Source: Amphiscolops sp. MND2022 (lineage: Eukaryota). From it: a stretch of 64,000 nt of DNA. Where the stretch lies: the NCBI GenBank assembly GCA_964187785.1, contig OZ076409.1, positions 32,180,001 to 32,244,000 on the forward strand, written 5' to 3'. Numbering within the stretch: the first letter of the stretch is position 1; each line of letters starts with the position of its first letter. Under the pieces are notes generated by a model. That model was given only the letters and a program-made list of their open reading frames with translations. It was not told where the DNA came from and did no database searches. Of the stretch, positions 1-64,000 are shown piece by piece. Both the position numbers and the translations under genes were made by a program.

Positions 1-215
1 TATTGCTCGAAAGTGATTTTCTTCTTCTTTATTTGCGTGACGTTGTAGAGTACCTTTAAGAAAGCAATGAGGCATTTTGGCGTAATTTTGTTTTTGTGAA
101 TTTCAAGCGAGAGTTTGAAGGCCATGGTATGAAATATGGCGGCTTTAAGACTATGCACTTTCGAAAATTCAGAAGTCATTGTTAGAATGTCGTTTGTTTC
201 AGCATTTGGGGCCAT
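1..215 (-). CDS. Accessory ORF Z of the retroelement (partial, runs off the window; MAPNAETNDILTMTSEFSKVHSLKAAIFH...)
   Basis: Hand translation: ATG at 215-213, 71 codons without a stop to the window edge. Same strand and composition as the element. Confidence 0.55.
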   Translation of the reverse strand, partial: MAPNAETNDILTMTSEFSKVHSLKAAIFHTMAFKLSLEIHKNKITPKCLIAFLKVLYNVTQIKKKKITFEQ

Positions 216-624
216 TATGACGAGAGTTTGAAGAATACAAAGAAGGAGAAGTTGGGATGTTCTGAAAGAATTTGGATGAAGGAGAAGGAAGAATGGATGT
301 TTCTAAAACAAAGGAAGTGTAAGAAGAATGACAATATCAAGTCAAAGATGTACAACAAAAATGAGTGCTATAATGTACCATATGTAGTGTTATTTTATAT
401 TGTCTTGTATGTCTTGTATTGTAGTGTTTTGAGTTAAAAATTAGTTAGTTTTTGACATGTACTGTAGGAAAAATTAGTGTATTTAAAAACAGTCCTGAGA
501 TTTCATTCAAAAGTAAGGATTTTCGTTAATTAAAAAAGAAAATACCTTGTAAAATGTGCCACAGATGTACCATAGGATGTACCAGAGAAGAAAATTTAAA
601 ACTTTATATTACCTGTAGAGAAGT

Positions 625-1968
625 TTAATGAAGATTAGTTGAATTAAAAAGAGTAGTTATAGTTTCCAAAGCAGATTGAATTGCTTGGGATGATTGAGTG
701 ATGCGTTGAGAATCTAAATCGAGTGTCTGAAGGAGTTTATGTTTTCTGTCATAGCAGTGTAGTATATGTGTGAGTGTTGTGATAGGTGTTTCAGAAGAGT
801 TTCGTTTATAGGGTTCCAGTAAATTTGTCATGTCTCGAAGTGTGCGATTGTTTAATACAGAGGAAAGTTTGTCATGAGTGTTTTTGATAGGTGAAGTGTG
901 TGATTTATGTTCGGTTTTTTGTTCAGCTTGTACCATGAAAGAGATAGTTTTGGCAGATATAAAGAGGAGTTCATTGTAGGAATATGTTTGTTTGTAGAGT
1001 GCTGTATAGTATGTTCTATCTTTATCGTCAAGTGGAGAAGAAACGAGGTGTTTAATAACAGTAAGAGGTTTTGTAATTTGAGTAGGGATGTTGCAAGGCA
1101 ACAAAAAATCATCGTAATGTATGAGATATTCTTGAGGTACAATAAGTGGACGTGAAGTATTGTTATATGGAAGCAAACAGAAGTATTGCTTTATAGGGTC
1201 ATAATTCCGGAGGTAGCCTGTGATACAGGAGTGATGGAGAGTGTACATATTTGTCATTGTGAACGGTGATGTATATTTGTAATTGACAAAAATATAATTT
1301 TGTGGTTTCGTGTATTGTAGAAATTTAGTATATGTCTGATGATGAGAAGCTTTTTGTGCTATAGAGAGAAAGGATGGATCAGATTCATCCGTTTTGAGAT
1401 CGTATATAGAAGGTCTAAGAAAATTGAACTGGAGAGAGAAAATTTTAACTCCATTCTCGAGCCAATATTGGTATGGACCCATGATTTTGGAAGCAATGGA
1501 TGTGAAGAAGTCTTGATTTTTGTCATATAAGCGAAATGAGTAGTCAGTAGGATGCATATATAGAGAAGTGAGTTGTGCTTTGAAGACGAAATCGTCAGTG
1601 GAAAGGATTGAGATCAAATGATCATCGCGATTCGTGCAAAGTGAAATTTTTGAAGGTATTGAAGGAGGATATATCGGTGATGAAAGAAAGATTGGATCTT
1701 TCATTATTTCATATCGCTTTTTTGGACGAGGAGGTGTCGATTGTGTATGATCAGTATCATCTTGTGGAGGAGTAGGTTTTGGATTTTCATTTTCAACTTT
1801 TGTGTGTTCCATTGGTTCAAGAAAAGTTGGAGGTGTTTTGTCAAAAGTATCAATATAGAGAACAGGAGAATCATTAGAAAGAGGTCTTGTTATAAGATCT
1901 GTTGGAGTTGCTTGTTCAAGCTGTGTTTGTAGGTCAATTTGTGCTTGTGTCATTGTTTGAGAAAGCAT
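625..1968 (-). CDS. Accessory ORF Y, ~447 aa, unknown function
   Basis: Long intact ORF downstream of env; ATG at 1968. P/T-rich N-terminus with a basic PRPKKR motif, Tyr/Phe-rich globular middle, helical-looking C-terminus. Confidence 0.75.
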   Translation of the reverse strand: MLSQTMTQAQIDLQTQLEQATPTDLITRPLSNDSPVLYIDTFDKTPPTFLEPMEHTKVENENPKPTPPQDDTDHTQSTPPRPKKRYEIMKDPIFLSSPIYPPSIPSKISLCTNRDDHLISILSTDDFVFKAQLTSLYMHPTDYSFRLYDKNQDFFTSIASKIMGPYQYWLENGVKIFSLQFNFLRPSIYDLKTDESDPSFLSIAQKASHHQTYTKFLQYTKPQNYIFVNYKYTSPFTMTNMYTLHHSCITGYLRNYDPIKQYFCLLPYNNTSRPLIVPQEYLIHYDDFLLPCNIPTQITKPLTVIKHLVSSPLDDKDRTYYTALYKQTYSYNELLFISAKTISFMVQAEQKTEHKSHTSPIKNTHDKLSSVLNNRTLRDMTNLLEPYKRNSSETPITTLTHILHCYDRKHKLLQTLDLDSQRITQSSQAIQSALETITTLFNSTNLH

Positions 1969-2217
1969 CAACAGTCACAGTGTTATCTATTCCAAGAGGC
2001 CTTAGCACTTTAAAGTTAAAGTACTATAAATTACACTAACGAGTGGATTTGTCAACTTTAGTTGAAGAGTTTTTGAAGATGGTTATTATGAGAGAAGTAT
2101 TATTAGATTGAGGAAGATGAATTTCTGCAAGAGTTTCAAGTGGTGAAGGAGTAGCAATTGTGAAGAAATAGCAGGCGAGCGTTCTGGAAGAGAGTTACAG
2201 AAGAACTGAGAGAGAGT

Positions 2218-4923
2218 TCAAGAAGATGGAGCGGGGAAAGGATAGTTTATTCGTGAATAGATTTTAATTGGTGTATCCGTAGTAGAAGTGACAGAATTGT
2301 TAATTAAAGTGTCATGTTGAGTAGTTAGATTGTCATTTGGGTGAAAGTTTTTATGAGTATAATTAGGAAGTGGGGGATGTTGGACAGAAGAGAAAGGAAG
2401 TGGAGTCGTTTTATGGTGAGAATTGTGGTGTCGTTTCGGAAAGAAGTTAAATTTAGGAAATTGAATTTTGTTAGATCGTTTAGTATAAAAAGGTGGAGGG
2501 GAAGTAACATCTGTAGAATGGTTAATTAAATTGGGAGAAGTGTCAATAAAGTTATCTAAAGATTTGGATTTGGAAAGTGTACTTTTGGGTTTTTTGTTTT
2601 GAGCTTCATGTAGGTCACTGACCATTCGTGCTGTAAGAACATTAAAAAAACCATGTGCAATAGAACTAAGTAAAGTAATATTATTTTTAAGATTATATTT
2701 AATGGATATTGTTTTGTAAAGTTTAACAATAAGTGTGAGAGTAGCTTGTGCAAAAAGAAAGGTAGAAAAGTATATGCCACATTGTGTAAGAATGTAACAA
2801 GGGTATCCAAAAAGTGCAATAAAAGCATCAGAGAACCATGTAGGTGTAAAAAGAGGAGTTAAGTTCAAGAGTTTATCATGTAATCCTATCCGTAATGTAT
2901 TGTAAGGATTACCAGAGTTTTGAGGGGAATCTGCATCGTAGTTTGGAGTATTAGATGAAATGAATGAATAACTAAGAGCTTTACCTAGTAATTGGAGTGT
3001 AGAATCAGAGTGTTTAGAAAATAAAATACGGTTCCAAAATTGATCAAGTTCTGCATTTGAATATATACCAGCATCTTGGGCTGTAAAAGTATTAGGGCGT
3101 ATTGTAGTTTTGATTTGTGAGGGTGTAAACATTAGTGGAGGTTTACGTTTGATAGGTTCAGGTCCAAGAATGTAGAAGTCTTGATCATCTGAATCAGGGT
3201 CTAGTTCAATAATGTTACGTGGATTAATATCGCATGTAATTGGTGTAGCATAATCATAAGTTTGTCTTGTAATAGGATCAACGTACATTAAGGTATCTTT
3301 AAAATGTATGGGTATACGGTCAAAACATCTATCTGCTTTGTATAAAGGAGATAAAAAATGAGGACAGTCATAAAGCCAGGCGGTTGAGCCTTCAACGTAT
3401 AAGAAGTTACTTCTATTACCAGTTAAAAGGAAACCAGCAAGTTGAGGATTTTGTACTGACATTGCGAGTATTGTAAGGAGTTGATTTCGTTCTAGTTCAC
3501 ATATTGTATGAAGAGTATTTAGTTCTTGTACTGTCATTGATCGAAAAACATGATTAATAGTGTAGTCAATTTTGGTGTTTATATGTGCATCATAATCAAT
3601 GGTAGCGAAATTGTTTGATACATTTAATGCAGGGAATACAAATTTGTTATTTGAAGTGTCTAATACTATTTTACCAGAGATATACTCATCAATTATGGAA
3701 TGAGGATTAGGTTGTCCTGTATGCATATTAAAACCATCAGTGTATGTAACAAAAAGGTCTGAGTATTGTGTAGAATAGAGATGGTCTGGTTTACCACAAA
3801 AGGTTTGTGCTGTAGGAAAAACTTCAAATCTTGAAAGACTTGGGTTATTTGGATGTTGTGTATGAGGAGCATGAACATAAGGGTGTTCTGTACCTTTTAT
3901 GCCAGAAGCAGTTTGAGATTTTACTGGATGTGGAGAATGTACAAAAGAGTCTGTTTCAATCCAATATCTATCTTCGATTTTAGTCATACGTCCAATAAAG
4001 TCTTGTAGGGTAAAAATTAGACAATAATCATCATTAAACCAAACAAGAGTGAAAGGAGTTTTTGTAGTGGGTTTACAAAAGCCATCTGCAAAATAGCAGG
4101 GTAATGTATGTCCATCAATTATCATGTCATTTGATGTGTCATCATATGTAAGTTCTATTTCGGAAATTTCTAGTCGCCAACTAACTAAGTTGACTTCGAA
4201 TTGATGATGAGCAGGACAATTATGATAAGGGTTTTTTGTAGGGTCATATATCCAGTTTTTATCAGCAGGCATGAATGTAAATGTACCTGTATACATTTTG
4301 TTCAATTGATATACAGTGAAAGGAGTTTGATATTGTTCTAAACGTTCTTGAAAGTAATGATCTTCTAAGAGTGTAAATGTTTTGTTGTAGTTAAGGTTGT
4401 TCAATATTTTATCATTTGTACCATTTAAATGTCTTATAATGTTTTTACATTCTACCGGATCAAGAGTAACAGGAAGTGGTAATGTATTATGATTCCATAC
4501 GGTTCTATCAACACGACGGTATTTGACAGATCCTTGAAAGCATATTTTCCTCTCTTTCTTTGCATAAGCAACACATTTGAAAGCTTTGATACGTTTAGCT
4601 TTTGCGCGGACATATACACGGGCTTTAACACTTGCATGTTTAATGTCAGAAGGAGCTTCAGTGCATTGTTTTACATTAAGTAGATTAAATTGTCTGAGAT
4701 TGTGTTGTTTTGCACAGTCATAATGAGAAACCATGAGATTTGTAATATTCGGGTCATCCGATGGAAGATAGTTTTCTGTATCAGGGTGTACTATAGCTAT
4801 AGAAAAGGTAGAGTTAAAGAAGTGTAAAAGAATTATAATTGTTATATAAAAAGTTGCGTAGGATTTAAAAGGATGTCTTATATTTGAGACCAGAGTATGG
4901 GTTACAAAAGACAATGTTGCCAT
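2218..4923 (-). CDS. env: Envelope glycoprotein, ~900 aa, chuvirus-G / class III fusogen-like
   Basis: N-terminal hydrophobic signal (FYITIIILLHFFNSTFS); Cys-rich ectodomain with many N-x-S/T sites; motifs SHYDC..LLNVKQC, HTICELERNQL..NPQLAGFLL, C..RCFDRIPI..YVDPITR..PITC; membrane segment at ~2717-2825; long cytoplasmic tail. First ATG at 4923. Confidence 0.85.
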   Translation of the reverse strand: MATLSFVTHTLVSNIRHPFKSYATFYITIIILLHFFNSTFSIAIVHPDTENYLPSDDPNITNLMVSHYDCAKQHNLRQFNLLNVKQCTEAPSDIKHASVKARVYVRAKAKRIKAFKCVAYAKKERKICFQGSVKYRRVDRTVWNHNTLPLPVTLDPVECKNIIRHLNGTNDKILNNLNYNKTFTLLEDHYFQERLEQYQTPFTVYQLNKMYTGTFTFMPADKNWIYDPTKNPYHNCPAHHQFEVNLVSWRLEISEIELTYDDTSNDMIIDGHTLPCYFADGFCKPTTKTPFTLVWFNDDYCLIFTLQDFIGRMTKIEDRYWIETDSFVHSPHPVKSQTASGIKGTEHPYVHAPHTQHPNNPSLSRFEVFPTAQTFCGKPDHLYSTQYSDLFVTYTDGFNMHTGQPNPHSIIDEYISGKIVLDTSNNKFVFPALNVSNNFATIDYDAHINTKIDYTINHVFRSMTVQELNTLHTICELERNQLLTILAMSVQNPQLAGFLLTGNRSNFLYVEGSTAWLYDCPHFLSPLYKADRCFDRIPIHFKDTLMYVDPITRQTYDYATPITCDINPRNIIELDPDSDDQDFYILGPEPIKRKPPLMFTPSQIKTTIRPNTFTAQDAGIYSNAELDQFWNRILFSKHSDSTLQLLGKALSYSFISSNTPNYDADSPQNSGNPYNTLRIGLHDKLLNLTPLFTPTWFSDAFIALFGYPCYILTQCGIYFSTFLFAQATLTLIVKLYKTISIKYNLKNNITLLSSIAHGFFNVLTARMVSDLHEAQNKKPKSTLSKSKSLDNFIDTSPNLINHSTDVTSPPPFYTKRSNKIQFPKFNFFPKRHHNSHHKTTPLPFSSVQHPPLPNYTHKNFHPNDNLTTQHDTLINNSVTSTTDTPIKIYSRINYPFPAPSS

Positions 4924-6118
4924 ATGTGATAGTGGGTATATTAAGATCGCGTTCAAATTCAATATGTACTACTTCAAAAGGAGCAGGAGAGGTTTTATGT
5001 TCTATTTTAGAAACGTGAAATATTGGGTGAGGATTTAATCCTTGAAATTTGACTTTGACTTCAAATTTAAGTTCTAAATTTGGTGTCTGAAGACGTTTTA
5101 GTTCTGTTTCTTTACGTTTATGAGATAAGAGATCGTTGTTATTAATAAAACGTTCTGCAAGAATTGGAAATCGAGGATCGTTTTGTGGGTCGTAGATAGT
5201 TATACCATCGACTCGAAGTGGATAATCAGCAAAATTTGGGGTTGGAGGTCTAGAATGTTCTGCAGTATAGTATTCAGGTAGTCTAATATGTGCAGGAACA
5301 GGAGTAGGAATTACTACTTGTGAAAAAAGATCGCCTGATAGGAATGCAGTTTGTGGATTAGATGAGAGTAATGAAGCGGTTTCAAAACCAGAAGTAAAAT
5401 AAGGAGATTGAAAGAGTTCTGAAGATGATGGGTCAGAGGACAATGGTTGAGCGTGTTGTCTTACAAGTCGTAATGCAGAATTGCTAGAAAGAGCGGAAAA
5501 ATTGAGTGTGGAAGTGTCTGTACTAAGTCTACGTGAAGGAAGGTCACGGAGATTATATCTATGTCTAGGTACAAAAAATGAGCTTGTGTCTTGTGATGGA
5601 GCGTAGTCAGAAGTATTATTGTCTAAGAGATTTGAGAGTGATGTAGAGGGCTTTCGAAGAGGTTTTAATGGTGGATAAAGTTTTGAAGAAGTAGTGCTAA
5701 GTTCTGTAGTGCTAAGTTCTGAAGGTAATTTTAGTGGAGGTAGTTTCGTATATTCAGTATCAGGAATTTGTACTAGATTAAGTTGAGGTTGGAGTCTAAC
5801 AGTTTTGATAGCTGTAGGGTGTTTGTATGTTACGTATTGTTCAACACTTTCAGGGTTTGGTATGTGTATAATAGGAGTGTTAATAGGAGTTTGTTGGGGA
5901 CGAGTGTTTATAGGAATTTCGGTTATAGGTGGTCTGTGAAGAAGTGAAGAAGAGGTTTCAGAAATGTATGATCTGGGTCTTTTAGAAGGAGTAGTAGGAG
6001 TTACATTACTAGAGTTTGTGGTGCTTGATACGGAAGATTCAGGTGTAGAAGGAATACTTGGAGCTGATGGAGAGATATCAGAGGGAGGATCCAGGATTGT
6101 TGAAGTGTTTTCAACAGG
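4865..6118 (-). CDS. ORF X, 417 sense codons with no ATG; P/S/T-rich N-half, globular C-terminus; overlaps the env start
   Basis: The listed 4865..5443 ORF stays open upstream to a TAA at 6119-6121 (hand translation). Contains PSAP, LYPPL and RYNLR motifs. Confidence 0.65.
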   Translation of the reverse strand, partial: PVENTSTILDPPSDISPSAPSIPSTPESSVSSTTNSSNVTPTTPSKRPRSYISETSSSLLHRPPITEIPINTRPQQTPINTPIIHIPNPESVEQYVTYKHPTAIKTVRLQPQLNLVQIPDTEYTKLPPLKLPSELSTTELSTTSSKLYPPLKPLRKPSTSLSNLLDNNTSDYAPSQDTSSFFVPRHRYNLRDLPSRRLSTDTSTLNFSALSSNSALRLVRQHAQPLSSDPSSSELFQSPYFTSGFETASLLSSNPQTAFLSGDLFSQVVIPTPVPAHIRLPEYYTAEHSRPPTPNFADYPLRVDGITIYDPQNDPRFPILAERFINNNDLLSHKRKETELKRLQTPNLELKFEVKVKFQGLNPHPIFHVSKIEHKTSPAPFEVVHIEFERDLNIPTITYGNIVFCNPYSGLKYKTSF

Positions 6119-6219
6119 TTATCTTGAAGATAACTTGTTATGAGTTTTATTTTATTTATTCAACATTCGTTCAACCAGAGTGACTAGGTTTGAGTAAGCT
6201 AACAGAGAGAATGACCAGA

Positions 6220-9200
6220 TTACAGTTGGGAAGGTGTAATAAAAAGTCTATAATCTAATTTGGGTTGTTGTCGCAGTTTATAAGTGGTTTTTGTGGTTCT
6301 GTCAATTAGAGGAGGAAGTGAAGTTGTTTGGTTGTTAGAAGGGTGTCTCGATCTGTCACTAGGGACATTAGTGTGAGGGGTATTAATTATATGTTTATAT
6401 AGGGAGTTGTCATTGGTTGAGGAAGGTAAAGACTTGTCATTGGATGTTATAGATGGTGTATTTTGATTGGATGTAGTAAATGATGGTGGTGTCATAAATG
6501 TTTGAGAATCTTCTTCAGACAAAGATTCATCAGAGTTAAACGGGGAAGAATCACTGTTTGCATATCTGGTAATTTGTGGAATTTGGTTTTGAGTTGTGTC
6601 TGAAAAGCGCATAAAATTACGCAAATGTGGATATAAGAGTGGTTCTTTAGGGTAATATGGGATTAAATGATTTCTATGAACGTGTACTATAGAGCCATCT
6701 TCTGCAAGTAATGCATATGTGACGTCTGATAGTCTGTCAAGAATTTTATATGGTCCAATCCGAAGGGGTTTGAGTTTGTCTGAAAAGTGAACATGTGTAA
6801 AATTGCGTTTTAAAACAAAGGTACCAATGGGAAGGGGTTTACCTTCGTGGTAAGTTTTTGTAATGTATGCGTGTGAGTTAATTTTTCGTAGAGTGTTTTC
6901 GTAGACTGTGGAGTAAATTTGTAACATAGCAGTTTCTACAGCGAGAAACCATTGTGGAATGGGTTTTGAGAGTGTTTTATAGAAGAATGGGTTTAAGTCT
7001 GATTTATCATAGTGAGAGTGTTCAGGGAGTTGAGAGCAATAACGTGAAATACATGTTTTGGAGGTATCTCGATTAAGGTTTAAATCAAATGTGAGGGGTA
7101 TTCTGGGTCTAGTATGGAAAACAATTTCATGAGGTGAAACATTGAGTTCTGAAAGTGGTTGTGAATTATGTGCATAAGCGTACATATGGACTTGAAATGC
7201 CCAATCTTTAGGTGTGTCATGTAGGAACATTCGAAGATGAGTACCAAGATTTCTGTTTTCTACTTCAACAAGGCCATTTGTCCAAGGAGAATAAGCTGTT
7301 CTAGGAGAATGACGAATTCCCATAAGTGTACAAAGGTGTGCCATTTCTTTGTTAACATATTCTGATCCACGATCAGTGACAAGGTATATGGGTGGTCCAA
7401 ATTTAATAATCCAATGGTGTAGGAGAGTTTTGATAGCAGTCTTTGCGTTGTTTGATTTGATGGGTACTGTAACAACAAAGTGACTAAAAGCGTCAATTAT
7501 TACGTGTATATAGGATTTGTTATGAGAAGGAGGATTAATAGGTCCTTTAGTGTCCATTGAGATTCTATAGTTGAAAGATGGAGCATGTTCTGAAAATGAT
7601 TGTGTAGGAGCAGTTTGAATTTTCATATTGAAGTGTTTATTACGTTGACATTCAATACAGTCATGTATGAAAATGGAAAGCCATTTTTCAAGGAATGGGA
7701 TATAGTAATATTGTTTGAATGTTTTGTAGGTGATTTTCATACCAGTGTGAGAATGTTCATGAAGTTTGTTAAAGACAGTTTTAAATAGTCGAAAAGGTAG
7801 GCATATGCGAATAGTATCTTATACAAAATTTGGAGTAGAGGATTGGTTATTAACAGTGGGGTTTGTAATGTACAGACTAATAAGATTAGTGGATTCATCA
7901 ATGAAAAGTTGTGAAAATCTTTTGTAATATACATGTAGAAATGGAGTACCAGTGATAAGAGGTGTTATAAATTCGGGTTTTTCATTGTTCAGTAACCAAG
8001 AATAAACAGTTCTGAGAACCGGATCTTGAGATTGTTGTTGTTGAAGAGTTTTTATGTCTAATGAGTAATCATCGGGGAGGAAGAAACCTTGAAAATAGTT
8101 TTTGTACTTAATGAAAGATGTATCATAAAAGGGTATAATTTGTTGACAGTGTGTGAGAGATGGGAAATGTGGTTGTACATTTATTGCAGAAATTGATTTC
8201 TGTGATGTGTTGTGACTTGGTTGTTTAAGAGTAGAATAATTTTCTGTTTGTAATGTAGTATCTTGTGAGAAAGAAGAGTCAGATTTTGGAATTCTTGTGT
8301 AAATATGATCTTCGTCATCGCTTGTAACGTCAGTATCATTAAGTAAGAGAGATTGTTGATGAAGGGTTTTGTTGTTCTTTTTTGTAGGTGTCCTAAATTT
8401 GGTTTGAAAAGGAGTTACAGATTTGAATGAGAAAGATTGTAAGGGTTTTACAATAATGTCATTTCCTTTATCATTGATACGAATAGAGAATTGATCTGTA
8501 CCATAATCAGCAAGAATTGGATGAGAGTCATGTTTTTGATGGGGTAAAATTTCTTCATGTTTTATTAAGTAATGTACAGGTTTAAGAGTGTTATCTTGTA
8601 AAAGTGCAAAATCGATTTGTGGTGGAAGGTGTTTATGTTTTAATTGGTTGAGTTGTAATTCAGCTTTTGTGAATGAGCGACTCAACATATCGGCAACAGA
8701 AAGATTTTTTCCAGGGGTGTGAATTATTTTGAGTTTTGAAAATTTTGTCAATTGCATTTGAGCTCTATAGAAACGAGGGCTGAGATTACCTTTCTTTGTA
8801 AAACAATGTAATAAAGGTTTGTGATCAGTGAAAATGTGTATTGGATGTGGAGAACCTATGATAAGAAATTCATAGATTTGAAGTGCGTGTACTATACCAA
8901 GGAGTTCTCTATCAAGTGTGGAGAGTTTTTGTTCTTGTGGGCTAAGTATACGAGAGTTGTACGATATGACTTTCATTTTGTTCTGTTCATTTAACTGGAA
9001 TGAGACAGCGCCTAATCCAATAAGGGAAGCGTCAACAGTAATGAAAAATGGATGTTTTGTATTCGGTATTGTTAATTCTGTTTCAGAAGTGAGAGACATT
9101 TTAAGTTTTTGGAATAGACTTTCGTGTTCATCTGTCCATTTCCAAGGAGTGTTTTCATGTAAAAGATCGTAAAACGGTTTGAGGTTAATATGTAGTTTTT

Positions 9201-12200
9201 CAATAAATTTAGTGTAAAAATTGAGTGCGCCAATGAAACTCATGAGGGCAACTTTGCCAGTTGGAGAAGGGATTTTATGAATAGCTGCAATTTTTGAATG
9301 AATTGGTTTAATTTTATTGTAACCAATTTCATGTCCAAGGAATTTGACTTTGAGGAGCATGAAAAAGGATTTTTCAGGGGCTAGTTTAAGATTATTTTTT
9401 GTACTGATAATGTGTAATTGTTCTATGAGTTGAAACATATGTTCTTTAGAGTCGGATAAAAGTAATATATCGTCAATGTAGACAAGAGCGAAACCTTGTT
9501 CTATAAGAGTTTTAAAGAAAGTAGACATTTGTTTTGTAAAGAAATTTGGTAGTCCTTTGAGACCATAAAAGCCTCGTATGAAAGCGAAAAGTTTGTCTCC
9601 TGAAGAGAAGCTAGTAAGTTTTATAGTATCTTCGTCAAGAGGTGTATGCGCATAGGCATACATAAGGTCAATAGCAGATTTGTACTTTTTGTTTGCGCGT
9701 GCTAGTTGTGGAGCAAGAGGTTCAATAGGCCAAGATTCATCAGATTGTTCTGTATTGGAATTAAGATGTCGAGCGTCTAATACACATTCTATTGTATCTC
9801 CCTTGGGGATTATAATAAGAGGATTTAAATAAGTTGTGCCATAAACAGGTTTGTCTTGAGGAGAAGAACCAATTTGTTCAATAATGTTATATTTTTCAAG
9901 TTCTTTGAGAAGTGCATTTAATTTGTCTCGATAATGAATAGGGACTTTGGAAGGACGTTGTGTCATAAGTTGAGAATTTGGTTTAAGTCGGATACGAAAG
10001 GGTGTTGAAATGTTTCCAACATCGTTTTTGTGAGTTGCATAACATGTTTTATATTTGAGGAGCATATTGCAAAGAGTAATGTATTCTGAATCTGTAAGGT
10101 CGGAAAATTGAAAGTTAAATTTGTTAATAAATTTCAGATTTTCAGAAGTATATGGAAGAGAAGGGAAAATGCGTTTTTCTGATGTATGAGAAGTAGGTTG
10201 AACGTTGTATAGGGAAGAAGTTTGGTGTGGAATGTTGTCATTTGTCATATAAATTTGATGTAAGGAGAATTGTGGAGGAGGGGTTGTAGGATCATCATAT
10301 TGTACAATATAATTGGTTTGTGGAAGTGGTTCGGTAATATCAGGATGATAAGTATGAGTAACATTATGTATTAAAGTATTAATGTCGTTAACTTGGAAGA
10401 ATTTAGGTCTTTCATTAGTAATTGGAACTTCGATGTAGCCAATATGTCCTGTAGGTAGCGTTGCAATATGTTTTGAAGTGTTTTGAATAATAGTTGCACA
10501 TATGTCTGGCTTGTCGTCTGTAAAAACTTCAATAAAATTGAAAGTTGTACGGAATTTGGTAGCAAAATAAGTATGAGGTACTGAAGGAAAAAAGTGGTTT
10601 TGTGGTGTAGTTGTAAAATGAAGATTATGATAATTTTTGATCGGAAAGTGTGCAATTTTTGAAGATTTGGGTTTTAAACGTATTTGAGTTTTTGAGTTGA
10701 TTCTATAAATGTACGAGAAGTATGGATAATCTTTAGATAGAAGTGTTGTAAATTTTGCATAATTTGGGTGTGTTTTTGATTGGTATTTAAATTCGAGTGT
10801 AAAGTCTTGTATGTTTATGTTTTGTATATTGTCTTCGAAGAATGGTGTACCAAGGATATTGTATTTAATATCAGCTACTGCGAAGGGTACTGAAAAGTAT
10901 CGAGAGTTTTCGTCAATAGTGGTGTTCAGAATGATATTTGCATAATGTAAAATAGGAACTTCAGTTTGGTTTGCAACAGTTAGTGTTTTGGAATTTCTAG
11001 TTGGTCCAACATCAGAGGTGTGATTTGGTCTGATATCGAGAAGTTTTGTAAGAGTTATGTATGTTGGGTAATTGAGTACAGAAATGGAAGCACCGCTATC
11101 TAGGAGGAATGCAATTTCTAGTCTAGATGGGTTGTCTCTTTGTACTATACTTGATGGGGTGTGTACATATAGAGTATAAAACCAACTTGTAGGCGTGACA
11201 GCATTTGCCATTGCTGTTGGGTGATACATGTGTACTTCAAATTTGATAGGATCAGTTTGTTCCTGTTGTTGTATTATATTGATTTTATTTCTGGAATTGG
11301 AATGTGATCTGGAGCTAGAAAATCGAGAGTTTCGTGGTCTAGAAGGTGGTCTATATGAATTGGTGTATTTGTTAAATTTGTCATCTCTTGAATAAGAGCG
11401 TGATCTGTATCTAGGACGAGAAGTTTGTCTATATTGAGATCTATAAGGAGATCTGTAAGGAGAACGGTAAGATCGAGAATCACGTTTATATGCGTCATAT
11501 CTTGATCTGGAGTAATGTGGAGGAGTAGTACTTTTATCATAACGAAATCGGTCTCTATCTCGAGATGTAGAACGGTATCGATCTTGTGAATATTTTTGGT
11601 TATAGGAGTTGTCTCGTGAAGTACTTCGACTTCGATATCGATTATCATAGTGTTTTGTTTTGTCATTTGAAGGGGAACGAAAGTCCTGAACGAATGATTT
11701 TTGTGGAGATTTTGATCTAGCATATGCTTCTCGTTTATCTTGATCATCTCGTTGTTTTTTGAAACAAGCAGAAATGGAGTGGTTTGTTCTATGACAGTAT
11801 GAACAATATTTTTTATATGCAGGTTTATTTTTGTTATTTGGGTCTTTGGGTTGTGTATACATAAGTTGTTCTTGAGATGAGTGATCTAAGGTTTGAGTGT
11901 TCAATTGTTTTGTAATATTGTTTATTTCAAGTGCAAGATCATGTGTTCTAATTTTGTCGTTTGCAATATCTTCAGCGTCAACAAGTTTTACCAAGGTATG
12001 AAAAGGAATCGAAGGTTCTAGAACAGTAGAGGTGTGTTTTACTTGTCTTTTGTTTGCAAAATCTTTAAGATTCTTTGGAAGTCCTTTTGTGAAGATTTCA
12101 TTACATTTAAGGTTAATAGTGGATGCATTCTCATTGCACCAGCCTTTTTCAACCAGTTGTTGAACTTTGAGTGCAAAATGACGTACTGTTTCATTATCTT

Positions 12201-14415
12201 TCTTTGTTAAGTTAAGGGCTTCAACTTGAGCATAATAAGCGTTCTTTTGTGAAGAAAATTGTTTTTTGAAAGCTTGTACAAAAGCGTGCCAATCATGTTT
12301 ATAAGTGTCGTTTAAACGGATGTACCAGCTTAGTGCTGTACCTGTTAAAGAGCATTGTATGAAAGCCATGCGGCGAGCGTGCCAAAATTTATATTCATGT
12401 TCTGAGGTAGGTTGTAAACCTAAAGAGAATGTAACACGTGCCTCAATATGTTGTAAATTTTCTTCAGGTGTATAGTTGTGATCGAGTCCATCAAAAGGTT
12501 TAATAGGTTCTGATATAGAAGTAGAAGAGTTAATATATGTTGGATGTGACATAGTGTTATGAGACATAGTAGATGGAGGTGTTGTATTATACGTAGGATG
12601 GTTTGAAATATTAGTTGAAGATATAGTTGAAGTATTAGGAAAGTGAGGGTTAGTTCTAATTGTTGTTGAAGGAGGATTTGATATTTGAAAGTGAGAGGTT
12701 TGTAATGTAGGAGGGATTGTATTGGATGTATGCTGGGAAGAAAGAGTGTTTAATTGGTTGTGTGTGTTATAATTTATTTGAGATTGTTGGGTATGACTTG
12801 GATTGGTACTGGTAAGATTGTATGATAATGGGTCAGTTAATATAGGTTGTAATGGAGGTCGAGACAGATGTCTGGCTGTAGTATAGTTAGAGGGCGGGTT
12901 AGAATGAATTGTGTTAATATTTAAAGTAGGTTGTGTAGTTTGTACTGGGTTAGTTTGAGCTGGAGTATAAGTAGAAGTTTGTATTTCAGAAGATGAAGGT
13001 GGAGTTGGTGTCTGGAAAAGTACTGTATTATTGTTCTGTGTAATAGGGTGTGTATTTGATGAGCTTGGTTGAGGAGAGACATGAGTATTTATTTGAGCTG
13101 AGAATTGAGGAGGAATAGAAGGTGGATCATAATTTCGAGGAGATAGTATTTGTGTTTGAGAGGGTTGTGTAATATTAGTATTATATTGGGACAAAACAGA
13201 AGTATTGTCGGTGATGACATTTGAAGGGTTGTCTTGATTTTGATTTGTAGTCCTTTGGGTGATATTGTGAGTAGGAATTGCTATAAGATTGGAGTCCTCA
13301 GTTATTGTAAAACTTTGTGGATTTTGTACTGTTTCATCAGAAAGTTCTGATGTATTGGGAAGTGTAGGTATTTCAGACGGGTTTGGTTGTCGCGTATCAG
13401 AGATTTGTGATTGTGGTGGCTGTGGTGATTGTTCTTGAGGAGAATCAGGATTGTGAAAAAGATGAACAAGTGTTTCTTGTGTTATAGATTCTTGTTCTGA
13501 TTGTTCTGATTGTTGTCTTATATATGGAGGTTCAACATTAAAAGTTCGTGTTTGAAGAGTTGGTTGATGTAAAGTATCAGATGTAATATCAGGTCTACTG
13601 TCTGACGTTTCAGAATGTTCAAGTACAAAGTTGTGATCTAGGTTTATTTGTTCAAAATGTGTAGCATTTAATGAAGTAAGATCTATGTAATGTAAATGTT
13701 TGTTTTTATTGTCTATAATGTATGGTAAGAGTTCTATATCTGTTAATGCTTTTGGGAAGTTAGTATAAGCGTTTTGGTCTTTTTGTTCCCAAAGTAATTG
13801 GTAGTTAAATCTAAAGAATTTTAATAAGAAATGTGTAAAAATTTTGACTTGAGGTATAGTGTCATCTGTAAGGGTGATTTTTGTAAAGAATTTAAACTCG
13901 AAATTCTTTACTTGTAATATATCTCGTTGTAGCCAATAATGAGGGTTACCATGTCTTTGAACTTTTGTGTCAAGATCAGGGACCTCGAAATATTCAGATA
14001 AGTGTTTGAGTTCTTGTAAATGAGAAGGACGATAAGGTGGTATGTCTTGGTGTTCATTGAATTCAATGAGTTTTTGTATTTATGTGCGAAAAACATCTTG
14101 TATAGAAAGTGTAATATTCTGTGGGTGTATAGTTCTATAAAACGTTCCAGAGTTTATTCCTTTAACAGGGTTAAAAATAACTTGGAAAGGAGTTTGTGAA
14201 GGTGTTATGTCAAGTGTTTTATATTGGATATAATATAAGTAGGAATCACAATGTTCTCGTATTAATGGAATAGTGTGTAATATATGGGGTTCTGTTTCAA
14301 ATGGAAGTGGGTTAGTGTACTGAAAGATAATATTTTGGAGAAAAGGTGTTACATATTGTATAAGAGATCGATTTTGTCTTTTATCATTAGAGACTGTAAA
14401 GGGAGTGGGGAGCAT
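6220..14415 (-). CDS. gag-pol: Gag-Pol polyprotein frame (~2731 codons) interrupted by two in-frame TAA codons (14080-14082, 7819-7821)
   Basis: ORFs 14080..14415, 7819..13194 and 6220..7740 share one frame and the gaps between them are stop-free. Motifs: CSYCHRTNHSISAC knuckle; LLDSGAS protease; YIDD RT; RNase H VDAS/RELLG/FTDHKPL/VADMLSR; integrase HEHSH..CIEC, MDTKGP/TDRG/GLVE and GPY. Confidence 0.93.
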
Positions 14416-14424
14416 TATATGATA

Positions 14425-14664
14425 TTAGATTTGATTAGTACAATAGGATTGCCATAAAGGATAGATGTATCGGAAAAGAAGATATTTTGTATTAAATTGT
14501 GAATTATATGGTAAAATTTGATCTATGAAAATAACTTGTAGGAAAATAGTAAGTACAATACTTATGAAAAGAAGAAGTGGGTTTTGTATATATTGAATAA
14601 GTTTTTTGAAAGTGTGGTATATATTAAGTAGTCCAAAAAGAGGTAGTATTATACTTGTTAACAT
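14425..14664 (-). CDS. Possible upstream small hydrophobic ORF (79 aa)
   Basis: ATG start; stop 9 nt before the gag ATG; hydrophobic segment LLLFISIVLTIFLQVIFI. Confidence 0.35.
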   Translation of the reverse strand: MLTSIILPLFGLLNIYHTFKKLIQYIQNPLLLFISIVLTIFLQVIFIDQILPYNSQFNTKYLLFRYIYPLWQSYCTNQI

Positions 14665-15128
14665 AGAAGGAAAAGGTTGTACTTTAAAATTTTGGTATGA
14701 ATGAAATTAAAAATTTGTCTAAAAAAAGTGCAAGACCGGCAACGATAGCAACAAAGAACCAAAAGCAGACAATGAGTTTGACTACAATGTCTACTGAAGG
14801 CGGCATGTACAATAAAGTTCTATAAAAGTGTGTCAAAAAGTTATACAAAATTTTTGTTGTATATAGGTGTATGAAAAATGAAAGTAATGTAAAGAGAGGT
14901 GTGATATATGTGTTATATATCTGAATTGTTATATATTTGGATCCGTAAGAGAGTTTTAAAGAAGTTTTGTATGTAGTTTGTAGTATAGAAGAGAGAATAA
15001 GAAAAGTATTATAATGATGTTATGGAAAAAGATGTGTTATATAGGTGTGCCAACTTTAAAGTTGATCCAAGCGGCTAGAACCAAAGAGATTTTTACTAGC
15101 AGGAATCGCTGGATAGCACTGTAGAAGG

Positions 15129-15310
15129 GCCAACACGTATCGCACGTCTGCGGTTGGAACGAAAGAAAGAGAGAAGAAGAAAGCCAACACGAATTCACTC
15201 AGAGGTGGTTGGAACGAAAAAGTTAACTGACAGGAATTACGTGAAGAAACGTAGTCAGAACCAAAAAGTATGACTGACAGGAATTACGGTGATGAACGCA
15301 GTCAGAACCA
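15129..15310 (-). repeat. Two pairs of duplicated hairpin-forming motifs in the 5' leader
   Basis: gccaacacg...ggttggaacgaaa occurs twice (stem ccaac/gttgg); actgacaggaattacg...agtcagaacca occurs twice (stem ctgac/gtcag). Confidence 0.6.
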
Positions 15311-15487
15311 TAGCAACACGGATCAATTTCAAGTAGAAATTGGTTGCAACGTTGAAGTTAATAACGGTATGCAATGTTGAGAGGTGGAGAGACTGTGTGT
15401 CGAACAAAGAGATATCGAATGAGAAAGTTGAGGAAAGGTGTACAACGATTGTAGATGTGTGAAATAAATGGGAGAGAAAGAAGAATT

Positions 15488-15502
15488 TTCGTGGTCGCAC
15501 CA
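15488..15502 (-). promoter_or_regulatory. Putative primer binding site (tRNA-Arg-like)
   Basis: TGGTGCGACCACGAA, 2 nt after the ...AACAGCTCA end. Resembles the complement of animal tRNA-Arg(UCG) 3' ends (TGGCGACCACGAA) with 2 extra nt. Confidence 0.55.
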
Positions 15503-15504
15503 AT

Positions 15505-15983
15505 TGAGCTGTTAAAAAGTTTGGTGGTTGTTTCTTTTATACAAGTTAGAACTGACATAAGAAGTCTAAGATTTTAACAGCGGAGTCGTCTTATCTTTTA
15601 TCTTATAGCTAGCTAGTTCAGAGTACGATCTATTTCTGAGATCTCAGTTCTTGAAGTGTTGGAAGAAGACTGATTGCTAGGAAGATTTCTCAATTTCTCC
15701 AAGTAGATATATTCTATTAACTAGGGTAGGTTACATCAATTAATAATGTGACAGCAACAGGATAAAGCAGGGAAGTTTGATACAGGATCTATTAAATGAA
15801 GTTTCTTCTAGAATAATTGGTTTCTAGATTCAATTAGATTTACTAATTTCTTCGGTTAAGAGTTCAGAGTATTTCAGATTTATAAAATCTTTGAGGACAT
15901 GCATCATGGCATCACAGAGGTGATAAGAACTCTGACTCATACAGGTATAAGAAAGTTTCTTCAGAATGAGATATTGTTCTACA
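15505..15983 (-). repeat. Putative 5' LTR (~480 bp; outer end uncertain, 15983 or 15987)
   Basis: Minus strand reads TGTAGAAC...CAGCTCA directly before the PBS, and the strand skew ends here. The partner LTR is not in the window. Confidence 0.5.
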
Positions 15984-18900
15984 TACAAAACTACAAAGTT
16001 TTCATTCACAAAGCATGCTGCATAGCTTCAATAATCGTCTGTAGCTTTACGACCGTCTATTTCAAAAAAAAGTTCCCAAACAATAACTAAAATTGTCAAA
16101 GGTCGGATCATTGCGGTTTTTTTGCTTTTTTCGGGTCATCTTGAGACTTTTTCCAAATACGAATTAGCAAGAACCTCCCACGAATCCAACTTGATATCAA
16201 CTGCAATCGTTGTTGAACTATTCAATTTTTCTAACCTTCAAAACGTATCAAACTTTTCACAGACTTTGCACGAACAAAGGGTAATACTTTCCATTTTCTA
16301 CTTTCCGACCTGTTTCGGTCGTTTTGAAGTGTTTCTGATTTTAAAAACTCAACTTTCTCATCAAAAAATACTACAAACCTTTTTTTGGCGTTTGGTTGTT
16401 CTGAACCCTCTAGCTCCCAAAAGCTCTCGGAAAAACTATCAAAGAAAATGAAGAGCTAGATAAACTGGAAACTTTTGGTTAGTTTTGGTTCAAATTAAAG
16501 CAAATTTTGAAAAAGCCTATCGAATATTAAATTTAGCTGTTTTTGAACAGATTCAGGGTTTAAATTTTGACAAAACCACAAAAAACTGCGTTAATATTTG
16601 AAAACTTGTGAAAAAATCAACATTTTTTGACTAAATTTTGGGGTCATTGTGGATTTTGGGGTCATTTTTTCCCTACAGAACTACATTTTTCTCAATTTGC
16701 TAATGAAATTTTTCTCAATTTCAGTGTGAACTTGATGCCTCAAATTGTTTCCTTGTTGTTTTTAACATTATAAGTCAGCAATGATATCTAAATTTTGACA
16801 CAAACTGCAGAAAGACTTCGAAAGTCTGAAATTTTTGTCAATTGTGGTCTCAGTTTGAGAAAAAATTTTCATTGAAAACTTGTGTCTGTATTTTCAAAAA
16901 AGCTTCTTGAGTATTAATGAAATCCCGATCTAGTTCAGATAAACAGTTAAAAAGTTAAACGAGAAAAAGTTTTACACAGCCAAAGTTGTTGAAAAATTTT
17001 TTTCAAAACCACACCATGTGCGTCCGAGTGGTAGCATAAGTGTTCGACAAAATAACCGTCACGCAAATTTTCAATGATGGCTTAGATGGAAAATATTTTT
17101 TCAGTACCTGTATGTAAACAATATTTCAATACGATTTTTCTCTCTGGTGTATTCATGGACGTACAATTATCCTTGGATAATCGTGAGCATGAATTTTTTC
17201 CTGGATATTCCTGGGCGTACAAGTATTCCTTGGTCTTTCTGAGCGTACAATTATTCCTGAATCGGAAGAAAAAAGGAAAAGCATCAAATTTTTGTTTTGT
17301 TCGTTCATTCAATTCTTCATACTTTTCATGCAGTTTATAGAATTAACGGTGCACGGTAACTAGTATTGTGTTTAGGTTTTTCATTCAGTTGTGCACCATA
17401 TGTTTCTGCTCCGGTGACGCTTAGGATTAGTTGGCAATTGACAATCGCTCAATAGATACAATAGTATCTAGAAATACCATATAAAATAAAAACCAGAACA
17501 AGCAGCAATCAGTAGCAAAAAGTTGAGAATCCAAAATGCAGATACTATAGTATCCAAAAAAACACATATGATAGAAACTAAGTTGAGAATGCGAAATCTT
17601 TCCGGAGGTACTGAAAAATATAAAAATACGATATATGGCAGAACCAGACACGTCAGTAGCAATAAATATGGAAAGGTATTTTCGTATTTAGGAAGTTAAA
17701 ATGAGTTGTGATCACTGGATTCTATAACAAATAAGGTTTTTCCATACGTTGATGACAAGAAAAAGAAAAAAGTGTTAGACATCTTCGCAAAATAAAAACA
17801 CAAGTATTTGCTTACTCCAAATGTTGATGATAGTGTTACCATGGAAGTTGATGATTTAAAAGAAACTGATGAGTCAAAAATGGCAAAAGAAGAAAAAAGA
17901 CGACAAGAAGTTTATAAAGCACTCAAGTAATCACATCAATATACATCACCTGAAAACTCGTCCACTGTAGCTATGACTCAATGCAATTCCTTCTCCGATT
18001 TATTCGTAGCAATAAAAGAAACAAAAAGTCAAGAAACAAGATGTTCTAACATTGTCCTTCGAAAAAGTGGAAACCTTGGTAGGCTTTTCTGGGTGTGGGA
18101 TGTTCCAGGGCATGTGCAAACTTTCGAATAAAAGTGTATGAAGTTGAGCGTAGTTGTCGAAAAATTTGTAAGTCTTCAATGCCACTTCATATCTTACCTT
18201 CAAATTTTAATTCGCTATTCGGCATTGAAGAGAACTTACCAGAGCTCAATAAATTTGAAAATGTAACGCCACGTGAAATTAAAAGTAAAACTTCAATCGG
18301 TCTCCACATGATTAAGAATAGGACTTACCATCTTACCATTGTAGTGAGCGAATGTTAGGCAATTGCTACTAATCGAAGCTGCCTAAGCTATTCAGGCTTA
18401 AGGTGTAGATTTCAGAGTTGTATCTAAAACAGCTGTCGAGAAGCACTCAAAAAGTAACGTTTTCAAATACTTTCCCACGCATGATTTGAATAAAAACATT
18501 CACTTTATTCCAACATCTTCCACACCGTTGAAAAGATCTTGAAAAGGAGAGGTCAATGAAATTTTTTTCGAGCACGTAGGGTGAAGTTATGATCATCAAA
18601 CAACCCAAAAAAACCGGAAATTATTCCTGAAACTTGGCATGTGAATAAAAGTTTTCAACTCACTTCAACCTAATACATACCGTAGAAAAGTTCGTGAAAA
18701 GGAACAATTAATTGAACCAATTTGAAGAGTGTCAGGTCAATCTAACAACATTTCGAAGCAAAAAAAAACTTAAAAAAACTTCAAAAACCCTGAAATCAAA
18801 AACTTAATATCAAATAATCAATGGTAAACTGAAGTATTATATACCACTAAAATGGTCTTGAAAAGTGCTATCTATCTAGATACATGTTGAAACCCTGGAA

Positions 18901-19689
18901 TTGAATTATACTAACTGAAACTTCAAAAAACCTGATACCCTTCAAAATGTGGATATTATAAAAGTTCAAAATGTTACTCTGTGTGATATAACTTTGGAAA
19001 GGTCTTTAGTTGGAGATCACAGATTTTGAATTTTTTCATGATCGGACACTTCAAGCTGAAACTATACCATCTGAAACCTCAAACCTTGAGCATGTTGAGA
19101 ATATAACAGTTGCAGAAACACTTACATATTACAAAGCGTTGAAACGACCTTGTAATGGAGAATTCAATTAATTTATTTTCAAGACCTTTCGCTCGAACTG
19201 CGAAAAAATAGAACCCAAAAACCCTAGTAAAAACCCAAAAAAAGATTAAAGTAGTGACCTAAAACTGAATCATGATGAATGAATGAAAACAATAAAGTAT
19301 TATATACCGTTGAAAAAGTTGTGGAAAGGGCTATCCACAGATGCTAGTTTTGAACATATCCTGTGAATCAATCACCATCGAAAACCAAAAAACCTAACTC
19401 TGAAACGTATGTCTGAGACGTAACACTGAACTGGATTTACTGTTGAAAATTGTCATATAAAGATAAAATTCCTGAAATAAATAATAGAGTATTGTAGAAA
19501 TTGCAAATCAATAGATAAAAAGTCCTTCAAGTCTGATCATCTAAAATCAGTAAACATTTCTCAATAACAAGGAGAAAACGTAGATCAAAATTATTGTAAA
19601 AAACGTAATTTATAAAAGCATCCACCATATAAAAGCACTCTCATCTAAGTTCGGATGAACATAAAAACAAAAACCAAACAACAACAAGT

Positions 19690-20990
19690 ATTTTGTGAAG
19701 ATTGTGGTAAATATATATCTTATAAAATAAGACAATTCCAAAGTGAAGCTCAACTTCTTTAGAAGTCAAAAGAATTCAGAAATGCCATCATCTCCGAATA
19801 TGATCGTTAATACAAAAACATGACGATCAAATTTTAGAACAACTATTGATCAAAATACTATCGCAGGAACTGTTCGCCAGATTCAAATGTCAAGTAATTT
19901 ATCTAGCTAAGTTTGTTAAAACCATTAATGGAAAAGCAGAAGTTCAATAGATGGACAAAATTTGATATGTTGTACAACACAGTTATGGTTATTATTCATA
20001 TAACGGAAACAATAGATGATGACCAATTGAAGGGATCAGGTTTCCATTCTCAAGCCATCACAGTCATAATTGCAATTTATACAGTCAATGATGTGCAATG
20101 ATCTTAAAAAAGTGAGTTCCAAAAAAAATTAATATAAAAACAGTCAGCTAATGATAAATATACATAATATTGCTCCTTACTGCTTTTACGGTGTATATTA
20201 GCTTACAAACATTCAGTTAATGATCGGAAAAAATCGGAAGTCAAAGATATTCCCAAGTTCGAAAAAAATAATAACTTGAATAATTTGCTAACAGTTGAAT
20301 ACAGTGCTAACAAACACCAGCTTACAATAGTAAAAAACACTCAGAAAAACAAAAAGACTTATTATTGGATGAAAACCATTTTTGTCCTTTTACAAAACTT
20401 CACACTCTAACAAATAAAGATTCAGACATGAAACATGCTTGTAGAAGTTGTTGACCAGCATTTAAGTTCGAAGATATCCTTAACAACCACATAGAAAATG
20501 TATAAAACGAAAACCAACCTATATCAGTTTTAGTTCAAAGGATCATCTAACATGTGAAGACAACCACATGAAAGTACCAGTACCAATACGAGTATATGCA
20601 GATTTTGAATGTACTAACCCGCCTCAACTCAAAGTGTTGTTCCAACAAATTTCAATTGCTGCTGGTTTTTATATAATATAACCATTTGGAAATCAATACT
20701 ACTCATACTTTGGACTAGATCGTGTAAAATGGTTTGGGAAAGAAATGTTAACACTAGAAAAACCTGCAAATTAAATTTTAAAACAAATATACCACTACAG
20801 AAAAACTCAAGAAAAATTAAAATTCTAACAAGCTGAAGTGTGTTGGTTGTGTGAAAACTCTTTGGTTTGCAGGAATGATGAAGTTCGTGACCAAGATGAT
20901 CCAACAGGAAATACAGAGAAGCAGTTCATAATAAGTGTAATTTATATTGTAAACAAAACAATGAAGTTTTGTTCCTAAAACTTTTCTGGA
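19690..20990 (+). pseudogene. Decayed N-terminal part of a Polinton-type PolB protein (Zn finger, exonuclease, endonuclease VII-like)
   Basis: Fragments CEDCGK, DQLKGSGF, PVPIRVYADFEC, SYFGLDRVKWF, CWLCE..KVRD..TG..HNKCNL, separated by many stops and frameshifts. Confidence 0.65.
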
Positions 20991-21659
20991 ATTTGTAATA
21001 TTAAGTTTGTATTTCAAAAGTTTAGATTACAGGAGAAAATATTTCTTTTATAAATCATTCAATAATACGCATTTGTTCCTTGCTAATGAATTACATGACT
21101 GAACATCCTGCAATTGGTAATTCGTCGTGGGTTTCCTTCACTGAGTTACATTTTTTTTCAAAGTTTGTAATCTTAGTGAATCATTTTTCAATAAGTTAGT
21201 AATTTTTTCACCAAGAGCTGACTCTTAGTAATCTCGGTGATTAATTCCACTAGGTTAGTTTTTTTACTGAATGACTAACCTTACTGACACTCAATTTACT
21301 TTATTTGAAGTGATCAGTTTGTGGTGAAAAATCTGAAAACTCAATTTTTCGACTATGGTATAAGAAAGATATGTAATGAACTAATAAATCACAATTGACA
21401 TTACAATTCTATTTAAAAAACGGGAGTTTATATATAGTTTTAACAAAGAAAATATATGTGAATATTGTAGTCAGGATTTCAACAGAACATATTTTTGAAA
21501 CAAACAAAAAAACATTCATGCAAATAAAGTTGAAACAATGAAAATTGAGGCAAAGAAGTTTGAGACAAGTAGAATTGAAAAAACTATATAAATCAAAATG
21601 AGATAAATAATACAAATGATTTTGATAAACATAATACAACTTATGTTACAAATAATGCA

Positions 21660-22140
21660 TCAAATCGAACATTATTAGTTGGTCCTTCATTTTGTGGTAA
21701 AACCTATTTGTTATTAAATAAAAGAAAACTAATACGCTTGAATAACCCCGAATAACAAATAAAACACTAACTAGACTTCCGGAGCAGAACGAAAACATAC
21801 AACTAGAAGTAGTTTCAGTGGAAGATTTAAAATTTTGTGTAACCAAAACCTAAAAGATCCATTTTTTACTAGAGGAAGGCATAATGATTTAGATTTATTC
21901 TTTATCACAATAATGTTTCGAGTTACCAAAAAGAACAATTAGAAACAATACTAACATGATAAATTCAATTCAACAAACATCGAAAAGTGTATAGATATAT
22001 AGAGAGACATTGCAGGTTTCGATACGTCTTATTATTTGTTAGAAAGTTTGTACAGGGAGGCATGGAAAGAAAAATATAAACATTTGTTGATAAACAAGCT
22101 AGAAGATAAAAATAAATGTAAAGTTAAATGTGTTATGAAT
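21660..22140 (+). pseudogene. Decayed A32/FtsK-type packaging ATPase
   Basis: NRTLLVGPSFCGKT (Walker A), DPFFTRGRHND, SQ..FELPKRTIRNN, LYREAWKEKY. Confidence 0.8.
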
Positions 22141-23699
22141 CTGATAAATATTATGAAACTTTTATTCCGCAAACGGACCCTTTCTAGAATAGTAAAAGTA
22201 CTTAATACGATTTCCATTCTTTTGAATATATAACATTTTCCTCTTTTATTTCTTCTTTTAATCTCTCTAATCTTTGTCTAGAGTCACTGCTAGTAGTTCA
22301 AAACAGTTCCAAATAAATTCTGGTAAAATTTCCAGCTTTGATTTAATTTGAATTTTTTCTCACTTCTTCATCTTCTTTTTTCATTTCATTGTATTGATTA
22401 TCCAACTGATTATTCAATTCGTGTGTTTGATTATGCTTTGATTTAATCTGAAAACTTTCTTTTTTTTCGATCCACATATTTCGATTTTCAAAACATTTGA
22501 CTGATTATCCATCATTTATAAACAGTTTTGAAAGTTAAATAATCTTTCATTTAAAAGCTGACACAATTGTGGTGTTCATTTGTTGTATCATATTCATATT
22601 CTAATAGTTTATCAGCACTTGCTAAGATTATTTAACTGAGCTGATCAGCATTTCCTCCTACTTTTTCGAAGTAAATCACTTCAAATTGATCAATACGTTC
22701 ATCTGGATCGGATGGAGGAAAAATTGACTTGATTCCACTCTTGGAAACAGGTCGGTTTTGCAGTTGTGTTATATCTTTAATGAAGCTGTATCTGTCCAAT
22801 TATCTATCTCCTGGAGTGTTGATTTTATACTGCATGTCATTTAGAAAATAATAATTAGGTTCACGTTTTCTATTGTCCTTTTAATACGTGTAGTAGTCAT
22901 TGAATACGAAAAATTCTGATCGAGTAAATCGTATGATTTTGTTTCTGGTTTTCAGGACCGGTTTAAAAAACTTCTTCCATATCGTAATGAAAGTCTTACT
23001 CCCTTCTTTTATTCTTTCATCTTTCAAGACATTCTTTCTTGCAAAATTTCCAATGTTTCAAAAACATCACGATTATGAATAGAGCACATTAATTAAACTT
23101 TAATTTGGAATTTAGATATGAAACAATTTAAAATTCATAAATATGTTTAATTATTATTTTTATAGGAATAAGATTTTCAGATTTTAAAATACCGAATTTT
23201 ACCCACATATAAACACTTGCCTTGAAGAACAAGTTATATAATATCAGGACCAGTTGCAACAAGCAGTTTTGGTTTTTTTTCTTGCGGCTGCAGATCCAAT
23301 ATTTGCAGCAATTTCAAAAGCTCTACGAGAATTGTTGTGTGTTTTCTTTCCAACATTCTTTGCAACTTTTCCTAGATGGATAAATTAAATCACCCCCTTC
23401 TGCTTGTATAGATTGTTCTGATACTATAAGTGATTGATTTATTTCTTTTACACGCTACACAAGTACCTCCTAATAACTCAACAGGTGCTCCCGTTTTTAA
23501 TTCGAGTACATTCTTTTTGTATAATTTTCGTGGCAGAATAGTGTTTGCCACCAACATAGTATGACTTTTTAAAAAACTTATAGAGCCACAATTTAAATAG
23601 AGTAAAACTTGATGATTTGAATTGTGAATGTTAGGGAGTGAATGTTGAAATCTACTGGGTTATGGCTAGAATCTTCGAGGAAATATTGGATCTTGTCTA

Positions 23700-24560
23700 A
23701 TCTTGTTTTGTTTATGTTTTTGTACAAAACGCTGATTGGGTTTTTTATAACTTAATATCCTAGCGGAGCAATAAGAACAGAACTAAATAGTATTAGTTCT
23801 CTAATTCCGTTACCAATTAGGCGATCTACACAATCACATGTCAGGTGACCTTTGTCTATTGAAGTAATCATATATGGTTTTCTGATATATGAGTTCCCTC
23901 TGAGCAGTCTGTGGTTGTAATTCCTGGGACTTTCTTCAGTTATGAACTAAAATAAATGGGGTTTATGGTTAGTAAAACTGATTTCATTGATATTGTATCT
24001 GCTTTTAGTTCAAATTCAAAACCAGAATCAGAAGGTTTTTGTATTATAGTTCTATTTATATCAATCAATTCATATACTCCTGTTGTTAACACTACTCCAA
24101 AGAATTTTGAAAGGAAGAAATGTTTGTGGATTTGTGTTCTTGGTCTTCCTTAGTTGGTTGTTGGGTGGAAGCTTCAATTATTCCATTTAGTTGGTCAAAA
24201 TGGTTTCTAGTTAGTTTATTTTAGAACAACTATCAACTACAAATGCATTAGTTTTTTTCTACAAAATTGATTACACTCTTTATCGTCTTTTACACAATAG
24301 GTTTTTAAAGAAATATTTAACATTAAATACTAATTGAATTTCAAGTGGACGTTCTTGTTGGTCTGTTAGAAAAATTTCGAAATTGTTGTTGGTGGGTAAT
24401 TTATTATCAACGGTATTAAATTTTTTTAATAAATTTGTAACTCCTATCATCTTTTTTCAGGTAGTAGCGGAGGAAAACGAAAGAAAAAAATTCTGTTTTT
24501 TTATCATTTCAAATGAAGTTTCTTGAGGTAAGAATGAATTTTTTCAACTATGCCTAAACT
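23700..24560 (-). pseudogene. Decayed Polinton minor capsid (penton)-like gene
   Basis: ITSIDKGHLTCDCVDRLIGNGIRELILFSSVLIAPLGY at ~23757-23870 resembles the H-x-x-C-D..NG..IL.S...PGY block of Polinton minor capsid proteins. Confidence 0.55.
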
Positions 24561-24699
24561 AGATTTTGCAATATTTAAAGAAGAGATTCGTTTTAATCAA
24601 ACGTTACAAAATTTGATAGCTCCATTTTTTATGAAAAAGTGTTCAGTTACTCTTGGAAAAATCATTGAATCCACAAGCTGCAATTTTATCTATAAACTC

Positions 24700-25010
24700 T
24701 TGTCTATATCCCACAGTTTGTGTAAGATAGAGAAAATATAAAAAATAAGAGGCACAATAGCTATCATTGTTTTGAATTTGATATTCTGAGTTTATAATAA
24801 TAATTTGATTCATTACATTTACTGGAGGTGGGCAGGCATATGAATAAAAATAAAACTGATCAACAAACATAACCCAGCCTGTTCATTTAGTTGGATGTAA
24901 ATCAACGATACCACTTTTAGTGGTAAAAGCATCATCCCTCATGTGTATTCCAGCTGGAATACCTAATTCAATATGAATTTTTTACTTTTACATTAGAAGT
25001 TGCTTCAATT
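24700..25010 (-). pseudogene. Decayed adenain-like cysteine protease
   Basis: GIVDLHPTK*TGWV (degenerate GTHWV), YFYSYACPPP (degenerate YFDSYG.PP), EYQIQNNDSYCASYFLYFL (Q..C motif). Confidence 0.7.
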
Positions 25011-25689
25011 GTTATTTCAAATTTATCAATAAAGTCTTTGAATGATAAATTCAACATTTATTAGAACATTTTCATCCGACCACGAATTCTTTTCCTTTTG
25101 AAACGTTTTCAACATTCTAAGCCAAATCTACTGAAAATATATAAAAATAGCAGTAAAACGGTAAACATGGGAAACACTTCCAGTCTTCTAATTTTTTTGG
25201 CCATTCTGGGGTCTTTGGGATCAACTAAAATGTCCAAAAATCTCTACAAGTACAAATTGCATGATACTAATTTTACGTCAGCTGAGTTCTATGGGCCCTT
25301 CAACTTGAATTCAAATTTGGTGCTTGAGAAATTAAAAAACGTTTGATTCAAATATTTTCCTTGTCCATGTGAAATTTGGACGAAAAATAACAAGTAAAAA
25401 ATTTATTTCCCCGGTAAAATTAACAGAAATCCAACGAAATTCAATATTCAATCTTCAAAACCACTAATTGAAAGATGAATTTGAATACATTCAGCATTTT
25501 TTTCGGTGAGTCGCTTCGTGCCAAAACAACGAAAAAGATCCCCTATGCTCGTGAAACGCCAGGTTCCTGCTTAAAATCATAAGGAGAATTTCGATTGAAG
25601 AATTTATTGAAAAAAATGCATAGTGCCAAAAAATTCCTACGAGCACCCTTCGGTGTTGCCACTACTTTCACAAACATGAAAATTTTTTG

Positions 25690-25780
25690 ATTAGTGCGAG
25701 ACCGGAAACCATGTACTCCTGCTCCCAAACCGTGCCACCTGGACAAGAAATCCATGCTAACCACTGGGCCAAGTTGCAGT
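25690..25780 (-). repeat. tRNA-derived SINE-like head
   Basis: A-box-like TGGCCCAGTGG and degenerate B-box GGTTTCCGGTCTC; no proper cloverleaf. Confidence 0.35.
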
Positions 25781-26282
25781 GAGAAGTTACTGACTTATAG
25801 AAATCCGTCACCTCTTTAAAAAAAATCGGTAATAGCGCAATATTTTCGAACCCCTTTCTTTTTAGTGAAACGCAATTTACTTTTTATATAGCCTCAAAAA
25901 ATAGGATATAATTTGCTGTCCAGGTCAAACAGTCTTTACTGTATATTTGCTCCATCCGTTCTCCGTAAAAGTGGACGGATAAGAGCTACTGAAAAAGGAA
26001 ACTTGTAAGAGTCTTGCCTTTTCTCCCGACTGAAAATCAAAGGTAATTTACAGAGAACAGTTTTTTATTGCCAGCTTTGACAAGCTGGAAAAGTTCATAC
26101 GAATTGAAACGCTTTTTTGTTTTCCGCACACAAATGGGGGAGGAAAAACGTGATCTGTGTTGCGTTCTTTTTCCAAATTCTGCCTCAACTCCACTCTTCT
26201 CTACACTCTCTCACTTAGTAACTTGACTTATTTTAGTTACTTGACTATTTTACAAATTAGTAAAGTAACTAAAACAGCTTCG

Positions 26283-26432
26283 AGGGGGGGAATAATATCT
26301 AAAGTCAAAAATGAGAATAAGATCTAAAGGGAATAAGATCTAAAATTTCAGGACGGGATTAATATCTAAAGGGAATAGGATCTAAAATCACTAAATTTTA
26401 GATCTTATACTTTAAAGTCTATTCCCCCTCCC
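26283..26432. repeat. Small MITE-like element
   Basis: Ends ggggggaata / tattccccc are inverted; internal reiterated GAATAAGATCTAAA motifs in both orientations. Confidence 0.5.
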
Positions 26433-27866
26433 AAAATAGCTATGGCTCACTTGGTGAGAGCGAAGAAGGTGGAAAATATACCGGTGCTTAGCAGGCGTCT
26501 TGTTGAATATATGCATTTTGTTTCAGTTTTTCCACTTTTTGTTTTCCCACTCTGACTGGTATGTTGACAAATTTTCGGAGCTTTTGATCAGGTAAACTCT
26601 CTGTGGAAACACTGCTTAACATACAAGCAATCAAGACGAAAACAATGACAGCTCTTCAGTACTTTACTAATTTTTACCAATTCGACTTGCTCCTTTCGTT
26701 GTAAGGCGATTAGAACTGAGCCACTGCAATTTGATTTGTTCCTCTTCTACACTTTCTTTCGACTCAAATTACTTCCTAATTTGCTTCAATTAGATTTTTG
26801 TTGATGATTGTGCTAAACAAGAGGATTATTTCCATCTCAAGTCTTCATTTGATCCGGCCTCAAAAACTCTGCGAAAATTTCTACATCTACCCGACACCAA
26901 ACTAGTAGTTTGAAAAATAACACCTAATCGAGCAAGTCATAAAAAATTAGAAGTTGAAAAAATCAAAAACTAATTGATGCATACCTGAGGAAGATGTTCA
27001 TAAATGGAGCAGATGTAATCGTTCTTATCGCCTCGATAGATCAGTGAGTGCGTCTTCTGCTCATCGGTATCCTCTTCAAAGATAACTAACAATAGTGAAG
27101 GTTTCCTTTTAGTGAAAGCTTCAAAATTGAGGACGGATTGCGACTTTAGTTGAAAACATTCATTCAAATAAAAAAGAAGCGAGCGATATATACAGCCACA
27201 AGTCAAAAAACCGGACGATCACAGACGCCACTATTATCCACGTAACAATGACTCACAAAAGACTAAATATCCAGTTATGATTAGGTTAATAATTTTGAAA
27301 GCTTATCTGGTTAGTAATGTGGAATTTTACCTGGAGATAATCTATTAATGTGAAGAAAAGACCAAGTTCAGATACAATTTTACTGCCTTGCTTTTGTTTT
27401 CGAGCCAAGATGAAATCATTAGCGTTATTTGTGACGAAAACCGTTTGCAACTGAGAAAAACTTGGTGACAAAAGCCAGAGCATTCTTCAGGGCAGCAATT
27501 ATATCCCAAGCCGAGAAAAGGTTTTATCACAATTTTGAGGTCTGAATGTCTCAATAGAGTTGAGATTCGAAAATGCAGAAGCATTGGCAACTAAATGGCT
27601 GCGAAATGTAGAAATAATTAGTGGAAAAAGAATTTGTAAAATACCAAGTTGTATTTTTTGACAATGCTTTCATTATAAAATTCATAATAATAAAGCTAAA
27701 TGTTTGCATTTGATGTGGTAAACTTTTACAAGGTTGTTCTGTTAAGTCATCATCGCAAGCTCAGAAGTTATAAAAGGTAAGTTATCTTCAAGTTGCAACG
27801 AAATGCTTAAAAAATTCTTTCCCGGTATCATTTAATTGCTGAACTCAACTTAATAATCCCAAAACG

Positions 27867-27951
27867 TTTCTGACCTTGAGTACAACCTTTTGGTCAATCT
27901 CCTGGTAGCCTACCAGGAGATTGACCAAAAGGTTGTACTGAAGGTCAGAAA
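27867..27951. repeat. Near-perfect 85-bp palindrome
   Basis: 42-bp arms, 1-nt centre, one mismatch. Confidence 0.95.
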
Positions 27952-28959
27952 TTAACTGAGTGTCAATTTAATCAGAAGTCATTACACCATTGAAGCAAGT
28001 CCTTGAGCAAGTCACTTTCAAATCACAGCTTCAAGCCGACCATTGCTTAACCACTTGGGTGCAAACCTGGTTCCATAGCTTGATGATTTCAATTTTTGAT
28101 AGCGAGTTTTTTCGGGAAACTTTTAAAGTCAAAAAGTCGAGATTTTCACGCCGGCCAAGTATTTCGAACCTGTGACAAAATAGTGTATCAAAAATCTTAT
28201 AGAACAATGTTTTCACTGTTGTTGAATCAGAAGAATTCGTGCGAGAAGATAATGAAAAAAATTGTGACACAAAGGTTTTCTTTTAATTTTTGGATGATTC
28301 TTCCAAAATAACGAACTTGGAACGATAATACATTCTTTTCCAAATCCAATACTCAACCGAGGTATCCAATTGCTGACCAATCTAATCTTTCTATGAACAT
28401 ACATTATTGGTGACGAACCAACAGAAATTACACGGTGTAATATCAATCTTTGAGTGGAGATGACTCAAATTGATTTTTCATTAAAGAAACTTTTAAATCT
28501 GTACCTTCTGAAGGAAAAGTAAGCAAAATGAACGTTTGTCACTCAATTTCTTCAACCCAAAATGTCGCCTTAGTTACCATTCTTACTTAATTACACTATA
28601 TTTCATGGGATCTTTCTAATAATTACATTGAATCCCCACACAGTTTTCAAGTGTCTAACCAAAGTGATTGTTTCCCCGTGGATTAGAAATCCGTCGAGAC
28701 ACCTTTCATGGCAAAACTAAATCTTCACTAAACATTAACGATGCAAACACTTTAAGTTTCTGCAGAAAAATGGCTTTGTTTTTAAGAGATCAGACAAAAC
28801 ATTGTGATATTCGGATCAGTTGATTCTACGTACTTTCTTCGTCATGTCATGAATAGGTTCACAGAACTGTGGGGTCATCATTTTGGACACATTTCTCAAA
28901 TGGTTTTCGAACCAGCCGTTGGTCACATTAGTTTGTTCTCTCTCCTCTCCTCTTCCTCT

Positions 28960-29124
<165 letters not shown>

Positions 29125-30095
29125 TCTTTGCAACCCGAAAACCCATATACCTATTTTGTGTTTTTTTTATTTTGAACTTCTACTTGAATTGTTTCTGCAA
29201 GTTCCTTGTATATACCATTTGAAAATGTTTTTGGCAATTACATTTAATTTTAAAAAGTGTAGGATTTGTTTTTTCATTGCCGTATTCAACTAACCGGTAA
29301 TTTGAAACCAGCAGTTCACTTCGTTAAGGAAATCTATTTAGTAGCGTCGATGTAAGAATTGGTAATAAAATCAGGTAGAGCGATTTGTTTCGCTTTGTAC
29401 GGAATAAATGCAATCCAATGAAAAGTCCCGGACAGAATTAATCCGGGATGAAAAAGCAATTAGCTTTCTGTTCTACCAGTCCAGATTCTCATCACCTAAT
29501 TCCCTTGACGAATCAGAAGGGACAATTCACAAAGCATGGATCAGCTCTGGCGTTATAATGGGATTTTTCTTAACTTCTGAACGACACGAATAACAGCCGT
29601 CTTCTAGATTTTCACGCCATTCTTGGCTACTCCTTTTCAACTCTCAGCAGGAAAACCTGATATTCCTGGTAACCATTGAAAAAATTCAAATAATCATTAC
29701 CATAACCACGCTACACAGTTGTTCCATATACTGCTTAGCCTTTGACTTTGAAGCGACTATGAATTGTTTCTGAAACGAAACCTGCATCGTCAATGAATAT
29801 TATATGGGTTGTTTTCTTACTGAGATTTGAAAAGTTTCGGAAATCATGTTTAGTTGACAAGTAGCAAAAAGAAAAAGATTCAAATTTGAATTGCTATACT
29901 TCAAAATAAATGTAATAGATTCAAATTTTTGAATTCTTTCATTTTTACCATTTTTCTAAAACCCGACAGCCAACAATAGTAAAGTAAAATGTAGAAAGGC
30001 ATCGATATCGATACAATCAAACTAAGTTCAACTGAGTAGAACTGAAGAGTTCAGAATTAGGAACTGGTGAAGTTTTTGTCAGAGATCGATCGTGG

Positions 30096-30275
30096 TCAGG
30101 GGAATAGAGCGAGGAATGTGATTGCACCCATGAACTGGGAAAGGAGAATGAGGGGAGTGAAATAGCTGAAGACGGGCCAGAGAGCCAAGTTGATAAACAA
30201 GGAGAAGAGGATGAAGGATGCAGTGGCCAATGGTATGCCAGCTGCAAAGTGTTTTTCCCAATCGTCGCTGGATAC
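30096..30275 (-). CDS. TMEM128: TMEM128-like protein, last coding exon
   Basis: Acceptor TTTTGCAG at 30277-30276, phase 0. VSSDDWEKHFAAGIPLATASFILFSLFINLALWPVFSYFTPLILLSQFMGAITFLALFP* matches the TMEM128 C-terminal pattern (IP..TASF...N.ALW.V.S.FTPL.L..QFMG). Confidence 0.88.
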   Translation of the reverse strand, partial: VSSDDWEKHFAAGIPLATASFILFSLFINLALWPVFSYFTPLILLSQFMGAITFLALFP

Positions 30276-31285
30276 CTGCAAAATCAAAATTTTAAAAAGG
30301 TCTCAAGATACTTCATGATAAATGAGCACGCTACTTGACACCGATGGAATATTTTTCGTGATCATTTGAGCTATTCAATTCGGCCACAATATTCATGAGA
30401 TGAAGGTTGCGGACTCCTAGTGAACTAATGATAACCAATAAAAAGTAAACTTTTTAATGACCAGACGATCTCAAAAAGTAGATTTGGGCCAATAATGATT
30501 TCGCCTTCATCTAAAAACGCTAGAGTTCAGACTGAGGCCTCTCGGTGGAAAATAATGTCTGGAGAAAAGTGTTTAAAAATGTCATCAGAATACATCGTAA
30601 CACGATGAAATGCGCTCGAAATTCCTATAGGTCCAATTGGTCAAAAACGAAAAATGTAACCTCAATAAGCTGTATCAAAATTCCATGCGTTTTGTCAAAT
30701 ATTTTACATTTGTATCCGCTATATTAGAAAACGCTTTTTGTATATTTCCATTCAAGAAAATTATCAGCGCATATTGGATTCGAACCCTCATATTCTGATT
30801 GACAAGATGAAGGAAGAGTTCCATTTATTTTAATATTGATTTCAATTTAGCTTTTGAAACGAACGCAAAAGCTCATTTTACCTTCTAGGTAACATTTTAC
30901 CTTCATTTTATCTGTTAAGTCTATAAGATTATTGTCTTTTATTCACGTATCGAAACTTATAGTTTCAGATGAAATTCATTCGGTTTCCATTTTTTGTAAA
31001 TTTGCTTTCAGAAGTCTACTTAGAATTAGAAGATTTGAAAAATCGCTAATACTGTCGAACGGTCACAGCTAAATCAAATATCTCAAAGAATCGATTAGCT
31101 TTCCTAAATCGCAATAAGCTGTGTCATATCCCTGCATGAGACCCACAACCAGGCAGATGCATTCGGGGAACGTCAGACAGATATAATGTAATACACTGTG
31201 AGACATCTAATTTTCAAACAGCAGATATATTTGTTTATGCTGTAATCTGATTGGGTGAAATTTGAAATCGAATTGTGTCTGATTA

Positions 31286-31424
31286 TTATAACGTAGTCAG
31301 CTATGTTCATATACCCCTAGTGCCCTAAATGCAGGAGTCAAGAGAAGCGGAGCGACGTGCCATATGGCCATGCCTCAATGTTGCTACTTGGCGAAGGGAG
31401 CGAAGCGAACGAGCCATACAACAA
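31286..31424 (+). repeat. Short interspersed repeat, also at ~55665-55803
   Basis: ttataacgtagtcag...cccctagtgccct...cgaagggagcgaagcg..gagccatacaacaa in both places; the first motif recurs inverted at ~55285-55300 and ~62000. Confidence 0.8.
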
Positions 31425-31849
31425 TTATGCTAACCTCTTCAAGTAAACCAAGTTCCATACATATTGGCTGAAACAGCACTAAAAGCTAGTAATTTGAATT
31501 CTGCTGTTTGAGATCTATTTTGTAAATTCGGCTGTGTAAATAGTCACCAGAAACTAGATGTGTATTACATTATGTCCGTAGTAGTCCGCATGCATTCTTG
31601 ACATGAGAAAACAAATGATCACATTCAAGATTGATGATGTGTCATAGCATAGTGGAGACTTCGGGTGTTGATATGGTATTAAGATAAAAATCATTAGTTT
31701 GAGCAATCTGTAGATATTCCCTGAAATATTTTTTATCCATTATAAGATATCCATTATTCAGATAAAAACATAGTTTGAGCAATTTGTAGATATTCCCAGA
31801 AATATTTTTATGCATTTCGGGCTTGTTGACATTCATGCAGCTACAATTT

Positions 31850-33173
31850 TCGCGTCACATATAAGGCTCAAAAATAGCGAAAGGACTTCAAAGTGTCAAA
31901 GTATTCTCTTCTACAGCACCCCAAAACCCAAACGTTGGACCAGATTGGCGCACCAGGGAGAAGCTTTGCGACTTTTCATCCATTCTGTCGCAAATCATCG
32001 GAAGAAAATCATCGCTTTGGTGAAAAAGTTTTTTTTTGAAAAAGTCTCACAATGCCGAAAAAAACAAAGGGGGGACCCTTAGGTATTTTTCAACATCCGA
32101 TCTGCCGTAAAACTCCAAAAGTTGAAGGGGAGCCTTTGTGAAAAAAATTTAGTCGAAAAAGTCAAGCTATGTCGAAAAAACTGAAACGGGACCCTTTGGT
32201 CTCACATGGTATTGTATGTTACGCGCGAAGAAGGAAAACCATTTTGGTTCAGTTCCCTGGACCAACGGGTACATGTTAAAATTTCGTAGAACTTTTGGTA
32301 GAAATAATTTGGTCACTTCAGGTGTATCGAAAAAATCTCAAAAAGCCGAAATTACATCTAAACTTTGAAAACGTTATTTCCGAACTTTGAACATGCTATA
32401 TCCGAACTTTGCAAACGTTATATCCGAACTCTGGAAACGTTACATCCGAACTTTGAAAACGTTAAATGCGAACTTTGAAAACGTTATGTGCGAACTTGAA
32501 AACGTTATATCCGACCAAAATCTAAAGAGGCAGCTTATAAAATCTATCACCTCGTTGGTTTCAAAAACTGCAAGTGCTATAGTCCGCGTTCTCTACGAGA
32601 AGCGCCGACTAAAAAGAGACTTGGATAAAGAATGAGGTCCTCCATGTTCTTACCTAGAAACACACGAGCGGCAGTAACTTGTTTTTAGTCGGCGCGTTTT
32701 CCTTTTAAGGAAAAATGCCCGACTATAGCAGTGACCTTTTTTTTTTCTTCAGACTACAATCCTCACACTGATCGGTCCACTTTTTACAATCCTGCGCAGA
32801 GCACCTGAGGCCAAGTCGCCCAAAGCAAACTTTACTCCAAAGGGTCCCCCCTTTCATTTTTCACTTTTTCAAGGAAACATACATAACCGGACGTGCCCAA
32901 AGGGTCCCCCCTTTGGATTTTTTTCGGCACTGTGCGACTTTTTTTCGAAAATTTTTTAATGTCCCCAAAGGGTCCCCCCTTTGAGTTTTTTGATATTTTG
33001 CAACGGAATGTTTGTTAATAAATCCAGAAGGGTCCCCCCTTTTACATTTTTCGGCACTATGCGACTTCTTTTGAAAAAATTTTTTTCAAAAATTTCAAAT
33101 TTTTTCCAAAAAAAGTGTTTTACGCTTTTTGAGCCTTAGATATGGCGCCGACTTTAGACGTTCTCGTCTTGTT
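31850..33173. mobile_element. Non-autonomous element with inverted subterminal repeats and an internal ~21-bp minisatellite
   Basis: aaggctcaaaaa (~31863) is inverted against tttttgagcctt (~33126); ggggaccctt / aagggtccccc repeats; (ccgaactttgaaaacgttatat)n at ~32360-32515. Confidence 0.55.
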
Positions 33174-33324
33174 TCATTTTACAGTTGATGCTTAGTTGTA
33201 TGACCTACACATATGAGATCGATCCACTAAAACTTTTCCCTTTGCAGCGCAGAGAGTAAATTTGCCTCAGGTGTCTTCGCATTTCTTTCAGCTTGCGTTG
33301 GTCACGTTATACCCTGCCCGAAAT

Positions 33325-33830
33325 CATGAACAAGAGAGTCAGCACCAATCCCCATTGCTTCAATTCAATCATCGGCCCAGCTGACTGTGGCAAGACACAT
33401 TTAATTGGAAGAACGATTACGAATCAGAAAATTTTCCGACCATTTTTCAATAGAATAAACTACTTTTACAAACACGGGAAATAATCTTATAAACAACTTA
33501 TAGCTGAGTAATCAACTAAAGCTATCGATCTTGAACTTCTTCAAGGTTTGGAGTGGAACGCCCTCGAGCGAGGTGAGGCCGTGAAGCAGAGAACTCTGGT
33601 TGTTAATGAAGACGCGGCTCAAACTAAAGAGTTCCTAGACCTACTTATTGCAGGAAAAATGTACATTTGATGGTACTGCGACATCTTTTCCAGCAGTCGA
33701 AAAACGCAAAGACAATTTATCCGAATGTCACCAAGATGATTCTATTCAACAGCCCTCGAGATTTGGAACAGAAGGAATCTTGCGGGGGAGTCAACTGGGC
33801 GAGCGGTGAACGTTATTGAAGACATGAAAG
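33325..33830 (+). pseudogene. Second decayed Polinton-type packaging ATPase
   Basis: IIGPADCGKT, INYFYKH, FLDLLIAG, FQQSKNAKTI..N.T.MILFNSPRDLEQ. Confidence 0.7.
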
Positions 33831-34084
33831 GGCTACGCAACAATCGTTTGGTCCATTACAGGGTAACCGACAAGGCCTTTCAAAACTCGACTTAATCCTA
33901 TCTAGGATCTTTCCTGTAAATCCCCCTACCCACCAATTTATTCCGCCCAGTTACGAATAATCCCCCAGTTAGCGAAATTCGAATAAAGGAAGTTTTTGTA
34001 GTAATTGTATAATATCAAACATAATTTATTTAAACTCATTTTTTATATGAATATTGCAAATGATCATAGAAGAGATGGTGAAGA

Positions 34085-34685
34085 AAATGACTGTAGAAAA
34101 TTTCGTTCGAATCGTATGGACAGTTTTTGCGAAAATCAAAAACAGTCAAAAATGGATGTTTTGGCCATTTTTAGGTTACTTTTGGCTATGTTTCTCACAT
34201 CCCAGCCTAACGAATGTGATGAAATTCCACACAAAGGACCATAATATGGTGTAGAATGACAACAAAATTTCGTTCGAATCGTATGGACAGTTTTGGCGAA
34301 AATCGATAAAAGTCGAAAAATGGCTTTTTGGCCATTTTTGGGCTAATTTTGGCCATGTTTCTTCTATTCCAGTCATACGATTTTGATGCCTTTGCCGATC
34401 CCAGCTTCTCAGATCCTAGTCGAAGGAATTTGATGGAATTACACACAAAGGACCATAATATGGTGTAAAATGACTGTAGAAAATTTCGTTCGAATCGTAT
34501 GGAAATTTTGAGAAAATCGAAAGAAAATCAGAAAATGACTTTGGCCATTTTTGGGCAAATTTTGACCATGTTTCTCCCATTCCAGTCATACGATTTTGAT
34601 GCCTTTGCGCATGCAGGGGCCCCTTCGGGTTTGGAATGACTGTGCAAAACTTTATGAAAAATCGTATGGACAGTTTTTGAGAACT
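34085..34685. repeat. Degenerate tandem repeat (~170-220 bp units)
   Basis: aaatttcgttcgaatcgtatgga core recurs at ~34098, 34265 and 34481, and partially at ~34660, with shared flanks. Confidence 0.75.
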
Positions 34686-35848
34686 TTAAATTTTTTCCGA
34701 CTCCTAAAAAAATACATCACAATTAATATGGCAATGGATACAAAAGATTAACTAAATTAAAAAGTAAACTGACTTCGGCAATTATTGGCTGCGGAACGAC
34801 AGTAATCGTTGTCTCCGTTCAAATTGTCCTCGAAATACTCGATAGATACTCGCACAGTTTTTAGCAGAAAGTCGTTGTTAATTGAAAAGTTTGGGCTTTT
34901 GATCAAACAGAAAGTTTAGGGAAGATTGCTGGAAGCATATTCCATTGTCGGCCTAGGGTACTGTCCTATTCTGCATTTCTCTGGAACTTTTCTGCGACAG
35001 GATCTATATGAAATTTGACTTGGTGTCCAGAGCCCATCAAAAATAATTTCTTGGAAATTTCCTAAACCAAGCAAATGCCTTGATTGGTCACCGCGCGTTT
35101 GGATTGGGATATCCCGACGAAACGTTTCAGCACTGACACGTAATAAAGAGCTCTATTCACAGGTTAACAAGATACAAGCTGCGGACAAGTCCAGAGCATT
35201 CTGCTTCATATAGTTTGCTTGTCAACGGTAGCTTCACAGCTGGGTAAGTGAGGGAGCAGCATCTGTCTTCTTCATCGACTAGTTTTACCATGGCCTTCAT
35301 CTCCACGTCGAACTATATCTTCTCTAATTTCAACGTGAAGACGTTGCCCTTGGTGGTAATCGTAAGGTGGTTACCTAATAACAGAATAAAAATAATTTCA
35401 CTCAGTTATCAATTAATAAAAATTTTTTATATTGTAATGAAAAATTGAAAACAAATTGAAGCCATGAGAGAGATTGATGAGACAAACTGCCTATAAGCAT
35501 GTAGATTTTTCAAGAGGAAGCTTGTGGCAAATAATTATTCAGTTTTTTGTTTTATTTTCTTAGTACAGTAGCGGTTAGACTAGTTTTAATCAAATTGATA
35601 TAACATTCTCGCAGGGTACAATGTTCAGAAGTTCGTCTTGTTACATAATTGTAACGTTCGTAATATGACTGAAAAAAAAATTAAAACAAGAACTATGTTG
35701 TAGCTGACTCAAATACTTGATGCTAACTTTTACTCGAACAGTATCAATGTGACCTTTTTACGGATTTTGCGACGAAAGAACTTAGTCCAATCAGATGCGA
35801 GTATTCAGTTTCGTTCATCAAGTTTAGTTTCATCAACAGAAAAATCAA

Positions 35849-35949
35849 TAAACTTTCACTTCCATATTACAACAATATTACTGATTTACTACATTGATGC
35901 ATATTACTGTTTTACTACGTGCAGTTAGTAATATGGAAGTGAAAGTTTA
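35849..35949. repeat. 22-bp perfect inverted repeat with a 57-nt spacer
   Basis: taaactttcacttccatattac / gtaatatggaagtgaaagttta. Confidence 0.85.
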
Positions 35950-36499
35950 CTGAACTGCTAGTAACAGTCCAATTCTCTTACGCTACTTTTCGCGTTGACA
36001 TTATGAATTGACAAGAACAATCAAAATTTGCCGAATAACAAGTTAAATAAACCATTCACTGGTACATTCTATCCCGGAATCATTTCGAATAATGATTATC
36101 ATACTTTTATCTTTTTCATCAATCTACCCTATATCCAGTGATCATCTGTGATATTCTATAGTGGCTGATAAGCTGAATACTTAAAGTTTAGTTAATGAGT
36201 TTGTTTTAGTTAAAAATTTTGGCGGAGCAAAACCAAGTCTTTTGGTTGCACAGTTCTGGCTAAAGAATCAAGACTTTGCGACATGAATTCCAAACTGTCC
36301 AAGAGCCTCAATGAATTGCGTAAACTCAAACATGTTTCGTCAGTTCTTGCAATAACTGACAATTTTTCTGAGGACACAGGTTACAACTGGAGGGAGCTAC
36401 AACAAAAAATGTCCCAGTTACGTGGCAATGATGATTTACTCTATTTGACACTTCGAAATCTTTGTGAAAAAACAGCAGTCAGCTGATGGCGCCGATGAA

Positions 36500-37399
36500 T
36501 TTTCATTTTTCTGCGTTTTACACAATTTCAGGAAATTGAATTTGTTTTTCTCGATAACTCCATTTGCACCAATCTCGTAATGCTGAACAAATTTTCCAAG
36601 CAATTCGGTCCTCGCTAAAAAGATTGCTTGATGACACCCACTGAAACTGAAATTTGACAATTGAAAAAAGGAAAAAAGGCGTTTGAGACATGTTCCGTTT
36701 CAAGACATGTTGATATCAGTTCCGACAAAACCGGTTTTTTGGTCCCTTTGCTTGCTTCTTTGGTGATCTCGATAAATGGTGAATGATGTTCGAAAAGTTT
36801 TCATTCAAACAATAGTGGCTTTTTCCCCTTCGATTAAGGCAAGAGAACTTTCCTTGTTCTTGCTGTTGTAAACGTTGACAAGTTGGTTACCAACCATTTT
36901 CTCTCGATTTTACCAAAACGTAGATTTTGTATTTGTTTTGCAACTCGAACGATAGGATACGAGAATGGTATGAGCATTTCGCTGGCATTGATCCTATTTT
37001 TGAAATTTTTCAAATGTCTTCAATGGATGCCCAACGAAAGATAAAATAGCTGCAGCAACGCAGTATAAGAATGACAGGCTGTCTTTCTCATTGATGAACA
37101 TCGAGACTTCGACTCACTTTCTGGAGAACAGCTGGAATCTCAATATATGAGCCACCAACAGCGGAATAACGTTTCAGCACTTTAACAACTGTTTGCAGTT
37201 CGAAACGCATGAAGTTTTGCACAACCCAGCCTGAACAACCGGTAGCGGAAACATTTAATTGGTTATCTACGGTCATTTCAACAGCCAACCTCACCATGTT
37301 AGAGATGAGGTAGCTTCAGTTGATTCTTCAACGATGGGTTTGACCAATCCAGGACTGCTTGGAAATCCTGTTTCAAAATTCGCAGTTGTGTTCAACAAG
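36500..37399 (-). pseudogene. Decayed Polinton PolB-associated N-terminal region; probably continues at ~39384-39900
   Basis: GCSGWV..GGSYIEIPAVLQ..SFLYCVAAA matches the GSGW..GGSYI.LP..CF.W block; C2H2-like CLKVF..LTIHIKTKH at ~39740-39800. Confidence 0.5.
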
Positions 37400-39383
37400 C
37401 ATTACGACGCCAAACAGGGAACTTTTGACTGCAACAGATCTGTTGCAGTTTGGTGTGGATTCTTCACATCGATTACATTACGTGGGTTTTCAAGAATTGA
37501 GGAAAGTGGAGTGAAACAATTTTCTGGACTCTTGCACTAATACCTGCGTAACCTGCGAAGAATCGCCGAAACAAAATTTTCACTGTTTTCCTGAATTCTT
37601 GAAATTTTTGTGGATTCTTCGTTTCGTATGAAATCACAGAAATACCATAAACAAAATTTGTGGATTCTTCCTTTTGTAAATGAACAATTTTGTTGAAGAT
37701 GTTGAAATGGTTTTCACAATAAAAGTCCCCCGTTTGCCGAATTTTAAAAAAGTCCAATTAATTGTAGTGAAATGAATGATTTTGTAACGACTCCAGGAGC
37801 GTTTAAGTACAATGTTCAAAATAGATAAACCCCCACCCCAGTTTGTCAAATTTAAAAAAAATCCCTATTTCTAAATGTAATGAAGCATGAGCCCCAACTT
37901 CAGTTGTGGAAAAATTTTTTATCGGTGGAAAGAAAGTTCAAAAATTCTCCTGTTTAAATATAAATATCTCATATAACAAGATGGTAAATTTGTTGGGGAG
38001 ATATGTTTTCAAATTAGATTTTAATTCTTAAATTACGTCCCGGGGGGACCGGGGAAGGTTCTAAACATCTCCTGGTTTTTTAAAATAAATTCCCCACATG
38101 AAGAAACTTCATATCAACTGTAATGAAACAGTTAATTTTGAAACAACTCCAGGAGCGCTAAAATAAAAGGTATCAAACACACCCCATGTTTGCCGTTTTT
38201 AACATGTGAAAATTTATCCCCAAACACCCCCCCTTCGCCAATTTCAAAAACTTCACATCACGTGTAGGAGAAGTTAACTTTAGAACGACTCCAGGAGCGT
38301 TCAAATAGATTGTATCAAATACCTCACCCATCCCCCGGTTTGCCAAATTTAAAAAAATCATTTCAATTTTAATGAAAATGTTAATTTTGGAACGACTCTA
38401 GGACCGTTCAAACTTAATGTGCCTCACGCAAACTTAATATCAATTGTATAGAAAAAGCTATTTTTCTAACGACTCCAGGAGCGTTCAAGTAATTTCAAAT
38501 ATCGCACTGCACCCTGTTTGACAAATTCAAAAAAATTGTCATAACAATTATAATGAAACAGTTGAACTGTTTATAAAGTTAACAATTGTTGAAAGACTTA
38601 CGTTCGTTCCTCAAAATTCTTTCATTTTCATGTAATGCCTCTTCAGTTACGACGAGGAAATACATGTGTTTAGCATGACACGCAAGTTTATGTTTGTCAT
38701 TGTGAATCATCTAGCGGCCTCAGCAATCGAAGTACATGTATTGAAGATATTAATCAACCAGTGTAGCTCCAAAACAGTTCCTGAACTTGAAATCCTAGGC
38801 TTTCATTAAAGTTGTTCGGTCATAAATAAAGAAGGCCAAAAGGAAGTCTCGAAAAGAATTGTAGTACTGAAAGTAATACTATATTTTTGAAAGTAATTCT
38901 ACATTGTCAGTAAAATATTAATTTGAACATTGTTCGTTGATAGACGGCAACGAGGTCATGTACCGCTGTTCGCTTTCGAAGAATCGAGAAAATGTTGAAG
39001 AATTTACGAATATACGAAGAATCTTCACAGCAGTTGTTAGGCATGCTAACACATCTTATTATGATTGTGAAGATTCCACAAAAATAATTGAAAATAATTG
39101 CTTCGTGAAGAATCCAAGAAAACTTGTGAAGAATCCAGGAAAGCTTGTGAAGAATCAAGAAAACTTTGAAGAATTGACGAAAATCGAAGAATCTTCAAAC
39201 CCATTATTAAACATGGGAACCATAAATTATAAATATTGTGAAGAATCCACAAAACCATTTCCTCATTTCTTGAAAATTTCATTTTTGCACTAGAAATTTC
39301 TAGAAAACACATTTTGGTAGTCGCAAAAGCCAATTTTCCTCAATTCTTGAAAAACACAAAGTTCCCTGTTTGGCGTCGTAATG
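37400..39383. mobile_element. Non-autonomous TIR element (CACTA/EnSpm- or foldback-like), ~2 kb
   Basis: Perfect 26-bp terminal inverted repeat CATTACGACGCCAAACAGGGAACTTT; subterminal gtggattcttc / gaagaatccac arrays; internal aacgactccaggagcgtt repeats; AG on both flanks. Confidence 0.75.
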
Positions 39384-40499
39384 AGGAACCTGCGAAACCC
39401 AGAGTATTGTCTTTCAAAGAAACCTAAAAGTTGAGGGGTCAATGGTACACGTTTCCTGTTTCAAGCCGATGTATTTGAAAGCGGGAATTCAATGCTCTTG
39501 TAGTGAATTCAACCACTGATGACTCTTAAAGACGCCGTCAAGGTGTAGTTGTAATTTCATAGCCATTCTCGTGATCATTAAGAGATTTTGAACAGCCAAA
39601 TAAAGTGACAAGAAGCACATCGGTAGTGGCCATTCAAATGATGTTGTGAACGTGGACGTCTCGGAAGAATTTTGATTTGTGTGATGCCAACAGAAGTGTC
39701 CACACTTTGGAAAACTTTGACATTCCGCGAACCATCGAAGTGTTTGGTTTTGATATGAATTGTTAGTGCTCATTCTGAAGTGAAAACCTTCAAACATTGG
39801 TAACTCGAGTACACCTAAGGTGAGCATCTTACACAGCCTTTCAAAGTAGCTTGAAAAGACAATGTTTAAAGCACCACGAATAAAATTGGCCGCAAAACGT
39901 TTTATAGTTCAAGAAAAAACAGATTGATGCGAAGAATTCCACAATTACAACTCGCTCAATTGAAGAACTTCAGACCGCTAAAAGAGCCTCAAATCCAGTT
40001 AATGCTATCCGAACTTTAGAAAGTATATTTAACTATGTCGGAACATTTTGTTTTTGCTTTGATTGAGGACTATAGTTTAATTTCCAATAGAAGCCTTTTT
40101 CGTTTTTTCCTGGTTTTTTGAGAACTGGAACGAAACGTTCATATTACTGAATTTCGAATCTTATCCGAAGTTAAATATAGATTGTAACTTCGTTCAATTT
40201 AGGCAGAATGATACTTTGTATAATCTTTTGTTTCCGTAACTTTGGATGGAGAAGGTTGAATGCATTTGACAACAAATCAGAAAGTGACACTGAAATGTCA
40301 GCTCAGTTTACTTTGTTCAGTTTCGGCTGCCAACAGAAAAATTGAAACTAAAATTTTGCATAGTGAATGAATTTTGACAGTCAGGTGTGAAAGTGATACA
40401 AAGTTTGACAGTTCAAACATCTGGATCTTTGACCTTTCTGACTTAAACTTTTCGGTTTGGGAGCCAAAAAGTGCACACCAGCGCCCTCCCCATCTATTA

Positions 40500-43400
40500 G
40501 TCTATTACTACTTTTTTCTCTACGTTAGAAGTATTATTATGTCCATCTGCAGTCTCCAAAAAGGTCACATTCTTTACAGTGCTTCTCATTATCTCTCTGA
40601 ACAGTTGCCAGTCCGATGTAGCATGATCGTGCCTTCAATTTTGTTCCTCTTGCATTCTAATAGCTCCTTTTTGCGAGCAGTTAACAATCTTACTTGTTCA
40701 AACAAGGTGAGATGATGCAAGTTCTCATGAGTTCAATTAAACCGTTCTGTTTCTTTGATAAAGTCAGTCAAGTTCTTGTTTTGGAGAGCTTCCGACAGGG
40801 AGCCTCGAAGTTGCCATTTTACTCTAGGCTCATTGAACATGTTGCAGAAGAGTAAGAAATGTTCTACTGTTTCTTCATTAAAACCACAGGAGCATCTTGG
40901 CGAGGGTGCTTTCCAAATTTTGTAGAGAAAACCGTTTAATTTGCAGGGGCCTGATATTAGTCTGAAGGTGTCTACTTCTTTCCGAGAAAATCTGAACTGT
41001 ATTTGAATTTTGTGGTTGAGTGGAACTGGCCGGGTCTCACATTGATGGGTACAGTCTCTGCCAAAGTCCTAATTCATAATTTTCGATTTCAGCTTGGTTG
41101 TATGTAAAAGTGTAGGCTGTCAATTATTTATGTCAATGTTTCTGTTTGTTCTTGAGTTGAATTTCCATGCCAAAAAACATTTAAGGATCTTTATGTCGCG
41201 TCTAACTTTCGGGTTTGTGTCAGCATTTTCAAGAATGTATTTTTTTATGTAGTCATTTGTGCTGAGAATTTTCGATGAGAAATTGATTGTCAGTGTTTGA
41301 ATTTGGATGTCTACAGTTTTGACCCCTGTCATCAGTTCCACATTCCTGACAGCCGGTTTGATGTAGCTTCCGGTGGCTGTGTGAAGAAGAGTGTTTTGTA
41401 ATTCGCTAATTTTACTGAGGTTTTCAATATTCCAGGCCGGAAGACAGTAAAAAACTTTTGGTTGAATAACCCATCTGTATAGTTTAATGATTGTTTTGCA
41501 ATTCAAACCGTTCGTTATCTGACAAAATTGGTTGAATTTGGCCCATTCAGCTCAGCCTTTTCTTGTTGCGGTCATGATGGTTTCATTGACAGCGCCAATT
41601 TCTTTTCCCGTGACAGCCAGTCTTTCTTTCACTACCTTCCTGCCTTTGTGGGTGAAATTTTGAGCTTTGGAGAAGTTGATGGGAAGAACAACAGTTTTGG
41701 AGACGTTGGTCATATTTTCATTCCGGAAGCACCATTTCGTGACCTGTTCTATGGCTTCAGACGCTTTCAGAAGCGAATCTGATGCTGTATTTGACTCGAC
41801 TAAGAGTGTAGTGTCATCGGCATATTTGTAGTGGGTAAGTGTGGGGTCGCTAACTATATCGATTATAAAAAAATGAAGAGTAGTGATAGAAAACTTCCTT
41901 GCGGTAGGCCAAGTTCACAACTAAACTGCGGCGATACGGTGTCATCGATTTGAATGCGGATAGCCCGGGATGAAAGATAATCATGAATCAATCGGTCAAG
42001 TTTTCCGACAACTCCTGCGTTTATAAGTTTAATAGTCATTAGGTTCATGTCCACACTATCAAAGGCTTTTTCAAGGTCAATCCCAACTAGGACAACTCGG
42101 CGTGTTTGGTAGTTGATACCACTGATGTCGCTGAAACTTTTGGCTTCTAGATATTCTTTCTTGCCATTTTTTGGGAGAAAAATAACCTTTCCTTCTCGCC
42201 AAACACATTTTTCCCATTCCAGTGATTTACAGAAGAGATGTTGAAGAATCAATCGGGAACGGGGACCGGAGTGCTTTATGAGTTTTGGATGAAAACCATC
42301 AGAATCGAAAGCTTTGTATGCGGTTTCAGTGCGATTTCTATTTCATGCAAAAATTAACTATTTCATGAGTGTAACGGGTTCGTTAAGAAAGCAGCTTTTT
42401 TCGTCAAGTGTGTCTTTGCTGAGAAGCCTAGTTTTGATAATCACAACGTGCAGTCGGTCAGTTTCACTGAAATTCTGGCTTATAAGGTGTTCGCCGGTGA
42501 AAAAAGATCTTTTTAGAACTTCCAGTCTTTCTTCTGCGGAAGTTTTCCTTCAAGCCCCTAGTTGTTTTCTCTGTCCACAATGAATCGTTGATATTTCTTC
42601 CAGAAGTCCGGCCCTGGTGTTTTGTTCAGATTTTTTAGGTTTCCTTGTAGCCAGGTGTTGAGTGAGCGGTTAAGTTCCAATTTGAAGAGTTCTTAAAGTC
42701 TCATTTACTGAGCCCAGAGACTGCCGTTTTCCCGCCGTTTCAGCTTTTTTTGACTTGTCGAAGAGCTTTTGAGAGTGAACTGAGACATTCATTCCAATAA
42801 GGCTTCGAGTGACGGGTGATAACTTTCGTGTCAATGAAGTCGATCATGCATTGCTTTAGTAGATCCTTGATGGAAAGCCAAATTTCAAAAGGGTCATCTA
42901 AGATTTCAATGTCTCCTAACATTGTCAGACTCATCTCATCCAGCGTTTGACAACAGTATTCCCAGTTAATTGTATTAAGATCCCATTCGACTTGTTTCTT
43001 GGCTGAGTTGGATACCAGCGATTCCCATGTGATTGGAAAGTGACCCCGATTGGGTGCACCTGTGAAGAGTTCAATTGTGTTGTCTGTCATGACGTTACTC
43101 AAGGAGGATAGAAGATTTGGACTGGTAATGCAGAGGTCTATTATGCTGGAGCCGTTTATGCAGCTGAAGGTTGGGGTATTAGGGCTTGTTACTGTTAGAT
43201 GCTCTGCTGATCCTATGTATTCATGAAAGAGTTGGCTGTTTTAGTTTCGAGTGATGTCGTTCCACGCTTCATGGCGGCAGTTGAAGTCTCAGTCCAAGAA
43301 TATCAGATTGTTTATAGTGTGTTCATTCCAGAAGGCGACATCACTCAAGTTGTTAGTCATTTCAACAGCATATCAAGTAAAGTTTGATCATCGGGTGGTA
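40500..43400 (-). mobile_element. Decayed LINE (APE + RT + C-terminal Zn knuckle; I-group-like)
   Basis: DFNCRH..W and IIDLCIT (APE); KVIFLPKNGK, GIDLEKAFDSVD, GLPQGS, YADD (RT); CSCG..ETVEHFLLFC. Confidence 0.85.
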
Positions 43401-43452
43401 TGTAGGCTGCTCCTACGACGAACGTTTTGTTCTCTTATGATTAGAGCGAAAA

Positions 43453-43691
43453 CATCATTATCATCATCATCATCTGTTGCCGCCTTGTCCCAGCTGGCTG
43501 AGGTTGGCGGGGAGTCCCTCAATCCTCGAACGCCAGAAAACCCTATTGAAAGCGTCCACTTCCGATAGTCGGCGAGCCTTCAGTATCTCCCGCACAGCGT
43601 TATCCCAGGTCTCCTTGGGCCTACCGGGTAGCTTTTTTCCGGTAAAACTGAAATTGTGTGCCGCTTTCATCTTTTCGTCGCACCACGTGCC
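43453..43691 (-). mobile_element. 3' end of an RTE-like non-LTR element with a (GAT)n tail; its upstream bit continues at ~48793-48830
   Basis: PGRPKETWDNAV..NRVFWR followed by tcatcatcat repeats; joining across the Bel/Pao insertion restores LRWFGHVVRR. Confidence 0.75.
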
Positions 43692-44016
43692 TGTAAATTG
43701 TGTATATTTCCCTTTGGAAATTCAATGTATATTTCCCTGTGGAAATTCTCTCTGAATTCAATCTGATTCAAACGAGGTTTTTAACAGAAAGAGATTCAAT
43801 TAATGCTAGAAGAACGGAATAATCAGAGTTGAAATGTGGGAACTACCTAATCTGAATGGTTGAAAACAAAACCAATGAGTTTTACCGCACAAAGGTGTGA
43901 ACAAAAATCAAACTTCATACGTGAAACAATATCATTAGTTGCATGAACAGCATGGCAACGTGTCAGATAAACATGCCCAGAATAAAATTGAACTAAACGA
44001 AATTTTGGCGTTAACA
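43692..44016 (-). repeat. Bel/Pao 3' LTR
   Basis: Direct repeat of 48468-48792 with about 4 substitutions. Confidence 0.97.
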
Positions 44017-44259
44017 TACTCCGCCCCTTGGACTATCAGTTCAATATAAATGGGTCTCAATATATATATGGTCTTTCAGAGTGTGAAAATGCGATCAACC
44101 AGATCACAAGCTGTGCGTCCGAGTGGCGATGACGCCTTGCGTGAGCTCTTCACAGAGGTGGAGAAGGGGGCGGTAAAGAGCAAGCGCGTGTCAAGGGTGG
44201 CCGGACCATCGGAGATCGTCGTCGGCGAGCCCTGCGTGGTGTCCTCATCTGTGGTGACG

Positions 44260-46424
44260 CCCAGGGACGGAACAAAGTTTGTTGTTGACCAGAGTGCAGT
44301 GTTTCCCCATGCGCCTCGTGGATCAATAGCCTTGCCAGTGGAGTGTCGCCATCCAGGAGAATGGGGAATTTCTTGCTGTAAGGGTAGTTGGACTGAGATA
44401 ACCTCCCCCCAACGCGAAGAAGACACGTGCTATCTTCAATGAAAGGATTCAAACTCCGAATTTTGCTAACTCTAGTCAATTCCTGGTTTTTCTGCAGCTT
44501 TTCTAGCTCGGATTGGAACGAATTAGCTTGTTCGCTTCTCAGGATCTCAATACGAGCTTGTTCGAAAATTTCAATCGCCTTCCGAACAAGTGCAAATGTA
44601 CGAAAGAGTCGTTTCGATGAGGAGAATCTAGTAATCTGGATTACCTCTGAAGGGAGCGTAGAAGGCATCGAGAGCACTTGCTTGTTCTGCTTGACCTCCA
44701 AGTCGGTCTGTTTGGAGATTTGTTGCTGCTTGGGCCACTTTGTAGAATCTTGAGACAGCCAAGTCGGACCGTTCCACCAATTGGAACTTCTTGAGGCTCG
44801 GTATGTCCAACCCACGTGAGGCACTATCGGCTGGGTGGTCAGCAGTTCCAACGTGGTTCCATTGATTAGGCGGTAAGACTTCTTGAATTTGTGAAACTCT
44901 GTTGGCGACGAAGCAGTTCCATCGTCTCGGCAAACTTGAGATCCATGCTATTACTATTGTAGAATCTGTCCAAGCGACCCTGCTGGTGATGACGAATCCA
45001 CCTCGTTCCAAGGCAATGCTGGTGGCCTTCATCAACTTGCTAGCTAGTAGAGCTGCACACAACTCCAGTCGAGGCAGACTAACTGATTTTACTGGAGCAA
45101 CTCTTGTCTTTGCTGCGAACTTTGTTTCAATGCTATCACTGGTTGTGATTCGGGCGTAGATGGCCGCTGCATAGGCACTCTCTGAAGCGTCTGCGAAGAC
45201 ATGTAGCTGGATTTCTTCCTTCCGGTGATAGGACACTTGTCGAGGAAATCGAATTCCGTGAAGATTCTTGAGTTCTTCGTGAGTAGCTTTCCAGATCAAG
45301 TCAATATCTGGAGGAATGGGCTCGTCCCACTTCAAACCTCGTGTCCAGGTGCTCTGCATCAGAATCTTCAACTTGATTGTACATGGTGATAGCCAGCCCA
45401 TAGGATCTAAAGTTTCAGCAATTTCGGAGAGTAAGATTCGCTTCGTTTAACCGTTTTTGTACATTCCTCGATATTGGAAATTGAATGTGTCGCTGCTAGG
45501 ACACCACGCAACTCCGAGTGTCTTGATTGTGTAGTCATCTTTCTGAAGGTCTAGAACGGTCTTGGTTTCACGGAGAGCTTCAGGTAGGTCTTCCACAACT
45601 TGGGGAGCACACGATGACCATTTTCGCAATGGAAGTCCGAATTCGTTCAAACGCTTCAATAGTTTTTCTTGCAGTGTCTTGGCTTCCTCTACTGATTCTG
45701 CACCAGTAAGAAGATCATCTACGTAGAAACCGTTCAAGATAGGTCCTTTAACATCTGGGCCAGTCGATTGATGTCCAGCTTCTTGGAGTGCGCGTATTGT
45801 GTGAAATGAAGAAGAACTGATTCCATACGTCACGCGTTTCATTCTCAGATGAGATACGTCTGTTTGGGATTCAAATTTCCACAGGATCCGGTGGAAATCT
45901 TTCGCGGGAGTATCGAGCTTGATCTGTCTGTACATTTTCTCCACGTCTGCGGACAGAGTCACTGCGTGGACTTGGAAACGTAGGAGAATTCCAAAGATGT
46001 CGTCTTGTATCTTTGGACCAATCATTAGATTCTGGTTTAAGGAACGATTACTCGATGTTTTGGCTGAGCCATCAAATACGACACGCAGCTTTTTGGTCGT
46101 GCTGCTATCTTTTATCACGCAATGATGAGGAAGGTAGTTCGATCGATTGGGTTCTATTGCGATCTCATCAGAAGGGATCATTTCCATGTGATCCATTTGG
46201 AGGAATTCCTCTATAAAGTCTGAATACTTCTTCTTGAGATCAGGATTTCTCTCCAGCTTCTTCTCAAGCTGATTGAAGCGCTGTCTGGCTGTAGCTAGGC
46301 TCTCACCTAGGGGTTCTGTATCACGTTTGAAGGGCAAGGAAACAATGAAACGTCCGGTTTCATCTCTTGTCGTAGTTTCCTTGAAGTGATCTTCACAATC
46401 GATTTCTTCTTGGCTATGTTTCAT
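44260..46424 (-). pseudogene. pol: Bel/Pao pol: RT, RNase H and start of integrase, frameshifted and truncated
   Basis: YLPHHCV, LRVVFDGS, ADVEKMYRQI, FYVDDLL; FADAS, PRLELCAA, WTDS; RVGGRL..H..TLH, with the integrase core absent. Confidence 0.92.
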
Positions 46425-46532
46425 AGCAGCAGGGAGTTCTTACAGCTCCCAGAAGCGAGAGAGCTGGGCGTCTGTAGAAACGTGATGAGATCTCACTTGA
46501 CTCGAAGGAATCTTCGTTTGACCTGTCACTAC

Positions 46533-48383
46533 TCATCCGAAAACAGTGTCTTTCAGAAAAAGGTTTTCATTTTCCTGAATCTTCCCTCCAAGTGTGAACT
46601 TCTCTGTGACATCCGCTCCGAGGAGGATGTCAATTGACGACGGTTCATTGAATCGAGGATCGGCTAGTTTCAAATTTGCAAGATTCTTGAAATGCGATTG
46701 AGGCACTGGACTTGAGGGTAGATTGTTTGTGATCTTCGTGAGGACGAAAGCCTCCACAATGACTATTCTCTGCTCGACGATAATGGGTATGTCGACAGTG
46801 GCTCGAGATTTGACCTGGTTTTCACTTCCAAGGCCGTTGATCTCCATGTAGTTGCGTTTCTTCGAAAGACCAAGTGTTTGAACACATGATTCAGTGATAC
46901 AACTGATTTCTGATCCTGAGTCGAAAAACGCTCGGCAATACACTGAATTGTTTGCTCGGCTCTGAACTGATATCATTGCTGTAGGCAGCAAGGTCTGCTT
47001 CGAGAAGGTATGAGAAGAATGGTTACTAACACTTGCCGAACCCCTTGTCATTGAAGATCTAGATTCATCACCCCGTGGTCTTTGCTGATGAATGAGAGTG
47101 TGGTGTTTGCTGCCACACGTCCGACATTTGTACTGACTCGAACACTCGCTTGCTGTGTGTCCCTTTCTAAGGCAGTTGTAACACAAGCCGTTAGATTGCA
47201 CCATCTTGAGTTTGTCTTCTATGATGAGATCGTTGAAGGTTTGGCATGCTTGGATTCTATGATTCTCTCCGCAACAAAAGCATAACTCTGCCACGCCAGA
47301 GTACACGGCTGTCTTCGAGGAGCCGTTGTCTGGAGGCCTAGATCCACTGGAACGCCACTGGGAGGACCTCGTTTCGCTGGAATGCTTCGCGGATGCATGG
47401 AGCACACTTTGAAATTTCTGTGATTTTGACACCTCACATGAACTTTCTAGTGCTCTACATCGTCTCTCAAGGAAGTTCTTGAACTGGTCGTACGATTGTA
47501 AATCCGATCCAGTAGATGACATTTCCCACTTCTCACGAGTCTCAGGATCTAATTTTTCAGTGACCAAGTGTAGAAGTAGAAAATCACATTCCTTGACGTT
47601 GACTCCTTGATTTTCCAGAGCTCTTCGATTTTGGTCCAGGATTTCTTGAACATTTCTGAGTATTCGCACGTTCTCTTGATGACCCTTCGGAATAGACATC
47701 ATGGCTTCAATGTGCGCTTTCACCAGTGCTCTCTTATTCTGAAATCTGTCATTGAGAATGTCTCGAGCGATTGCATAATTTGCGTCGGTGACGGTGATCG
47801 ATGAAAGCAATCTCGCGGCGTTTCCTTTTAGAGCTGTTTTCAGATATTGCAATTTCTGCGAATCAGACAAATTTGTGTTATTGTGTAAGGAGGATTCAAA
47901 ATTGTCACGAAATGAAGTCCAATCGAGATAGTTTCCGTCAAAGTTCGCTAACTGCATAGTGGGTAGTTTCATTTTCGCGCTAGACATCGTCGGGTTGGCT
48001 ATGGAAGCTGCTTGCACTGAGGCATCCAATGAGGTTTCCTCGAGTCGTCTTCTCATTTGCTTGAGCAATTTTCGTACATCGGTAGAATAGTCCGATGCAA
48101 CATCAACCTCGTCCTCTAGATCCACATCTTCCACCAGTTCTTCGATTTGCTTGATCTTCGATTCAATGTCTTTGAGCTTGAGGGTTATTGCTTCCTCCAA
48201 ACGCTCAATCTCTTCTTTCTGTGAAGTAGTCAAGGCATGACCTGGAATCCTGAGAAGGGCTTCCGAGGCTCTGGTGAGTCTTGTGATGACTCCTTTGTGC
48301 GCTGATCGCGACTTGTTGAGTCTAGTCAGCTGCTGTTCATCAGTGGTTGATGAACCAGTTTGTGCGCTTTCTGGACTTGACAT
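46533..48383 (-). CDS. gag: Bel/Pao gag-protease
   Basis: KLP..L..FDG..W..F, QKLQYL; three Cys/His knuckles (CFCC..H..C, CYNCL..GH..C, CRTC..HHTLIH); FFDSGS protease; DILLGAD. Confidence 0.92.
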   Translation of the reverse strand: MSSPESAQTGSSTTDEQQLTRLNKSRSAHKGVITRLTRASEALLRIPGHALTTSQKEEIERLEEAITLKLKDIESKIKQIEELVEDVDLEDEVDVASDYSTDVRKLLKQMRRRLEETSLDASVQAASIANPTMSSAKMKLPTMQLANFDGNYLDWTSFRDNFESSLHNNTNLSDSQKLQYLKTALKGNAARLLSSITVTDANYAIARDILNDRFQNKRALVKAHIEAMMSIPKGHQENVRILRNVQEILDQNRRALENQGVNVKECDFLLLHLVTEKLDPETREKWEMSSTGSDLQSYDQFKNFLERRCRALESSCEVSKSQKFQSVLHASAKHSSETRSSQWRSSGSRPPDNGSSKTAVYSGVAELCFCCGENHRIQACQTFNDLIIEDKLKMVQSNGLCYNCLRKGHTASECSSQYKCRTCGSKHHTLIHQQRPRGDESRSSMTRGSASVSNHSSHTFSKQTLLPTAMISVQSRANNSVYCRAFFDSGSEISCITESCVQTLGLSKKRNYMEINGLGSENQVKSRATVDIPIIVEQRIVIVEAFVLTKITNNLPSSPVPQSHFKNLANLKLADPRFNEPSSIDILLGADVTEKFTLGGKIQENENLFLKDTVFG

Positions 48384-48467
48384 CTTGAAAGGAATGTCAA
48401 GTAATGTCACAGAGGACGAATTGATCTTCTTTTCCGGTTTCTGTATCCCGGGTGGTCGCGGCACCAA

Positions 48468-48792
48468 TGTAAATTGTGTATATTTCCCTTTGGAAATTCA
48501 ATGTATATTTCCTTGTGGAAATTCTCTCTGAATTCAATCTGATTCAAACGAGGTTTTTAACAGAAAGAGATTCAATTAATGCTAGAAGAACGGAATAATC
48601 AGAGTTGAAATGTGGGAACTAGCTAATCTGAATGGTTGAAAACAAAACCAATGAGTTTTACCGCACAAAGGTGTGAACAAAAATCAAACTTCATACGTGA
48701 AACAATATGATTAGTTGCATGAACAGCATGGCAACGTGTCAGATAAACATGCCTAGAATAAAATTGAACTAAACGAAATTTTGGCGTTAACA
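48468..48792 (-). repeat. Bel/Pao 5' LTR
   Basis: Direct repeat of 43692-44016; followed by the PBS. Confidence 0.97.
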
Positions 48793-49228
48793 GTGCCCAA
48801 ACCATCTCAGGATACTAGTTTTCAGACATTCGATTACATCAGGCCAGTCAATCAATATCAATCAAACATCGTCTCTATTTAATAAGTTTATCACAACAAA
48901 ATGAAATGAAAAGAGGGAGGAGACATGACGGGATGGAATACCACAACACCGAAACGATAGTTCAAATCCTGATTGTCAGCGGGCGCTGCTAGTACTCCTC
49001 CCTCGAAATGAGTTCAGGCTGTAATTTGTCAATGAATGAAGAGAGTTGAGGACACGAGAAAAATCCAAAACGACCATGAACGAGATACCCCGAGAAATTG
49101 GCTGTAACTATAGGACCCTAAGTTCGTTAGCCGAGCAATGCGATGATTAGTCATTGCTAGTCTGGGGATAAAATTATACACACGTGAAGTATAAAACATC
49201 TAGAGAAATAAATAACAATATAACTAAC

Positions 49229-49621
49229 TTTTCGAATCCAAGAAAGATAAATGATGAAATAGGACGCAACTGTCAAGCAAATTGACATCATCAATCCTGA
49301 TAAACTCAACCAAAACCAATCCACTCGATCGTCTGCTTTCATAACAATTGGAAGTTGTGTGTAATAAAAAACCCAAATACTGGATAACATCCAAAAAACG
49401 CCACTGACTGTGAAAGCACCTTCACTTCGCTGTGACCTGTACAAACTCAGTTTCTCAAACTCATCATCCGACATTGCAAAAGGGTCACGAATGCCTGCAT
49501 TTCCTGTTTCACGTGTAATTTCGGAACGTTTTCGCACAGTGGAGGAAATTCCAAGACTATCTGAGCTGTCACGATTCGAATTTATCAGCAGAGGTATCTC
49601 ATCGAAAGACGTCTCTTCCAT
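49229..49621 (-). CDS. TMEM128: TMEM128-like protein, first coding exon (~131 aa)
   Basis: ATG at 49621; FW.L.SI.V.YY and two hydrophobic helices as in TMEM128; donor AAA|GTTAGT at 49228 in phase 0 joins to 30275 to give ~190 aa. Confidence 0.85.
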
Positions 49622-49653
49622 ATCTTTACTTGAAAAATTCAATGCATTATATC

Positions 49654-49810
49654 AGTTGAAATTATAGCGTACAGTGCTGAAGTTATTTATATTCAGATTA
49701 GAGACATCACAGCATCTAGAATAAATTTGAATAAAAAAGACAAGATAATCACAGACAAAACGGTAACACTATAAAACAGTAAAACATAAGTCTATAATCT
49801 TGTTTCAACA
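49654..49810 (-). repeat. Ty1/copia 3' LTR candidate (157 bp); copy at ~60312-60468
   Basis: PPT-like GGGGGAG then TGTTGAAA...TTTCAACT; TATAAAT at 49691-49685. Confidence 0.6.
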
Positions 49811-50080
49811 CTCCCCCATGATTATGACTTCGTCAATCCCAATTGTTTCTCTTTAATCCCAATCACATAACTTCATGAATCCTGGGTATGGCAAAGGTTT
49901 AGTCGTCCAGTTGATATCCAGTTAGATATCGTCCAGTTGATCGCTTGAAGAGATCGGTTCTTCCTTGGCAACTAATTTTTCTCGGACGAAATGATGACAA
50001 ATAACTATGTGCTTTGTTCTTTCATTGTTTTGATCATTCTTAGCGAGACAAATAGCCCCTCGATTATCTTCACAAATTGC
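49811..50080 (-). pseudogene. Ty1/copia RNase H C-terminal remnant
   Basis: ICEDNRGAICLAKN...RTKHIVICHHFVRE...TKPLP. Confidence 0.85.
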
Positions 50081-50259
50081 TCATCAGAATTGGATGGTCG
50101 TCATCAGTCAGCGTTTTTTTTTTAAAAAAACGCTTCTTTATTCATCATGTGCCCCCAGCCCGGGCAGCAGACAAAAGAATCCAACCAACATAGAAAACAT
50201 AGACACAGAGGCGAAGCGGTGCTTCGCAACACATGACGAAGACAGGCAATCAGAATTGG

Positions 50260-50835
50260 TGCCACTGTGGTAAAAGAGTTGAACGGGACGGTTTACACGG
50301 TCTTTCTTGCACCAAGAGTGCTGGTCGCTTCTCACGTCATGCTACTCTCAATTCCCTCATAAAGCAGACGTTGGGATCTCTCGACTTGCCTTCAATGCTC
50401 GAACCGCGTGGGCTGTACCGAACTGATGGCAAGCGCCCAGATGGTGTTACCATGATTCCTTGGGAAATGGGTAAACAGCTGGTGTGGGATGTCACGGTTG
50501 TGGATGCTCTTGCACCCAGTCGCCTGAACCAAGGCTCTTTATGCAACCCGGGAACCACCGCCACCGAGGCTGAAGCGCGTAAAATTGAGAAGTATCGCGA
50601 ATTAATAGACAATGGATACATTTTTCAGCCAGTGGCCTTGGAAGTACAGGGTTCTTTAGGCGAGAGCAGTGAAATTTTCATCACGCGTCTCTGTAAATTG
50701 CTCTGTCGTTCGCACGACGATCAACGAGCTGGCAGCTTTTTGAAGCAACGGATTTCAATGGCTCTTCAGATCGGCAATGCGGCCTGTTCTAGGAACTGTG
50801 AGCGACAGAGATGCGTTCGAGGAAATTTTATTACA
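50260..50835 (+). pseudogene. CRE-clade non-LTR retrotransposon 3' fragment (Zn finger + restriction-like endonuclease)
   Basis: CHCG..GLHGLSC, RH, EP..L.R.DGKRPDG, LVWDVTVVD, AEARKIEKY, QRISMALQIGNA. Confidence 0.85.
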
Positions 50836-50970
50836 TATAGCCTAATTTTTTTTGACCTTTATCAAAGCAGCTATAAAAAAATTTCACCGGTCGACTGCAT
50901 AGTGGCTGGTTTGAGTAGTTTGTTGGTTGTTTTTTTTGTTACTGGTCTACTGGTATAGTGGCTGGTATGT

Positions 50971-52739
50971 ATGCAGGTCATTTCGCCTAATGCCATTTCG
51001 CCTGAAAATTTAGTTGTCATTTCGCCTAAAAAAATTAGGCGAAATGACCAAACGGGAATAACGTCTAAATAATCATGTTTCGAAAAAGGCTTTCTGAAAG
51101 CGAAAATATCAAAATGTGGGGCATATGCGGTGTATGCACACTCGCCCTCACCGTCGCAAAGACCAGCTCCCACTACGATCGCTTCGCGATCTCCGTTCCC
51201 GCTAGGTCTTTGCTCCTGTTCGACCTCGCTTAGCAAGATGGAACATAAGCGGCCCCAAGGGGACGCGGGGCACTAGAAGGAATGGGACATATCCGAGGCA
51301 CGTTTTCTATTTTATATCACTTTTTAGTTTTAGATCTTAAACGATTTATTTGTTCTCCAATTTCATGTGTTTTTCACGTTTCTGAAAAAAAATTAGGCGA
51401 AGTGACCAAAGTAAAAGACGTTTCGCCTAAAAAAATTAGGCGAAGTGACCAAACACGTTAGGCGAAATGACTTTAGGCGAAATGGCATTAGGCGAAATGA
51501 CCATTTCCCGCTGGTATGGGGTTCCTTTTTTTCGTTGCAGACCACGGGTGTGTGTCTTCTCCCCCCAACATGATGAGATGAGGATGCAGGTCATTTCGCC
51601 TAATGCCATTTCGCCTAAAAATTTAGTTGAGTCATTTCGCCTAAAAAAATTAGGCGAAATGACCAAACGGGAATAACGTCTAAATAATCATGTTTCGAAA
51701 AAGGCTTTCTGAAAGCGAAAATATCAAAATGTGGGGCATATGCGGTGTATGCACACTCGCCCTCACCGTCGCAAAGACCAGCTCCCACTACGATCGCTTC
51801 GCGATCTCCGTTCCCGCTAGGTCTTTGCTCCTGTTCGACCTCGCTTAGCAAGATGGAACATAAGCGGCCCCAAGGGGACGCGGGGCACTAGAAGGAATGG
51901 GACATATCCGAGGCACGTTTTCTATTTTATATCACTTTTTAGTTTTAGATCTTAAACGATTTATTTGTTCTCCAATTTCATGTGTTTTTCACGTTTCTGA
52001 AAAAAAATTAGGCGAAGTGACCAAAGTAAAAGACGTTTCGCCTAAAAAAATTAGGCGAAGTGACCAAACACGTTAGGCGAAATGACTTTAGGCGAAATGG
52101 CATTAGGCGAAATGACCATTTCCCGCTGGTATGGGGTTCCTTTTTTTCGTTGCAGACCACGGGTGTGTGTCTTCTCCCCCCAACATGATGAGATGAGGAT
52201 GCAGGTCATTTCGCCTAATGCCATTTCGCCTAAAAATTTAGTTGAGTCATTTCGCCTAAAAAAATTAGGCGAAATGACCAAACGGGAATAACGTCTAAAT
52301 AATCATGTTTCGAAAAAGGCTTTCTGAAAGCGAAAATATCAAAATGTGGGGCATATGCGGTGTATGCACACTCGCCCTCACCGTCGCAAAGACCAGCTCC
52401 CACTACGATCGCTTCGCGATCTCCGTTCCCGCTAGGTCTTTGCTCCTGTTCGACCTCGCTTAGCAAGATGGAACATAAGCGGCCCCAAGGGGCCGCGGGG
52501 CACTAGAAGGAATGGGACATATCCGAGGCACGTTTTCTATTTTATATCACTTTTTAGTTTTAGATCTTAAACGATTTATTTGTTTTCCAATTTCATGTGT
52601 TTTTCACGTTTCTGAAAAAAAATTAGGCGAAGTGACCAAAGTAAAAGACGTTTCGCCTAAAAAAATTAGGCGAAGTGACCAAACACGTTAGGCGAAATGA
52701 CTTTAGGCGAAATGGCATTAGGCGAAATGACCATTTCCC
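50971..52739. repeat. Three head-to-tail ~615-bp units, each holding a ~530-bp MITE
   Basis: Units start at 50971, 51584 and 52199. Each has a TIR GGTCATTTCGCCTAATGCCATTTCGCCTAAA and its reverse complement. Confidence 0.95.
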
Positions 52740-52861
52740 CTTGATGATACACATTGCACTTGATTGATGACGAAGATCCATGATATCTGATAGAAGAGGA
52801 AAAAAGGCAATCAGAATTGGATCGTCGTCATCAATCAGCGTTTCTTAAAAAAAAAACGCTT

Positions 52862-54145
52862 CTGTTTTCATCATGTCCGACGGTGCTTCTGTCAGGTTCG
52901 CCCTCCCCAACCATAAATCCAGAGCCTTTTCAAACGATGCATCAACATAGTCTTCCGGGAGGATACATGACAAAGCACGTTTGGCACCCGATGCTGAAGC
53001 TAAAAAAGCAGGAAGATCAATCTGGGAAGCCGATGCAATGCCTATGCCCCCTTTGGAGACTGGGAGAATTGCTTGAGTATAGCTGCTTTCATCAAAATTC
53101 ACATTGCAGATTTTGGACAATGTTTTGCGGATAATGGAATCGGCTTCGGGCAATAAGTTCGATTTACTGAGTTCGAATTTGAACTAGTGCAAAAAGTTCG
53201 AATGAAATAGTTTCGAGACACCAAAATCGAATTTTCAAATCGGGCATATCCGGTGTAAACTGGAAATCCTTCACACAAGATCCTGAGCGCTCCACCGCCT
53301 GGGATCTAAAGGAATCTAAAAACTGAAATGTGGGGCATATCCGGTGTATGCACGCTCACCCTCGCAAAGACCAGCTCCCACTACGATCGCTTCGTGACCT
53401 CCGTTCCCGCTAGGTCTTTGCTCCTGTTCGACTTCGCTTAGCAATATGGGAACATAAGCGGGGCACTAGATGAAATGGGAAACTAGCAAAGGCACGTTTT
53501 ATACCTAGTTAAAAATTCGAACACTGTGATTCGAACTTATTCCGGTTTTTGGAAAATTCGAACTTAGTCCATTCGAAATTAAAATTCGAACTTATGCGTT
53601 CGAACTTATTACCGTGCCCCATGGAATCAAACTGCTGTAGGAGGTTCAGCTCTTCAAAGCAAGGGCTGGTATGAAGAAAGTAAAGTAGTTTAGGTAGACT
53701 AAAGCAGTTCTTCAACAAGTAGAAACCATAGTGGGCATCTAATTTCGTAACGACTTCAGATAGTTTTTGCAATTCACTCATTTTTTGTAAATCTGGCGTC
53801 GTTGTCGAAAAACGGTGTCTAAGATTTTGTCACGTTTCAGCGAGTTAAAGGCATTTTTGAAGTCCATCTTCAGAATAACGTATTCAGGATTCTGCTCGTT
53901 CTCAATGAGGTTTCGAAAAACATGTGCTGCGATTTCACCTCCACGACTTGTTCCGCAGCCGAACTGCGTACCATGGAAATCAATTCGTCGTTGGTCAGTC
54001 GCGAAAGAGCTCACACATTTCGAGCATATTCGACGCAGGGTATTTCCAACAGCAATTGGTCGAATTCTGCCGTCTTTTTTTCCGAAGACCGATAAGTTTA
54101 GCACCAAAGAAAAAAGGTCTCAAACCTACAGGGACTTTGCCTTCC
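52862..54145 (-). pseudogene. CRE-clade reverse transcriptase fragment, interrupted by a MITE
   Basis: KKDGRIRPIAVGNTLRR, QFGCG..GGE, KMDFKNAFNS, LPKLLYFL, QAILPVSKGGIGI. Confidence 0.85.
53142..53620. mobile_element. MITE with 8-bp TSD ATGGAATC
   Basis: TSD at 53134-53141 and 53621-53628; aataagttcga / tcgaacttatt inverted ends; removing it restores LQQFDSIIRKTL in the CRE RT. Confidence 0.9.
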
Positions 54146-54268
54146 AAGACAATACATTAAAAAAAAACATTTTTCCACGAAGACGAATCATGGCTAGACG
54201 AATGCCGAAAAATCGTATATATTCAATCGCATGAGTATATATTCAACAGTTCAACTTTGTTCAATAAC

Positions 54269-54340
54269 GTCCCTATGGCACAGTGGTCAACACTTTGGCC
54301 GTGCAATCGGGAGGCTGCAGGTTCGAATCTCTCTGGGGTT
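54269..54340 (+). repeat. tRNA-like SINE head (copy at 60982-61053)
   Basis: A box TGGCACAGTGG and B box GGTTCGAATC at tRNA spacing; acceptor, anticodon and T stems are poor. Confidence 0.55.
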
Positions 54341-54924
54341 TTGGCTTTTATCTAAAAGGCGCTCATTATGAAGTTGACTATTGTGGAAAAAAAACTTATT
54401 TAGCTGAACTGCAATGCACATTGACTTCGTCATGTGCAAAAATTGAGAAACGAGATCATGCAAACAGAGTGTTAAATGGACCCAGGACCAGGGACTTGTA
54501 AAAATTAATTGCAATGATCTCTTCACAATTAATTGATTTTCAGCTGTCGATGAAACAAATTAATTGATTGCAAAACATGCAATTAACTAAAGTTATAGAC
54601 TAAAATAATTTAACTAAAATGCTTTTGTTTCAATTCACTTTATGATAAGCAGCTGCGAAGCATGTTTGCGCCAATGTCCCTCTGTTGGTTGCGAGAATGC
54701 TTTGCTTGTAGTTCTCGAAGAAGTCTCGCCCTTGGTTCTTGAATAGCGGACCACCTGACCACTATCAGGAAATAAGATTTTGATTTCGGCTGAAGAGATT
54801 CGAACAAAACTGAGTTAAAGCTTTAAAGGCTCTATTAAACTAAAAGATTATTGCGTTTTTGCATGTTTTTGCAGCTCAAGACAATTCACAGCTCTCATCA
54901 TGGGGGTGGGATTTTTAACTCTTA

Positions 54925-55472
54925 CCAGTCACTTGGCTTAATACCATTTGGCTTAATTTTTTTCGTCGAGTCATTTGGCTTTAAAATTTTAAGTCAAGTG
55001 ACCACAAAATTAAGCCAGCTCCATTTCAACTCAAGGAATAAAAATGTCAACTCCCGGAAATATCATAATTTGGGGCATATGCGGTGTATGCACGCTCGCC
55101 CTCACCGTTGCAAAGACCAGCTCCCACTACGATCGCTTCGCGATTTTCGTTCCCGCTAGGTCTTTGCTCCTGTTCGACCTCGCTTAGCAAGATGGGAATG
55201 TAAGCGGCCCCAAGGGCCCGCAGGGAACTAGAAGAAATTGGGACAAATCCGAGGGGTACTTGATATGACATGTTACAATAATACGCTGACTACGTTATAA
55301 AGATAAATTCGACAAAATCTGCCACGTGTTTTCAACGAAGTGGTTTTAAGTCAAATGACTTTAAGCCAACTGACCAATACCCGAGACACGTAGCCTAAAA
55401 AATTAAGCCAAGTGACCAATTGTATTAAGCCAAATGACTTCAAGCCAAATGGCATTTGGCCAAGCGACCATT
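54925..55472. mobile_element. MITE with TTGGCTTAA/TTAAGCCAA arms and the shared core (partial copy at ~61636-62060)
   Basis: Arm architecture parallels the TTCGCCTAA MITE; same ~170-bp core (ggggcatatgcggtgtatgcac...cgcttagcaagatgg). Confidence 0.75.
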
Positions 55473-55557
55473 TACATTTTTAACAATAAAGCACAATATT
55501 TAGAATTCATGTACCAGTCAATCGACACAAAAGACACGAGATTATGTAATTTGGAAT

Positions 55558-55906
55558 GGGGGGGCGGAAATAGGTCGAAGGAACGGGATCGAAAATCACA
55601 GTTAGTCCTCAGGTCGACATACCAAATTTTTGAATGGGATCGGAACAACTCGGATCGAAATTTTTATAACGTAGTCAGATATGTTCACATACCCCTAGTG
55701 CCCTGAATGCAGGAGCGAAGCGGAGCGGAGCGACGTGCCATATGGCCATGGCTCAATGTTGCTACTTGGCGAAGGGAGCGAAGCGACCGAGCCATACAAC
55801 AAATACGATAAAATTCGACCGCATTCCATTCGATCCCTGCAATTCGATCAAAAGGTTCGACCTCTGTCCTTTCGACCAGAACAATTCAATTTATTTACAG
55901 CCACCC
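55558..55906. mobile_element. 349-bp insertion with 9-bp TSD ATTTGGAAT (Mutator-like MITE)
   Basis: TSD at 55549-55557 and 55907-55915; single-copy empty site at 62100-62108 in the duplicated segment. Confidence 0.85.
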
Positions 55907-55999
55907 ATTTGGAATTATGTAACTGCACGCTTATTGGCTAACAAATATGTTGTATGCATTGGCAAAACACATTGTTCAATTAAGTCTACACAACAAATA

Positions 56000-58900
56000 T
56001 GGCAACGTAAAACTTGTATTGAGCAAGGGCAATGAGAATAAATGGGGTTGGCAAAGGTCAATCAAACAAAGATAGCATTCAGCGTATCTCCAACGCAACA
56101 GTCAACCTATCGTGAAGTCGCCCAACGCCAGATGGATATAAAACCCAACTACTCGAAGCAACCAAAGCTGCAAACGCCAGCGATGTACAAGAAGGTGCCA
56201 TATGAACCCCAAGTGTTGACAGCCAGTCATAAAATACGTCACTGTAACATATCTGGTCCTCCCTCATTGGACCCCTACGCTAAAGGTGCTTCGACAACTG
56301 GAGATTATTATTCTGCGACCAGTGCTCAAATGCCCATAGACACGAGGACAACATCTGGAGATCCTGAATATCAAACCGCTGTATCCTCGAACCCCGGCAT
56401 GAAACGCTCAGCACTATCCTACAATAACGATCCACCGCGGCCGTTGGCCTCTAGCACGCAAAGAAAAACTGTTTTGCAAGGAATCTGAACCCCACGACAA
56501 CTGGAGGAGTCACTAAAGATAATACTCCGAACGCAATACACAACCAAGCGTTAGCTGAAGCAATAACCACTGCGATGTCAAAAGGTCTGGAACCGTTGCT
56601 AGCCACAAAAGCCACCAAGAACAAACCGACCAAATACCGCAGTACACGAGATGGCATAGTGGACGGTTGACTCATGCTGATGAAGCGTTATCTAGAGAAA
56701 GCTCATGCTAAGGACACCCCACTAGATAGAGCATGGACCATTGTGAAATTTCTAGAAAACGAAGCAAGGGACTACATCACGAATAAATCGGAGGTAGAAC
56801 GTCTTTGCACTGCTAACGAGAAGATTTGGAACGGGATCCAACAAGATCCAAATACAACAACAGTTCCGCACGCGTAACCAGTTCCATGACGAAGATTACA
56901 TGCAATACTCGGATGCATCGAAAGGCTTGCGTAGCCAAGGTTTTCCCAATGAGGAAGTTGCGGTGAGACGCTACGAAATCATGCAAAGACTTATTGAAGG
57001 AGTACGCAGTTTCGAGTTGAAGCGCAATCTCGCACTCATGTATGCGCAAGAGCAGTATGTGGATACACCCCCAACGGTGGAAGCCCTCCGATTCACAGTA
57101 CAACAGTACCTGCGCATGTGTGGTTCGGCCCGTCCGGAGACTTTTCCTGCACCTCTACAACAGCAACTACAACAGTCTGCCTCAGCCAATCAACAAAACC
57201 TCATACAGGTACCAGCTGCTCAAGCGCCGTCCAATGCCCAACAGATCCCACAACAACCCGCGGCCTTCAGACAACAACCGCAGCGAACATGTTTCAACTG
57301 TGGAGACCCTCGCACTTCGTGGCTGATTGTCCCATGAAGGACCGAGCACGGAAACCCGTACAGCAAGTAGTCAACTCCTGTCGAACGAACATGACTGGCG
57401 AACGGGTGTGCCCATCGAACCCACGTGGTATGATTGACAATATGACGCCCGCAGCCTTACCAGAACAAGGAACAACACCATTTTGTATTAATTGCGGCCC
57501 CGCGGGTCATGTGGCATCTGACTGTATGGTGTCTGAAAACGCAGTAACAGAAGAACAAGTACAAGCGGCGTGGTACGCCCCCGTCACGAGTTCAGCAGAC
57601 TTTGCAAACACTGAAGATCAAATACGGGTGATATCAACATCCGAAGAAGGAGGCCCCTCACGTTCGGTGGTAGTGACCTGTGGTGAAAAACAAATTCTCA
57701 CCACGCTCGAAGCCCCAGCACCCAATTGCACCGAAACACTTATATCTATCCACTTGCTATTATCCACCGAACAGAAAGCACGCCCCGAACTCAGATTGGC
57801 TCAATTGAAGGAGGAACTGTGTCGCAACACAAACCTCACAATAGCTTCGAGACCTTGCCACACTTCACCAGAAGTGACGAGACCAAGCTAGCCCAAGTAC
57901 AAAAGGTCAAGACAATCGCGCCAGTCCCCATAGCAATCACGATTGACGGAGTGGACATGAGATTTGATGCGATTGTGGTCCTGGAAGGACATTTCTCTCA
58001 AGGCCTATTATTGGGTAGGCAAGAACTGCGCTGTTACAACATTGGAGTGCAGGATGCACAAGGAGAAGCACAGATTGATGAGCGAGCTTCGCTAGTCGTT
58101 GTATTCGGCACTCCTCTGCAAAAACCGATACAACTTTTCGGCATGATAGACATTGGTTCGGGAGTCTCCATTCTTTCACTGAGCGCATACAAGAAGATCG
58201 CATCCCAACATGAGCTGAATCTATCACTATACGACATTGAACTATTCGCTGCTAATGGCAAGAGTATCACCACCGTTGGCATCGCAGAAGATGTGAACTT
58301 TCAGCTCGGCGGTTATACTCTGAAAACCAACTTTGTAGTCAAAGCTGATCACATTGGATCAGAGTACTTTCTCCTAGGTAGAAATTTCCTGCGCATATAC
58401 AACGGGTTGGTAGTGGATCTCACGGCAATGAAGGTGACAATTCGTGACCCCAAAACGCCTAGAACGTTTAAAGCCGTCCATGAGGTTAGTGACAAGGAGC
58501 CATCGTTTGTCGTTTCCACCGAGGAAGTAGTCCTAGGGCCTTTCGAAAGAAAAGTGGTACGTGCGAAAATCATAACACAACAACCGGATGAGTTTCACTT
58601 CCGTAATGTAATGGTCCATTCATGTAGCATGAAATCCAGTTCAGTCTTTCTTTCAGAAGATACACTAACTTCCGTGGGGGAAGAGGGCATTGTATTCATA
58701 GCCCTGCAAAATCAAACTGATAACGAACGGGTAAGAATCAAAGAACAAACTGTAATTGGAAAAGCAATGCTCACTACTTTTGTTTTGAATCACGTTCTTA
58801 TGCAAAGTGTCTGTGAAGCTTCGAAGCTTACAAAGGAATTTGTAAATCGAATACATAAAGATATTGATTTGGACACTAGTTCAGAATACAGTTCCTTCGC

Positions 58901-60075
58901 CCAAAACTTCTTGTCTTCAACGGAACCGTCTGAGATAGGCTTGTCAGAAAATGAAAAGAGAAAATGTACAGATCCTGAATTGCTAAAAGCAATCCCAGGC
59001 CCTGACCTTTCCTCCGTGCTTTCTTCATGGGGGAAGAGGCGAGAGACAAATTAGAAGTTATTTTAACTGAGTACGAAGATCTATTTATGAAAAACAAGTC
59101 TGACATAGGCAGGTGTAAAATAGCAAAGCATAGAATAGAGTTAGAGCCGGAGGCTATACCACACCGGGAAGAAGCTAGACGAATGTCTCCTGATAAGGCG
59201 GCAAAAGCCAATCAGGAAGTGCAAAACTTGCTGGCTCTTGGTCTGATTCAACCCTCCTACTCTCCGTGGGCCAGTGGCATAGTCATGTTAAAAAAGAAAT
59301 CAGGCGAGCTTCACTTCTGCTGTGAATTCCGCCCGCTAAATGATATAACTGTGAAAGATGCGTTCCCATTGCCCAGGATAGATGAGAGTCTCTCGAGGAT
59401 TGGAAATGCAAAGATCTTTACCAGCATTGATTTGGCGTGGGCCTTTGGCAGATTCCATTGAAAAAGTGTGACCGCAGAAAGACTGCATTCGCGTGTGAGC
59501 TTGGCCTATTCGAATGGCGACGAATGCCCTTTGGGCTGTGCAATGCATCGGCCACCTTTCAACGACCGATCAAAAGAGCTCTTCAAAAGATCCAACAACG
59601 ACATGGAAGTGTTGTCATGGCAAACATCGACGACTTAGTGATAGCAACCGAAGATCATTTGGAAAAAGATCATTTGGAAAGAATCAGAGAAGTGTTTGAA
59701 TGTCTCAGAGAGGCCGGCTTCAAGATGCGAGCCGAGATTTGCGACTTTATGCGCACCGAAACTAAATACCTCGGAAGAGTAGTTTCCTCCGAAGGCATAA
59801 AGCCAGACCCGGCTGCTGTAAGCAAAATCCAAGAGTGGATGACCCCGAAAAATAAAGAAGAGCTACAAAGCTTCCTTGGATTTGCGAACTACTACCGAGA
59901 CTTCATTCCTTTCCATGCCGCCAAGGTACAGCCTATGCAGGAATTGTTAAGGGAGAATCAACACTTCTACTGGAACGAGAAGCACCAGGTAGCGTTCGAT
60001 TTAGTGAAACAAGCACTAGCTGACGCCACAGCCTTGGCAGCGCCAAACATCAAGGACGTTTCGGTTTGGATAAGG
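56000..60075 (+). mobile_element. Decayed Ty3/Gypsy gag-PR-RT, cut off at the start of RNase H
   Basis: Knuckles CFNCG..H..DC and CINCG..GH..DC; MIDIGSG and FLLGRNFL (protease); SPWAS, IDLAWAF, MPFGLCNASATFQR, NIDD, LQSFLGFANYYR; many frameshifts. Confidence 0.92.
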
Positions 60076-60279
60076 ACCTTCACTTCGCTGTGACCTGTAC
60101 AAACTCAGTTTCTCAAACTCATCATCCGACATTGCAAAAGGGTCACGAATGCCTGCATTTCCTGTTTCACGTGTAATTTCGGAACGTTTTCGCACAGTGG
60201 AGGAAAGTCCAAGACTATCTGAGCTGTCACGATTCGAATTTATCAGCGGAGATATCTCATCGAAAGACGTCTCTTCCAT
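60076..60279 (-). pseudogene. Truncated duplicate of TMEM128-like exon 1
   Basis: MEETSFDEISPL...RSQRSEG, then runs into antisense Gypsy sequence; no transmembrane part and no donor. Confidence 0.88.
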
Positions 60280-63200
60280 ATATTTACTTGAAAAATTCAA
60301 TACATAATATCAGTTGAAATTATAGCGTACAGTGCTGAAGTTATTTATATTCAGATTAGAGACATCACAGCATCTAGAATAAATTTGAATAAAAAAGACA
60401 AGATAATCACAGACAAAACGGTAACACTATAAAACAGTAAAACATAAGTCCATAATCTTGTTTCAACACTCCCCCATGATTATGACTTCGTCAATCCCAA
60501 TCGTTTCTCTTCAATCCCAATCACATAACTTCATGAATCCTGGTTATGGCAAAAGTTTAGTCGTCCAGTTGATATCCAGTTAGATATCGTCCAGTTGATC
60601 GCTTGAAGAGATCGGTTCTTCCTTGGCAACTAATTTTTCTCGGATGAAATGAGGACAAATAACTATGTGCTTTGTTCTTTCATTGTTTTGAGCATTCTTA
60701 GCGAGACAAATAGCCCCTCGATTATCTTCACAAATTGCTCATCAAAATTGGATGGTCGTCATCAGTCAGCGTTTTTTTTTTTAAAAAAAAACGCTTCTTT
60801 ATTCATCATGTGCCCGGGCAGCAGACAAAAGAATCCAACCAACATAGAAAACATAGACACAGAGGCGAAGCGGTGCTTCGCAACACATGACGAAGACGAA
60901 TCATGGCTAGACGAATGCCGAAAAATCGTATATACTCAATCGCATGCGTATATATTCAACAGTTCAACTTTGTTCAATAACGTCCCGATGGCACAGTGGT
61001 CAACACTTATGCCGTGCAATCGGGAGGCTACAGGTTCGAATCTCTCTGGGGTTTTGGCTTTTATCTAAAAGGCGCTCATTATGAAGTTGACTTTTGTGGA
61101 AAAACAACTTACTTAGCTGGACTGCAATGCACATTGACTTCGTCATGTGCAAAAAATGAGAAACGAGATCATGCAAACAGAGTGTTCAATGGACCCAGGA
61201 CCAGGGACTGGTAAAAATTAATTGCAATGATCTCTTCACAATTAATTGATTTTCAGCCGTCGATGAAACCAATTAATTGATTGCAAAACATGCAATTAAC
61301 TAAAAATATAGACTAAAATAATTTAACTAAATTCTTTTTGTTTCAATTCACTTTATGATAAGCAGCTGCGAAGCATGTTCGCGCCGATGTCCCTCTGTTG
61401 GTTGCGAGAATGCTTTGCTTGTAGTTCTCGAAAAAGTCTCGCCCTTGGTTCTTGAATGGCGGACCACCTGACCACTATCAGGAAATAAGATTTTGATTTC
61501 GGCTGAAGCGATTCGAACAAAACTGAGTTAAAGCTTTAAAGGCTCTGTTGAACTAAAAGATTATTGCGTTTTTGCATGTTTTTGCAGCTCAAGACAATTC
61601 ACAGCTCTTATCATGGGGTGGGATTTTTAACTCTTACCAGTCACTTGGCTTAATACCATTTGGCTTAATTTTTTTCGTCGAGTCATTTGGCTTAAAAATT
61701 TTAAGCCAAGTGACCAGAAAATTAAGCCAGCTCCATTCCAACTCAAGGAATAAATATGTCAACTCCCGGAACTATCATAATGTGGGGCATATGCGGTGTA
61801 TGCACGCTCGCCCTCACCGTCGCAAAGACCAGCTCCCACTACGATCGCTTCGCGATTTTCGTTCCCGCTAGGTCTTTGCTCCTGTTCGACCTTGCTTAGC
61901 AAGATGGGAATGTAAGCGGCCCCAAGGGGCCGCAGGGCACTAGATGAAATTGGGAAAAATCCGAGGGGTACTTGATATGACATGTTACAATAATACGCTG
62001 ACTACGTTATAAAGATAAATTCGACAAAATCTGCCACGTGTTTTCAACGAAGTGGTTTTATGTACCAGTCAATCGACACAAAAGACACGAGATTATGTAA
62101 TTTGGAATTATGTAACTGCACGCTTTTTGGCTAACAAACATGTTGTATGAATTGGCAAAACACATTGTTCAATTAGGTCTACACAACAAATATGGCAACG
62201 TAAAACTTGTATTGAGCAAGGGCAATGAGAATGAATGGGGTTGGCAAAGGTCAATCAATTAAAGATAGCATTCAGCGTACCTCCAACGCAACAGTAAACC
62301 TATCGTGAAGTCGCCCAACGCCAGATGGATATAAAACCCAACTATTCGAAGCAACCAAAGCTGCAAACACCAGCTATGTATAAGAAGGTGCCAGATGAAC
62401 CCCAAGTCTTGACAGCCAGTCATAATGAAAGACGTCACTGTGACATATCTGGCCTTCCCTCATTGGACCCCTACGCTAAAGATCCTTCGACAACTGGAGA
62501 ATATTATTCTGCGACCAGTGCTCAAATGCCCATTGACACGAGGACAACATCTGGAGATCCTGAATATCAAACCGCTGTATCCTCGAACCCCGAGATGAAA
62601 CGCTCAGCACTATCCTACAAAAACGATCCACCATGGCCGTTGGTCTCTAGCACGCAAAGAAAAACTGTTTTGCAAGGAATCTGAACCCCACGACAACTGG
62701 AGGAGTCACTAAAGATAATACTCCGAACGCAATACACAACCAAGCGTTAGCTGAAGCAATAACCACTGCGATGTCAAAAGGTCTGGAACCGTTGCTAGCC
62801 ACAAAAGCCACCAAGAACAAACCGACCAAATACCGCAGTACACGAGATGGCATAGTGGACGGTTGACTCATGCTGATGAAGCGTTATCTAGAGAAAGCTC
62901 ATGCTAAGGACACCCCACTAGATAGAGCATGGACCCTTGTGGAATTTCTAGAAAACGAAGCAAGGGACTACATCACGAATAAATCGGAGGCAGAAAGAGA
63001 TACAGACGAGAAAGTCTTCGCACTGCTAGCGAGAAGATTTGGAACGGGATCCAACAAGATTCAAATACAACAACAGTTCCGCACGCGTAACCAGTTCCAT
63101 GACGAAGATTACATGCAATACTTGGATGCATTGGAAGGCTTGCGTAGCCAAGGTTTTCCTAATGAGGAAGTTGCGGTGAGACGCTACGAAATCATGCAAA

Positions 63201-63495
63201 GATTTATTGAAGGGGTACGCAGTTTCGAGTTGAAGCGCAATCTCGCACTCATGTATGCGCAAGAGCAGTATGTGGATACACCCCCAACGGTGGAAGCCCT
63301 CCGATTCACAGTAAAACAGTACCTGCGCATGCGTGGTTTGGCCCGTCCGGAGACTTTTCCTGCACCTCTACAACAACAACAACAGTCTGCCTCAGCGAAT
63401 CAGCAAAACCTCATACAGGCACCAGCTGCTCAAGCGCCGTCCAACGCCCAACAAATCCCACAACAACCCGCGGCCTTCAGACAACAACCGCAGCG
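60076..63495. repeat. Tandem segmental duplicate of 49418-~57290 with internal indels
   Basis: 60076-60897 matches 49418-50243; 60890-62060 matches 54177-55348; ~62100-63495 matches ~55907-57288. Confidence 0.95.
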
Positions 63496-64000
63496 AACTT
63501 GTATTGAGCAAGGGCAATGAGAATAAATGGGGTTGGCAAAGGTCAATCAATTAAAGATAGCATTCAGCGTACCTCCAACGCAACAGTAAACCTATCGTGA
63601 AGTCGCCCAACGCCAGATGGATATAAAACCCAACTATTCGAAGCAACCAAAGCTGCAAACACCAGCTATGTATAAGAAGGTGCCAGATGAACCCCAAGTC
63701 TTGACAGCCAGTCATAATGAAATACGTCACTGTGACATATCTGGCCTTCCCTCATTGGACCCCTACGCTAAAGGTCCTTCGACAACTGGAGAATATTATT
63801 CTGCGACCAGTGCTCAAATGTCCATTGACACGAGGACAACATCTGGAGATCCTGAATATCAAACCGCTGTATCCTCGAACCCCGAGATGAAACGCTCAGC
63901 ACTATACTACAATAACAATCCACCATGGTTGTTGGTCTCTAGCACGCAAAGAAAAACTGTTTCAAGAAGGAATCTGAACCCCACGACATCTGGAGAGTCT
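63496..64000 (+). repeat. Further tandem copy of the Gypsy gag 5' region (period ~1292 bp)
   Basis: At 63496 the sequence jumps back to the equivalent of 62204 through an AAC microhomology. Confidence 0.92.

Follow-up and report, generated by a model that had tools for sequence, protein, structure and literature searches.

A probable 18-kb Ty3/gypsy-type endogenous retrovirus-like element with a predicted class III envelope protein and three further genes behind pol

The left end of the window (the whole stretch of 64,000 nucleotides that was analysed) very probably belongs to one lightly damaged Ty3/gypsy-type (Metaviridae-like) endogenous retrovirus-like element of 18.07 kb, presumably from an invertebrate host. 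The element encodes Gag-Pol in one frame, followed by ORF X, an envelope gene (env) and the ORFs Y and Z. The family is very young and very abundant, and the copy in the window is slightly damaged. Its features are listed below with positions of the window; negative positions lie to the left of it.

-2155 to 15916, minus strand: whole Ty3/gypsy-type element, 18,072 bp, far end outside the window
15505 to 15916, minus strand: 5′ LTR, 412 bp, TG...CA termini on the element strand (blastn and sequence reading)
15483 to 15502, minus strand: primer-binding site, starting with TGG, 2 nt past the LTR (sequence reading)
14416 to 15504, minus strand: leader, 1,089 nt, U5-adjacent untranslated region, contains an upstream ORF
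14425 to 14664, minus strand: upstream ORF, 79 codons, hydrophobic, in the gag-pol frame, ends 9 nt before the gag-pol ATG
6220 to 14415, minus strand: gag-pol, 2,731 codons in a single frame, ATG at 14415, two TAA in the window copy
12567 to 14415, minus strand: N-terminal extension of Gag-Pol, 616 codons, P/S/T/Q/N-rich
12145 to 12363, minus strand: capsid-like domain of Gag, matching Pfam Retrotrans_gag with 34.1 bits (cut-off 24.1, E 3.3e-08)
11764 to 11805, minus strand: CCHC zinc knuckle CX2CX4HX4C (read from the translation)
11634 to 11284, minus strand: Arg/Ser-rich stretch after the CCHC knuckle
11074 to 11106, minus strand: aspartic protease active-site motif DSG (read from the translation)
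8740 to 9699, minus strand: reverse transcriptase and RNase H (Pfam RVT_1 6.2e-13, RT_RNaseH_2 2.8e-24)
6220 to 7818, minus strand: integrase with HHCC zinc finger, DDE core and SH3-like C-terminal part
4865 to 6118, minus strand: ORF X, open for 417 codons between two stops, shares 104 nt with the env frame
2218 to 4923, minus strand: env, 901 aa, type I membrane glycoprotein (Pfam, Foldseek, VIA and hydropathy)
625 to 1968, minus strand: ORF Y, 447 aa, predicted soluble, behind env
1 to 215, minus strand: ORF Z, 150 aa, ATG at 215, first 72 codons inside the window and the remainder in locus L011
-2155 to -1744: 3′ LTR, corresponding to positions 7845-8256 of locus L011, outside the window

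An earlier note on this DNA had described a unit of more than 16 kb on one strand. The unit was borne out on the minus strand, but the end given for it, 15983, was wrong: the true end is at 15916, and positions 15917-15983 are flank, starting with the target duplication GAGG. Leftward extension, which the note had recommended, revealed both the 412-bp 3′ LTR and the second GAGG, so that the window copy is enclosed by a 4-bp target duplication. The two LTRs, aligned by blastn after this extension, differ at two of 412 positions and are separated by an internal region of 17.2 kb. Direct LTRs with TG...CA termini and a short target duplication, a hallmark of Ty3/gypsy elements, are therefore present in this copy. 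No second LTR pair was found inside the element; the direct repeats of the window are all located elsewhere. A purine-rich tract directly before the 3′ LTR was not seen in the last bases. The GC skew of the plus strand is approximately +0.4 across positions 1-16000 and approximately 0 from 16001 onward, and the depletion of G is uniform along the whole element.

The family is represented by many near-identical copies. With the LTR plus leader as query, 40 of the 44 scored matches were near full-length at 98-100% identity (4,034 first-look candidates), and the Y gene yielded 40 full-length matches among 40 scored, likewise at 98-100% identity (2,894 candidates). Clustering at 98% identity places 1,758 proteins together with env. 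Ten other copies were fetched for comparison; they are the best-scoring matches to the 5′ end, a non-random sample, and together with the window copy they make up the 11 copies compared here. All ten are 17.8-18.2 kb long and identical in layout, with LTR pairs that are 99.5-100% identical (fully identical in five), and nine are flanked by a 4-bp target duplication. Among the observations that, according to the earlier note, would speak against its reading were copies without X, env, Y and Z or with the 3′ LTR right after pol; instead the block was kept in 10/10. A separate env frame thus lies behind pol within the LTRs and occurs in many copies at more than 98% identity. Recent activity, also proposed in the note, is supported by the near or full identity of the LTR pairs, the target duplications and the thousands of candidate copies. 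The window copy itself is not intact, since gag-pol contains two nonsense codons. Every frame intact was found in 0/11 copies, and a functional source copy is for this reason an assumption. One of the sampled copies is nested within another copy of the same family.

The LTR, primer-binding site, leader of about 1.1 kb and upstream ORF described before are all present in the 5′ part of the element; the LTR has 412 bp, the primer-binding site begins with TGG and the upstream ORF has 79 codons. The 12-nt tRNA 3′ end with CCA that is the reverse complement of the start of the primer-binding site is absent from the primer-binding site table in the available part of Chary and Hayashi (eLife 2026, PMC13524379), and a guessed tRNA pattern for the primer gave 0 matches in the genome. 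The upstream ORF contains one hydrophobic segment; its ATG is found in 10/11 copies and its stop codon in all 11. Variants shared between copies number N,S = 4,7 in this ORF, which is too few to decide on selection.

The two in-frame TAA codons of gag-pol are located at 14080-14082 and 7819-7821. Each is a stop in only one of the 11 aligned copies, the window copy, and since both are confined to it the family has one giant gag-pol frame. The single frame of approximately 2,731 codons that had been proposed is thus true of the family but interrupted in the window copy. Frameshifts, in agreement with the earlier note, are found in none of the frames gag-pol, X, env, Y and Z of this copy. The N-terminal extension of Gag-Pol has no Pfam match up to an E value of 10. 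In the reverse transcriptase the motif YIDD is found at 9480-9460. The best solved relative of the reverse transcriptase-RNase H part is Ty3 (4ol8_A, 1.4e-37), followed by foamy virus (1.3e-17) and HIV-1 (about 4e-04); among these solved relatives, the Ty3 match is better than the closest retroviral one by 20 orders of magnitude. The integrase matches Pfam Integrase_H2C2 (4.3e-09) and rve (1e-17), and its best solved relative is Ty3 Gag-Pol (7q5b_A, 3.5e-13). According to the Pfam and motif positions, the Pol domains follow each other along one frame in the order PR-RT-RH-IN, with the integrase last.

The glycoprotein frame of about 900 aa noticed earlier is open and encodes 901 aa (4923-2218). 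Residues 439-666 match Pfam PF24664, the Monjiviricetes fusion glycoprotein (8.3e-24, 83.9 bits, cut-off 27), a family that is also matched by the env of a second element family of this genome (see below) and by two distant relatives. In a Foldseek search with the env model, all 36 listed matches (of 56) with E values of at most 0.001 are class III fusogens; HSV-1 gB is the top match (5.8e-06, probability 0.99), and GP64 and the Gp of Bourbon virus, a thogotovirus, are among the others. VIA, in which all Z scores stayed below 8, pointed to HCMV gB (6.6) and rabies G (6.3). The model is of low confidence (mean pLDDT 44.5, TM-scores 0.08-0.18). Based on the agreement between Pfam and Foldseek, env is predicted to be a class III (gB/G/GP64-like) fusogen of a chuvirus-like sequence family. 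Hydrophobic segments are located near residues 25-47 (signal-like) and 715-733 (membrane anchor), and the ectodomain contains 14 cysteines and six sequons. The env ATG is kept in 11/11 copies. The frame is broken in three of the ten other copies, and one of the ten has a 354-nt in-frame deletion.

ORF X, reported before as lying in front of env, was found at 6118-4865 with 417 codons. Its N-terminal part is rich in S, T and P and its C-terminal domain is conserved; in the window copy X is without any ATG. The X frame lacks an in-frame ATG in 10/11 copies and in 4/4 copies of the second family. Counted over all frames, the X stretch contains two ATG compared with 10.8 expected (Poisson p 0.0014), and that of the second family contains one compared with 10 expected; gag-pol, env, Y and Z each exceed expectation by a factor of 1.5-1.8. 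In a subfamily of 80% identity, the M of a predicted X protein corresponds to TTG in the DNA. Going from X to env, the frame shifts by +1 in both families; the overlap measures 104 nt in the element described here and 20 nt in the other family. X has no Pfam match and 277 relatives, none of which is named.

ORF Y is present with the 447 aa reported (1968-625). It has no Pfam match below an E value of 0.07, a PDB profile search gave a single match at chance level (E 0.93) and the Atlas gave no usable match. The 277 relatives of Y are all without a name, and a search with a representative returned 580 unnamed proteins, most of them fragments. The AF2 model of Y (pLDDT 32.7) is unusable for a fold search. 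ORF Z indeed runs off the window edge, ending 237 nt to the left of it, and the whole protein has 150 aa. Z has no Pfam match, and its Atlas value of 0.84 to bacterial clusters is at chance level. The Z protein is 100% identical over 150 residues in four of the ten other copies and over 149 residues in a fifth, and two copies with unchanged Z differ at 9-12 nucleotides. No paralogy was detected among the proteins of the element.

Selection was assessed with shared variants, i.e., those present in at least two of the 11 copies, which were compared by Fisher test with singletons; in 11 copies sampled from thousands, the latter are not truly private mutations. Shared variants amount to N,S = 16,89 in gag-PR-RT-RH, 2,24 in IN, 2,16 in X, 12,35 in the whole env (3,24 in its ectodomain), 5,29 in Y and 0,16 in Z. 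All six regions are poorer in N than the singletons (Fisher p 0.032 to 2e-11). In the N-terminal extension of Gag-Pol the numbers are 26,35 for shared variants and 58,30 for singletons (Fisher p 0.007), and in Z2, a neighbouring frame, shared variants are 7,3. X, Y and Z, which had been proposed as accessory genes, thus behave as coding genes kept under purifying selection, with shared variants that are almost all synonymous, as in pol. The order X-env-Y is repeated in the second family of this genome. Its env is 54% identical; tblastn identified a homologue of X before env (35% identity, E 1e-36) and a homologue of Y behind env (43% identity, E 1e-62), which makes env the best conserved downstream gene between the families. 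No Z homologue is detectable in the second family, whose 5′ half and gene behind Y are covered in part; a different ORF is found at that place.

X, Y and Z could also be non-genic, that is, chance open frames in G-poor DNA or non-coding regulatory DNA, for instance an extended env leader. This would agree with the lack of any family, structure or Atlas match for the three, with the ATG-free stretch of X, which would suit a pure leader, and with the unfolded AF2 model of Y. It is nevertheless highly improbable, because the shared variants of all three are overwhelmingly synonymous compared with those of frame Z2, because X and Y are recovered in a family with an env of only 54% identity, and because the Z protein stays unchanged between copies that differ in their nucleotides. 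By our estimate, stop codons in the element are no rarer than in random DNA of this composition, which argues against chance frames. It is extremely improbable that X, env, Y and Z represent a foreign insertion, a nested second element or an assembly chimera. The whole unit sits within a single LTR pair and a single 4-bp duplication, order and length are equal in the ten other copies at different places, and the G depletion runs uniformly through an element without an internal second LTR pair; these observations outweigh the length, which is unusual for gypsy elements, and the fact that a sampled copy is itself nested in a family member.

Two further explanations concern single genes. Env might be a relic in a family that spreads only within cells, X, Y and Z acting in intracellular steps. 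The high copy number with many defective copies would fit a trans-complemented intracellular amplification, as would the broken and deleted env frames among the ten copies, but env is under the same constraint as pol along the lineages that replicate, and between the families it is the best conserved of the downstream genes; we regard a relic as improbable. Unlikely is also that X is part of another protein, either a C-terminal extension of Pol or the N-terminus of the Env precursor, joined by frameshifting or splicing. X has no ATG of its own and overlaps env with the same +1 shift in both families, and the predicted protein P0396, the sole member of its cluster, opens like an integrase C-terminus and runs into X. 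A Pol extension is opposed by the approximately 100 nt that separate the end of pol from the X frame, in which both frames are closed, and by two stops, that of pol and that preceding X, which are kept in 11/11 copies. Env, for its part, has its own ATG and its own signal-like segment, and a fusion of X and Env was not seen, since the longest of the 59 env relatives has 918 aa.

The element can be compared with several known systems. The Drosophila elements gypsy, ZAM and Idefix are 7-9 kb long, have gag and pol in separate frames and an F-type env (class I, baculovirus F-like), and are not known to carry X, Y or Z. Shared with them are the gypsy-type backbone and the env, and by analogy a spread from soma to germline or from cell to cell appears likely. 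As a functional analogy only, the element resembles the complex retroviruses (foamy viruses, HTLV and lentiviruses): several accessory genes flank env, the leader is long and the base composition is biased between the strands. Here, the best solved relatives of the reverse transcriptase-RNase H and the integrase are from Ty3, Gag-Pol is one frame, and no search related the accessory proteins to those of retroviruses.

The earlier note did not recognize a described family. This has to be restricted, since a gB-type env has been published for gypsy elements and extra ORFs for LTR elements; the X-env-Y-Z layout and its three proteins were not found in the literature, as far as it was available to us. 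Env-carrying Ty3/gypsy elements with a herpesvirus-gB-type ENV, “errantiviruses” in a wide sense, have been reported across Metazoa, as have chuvirus-like glycoprotein genes beside a gypsy POL in 114 arthropod elements (Chary and Hayashi, eLife 2026, PMC13524379). According to the accessible part of that study, its gB-type elements likewise encode GAG, POL and ENV in one orientation, flanked by LTRs, and have a gB-like env of class III and many copies at more than 98% identity. The element described here differs from them in its 18 kb, its 2,731-aa Gag-Pol, a pol-env gap of about 1.3 kb that holds a selected gene without ATG, and two selected genes behind env. As described in the same part, the pipeline dropped regions longer than 10 kb and POL-ENV gaps longer than 1 kb and did not search for further genes. 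Four short env peptide motifs had no match in the first 400 characters per entry of its sequence sheet. In mosquitoes, BEL/Pao elements have captured a Chuviridae-like glycoprotein (Dezordi et al., 2020, PMC7642597). Their env and the one described here fall into one Pfam family, that of the Monjiviricetes/chuvirus-type fusion glycoproteins, whereas the backbone here is Ty3/gypsy, and extra genes of the X, Y and Z type are not described in the sections of that paper at hand.

LTR elements can contain additional ORFs, either in the pol-env interval or downstream of env (Arkhipova and Yushenova, 2019, PMC6431247). In what could be consulted of this review, the planarian Burro exceeds 30 kb; its ORF1 comprises 4,873 aa, its env is of the F type and sits in frame with gag and pol, between the two, and domains related to apoptosis or ubiquitin are included among the Burro-type traits. 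Our element resembles Burro/GYPSM1 of planarians, Ogre and the foamy-like ERVs of fish, which have accessory ORFs, in being oversized, with extra coding capacity and thousands of copies. It differs from Burro in its 18.07 kb, its separate gB-type env behind pol and the lack of such Pfam domains, and is thus not of the Burro type; its 17.2-kb internal region is also below the 20 kb that mark a “giant” element in that review.

A possible life cycle would start with LTR-driven transcription, followed by tRNA-primed reverse transcription and insertion by the integrase. Gag-Pol would be made as a single polyprotein without frameshifting and processed by its own protease. Env might mediate fusion of particles or cells with neighbouring cells, by analogy with Drosophila gypsy; because env is conserved as strongly as pol, the element must use it. 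X, env, Y and Z would be expressed from subgenomic RNAs or internal promoters. On the sense strand, 0 strong splice-donor-like motifs (GTRAG behind five chosen dinucleotides) were found, and contigs of one sequencing run of unspecified type covered the element in patches, without joints. We propose that X and env share one mRNA, since X is without ATG and the approximately 1.2 kb up to the env ATG are nearly ATG-free in all frames. X would start at a non-AUG codon or borrow its start from an upstream exon, and ribosomes passing X would initiate at the env ATG by leaky scanning. Rice tungro bacilliform virus, a plant pararetrovirus, uses leaky scanning for polycistronic translation. It has a comparable AUG-poor stretch before a downstream cistron and a non-AUG upstream cistron, although for the element this would follow from ATG counts only. 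Y and Z may be soluble accessory proteins, with regulation, RNA export, assembly and host antagonism as candidate roles.

Accessory genes and regulated expression around env, i.e., retroviral complexity, are usually seen as a trait of vertebrate retroviruses. Tentatively, and as a possibility we would not put first, the lineage might be an independently evolved “complex retrovirus” outside Retroviridae: a currently spreading, enveloped gypsy-type virus of an invertebrate in which X, Y and Z have regulatory or host-directed functions and are expressed from subgenomic RNAs, env is reached by leaky scanning through an AUG-free X with a non-AUG start, and the G depletion reflects long-term strand-specific editing or a polymerase bias. 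The element is of the gypsy type with four selected genes behind pol, one of them predicted to be a captured fusogen of the RNA virus type. Its thousands of near-identical candidate copies could make up a few percent of the 1.07-Gb genome. Screens that are limited to 10 kb and to short pol-env gaps, as in the part of the pipeline description cited above, will miss such elements. The family would offer a tractable case for the gain and expression of extra retroelement genes, for their function and for the size limit of reverse-transcribed genomes.

The minus strand of the window carries a long series of open frames between positions 1 and 15916, with Pfam matches in the order typical of Ty3/gypsy elements (Retrotrans_gag, RVT_1, RT_RNaseH_2, Integrase_H2C2, rve). 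For the boundary search, 20 kb leftward of the window were added from the 1.07 Gb assembly. Two long terminal repeats (LTRs) were identified.

Long terminal repeats of the element. Negative positions lie left of the window.
Window 15505 to 15916, minus strand: 5′ LTR, 412 bases, recurring leftward
Window -2155 to -1744, minus strand: 3′ LTR, two mismatches to the 5′ LTR over 412 bases

The leftward extension proposed in the earlier note thus yielded both the 3′ LTR and the target duplication. The repeats have TG...CA termini on the element strand and are flanked on both sides by GAGG, and this pair gives the element a length of 18,072 bp. The end previously placed at 15983 overshoots by 67 bases, since the LTR and its GAGG flank set it at 15916. 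A primer-binding site begins with TGG two bases past the 5′ LTR; no matching tRNA was found in the table of PMC13524379 or with a guessed tRNA pattern in the genome. A purine-rich tract was not seen in the bases preceding the 3′ LTR. The non-coding stretch between the last frame, Z, and the 3′ LTR contains a 37-nt unit repeated 4.1 times (positions 9390-9540 of L011, the locus fetched left of the window; window -610 to -460). A 61-nt unit is repeated 1.9 times at L011 9183-9297, and length differences between copies lie around these repeats.

The element family is both very abundant and very young, although the window copy is defective. With the LTR plus leader as query, 40 of 44 scored matches (from 4,034 first-look candidates) were near full-length at 98-100% identity; with the Y gene, all 40 scored matches (from 2,894 candidates) were full-length at 98-100% identity. 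The 90% cluster of the env protein has 1,758 members. The finding is genuine and lies well beyond what chance would produce. Ten further copies were taken from the best LTR-plus-leader matches and are thus a non-random sample. All ten, 17.8-18.2 kb long, are colinear with the window copy over their whole length, both LTRs included, with in-frame gaps of 213 nt in the integrase (IN) of one copy and 354 nt in env of one copy. Copies without X, env, Y or Z, which would have refuted the reading of the earlier note, did not occur in this sample. Identity within LTR pairs is 99.5-100% (five of the ten pairs show no difference at all), and nine copies have a 4-bp duplication while the tenth adjoins another copy. 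Pairwise divergence between copies is 0.6-3.0% and subfamilies are apparent. One sampled copy is nested within another of the same family, and a different one adjoins the 3′ internal end of yet another copy and has no target duplication (loci L027/L028 and L029/L030). In a naive count over the ten copies, gag-protease-reverse transcriptase-RNase H (gag-PR-RT-RH), full-length IN and X are each open in five, full-length or near-full-length env and Y each in six, and Z in nine. Gag-pol is wholly open at full length in one of the ten, and none of the 11 copies, the window copy included, has every frame intact.

Gag-pol is a single frame of 2,731 codons running from the ATG at window position 14415 to the stop at 6220 (minus strand). 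The uninterrupted frame reported earlier holds for the family in the alignment of 11 copies but not for the window copy, in which TAA codons lie at 14080-14082 and 7819-7821. Each of these is a stop in the window copy only (one of 11 aligned copies), and therefore the Gag-Pol of the family is one giant frame while the window copy is defective. The protein opens with an extension of 616 codons that is rich in P, S, T, Q and N and has no family match in Pfam. Then come the capsid-like domain and CCHC knuckle, a stretch rich in Arg and Ser, the DSG protease motif, RT (YIDD) with RNase H and, past a long linker, an integrase with HHCC finger and DDE core. The nearest solved structure is that of Ty3 both for RT-RH (4ol8_A, 1.4e-37) and for the integrase (3.5e-13); further solved relatives of RT-RH are a pararetrovirus-type "enzymatic polyprotein" (8.5e-26), foamy virus (1.3e-17) and HIV-1 (approximately 4e-04). 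The Arg/Ser-rich stretch behind the Gag CCHC knuckle (window 11284-11634, minus strand) resembles the RS domains of splicing factors. A hydrophobic upstream ORF of 79 codons (window 14425-14664, minus strand) lies in the gag-pol frame and stops 9 nt ahead of the gag-pol ATG. Its ATG is present in ten and its stop in all 11 copies, and its shared variants comprise four non-synonymous and seven synonymous changes.

The 916-codon frame behind pol matches PF24664 (Monjiviricetes_fusion, "viral fusion glycoprotein") with an E-value of 8.3e-24. In the encoded env of 901 amino acids, a hydrophobic segment lies around residues 25-47 and a membrane anchor around 715-733, followed by a tail of about 165 residues; its ectodomain contains 14 cysteines and six N-glycosylation sequons. 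A sequence search against the PDB gave no match for env. Built with 22 sequences, the AlphaFold model reaches a mean pLDDT of 44.5, a poor value overall, with long beta-hairpins at residues ~95-330 and 365-410, where the pLDDT is 60-84. Foldseek returned 56 PDB matches with E ≤ 0.001, and every one of the 36 matches listed is a class III fusion protein. HSV-1 gB ranks highest (5.8e-06, probability 0.99), with TM-scores overall of just 0.08-0.18; others are gB of VZV, KSHV, MHV68, herpes B virus and PRV, baculovirus GP64 and Bourbon virus Gp. In a structure search independent of Foldseek, HCMV gB ranked top (Z 6.6, with 212 aligned residues) and the PH/fusion domains of rabies G reached Z 6.3, both amid coiled-coil noise from a long predicted helix in the env model. 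Taking Pfam and structure matches together, we accept env as a predicted class III fusogen of the chuvirus family.

The three additional frames, X (417 codons, between pol and env), Y (447 amino acids) and Z (150 amino acids, both behind env), have no relative in Pfam, PDB or Atlas, and no hydrophobic segment was found in any of them. In the alignment of 11 copies we separated variants present in at least two copies, which are inherited along replicating lineages, from singletons, and counted non-synonymous (N) and synonymous (S) changes for each frame.

Non-synonymous and synonymous changes (N,S) per frame.
N-extension: shared 26,35; singleton 58,30
gag-PR-RT-RH: shared 16,89; singleton 109,94
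IN: shared 2,24; singleton 34,12
X: shared 2,16; singleton 17,23
env: shared 12,35; singleton 53,33
env ectodomain: shared 3,24; singleton 29,28
Y: shared 5,29; singleton 28,25
Z: shared 0,16; singleton 9,11
Z2 (frame behind Z): shared 7,3; singleton 7,9

Fisher tests of shared against singleton changes gave p-values between 0.032 and 2e-11 in every frame but Z2. With shared N,S of 7,3 and a result outside this range, Z2 was dropped as a gene. A second element family of the same genome was used for comparison. Its env protein, P0035, shares 54% identity with env of the window family and has 50 scored matches at 90-99% identity to P0035, 24 of which are full-length at 98-99%. Four of four loci examined in this family carry a homologue of X immediately ahead of env (35% identity, E ~1e-36) and one of Y immediately behind env (43% identity, E ~1e-62). 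No Z homologue is detectable in this family, and the place of Z is taken by a different S/T-rich frame, open for at least 194 codons (2818-3400 of locus L037, minus-strand reading). Judged by two independent tests at the sequence level, the shared-variant counts and the second family, X, Y and Z are genes.

X is lacking an obvious start codon. An in-frame ATG is absent from X in ten of 11 copies and in four of four copies of the second family, and in an 80%-identical subfamily the predicted X protein opens with an "M" whose codon is TTG. Between the start of the X frame and the env ATG there are only two ATGs in any frame versus 10.8 expected from composition (p 0.0014); the same stretch of the second family has one versus ten expected. 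ATG counts are 1.5-1.8 times the expectation in each of gag-pol, env, Y and Z, and about as expected in the N-extension. The stop codons that close pol and X and the one preceding X, as well as the env ATG, are conserved in all 11 copies, as is an in-frame CTG with A at -3 and G at +4, which also occurs in the 80%-identical subfamily. The overlap of the X and env frames is 104 nt in the window family; in the second family it is 20 nt, and there the X stop lies one base ahead of the env ATG.

We infer, and favour, a scheme in which X and env would share one subgenomic RNA. X would be started on a codon other than AUG or from an exon further upstream, and scanning ribosomes that bypass X would initiate at the env ATG. 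A similar scheme is known from rice tungro bacilliform virus. A fused X-Env protein was not seen, since none of 59 env relatives is longer than 918 amino acids. One predicted protein (P0396, a cluster of one) opens with residues resembling an integrase C-terminus and continues into X; it may reflect a deletion in one copy or hint at a link between Pol and X in some subfamily.

The element also stands out by its base composition. GC skew of the plus strand is about +0.4 over window 1-16000 and about 0 from 16001, and the coding strand contains 34% A, 31% T, 24% C and 10% G. The second family is likewise depleted in G (8.8-8.9% at loci L033-L036); a BEL/Pao-type element elsewhere in the window has a skew near 0 and no such depletion. 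Among singletons on the sense strand, T>C changes number 27.7 and A>G 10.5 per 1,000 of the source base, C>T 39.9 and G>A 30.5. From these rates an equilibrium follows that nearly matches the C/T and G/A ratios observed; the bias thus seems to be upheld by a strand-specific process in replication rather than by decay after insertion. Polymerase bias and editing are candidate causes of the asymmetry.

The BEL/Pao-type element (window 43692-48767, minus strand; Pfam DUF1759, Peptidase_A17 and RVT_1) is flanked by direct repeats of at least 300 nt with 99% identity, spaced 4,776 nt from each other. A 615-bp unit is present in three exact tandem copies at window 51016-52545, and more diverged copies begin at 54970 and 61682. 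Positions 54177-57292 and 60890-63502 are duplicated blocks with 94-97% identity, ~6.2-6.7 kb apart; near them lies a reverse-transcriptase fragment (59431-60090).

Intact env-carrying Ty3/gypsy elements with F-type or HSV/gB-type env are described across Metazoa by Chary and Hayashi (PMC13524379), among them 114 arthropod gypsy elements with a chuvirus-like glycoprotein. Such a glycoprotein was first seen in mosquito BEL/Pao elements (PMC7642597). The element described here belongs to the env-bearing Ty3/gypsy kind with a gB-like env of the chuvirus family. As outlined in PMC13524379, the screen discarded regions >10 kb and POL-ENV gaps >1 kb and annotated GAG, POL and ENV alone; as so outlined, it would miss or truncate an 18-kb element of the present kind. 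LTR elements can hold ORFs in the pol-env interval or downstream of env according to Arkhipova and Yushenova (PMC6431247), who list Burro (>30 kb, in-frame F-type env), Ogre and foamy-like ERVs of fish (17 kb) among large elements. No description of the present layout or of the X, Y and Z proteins was found in the open-access literature. New here are the size of 18 kb, the single-frame Gag-Pol of 2,731 amino acids and the extreme depletion of G, together with an ATG-less gene under selection before env and two selected orphan genes behind it.

Follow-up and report, generated by a model that had tools for sequence, protein, structure and literature searches.

A conserved, probably CUG-initiated gene upstream of env in a Ty3/gypsy LTR element of Amphiscolops sp.

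Introduction

To our knowledge, little is known outside Drosophila about how env-bearing gypsy elements bud, or how they match Env to the other proteins of their particles. Among the elements described, the env-carrying Ty3/gypsy 'ancient errantiviruses', whose env is of the HSV-gB type or Chuviridae-like, combine LTRs, a gag-pol in which integrase comes last, a downstream class III-type env and many near-identical copies (PMC13524379). The accessible text of that study makes no mention of CUG, late domain or splicing, and one of its survey steps allows a gap between pol and env of up to 1000 nt. According to the accessible part of another study, gypsy-type accessory ORFs for cell-to-cell spread or the nucleus (sORF1 and sORF2) occur in the Drosophila MDG1 group, in elements without env; sORF2 is a short membrane protein, and the search was restricted to canonical start codons (PMC11952523). 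From the accessible parts of further reports, in MLV a single small protein, p12, carries both a late domain and a nucleosome tether (PMC6021111), a YNLR motif binds nucleosomes in lamin A and foamy virus Gag (PMC12527912, PMC12125541), and in rice tungro bacilliform virus (RTBV) there is an AUU start, 900 nt lack AUG and short internal uORFs are tolerated (PMC5902531).

Here, we describe an 18-kb env-bearing Ty3/gypsy LTR element in the genome of Amphiscolops sp. MND2022. The window, that is, the whole stretch of DNA that was analysed, comprises 64,000 nt (contig OZ076409.1, positions 32,180,001 to 32,244,000), and all coordinates below are window positions. The element shares the general arrangement of the ancient errantiviruses and differs from the accessible description of them in its 18-kb length and in three extra ORFs, X before env and Y and Z after it. 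Three of its short motifs were not found in seven text supplements of PMC13524379, and the literature searched, as far as its texts were accessible (without most subscription papers and Repbase), describes neither the element nor an ORF that begins at a CUG ahead of a gypsy env.

Results

The element is recognised as an env-bearing Ty3/gypsy LTR element by its two LTRs, a target duplication, a primer-binding-site-like sequence, the gag-to-integrase order and a fusion glycoprotein after pol. All of its genes lie on the minus strand, and its features within the window are as follows.

15505..15916, minus: 5' LTR, 412 bp, TG...CA ends
15485..15502, minus: primer-binding-site-like sequence starting with TGG, first 11 nt common to A1, A3, C1 and C2
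6220..14415, minus: gag-pol (gag, protease, RT, RNase H, integrase)
6181..6186, minus: YAGTC motif, located upstream of the CUG; may serve as an initiator or a splice acceptor
6089..6097, minus: ATC-CTG-GAT, CUG in A-3/G+4 context, putative start codon
4865..6094, minus: ORF X, 409 codons from the conserved CTG to the stop
6059..6070, minus: PSAP, TSG101-type late-domain motif, codons 9-12 of X
5666..5680, minus: LYPPL, an (L/I)YPxL motif (ALIX-type late-domain motif)
5546..5566, minus: RHRYNLR, YNLR motif like that of nucleosome acidic-patch binders
4924..6091, minus: AUG-poor stretch from the CUG to the env AUG, holding only ATG 6006 (1-codon uORF) and ATG 5208 (2-codon uORF)
2218..4923, minus: env, class III-type fusion glycoprotein (PF24664, E 8e-24)
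625..1968, minus: ORF Y, about 447 aa, AUG-started, retained in A, B and C, placed in no family
1..215, minus: start of ORF Z, about 150 aa, continuing beyond the window

The 3' LTR lies 1.7-2.2 kb past the left edge of the window and is 99.5% identical to the 5' LTR, and a 4-bp target duplication flanks the element. Its gag-pol matches the Pfam families Retrotrans_gag, RVT_1, RT_RNaseH, Integrase_H2C2, rve and SH3_Tf2-1, the protease being recognised from a motif read in the sequence; the integrase tail ends in YKLR. In-frame stops near 14080 and 7820 disrupt gag-pol in the window copy. Env matches PF24664 (Monjiviricetes_fusion) in A1, B and C2, and its cytoplasmic tail carries PPxY in 4/4 families looked at (A1, A3, B, C2). 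In this genome the element family is both young and abundant, with 150 of 150 scored matches identical across the C-terminal 131 aa of X.

The 1297-nt gap between pol and env harbours a frame that an initial annotation had singled out as open for 1254 nt and devoid of Met. This is borne out: minus strand 6118..4865 is open from stop to stop over 417 codons, of which 409, counted from CTG 6094, are likely coding. The PSAP, LYPPL and RHRYNLR motifs claimed for the frame lie at the positions listed above, and the overlap with the start of env is real too: the env ATG at 4923 precedes the X stop codon by 56 nt. X begins with an N part of about 265 aa rich in S/T/P (43%), followed by a conserved domain of about 140 aa, and its length across families is about 410-445 aa. 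The loci compared were those that protein or DNA queries matched best, a sample consequently biased to well-kept copies; the region is present in all of the 30 closest and the frame is open in most. It recurs between pol and env in eight subfamilies (A1-A4, B, C1/C2 and D), with X about 35-57% identical between the four families (A-D) and the frame retained across the subfamilies down to 34-48% identity. When subfamilies are compared in pairs, dN/dS amounts to 0.11-0.26 for all of X and to 0.07-0.17 for its C-terminal domain, and within families that of the N part is 0.12-0.30. These values lie far below 1, and X is Met-free in 92/94 open copies. The retained frame and purifying selection sustain the proposal of a separately encoded protein: ORF X is a real, conserved protein-coding gene.

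Structure prediction of the C-terminal part, suggested at the outset as a check, returned a helix-plus-sheet model with a pLDDT of 80. The N part of X is disordered, and the C part folds in the model. Fold searches with this model matched nothing in BFVD or PDB at E<=0.001, and the best VIA Z was 3.3 (rmsd 4.2, 51 aligned), results that decide neither for a new fold nor for a non-matrix one; the best ESM Atlas score, 0.82, is a lead only. No Pfam family fell below E 0.01 for X or 26 aligned members, no PDB sequence matched the X profile, and homology to mononegaviral matrix proteins was not detectable by either route (Pfam, PDB sequences). The homologues of X among the matches listed are all unnamed ENA/JGI proteins, and no relatives were found in viral contigs or phage records. 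Neither the Gag N-domain nor ORF Y is detectably related to X. Proteins of 773-2205 aa included no fused form, which is weak evidence, and one database protein, P0067, joins an integrase tail to the X C domain; it stands alone and has the look of an internal deletion. Within this genome, scored candidates included no close copies of P0120 or P0224, and P0254 had no copy at E<=1e-30. Modelling the X C-domain together with the N-terminal domain of Gag, without alignments, scored 0.00 and speaks neither for nor against a complex. The Gag N-domain itself was modelled poorly (pLDDT 48), and its best match, at Z 6.0 with 86 aligned and an rmsd of 3.0, is a helical bundle, a common arrangement.

Late-domain motifs were taken as defined in the accessible text of PMC12789967; that of PMC7828637 holds nothing on PSAP. 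The expectation that such motifs are conserved across copies holds throughout for (L/I)YPxL, found in 91/94 open copies, with the x position varying between P, K and R (LYPKL/LYPRL in B and C, IYPRL in D), and in part for PSAP, which occurs in 68/71 open A and B copies and in D locus L096 and is absent from all 23 open C copies. PSAP is displaced in A4, and in A, B and D it has been preserved through synonymous change. YNLR, listed in the initial annotation without a role, is the most conserved motif of X (92/94 open copies), lies in disordered, basic surroundings and is doubled in family D and in P0120. It matches a known nucleosome-binding motif, from which binding by X is predicted. Could the motifs be mere chance in P/S-rich sequence, as had been allowed? 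Shuffles of the disordered part argue against this, yielding P[ST]AP in 3-5%, [LI]YPxL in 1-2% and YNLR in 0.1-0.2% of trials. The first 1830-1866 aa of gag-pol contain neither P(S/T)AP nor YPxL in 5/5 open A1, A3 and B stretches. When X was read by eye, neither an obvious membrane anchor nor a signal for myristoylation stood out.

At the 5' end of X, the pattern A-N-N-CTG-G (CTG at window position 6094) is present in 114/116 distinct loci and in all eight subfamilies: A at -3, the CTG and G at +4, which amount to a strong Kozak context, are constant, and positions -2/-1 vary (TC, AT, AC, TA, CC). Among 52 invariant columns of fourfold or sixfold degeneracy, the CTG site is the sole one with a single codon in all eight representatives, a control that is partly circular because the sequences had been cut at the CTG. 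CTG is scarce elsewhere (0-4 of 44-96 Leu codons in pol and env fragments), and in several subfamilies the nearest upstream in-frame stop lies only 3-8 codons before it. A stable hairpin after the CUG was not found (z -1.9 to +0.6). Judged from these patterns, the CUG at 6094 is very likely the start codon of X.

The region that follows is also an AUG desert, a feature absent from the initial annotation. The 92/94 Met-free open copies of X compare with about 3-7 Met expected, and the equally S/T/P-rich Gag linker carries 2-4 Met per 400 aa. Out-of-frame ATGs in X number 6, against about 17-29 expected (27.3 or 17.5 in the two four-family sets, which are related pairs and not independent), making ATG the most depleted of the 64 trinucleotides; the control ORFs (ORF Y, env and Gag linker) show no such depletion. 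Tests on single families are not all significant (A3, p 0.02-0.10; C2, p 0.0007-0.14). Up to the env start, 0-1 ATGs follow the CUG in most copies of B and C, and 2-5 in A copies; in A2 and A3, with 2-5, some open uORFs of 11-46 codons, and one internal ATG of family B has a G-3 context. In A, the env AUG has C at -3 and precedes the X stop by 56 nt; in B and C it follows that stop by 1-29 nt.

The spacer between pol and X is poorly conserved and varies widely in length and sequence; in family A the spacing from the pol stop to X is just 79-125 nt. YAGTC occurs there in 49/51 A1, 9/10 A2, 3/3 A4 and 3/3 D loci and is missing in 8/8 B loci; in A and D the motif, with its AG, precedes the CTG by 43-140 nt, and in D a branch-point-like CTAAC comes before it. 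In those A1, A3 and C1 copies that were read, the interval from the closest in-frame stop to the CTG holds no AG, a GTRAG donor is absent from 4/5 leaders, and none of 124 upstream regions among the loci collected is joined to a leader, which would be the signature of a processed copy. An AG inside the PSAP codons of A1 was rejected as an acceptor, being missing in A3, B and D. Expression by splicing or by a non-AUG start had been supposed; the latter part stands with the conserved CUG in A-3/G+4 context, whereas a splice supplying an AUG is disfavoured by the lack of a suitable AG and donor. One sequencing run gave 48 low-depth contigs without joints and is uninformative on expression or splicing.

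Discussion

How might X be made, and what might it do? The context of the CUG, the Met-free frame and the depletion of out-of-frame ATGs together fit a start at the CUG combined with leaky scanning as far as the env AUG, and the AUG desert thereby connects X with env translation. We envision a scenario whereby a subgenomic RNA begins between the end of pol and the CUG, some ribosomes start at the weakly recognised CUG to make X, and the remainder scan past it and reach the AUG of env, carried by the same RNA, such that the amounts of X and Env would be tied; this we consider probable. The protein could then act through its motifs: (L/I)YPxL, plus PSAP where present, would recruit ALIX and TSG101 to Env-bearing membranes, so that X would supply the late domains that Gag is without, and YNLR would dock on the H2A-H2B acidic patch and hold the incoming core on chromatin. 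These activities, read from short motifs, strike us as evenly balanced between true and false. Budding and nucleosome binding pull oppositely in the cell, and only one motif class may therefore matter. The inclusive proposal, a conserved fourth gene that is CUG-started, leaky-scanned to the env AUG and a stand-alone p6/p12-like adaptor for budding and chromatin, likewise has about an even chance of being correct. More tentatively, an animal LTR lineage may have moved late-domain and chromatin-tethering jobs from Gag to a CUG-initiated gene on a leaky-scanned RNA shared with a class III env. If so, budding machinery and fusogen would be switched on together, apart from gag-pol.

Alternatively, X might be CUG-initiated and co-expressed with env and yet serve mainly as a nuclear, chromatin-bound regulator (a transactivator or anti-silencing factor), with its late-domain-like motifs devoted to trafficking or turnover. 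We regard this as unlikely, albeit a serious contender: YNLR is both the most conserved and the least chance-prone motif, PSAP is dispensable in C, and the PPxY of the Env tail could cover budding. Against it, (L/I)YPxL is kept too (91/94) with its x position free, synonymous changes in A, B and D have left PSAP intact, and coupling to env translation would suit a particle component better than an early regulator. A different origin of the start codon is improbable, namely that X forms the 3' exon of a gene whose AUG is spliced in from an upstream exon, the CTG being an ordinary Leu codon or another signal. The env RNAs of many gypsy elements are spliced, and the YAGTC of A and D, with CTAAC in D, offers an AG; however, in A1, A3 and A4 this AG lies upstream of in-frame stops and so cannot join an AUG to X. 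The missing AG between last stop and CTG in the copies read, the erratic AG of the PSAP codons and the dearth of donors and leader-joined regions speak against such an exon too, and an upstream AUG would leave the out-of-frame AUG depletion unexplained. A splice delivering a non-coding leader only is conceivable and is compatible with CUG initiation and leaky scanning.

Could X have been acquired from elsewhere? The matrix proteins of rhabdoviruses and filoviruses have a disordered, late-domain-bearing N part before a folded domain. In X, such an N part precedes a domain modelled as helix-plus-sheet, and X sits directly upstream of an env matching Monjiviricetes_fusion, as if matrix and fusion genes of a negative-strand RNA virus had been captured in the order M-G. 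Yet neither Pfam nor PDB sequences match, the homologues listed are unnamed ENA/JGI proteins, and a length of about 410-445 aa and a YNLR are unlike typical matrix proteins; we hold this capture to be marginally less probable still than the spliced exon. Least credible of all is that X extends Pol by read-through or frameshift, or is a non-coding leftover with chance motifs. The short distance to the pol stop in A, the Y(N/K)LR shared by integrase tail and X, and the P0067 fusion might suggest an extension, but stops shortly before the CTG in several subfamilies and a variable spacer contradict it, P0067 is a single sequence with a seeming internal deletion, and a dN/dS far below 1 rules out a leftover. 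Both versions are largely refuted.

The element thus suggests a testable answer to how env-bearing gypsy elements bud and match Env to their particles: a hidden accessory gene with ALIX/TSG101-type and nucleosome-binding motifs, likely coupled to env by a CUG. X is invisible to AUG-based annotation, and a survey that insists on an AUG start, or on little distance between pol and env, can overlook genes or elements of this kind.

As far as the cited texts were accessible, the nearest translational parallel is RTBV, whose ORFs I-II-III likewise combine a non-AUG upstream start, a long AUG-free stretch and scanning to a downstream ORF (PMC5902531). RTBV is a plant pararetrovirus that uses its AUU after a ribosome shunt on pregenomic RNA, whereas the element here, known from sequence alone, is an LTR element with a CUG on a putative internal RNA and env downstream. 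X resembles MLV p12 and HIV-1 p6 as a disordered, proline-rich carrier of late domains (PMC6021111, PMC12789967); those are cleaved from Gag, whereas X has a gene to itself, spans about 410-445 aa and includes a folded domain of its own, and no sequence homology is claimed. With the chromatin-binding sequence of prototype foamy virus Gag and with the lamin A tail, X has in common the YNLR core with its Tyr, Leu and arginine anchor (PMC12125541, PMC12527912), a likeness confined to these four residues, since the flanks differ (RHRYNLRD, RHSYNLRS, RHRYNLRN).

A protein-coding gene with a probable CUG start

In the window, the frame of ORF X (6118..4865, minus strand) is open for 417 codons and lacks Met, as the initial annotation had read it. 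The motifs placed there, PSAP (6059-6070), LYPPL (5666-5680) and RHRYNLR (5546-5566), were borne out, as was the overlap with env, whose ATG at 4923 falls within the final 20 codons of X. The conservation and selection that had been left for checking are now documented. An X signature is present in 126 of 142 loci, spanning subfamilies A1-A4 (the window copy belongs to A1), B, C1, C2 and D; the other 16 comprise ten 5' halves and six misses. These loci were gathered from the genome with some database X proteins among the queries, the sample being biased towards well-kept copies, and removal of repeats left 116. Comparisons within a family give dN/dS of 0.07-0.17 for the conserved C-terminal part (C domain) and 0.12-0.30 for the disordered N part; those between families give 0.3-0.5, where dS is almost saturated. 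Different families share 41-49% identity in the C domain, compared with 60-67% in env and 63-74% in the integrase core. Database matches are unnamed proteins only (153, 267 and 89 in separate searches), some with identity as low as 35-40%; on comparison with the DNA, their leading Met appears often to be a gene caller's rendering of another start codon. Judged by sequence comparison, X is a protein-coding gene.

Similarity between families sets in abruptly at A-N-N-CTG-GAT (window 6094). A-N-N-CTG-G is found in 114 of the 116 loci, the exceptions being a GTG variant and a deleted copy, and among three of the six missed loci inspected by eye, two keep the pattern and one has TTG. Around the CTG, -3 A and +4 G are constant, a favourable start context according to PMC5902531, and -2 and -1 vary, so that the preceding residue differs (Ile, Asn, Thr). 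CTG is scarce among Leu codons elsewhere in the element (pol/env fragments). Across eight representatives, 52 columns of 4- or 6-fold degeneracy are invariant, and only the CTG site uses a single codon throughout, a control that is partly circular, though the site was first noticed by alignment. PSAP follows 8-10 codons downstream in A1-A3, B and D; upstream, the nearest in-frame stops lie as close as 3-8 codons, and the copies inspected from A1, A3 and C1 have no AG between stop and CTG. We infer that X starts at CUG and yields a product of 409 aa, and consider the sequence evidence for both the gene and this start strong.

AUG scarcity and expression of env

Met is absent from 92 of the 94 X copies that are open from the CTG. 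Out of frame, ATG is the lowest-ranked of the 64 trinucleotides in X, with 6 seen in four representatives versus 27.3 expected from codon shuffling and 17.5 from synonymous shuffling (6 versus 29.5 and 17.2 in a related second set). It is not depleted in env (91 versus 73-75), the S/T/P-rich Gag linker (39 versus 29-37) or ORF Y (57 versus 51-53). In family A the env ATG precedes the X stop by 56 nt; families B and C have it 1-29 nt past that stop. By analogy with rice tungro bacilliform virus (RTBV), an AUG-poor X and an env ATG so placed are the anatomy of leaky scanning. The window X has two internal ATGs, opening uORFs of one and two codons, and short internal uORFs are tolerated in RTBV, as PMC5902531 describes. 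Counting against leaky scanning, A2 and A3 carry 2-5 internal ATGs with uORFs of up to 46 codons, and the depletion tests are borderline in some single families.

How might the RNA for X arise? A YAGTC motif upstream of the CUG is kept in A and D and absent in B. The GTRAG donor is missing from four of five leaders, which leans towards an internal RNA start. In family C, GTCTAGAC and a second GTCT word are kept ~260-300 nt upstream of the CTG, after the pol stop (loci L083, L089, L092, L099 and L105). These words, which we take to resemble a Smad-binding palindrome, may mark an internal promoter.

Possible roles of the X protein

The X protein consists of ~265 S/T/P-rich residues followed by the C domain, predicted to form two helices and then five strands (pLDDT 80). 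No Pfam family matches X below E 0.01. Conservation of its motifs held in part: (L/I)YPxL (x = P, K or R) is present in 91 and YNLR in 92 of the 94 open copies; among A and B copies, 68 of 71 have PSAP, which is also present in D and in 0 of 23 open C copies. Where PSAP is kept, its codons differ synonymously. Shuffles yield (L/I)YPxL at 1-2%, YNLR at 0.1-0.2% and P(S/T)AP at 3-5%.

Retroviral late domains are P(S/T)AP, YPXnL and PPxY (PMC12789967). P(S/T)AP and YPxL are absent from the first 1830-1866 aa of gag-pol in five open A1, A3 and B stretches, family C Gag being covered in pieces only. A YNLR core binds the nucleosome acidic patch in lamin A and foamy virus Gag (PMC12527912 and PMC12125541), and MLV p12 unites late domain and nucleosome tether in one particle protein (PMC6021111). 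Given late-domain-type motifs, YNLR and the p12 precedent, we favour X as a stand-alone p6/p12-like adaptor produced together with Env, at about an even chance; resting on short motifs, this role is plausible. The chief rival, that X is mainly a nuclear regulator, we regard as rather unlikely. Motifs related to those of the putative adaptor occur elsewhere in the element. The Env cytoplasmic tail has PPxY in 4/4 families (PPFY, PPKY, PPHY; window ~2218-2700, minus; loci L066, L076, L150 and L152), possibly a NEDD4-type late domain on Env itself. The integrase C-terminal end has Y(N/K)(L/F)R, of the same class as YNLR of X, in 4/4 families (window 6220-6290, minus; L066, L150 and L152), conceivably a nucleosome tether.

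The element and its surroundings

The X-bearing element measures ~18.07 kb, with a 4-bp target duplication, a primer-binding-site-like sequence and the gene order gag-pol, X, env, ORF Y, ORF Z.

15505-15916: 5' LTR, 412 bp; partner LTR just past the window's left edge, 99.5% identical
625-1968, minus: ORF Y, AUG-started (L066, L148, L150, L152)
215 to past the left edge, minus: ORF Z, AUG-started (same loci)

Among 2787 candidate matches in the genome, the best 40 show 98-100% DNA identity. gag-pol, whose ATG is at 14415, has two in-frame stops in the window copy, and env matches PF24664, a class III-type fusion protein. Gag begins with a conserved ~260-aa domain (39-65% between families; window 13600-14415, minus; L065, L075, L149 and L151) without a Pfam match, followed by a long S/T/P-rich linker and a capsid-like part. 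The ~1.1-kb leader (14420-15500, minus) contains several uORFs. In three A1 copies these include hydrophobic uORFs, 40 and 79 codons long, directly ahead of the gag ATG; ribosomes might shunt or reinitiate on this leader. Families A, B and C all carry ORFs Y (~440-500 aa) and Z (~150-200 aa) downstream of env. Y shows 35-71% identity between families, 88 invariant columns and no Pfam family at E<0.05; its out-of-frame TTA is strongly depleted (55 versus 94-100 expected; L066, L076, L150 and L152), with no long antisense frame in Y that would account for this.

Elsewhere in the window, a minus-strand element at 43692-48767 (ORFs 44150-48497, 99% direct repeat on both sides) is presumably BEL/Pao-type, judging from its translations. 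A broken second gypsy-type element (56011-63962, plus) carries long repeats spaced by 6.2 kb, together with an incomplete third copy. Three tandem 615-bp units, 100% identical and with an internal palindrome, occupy 50971-52545, and an array of a 22-bp unit lies at 32352-32497.

Relation to known systems

The combination of gB-type env, accessory ORF and non-AUG leaky scanning was not found in a literature search covering few subscription papers and neither Repbase nor figure-only supplements; within that literature it is new, its separate ingredients being known. Gypsy elements with gB-type env are widespread (PMC13524379), and accessory ORFs in gypsy elements have been described (PMC11952523). 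Non-AUG leaky scanning is established for pararetroviruses such as RTBV (PMC5902531), and X/env shares that anatomy.
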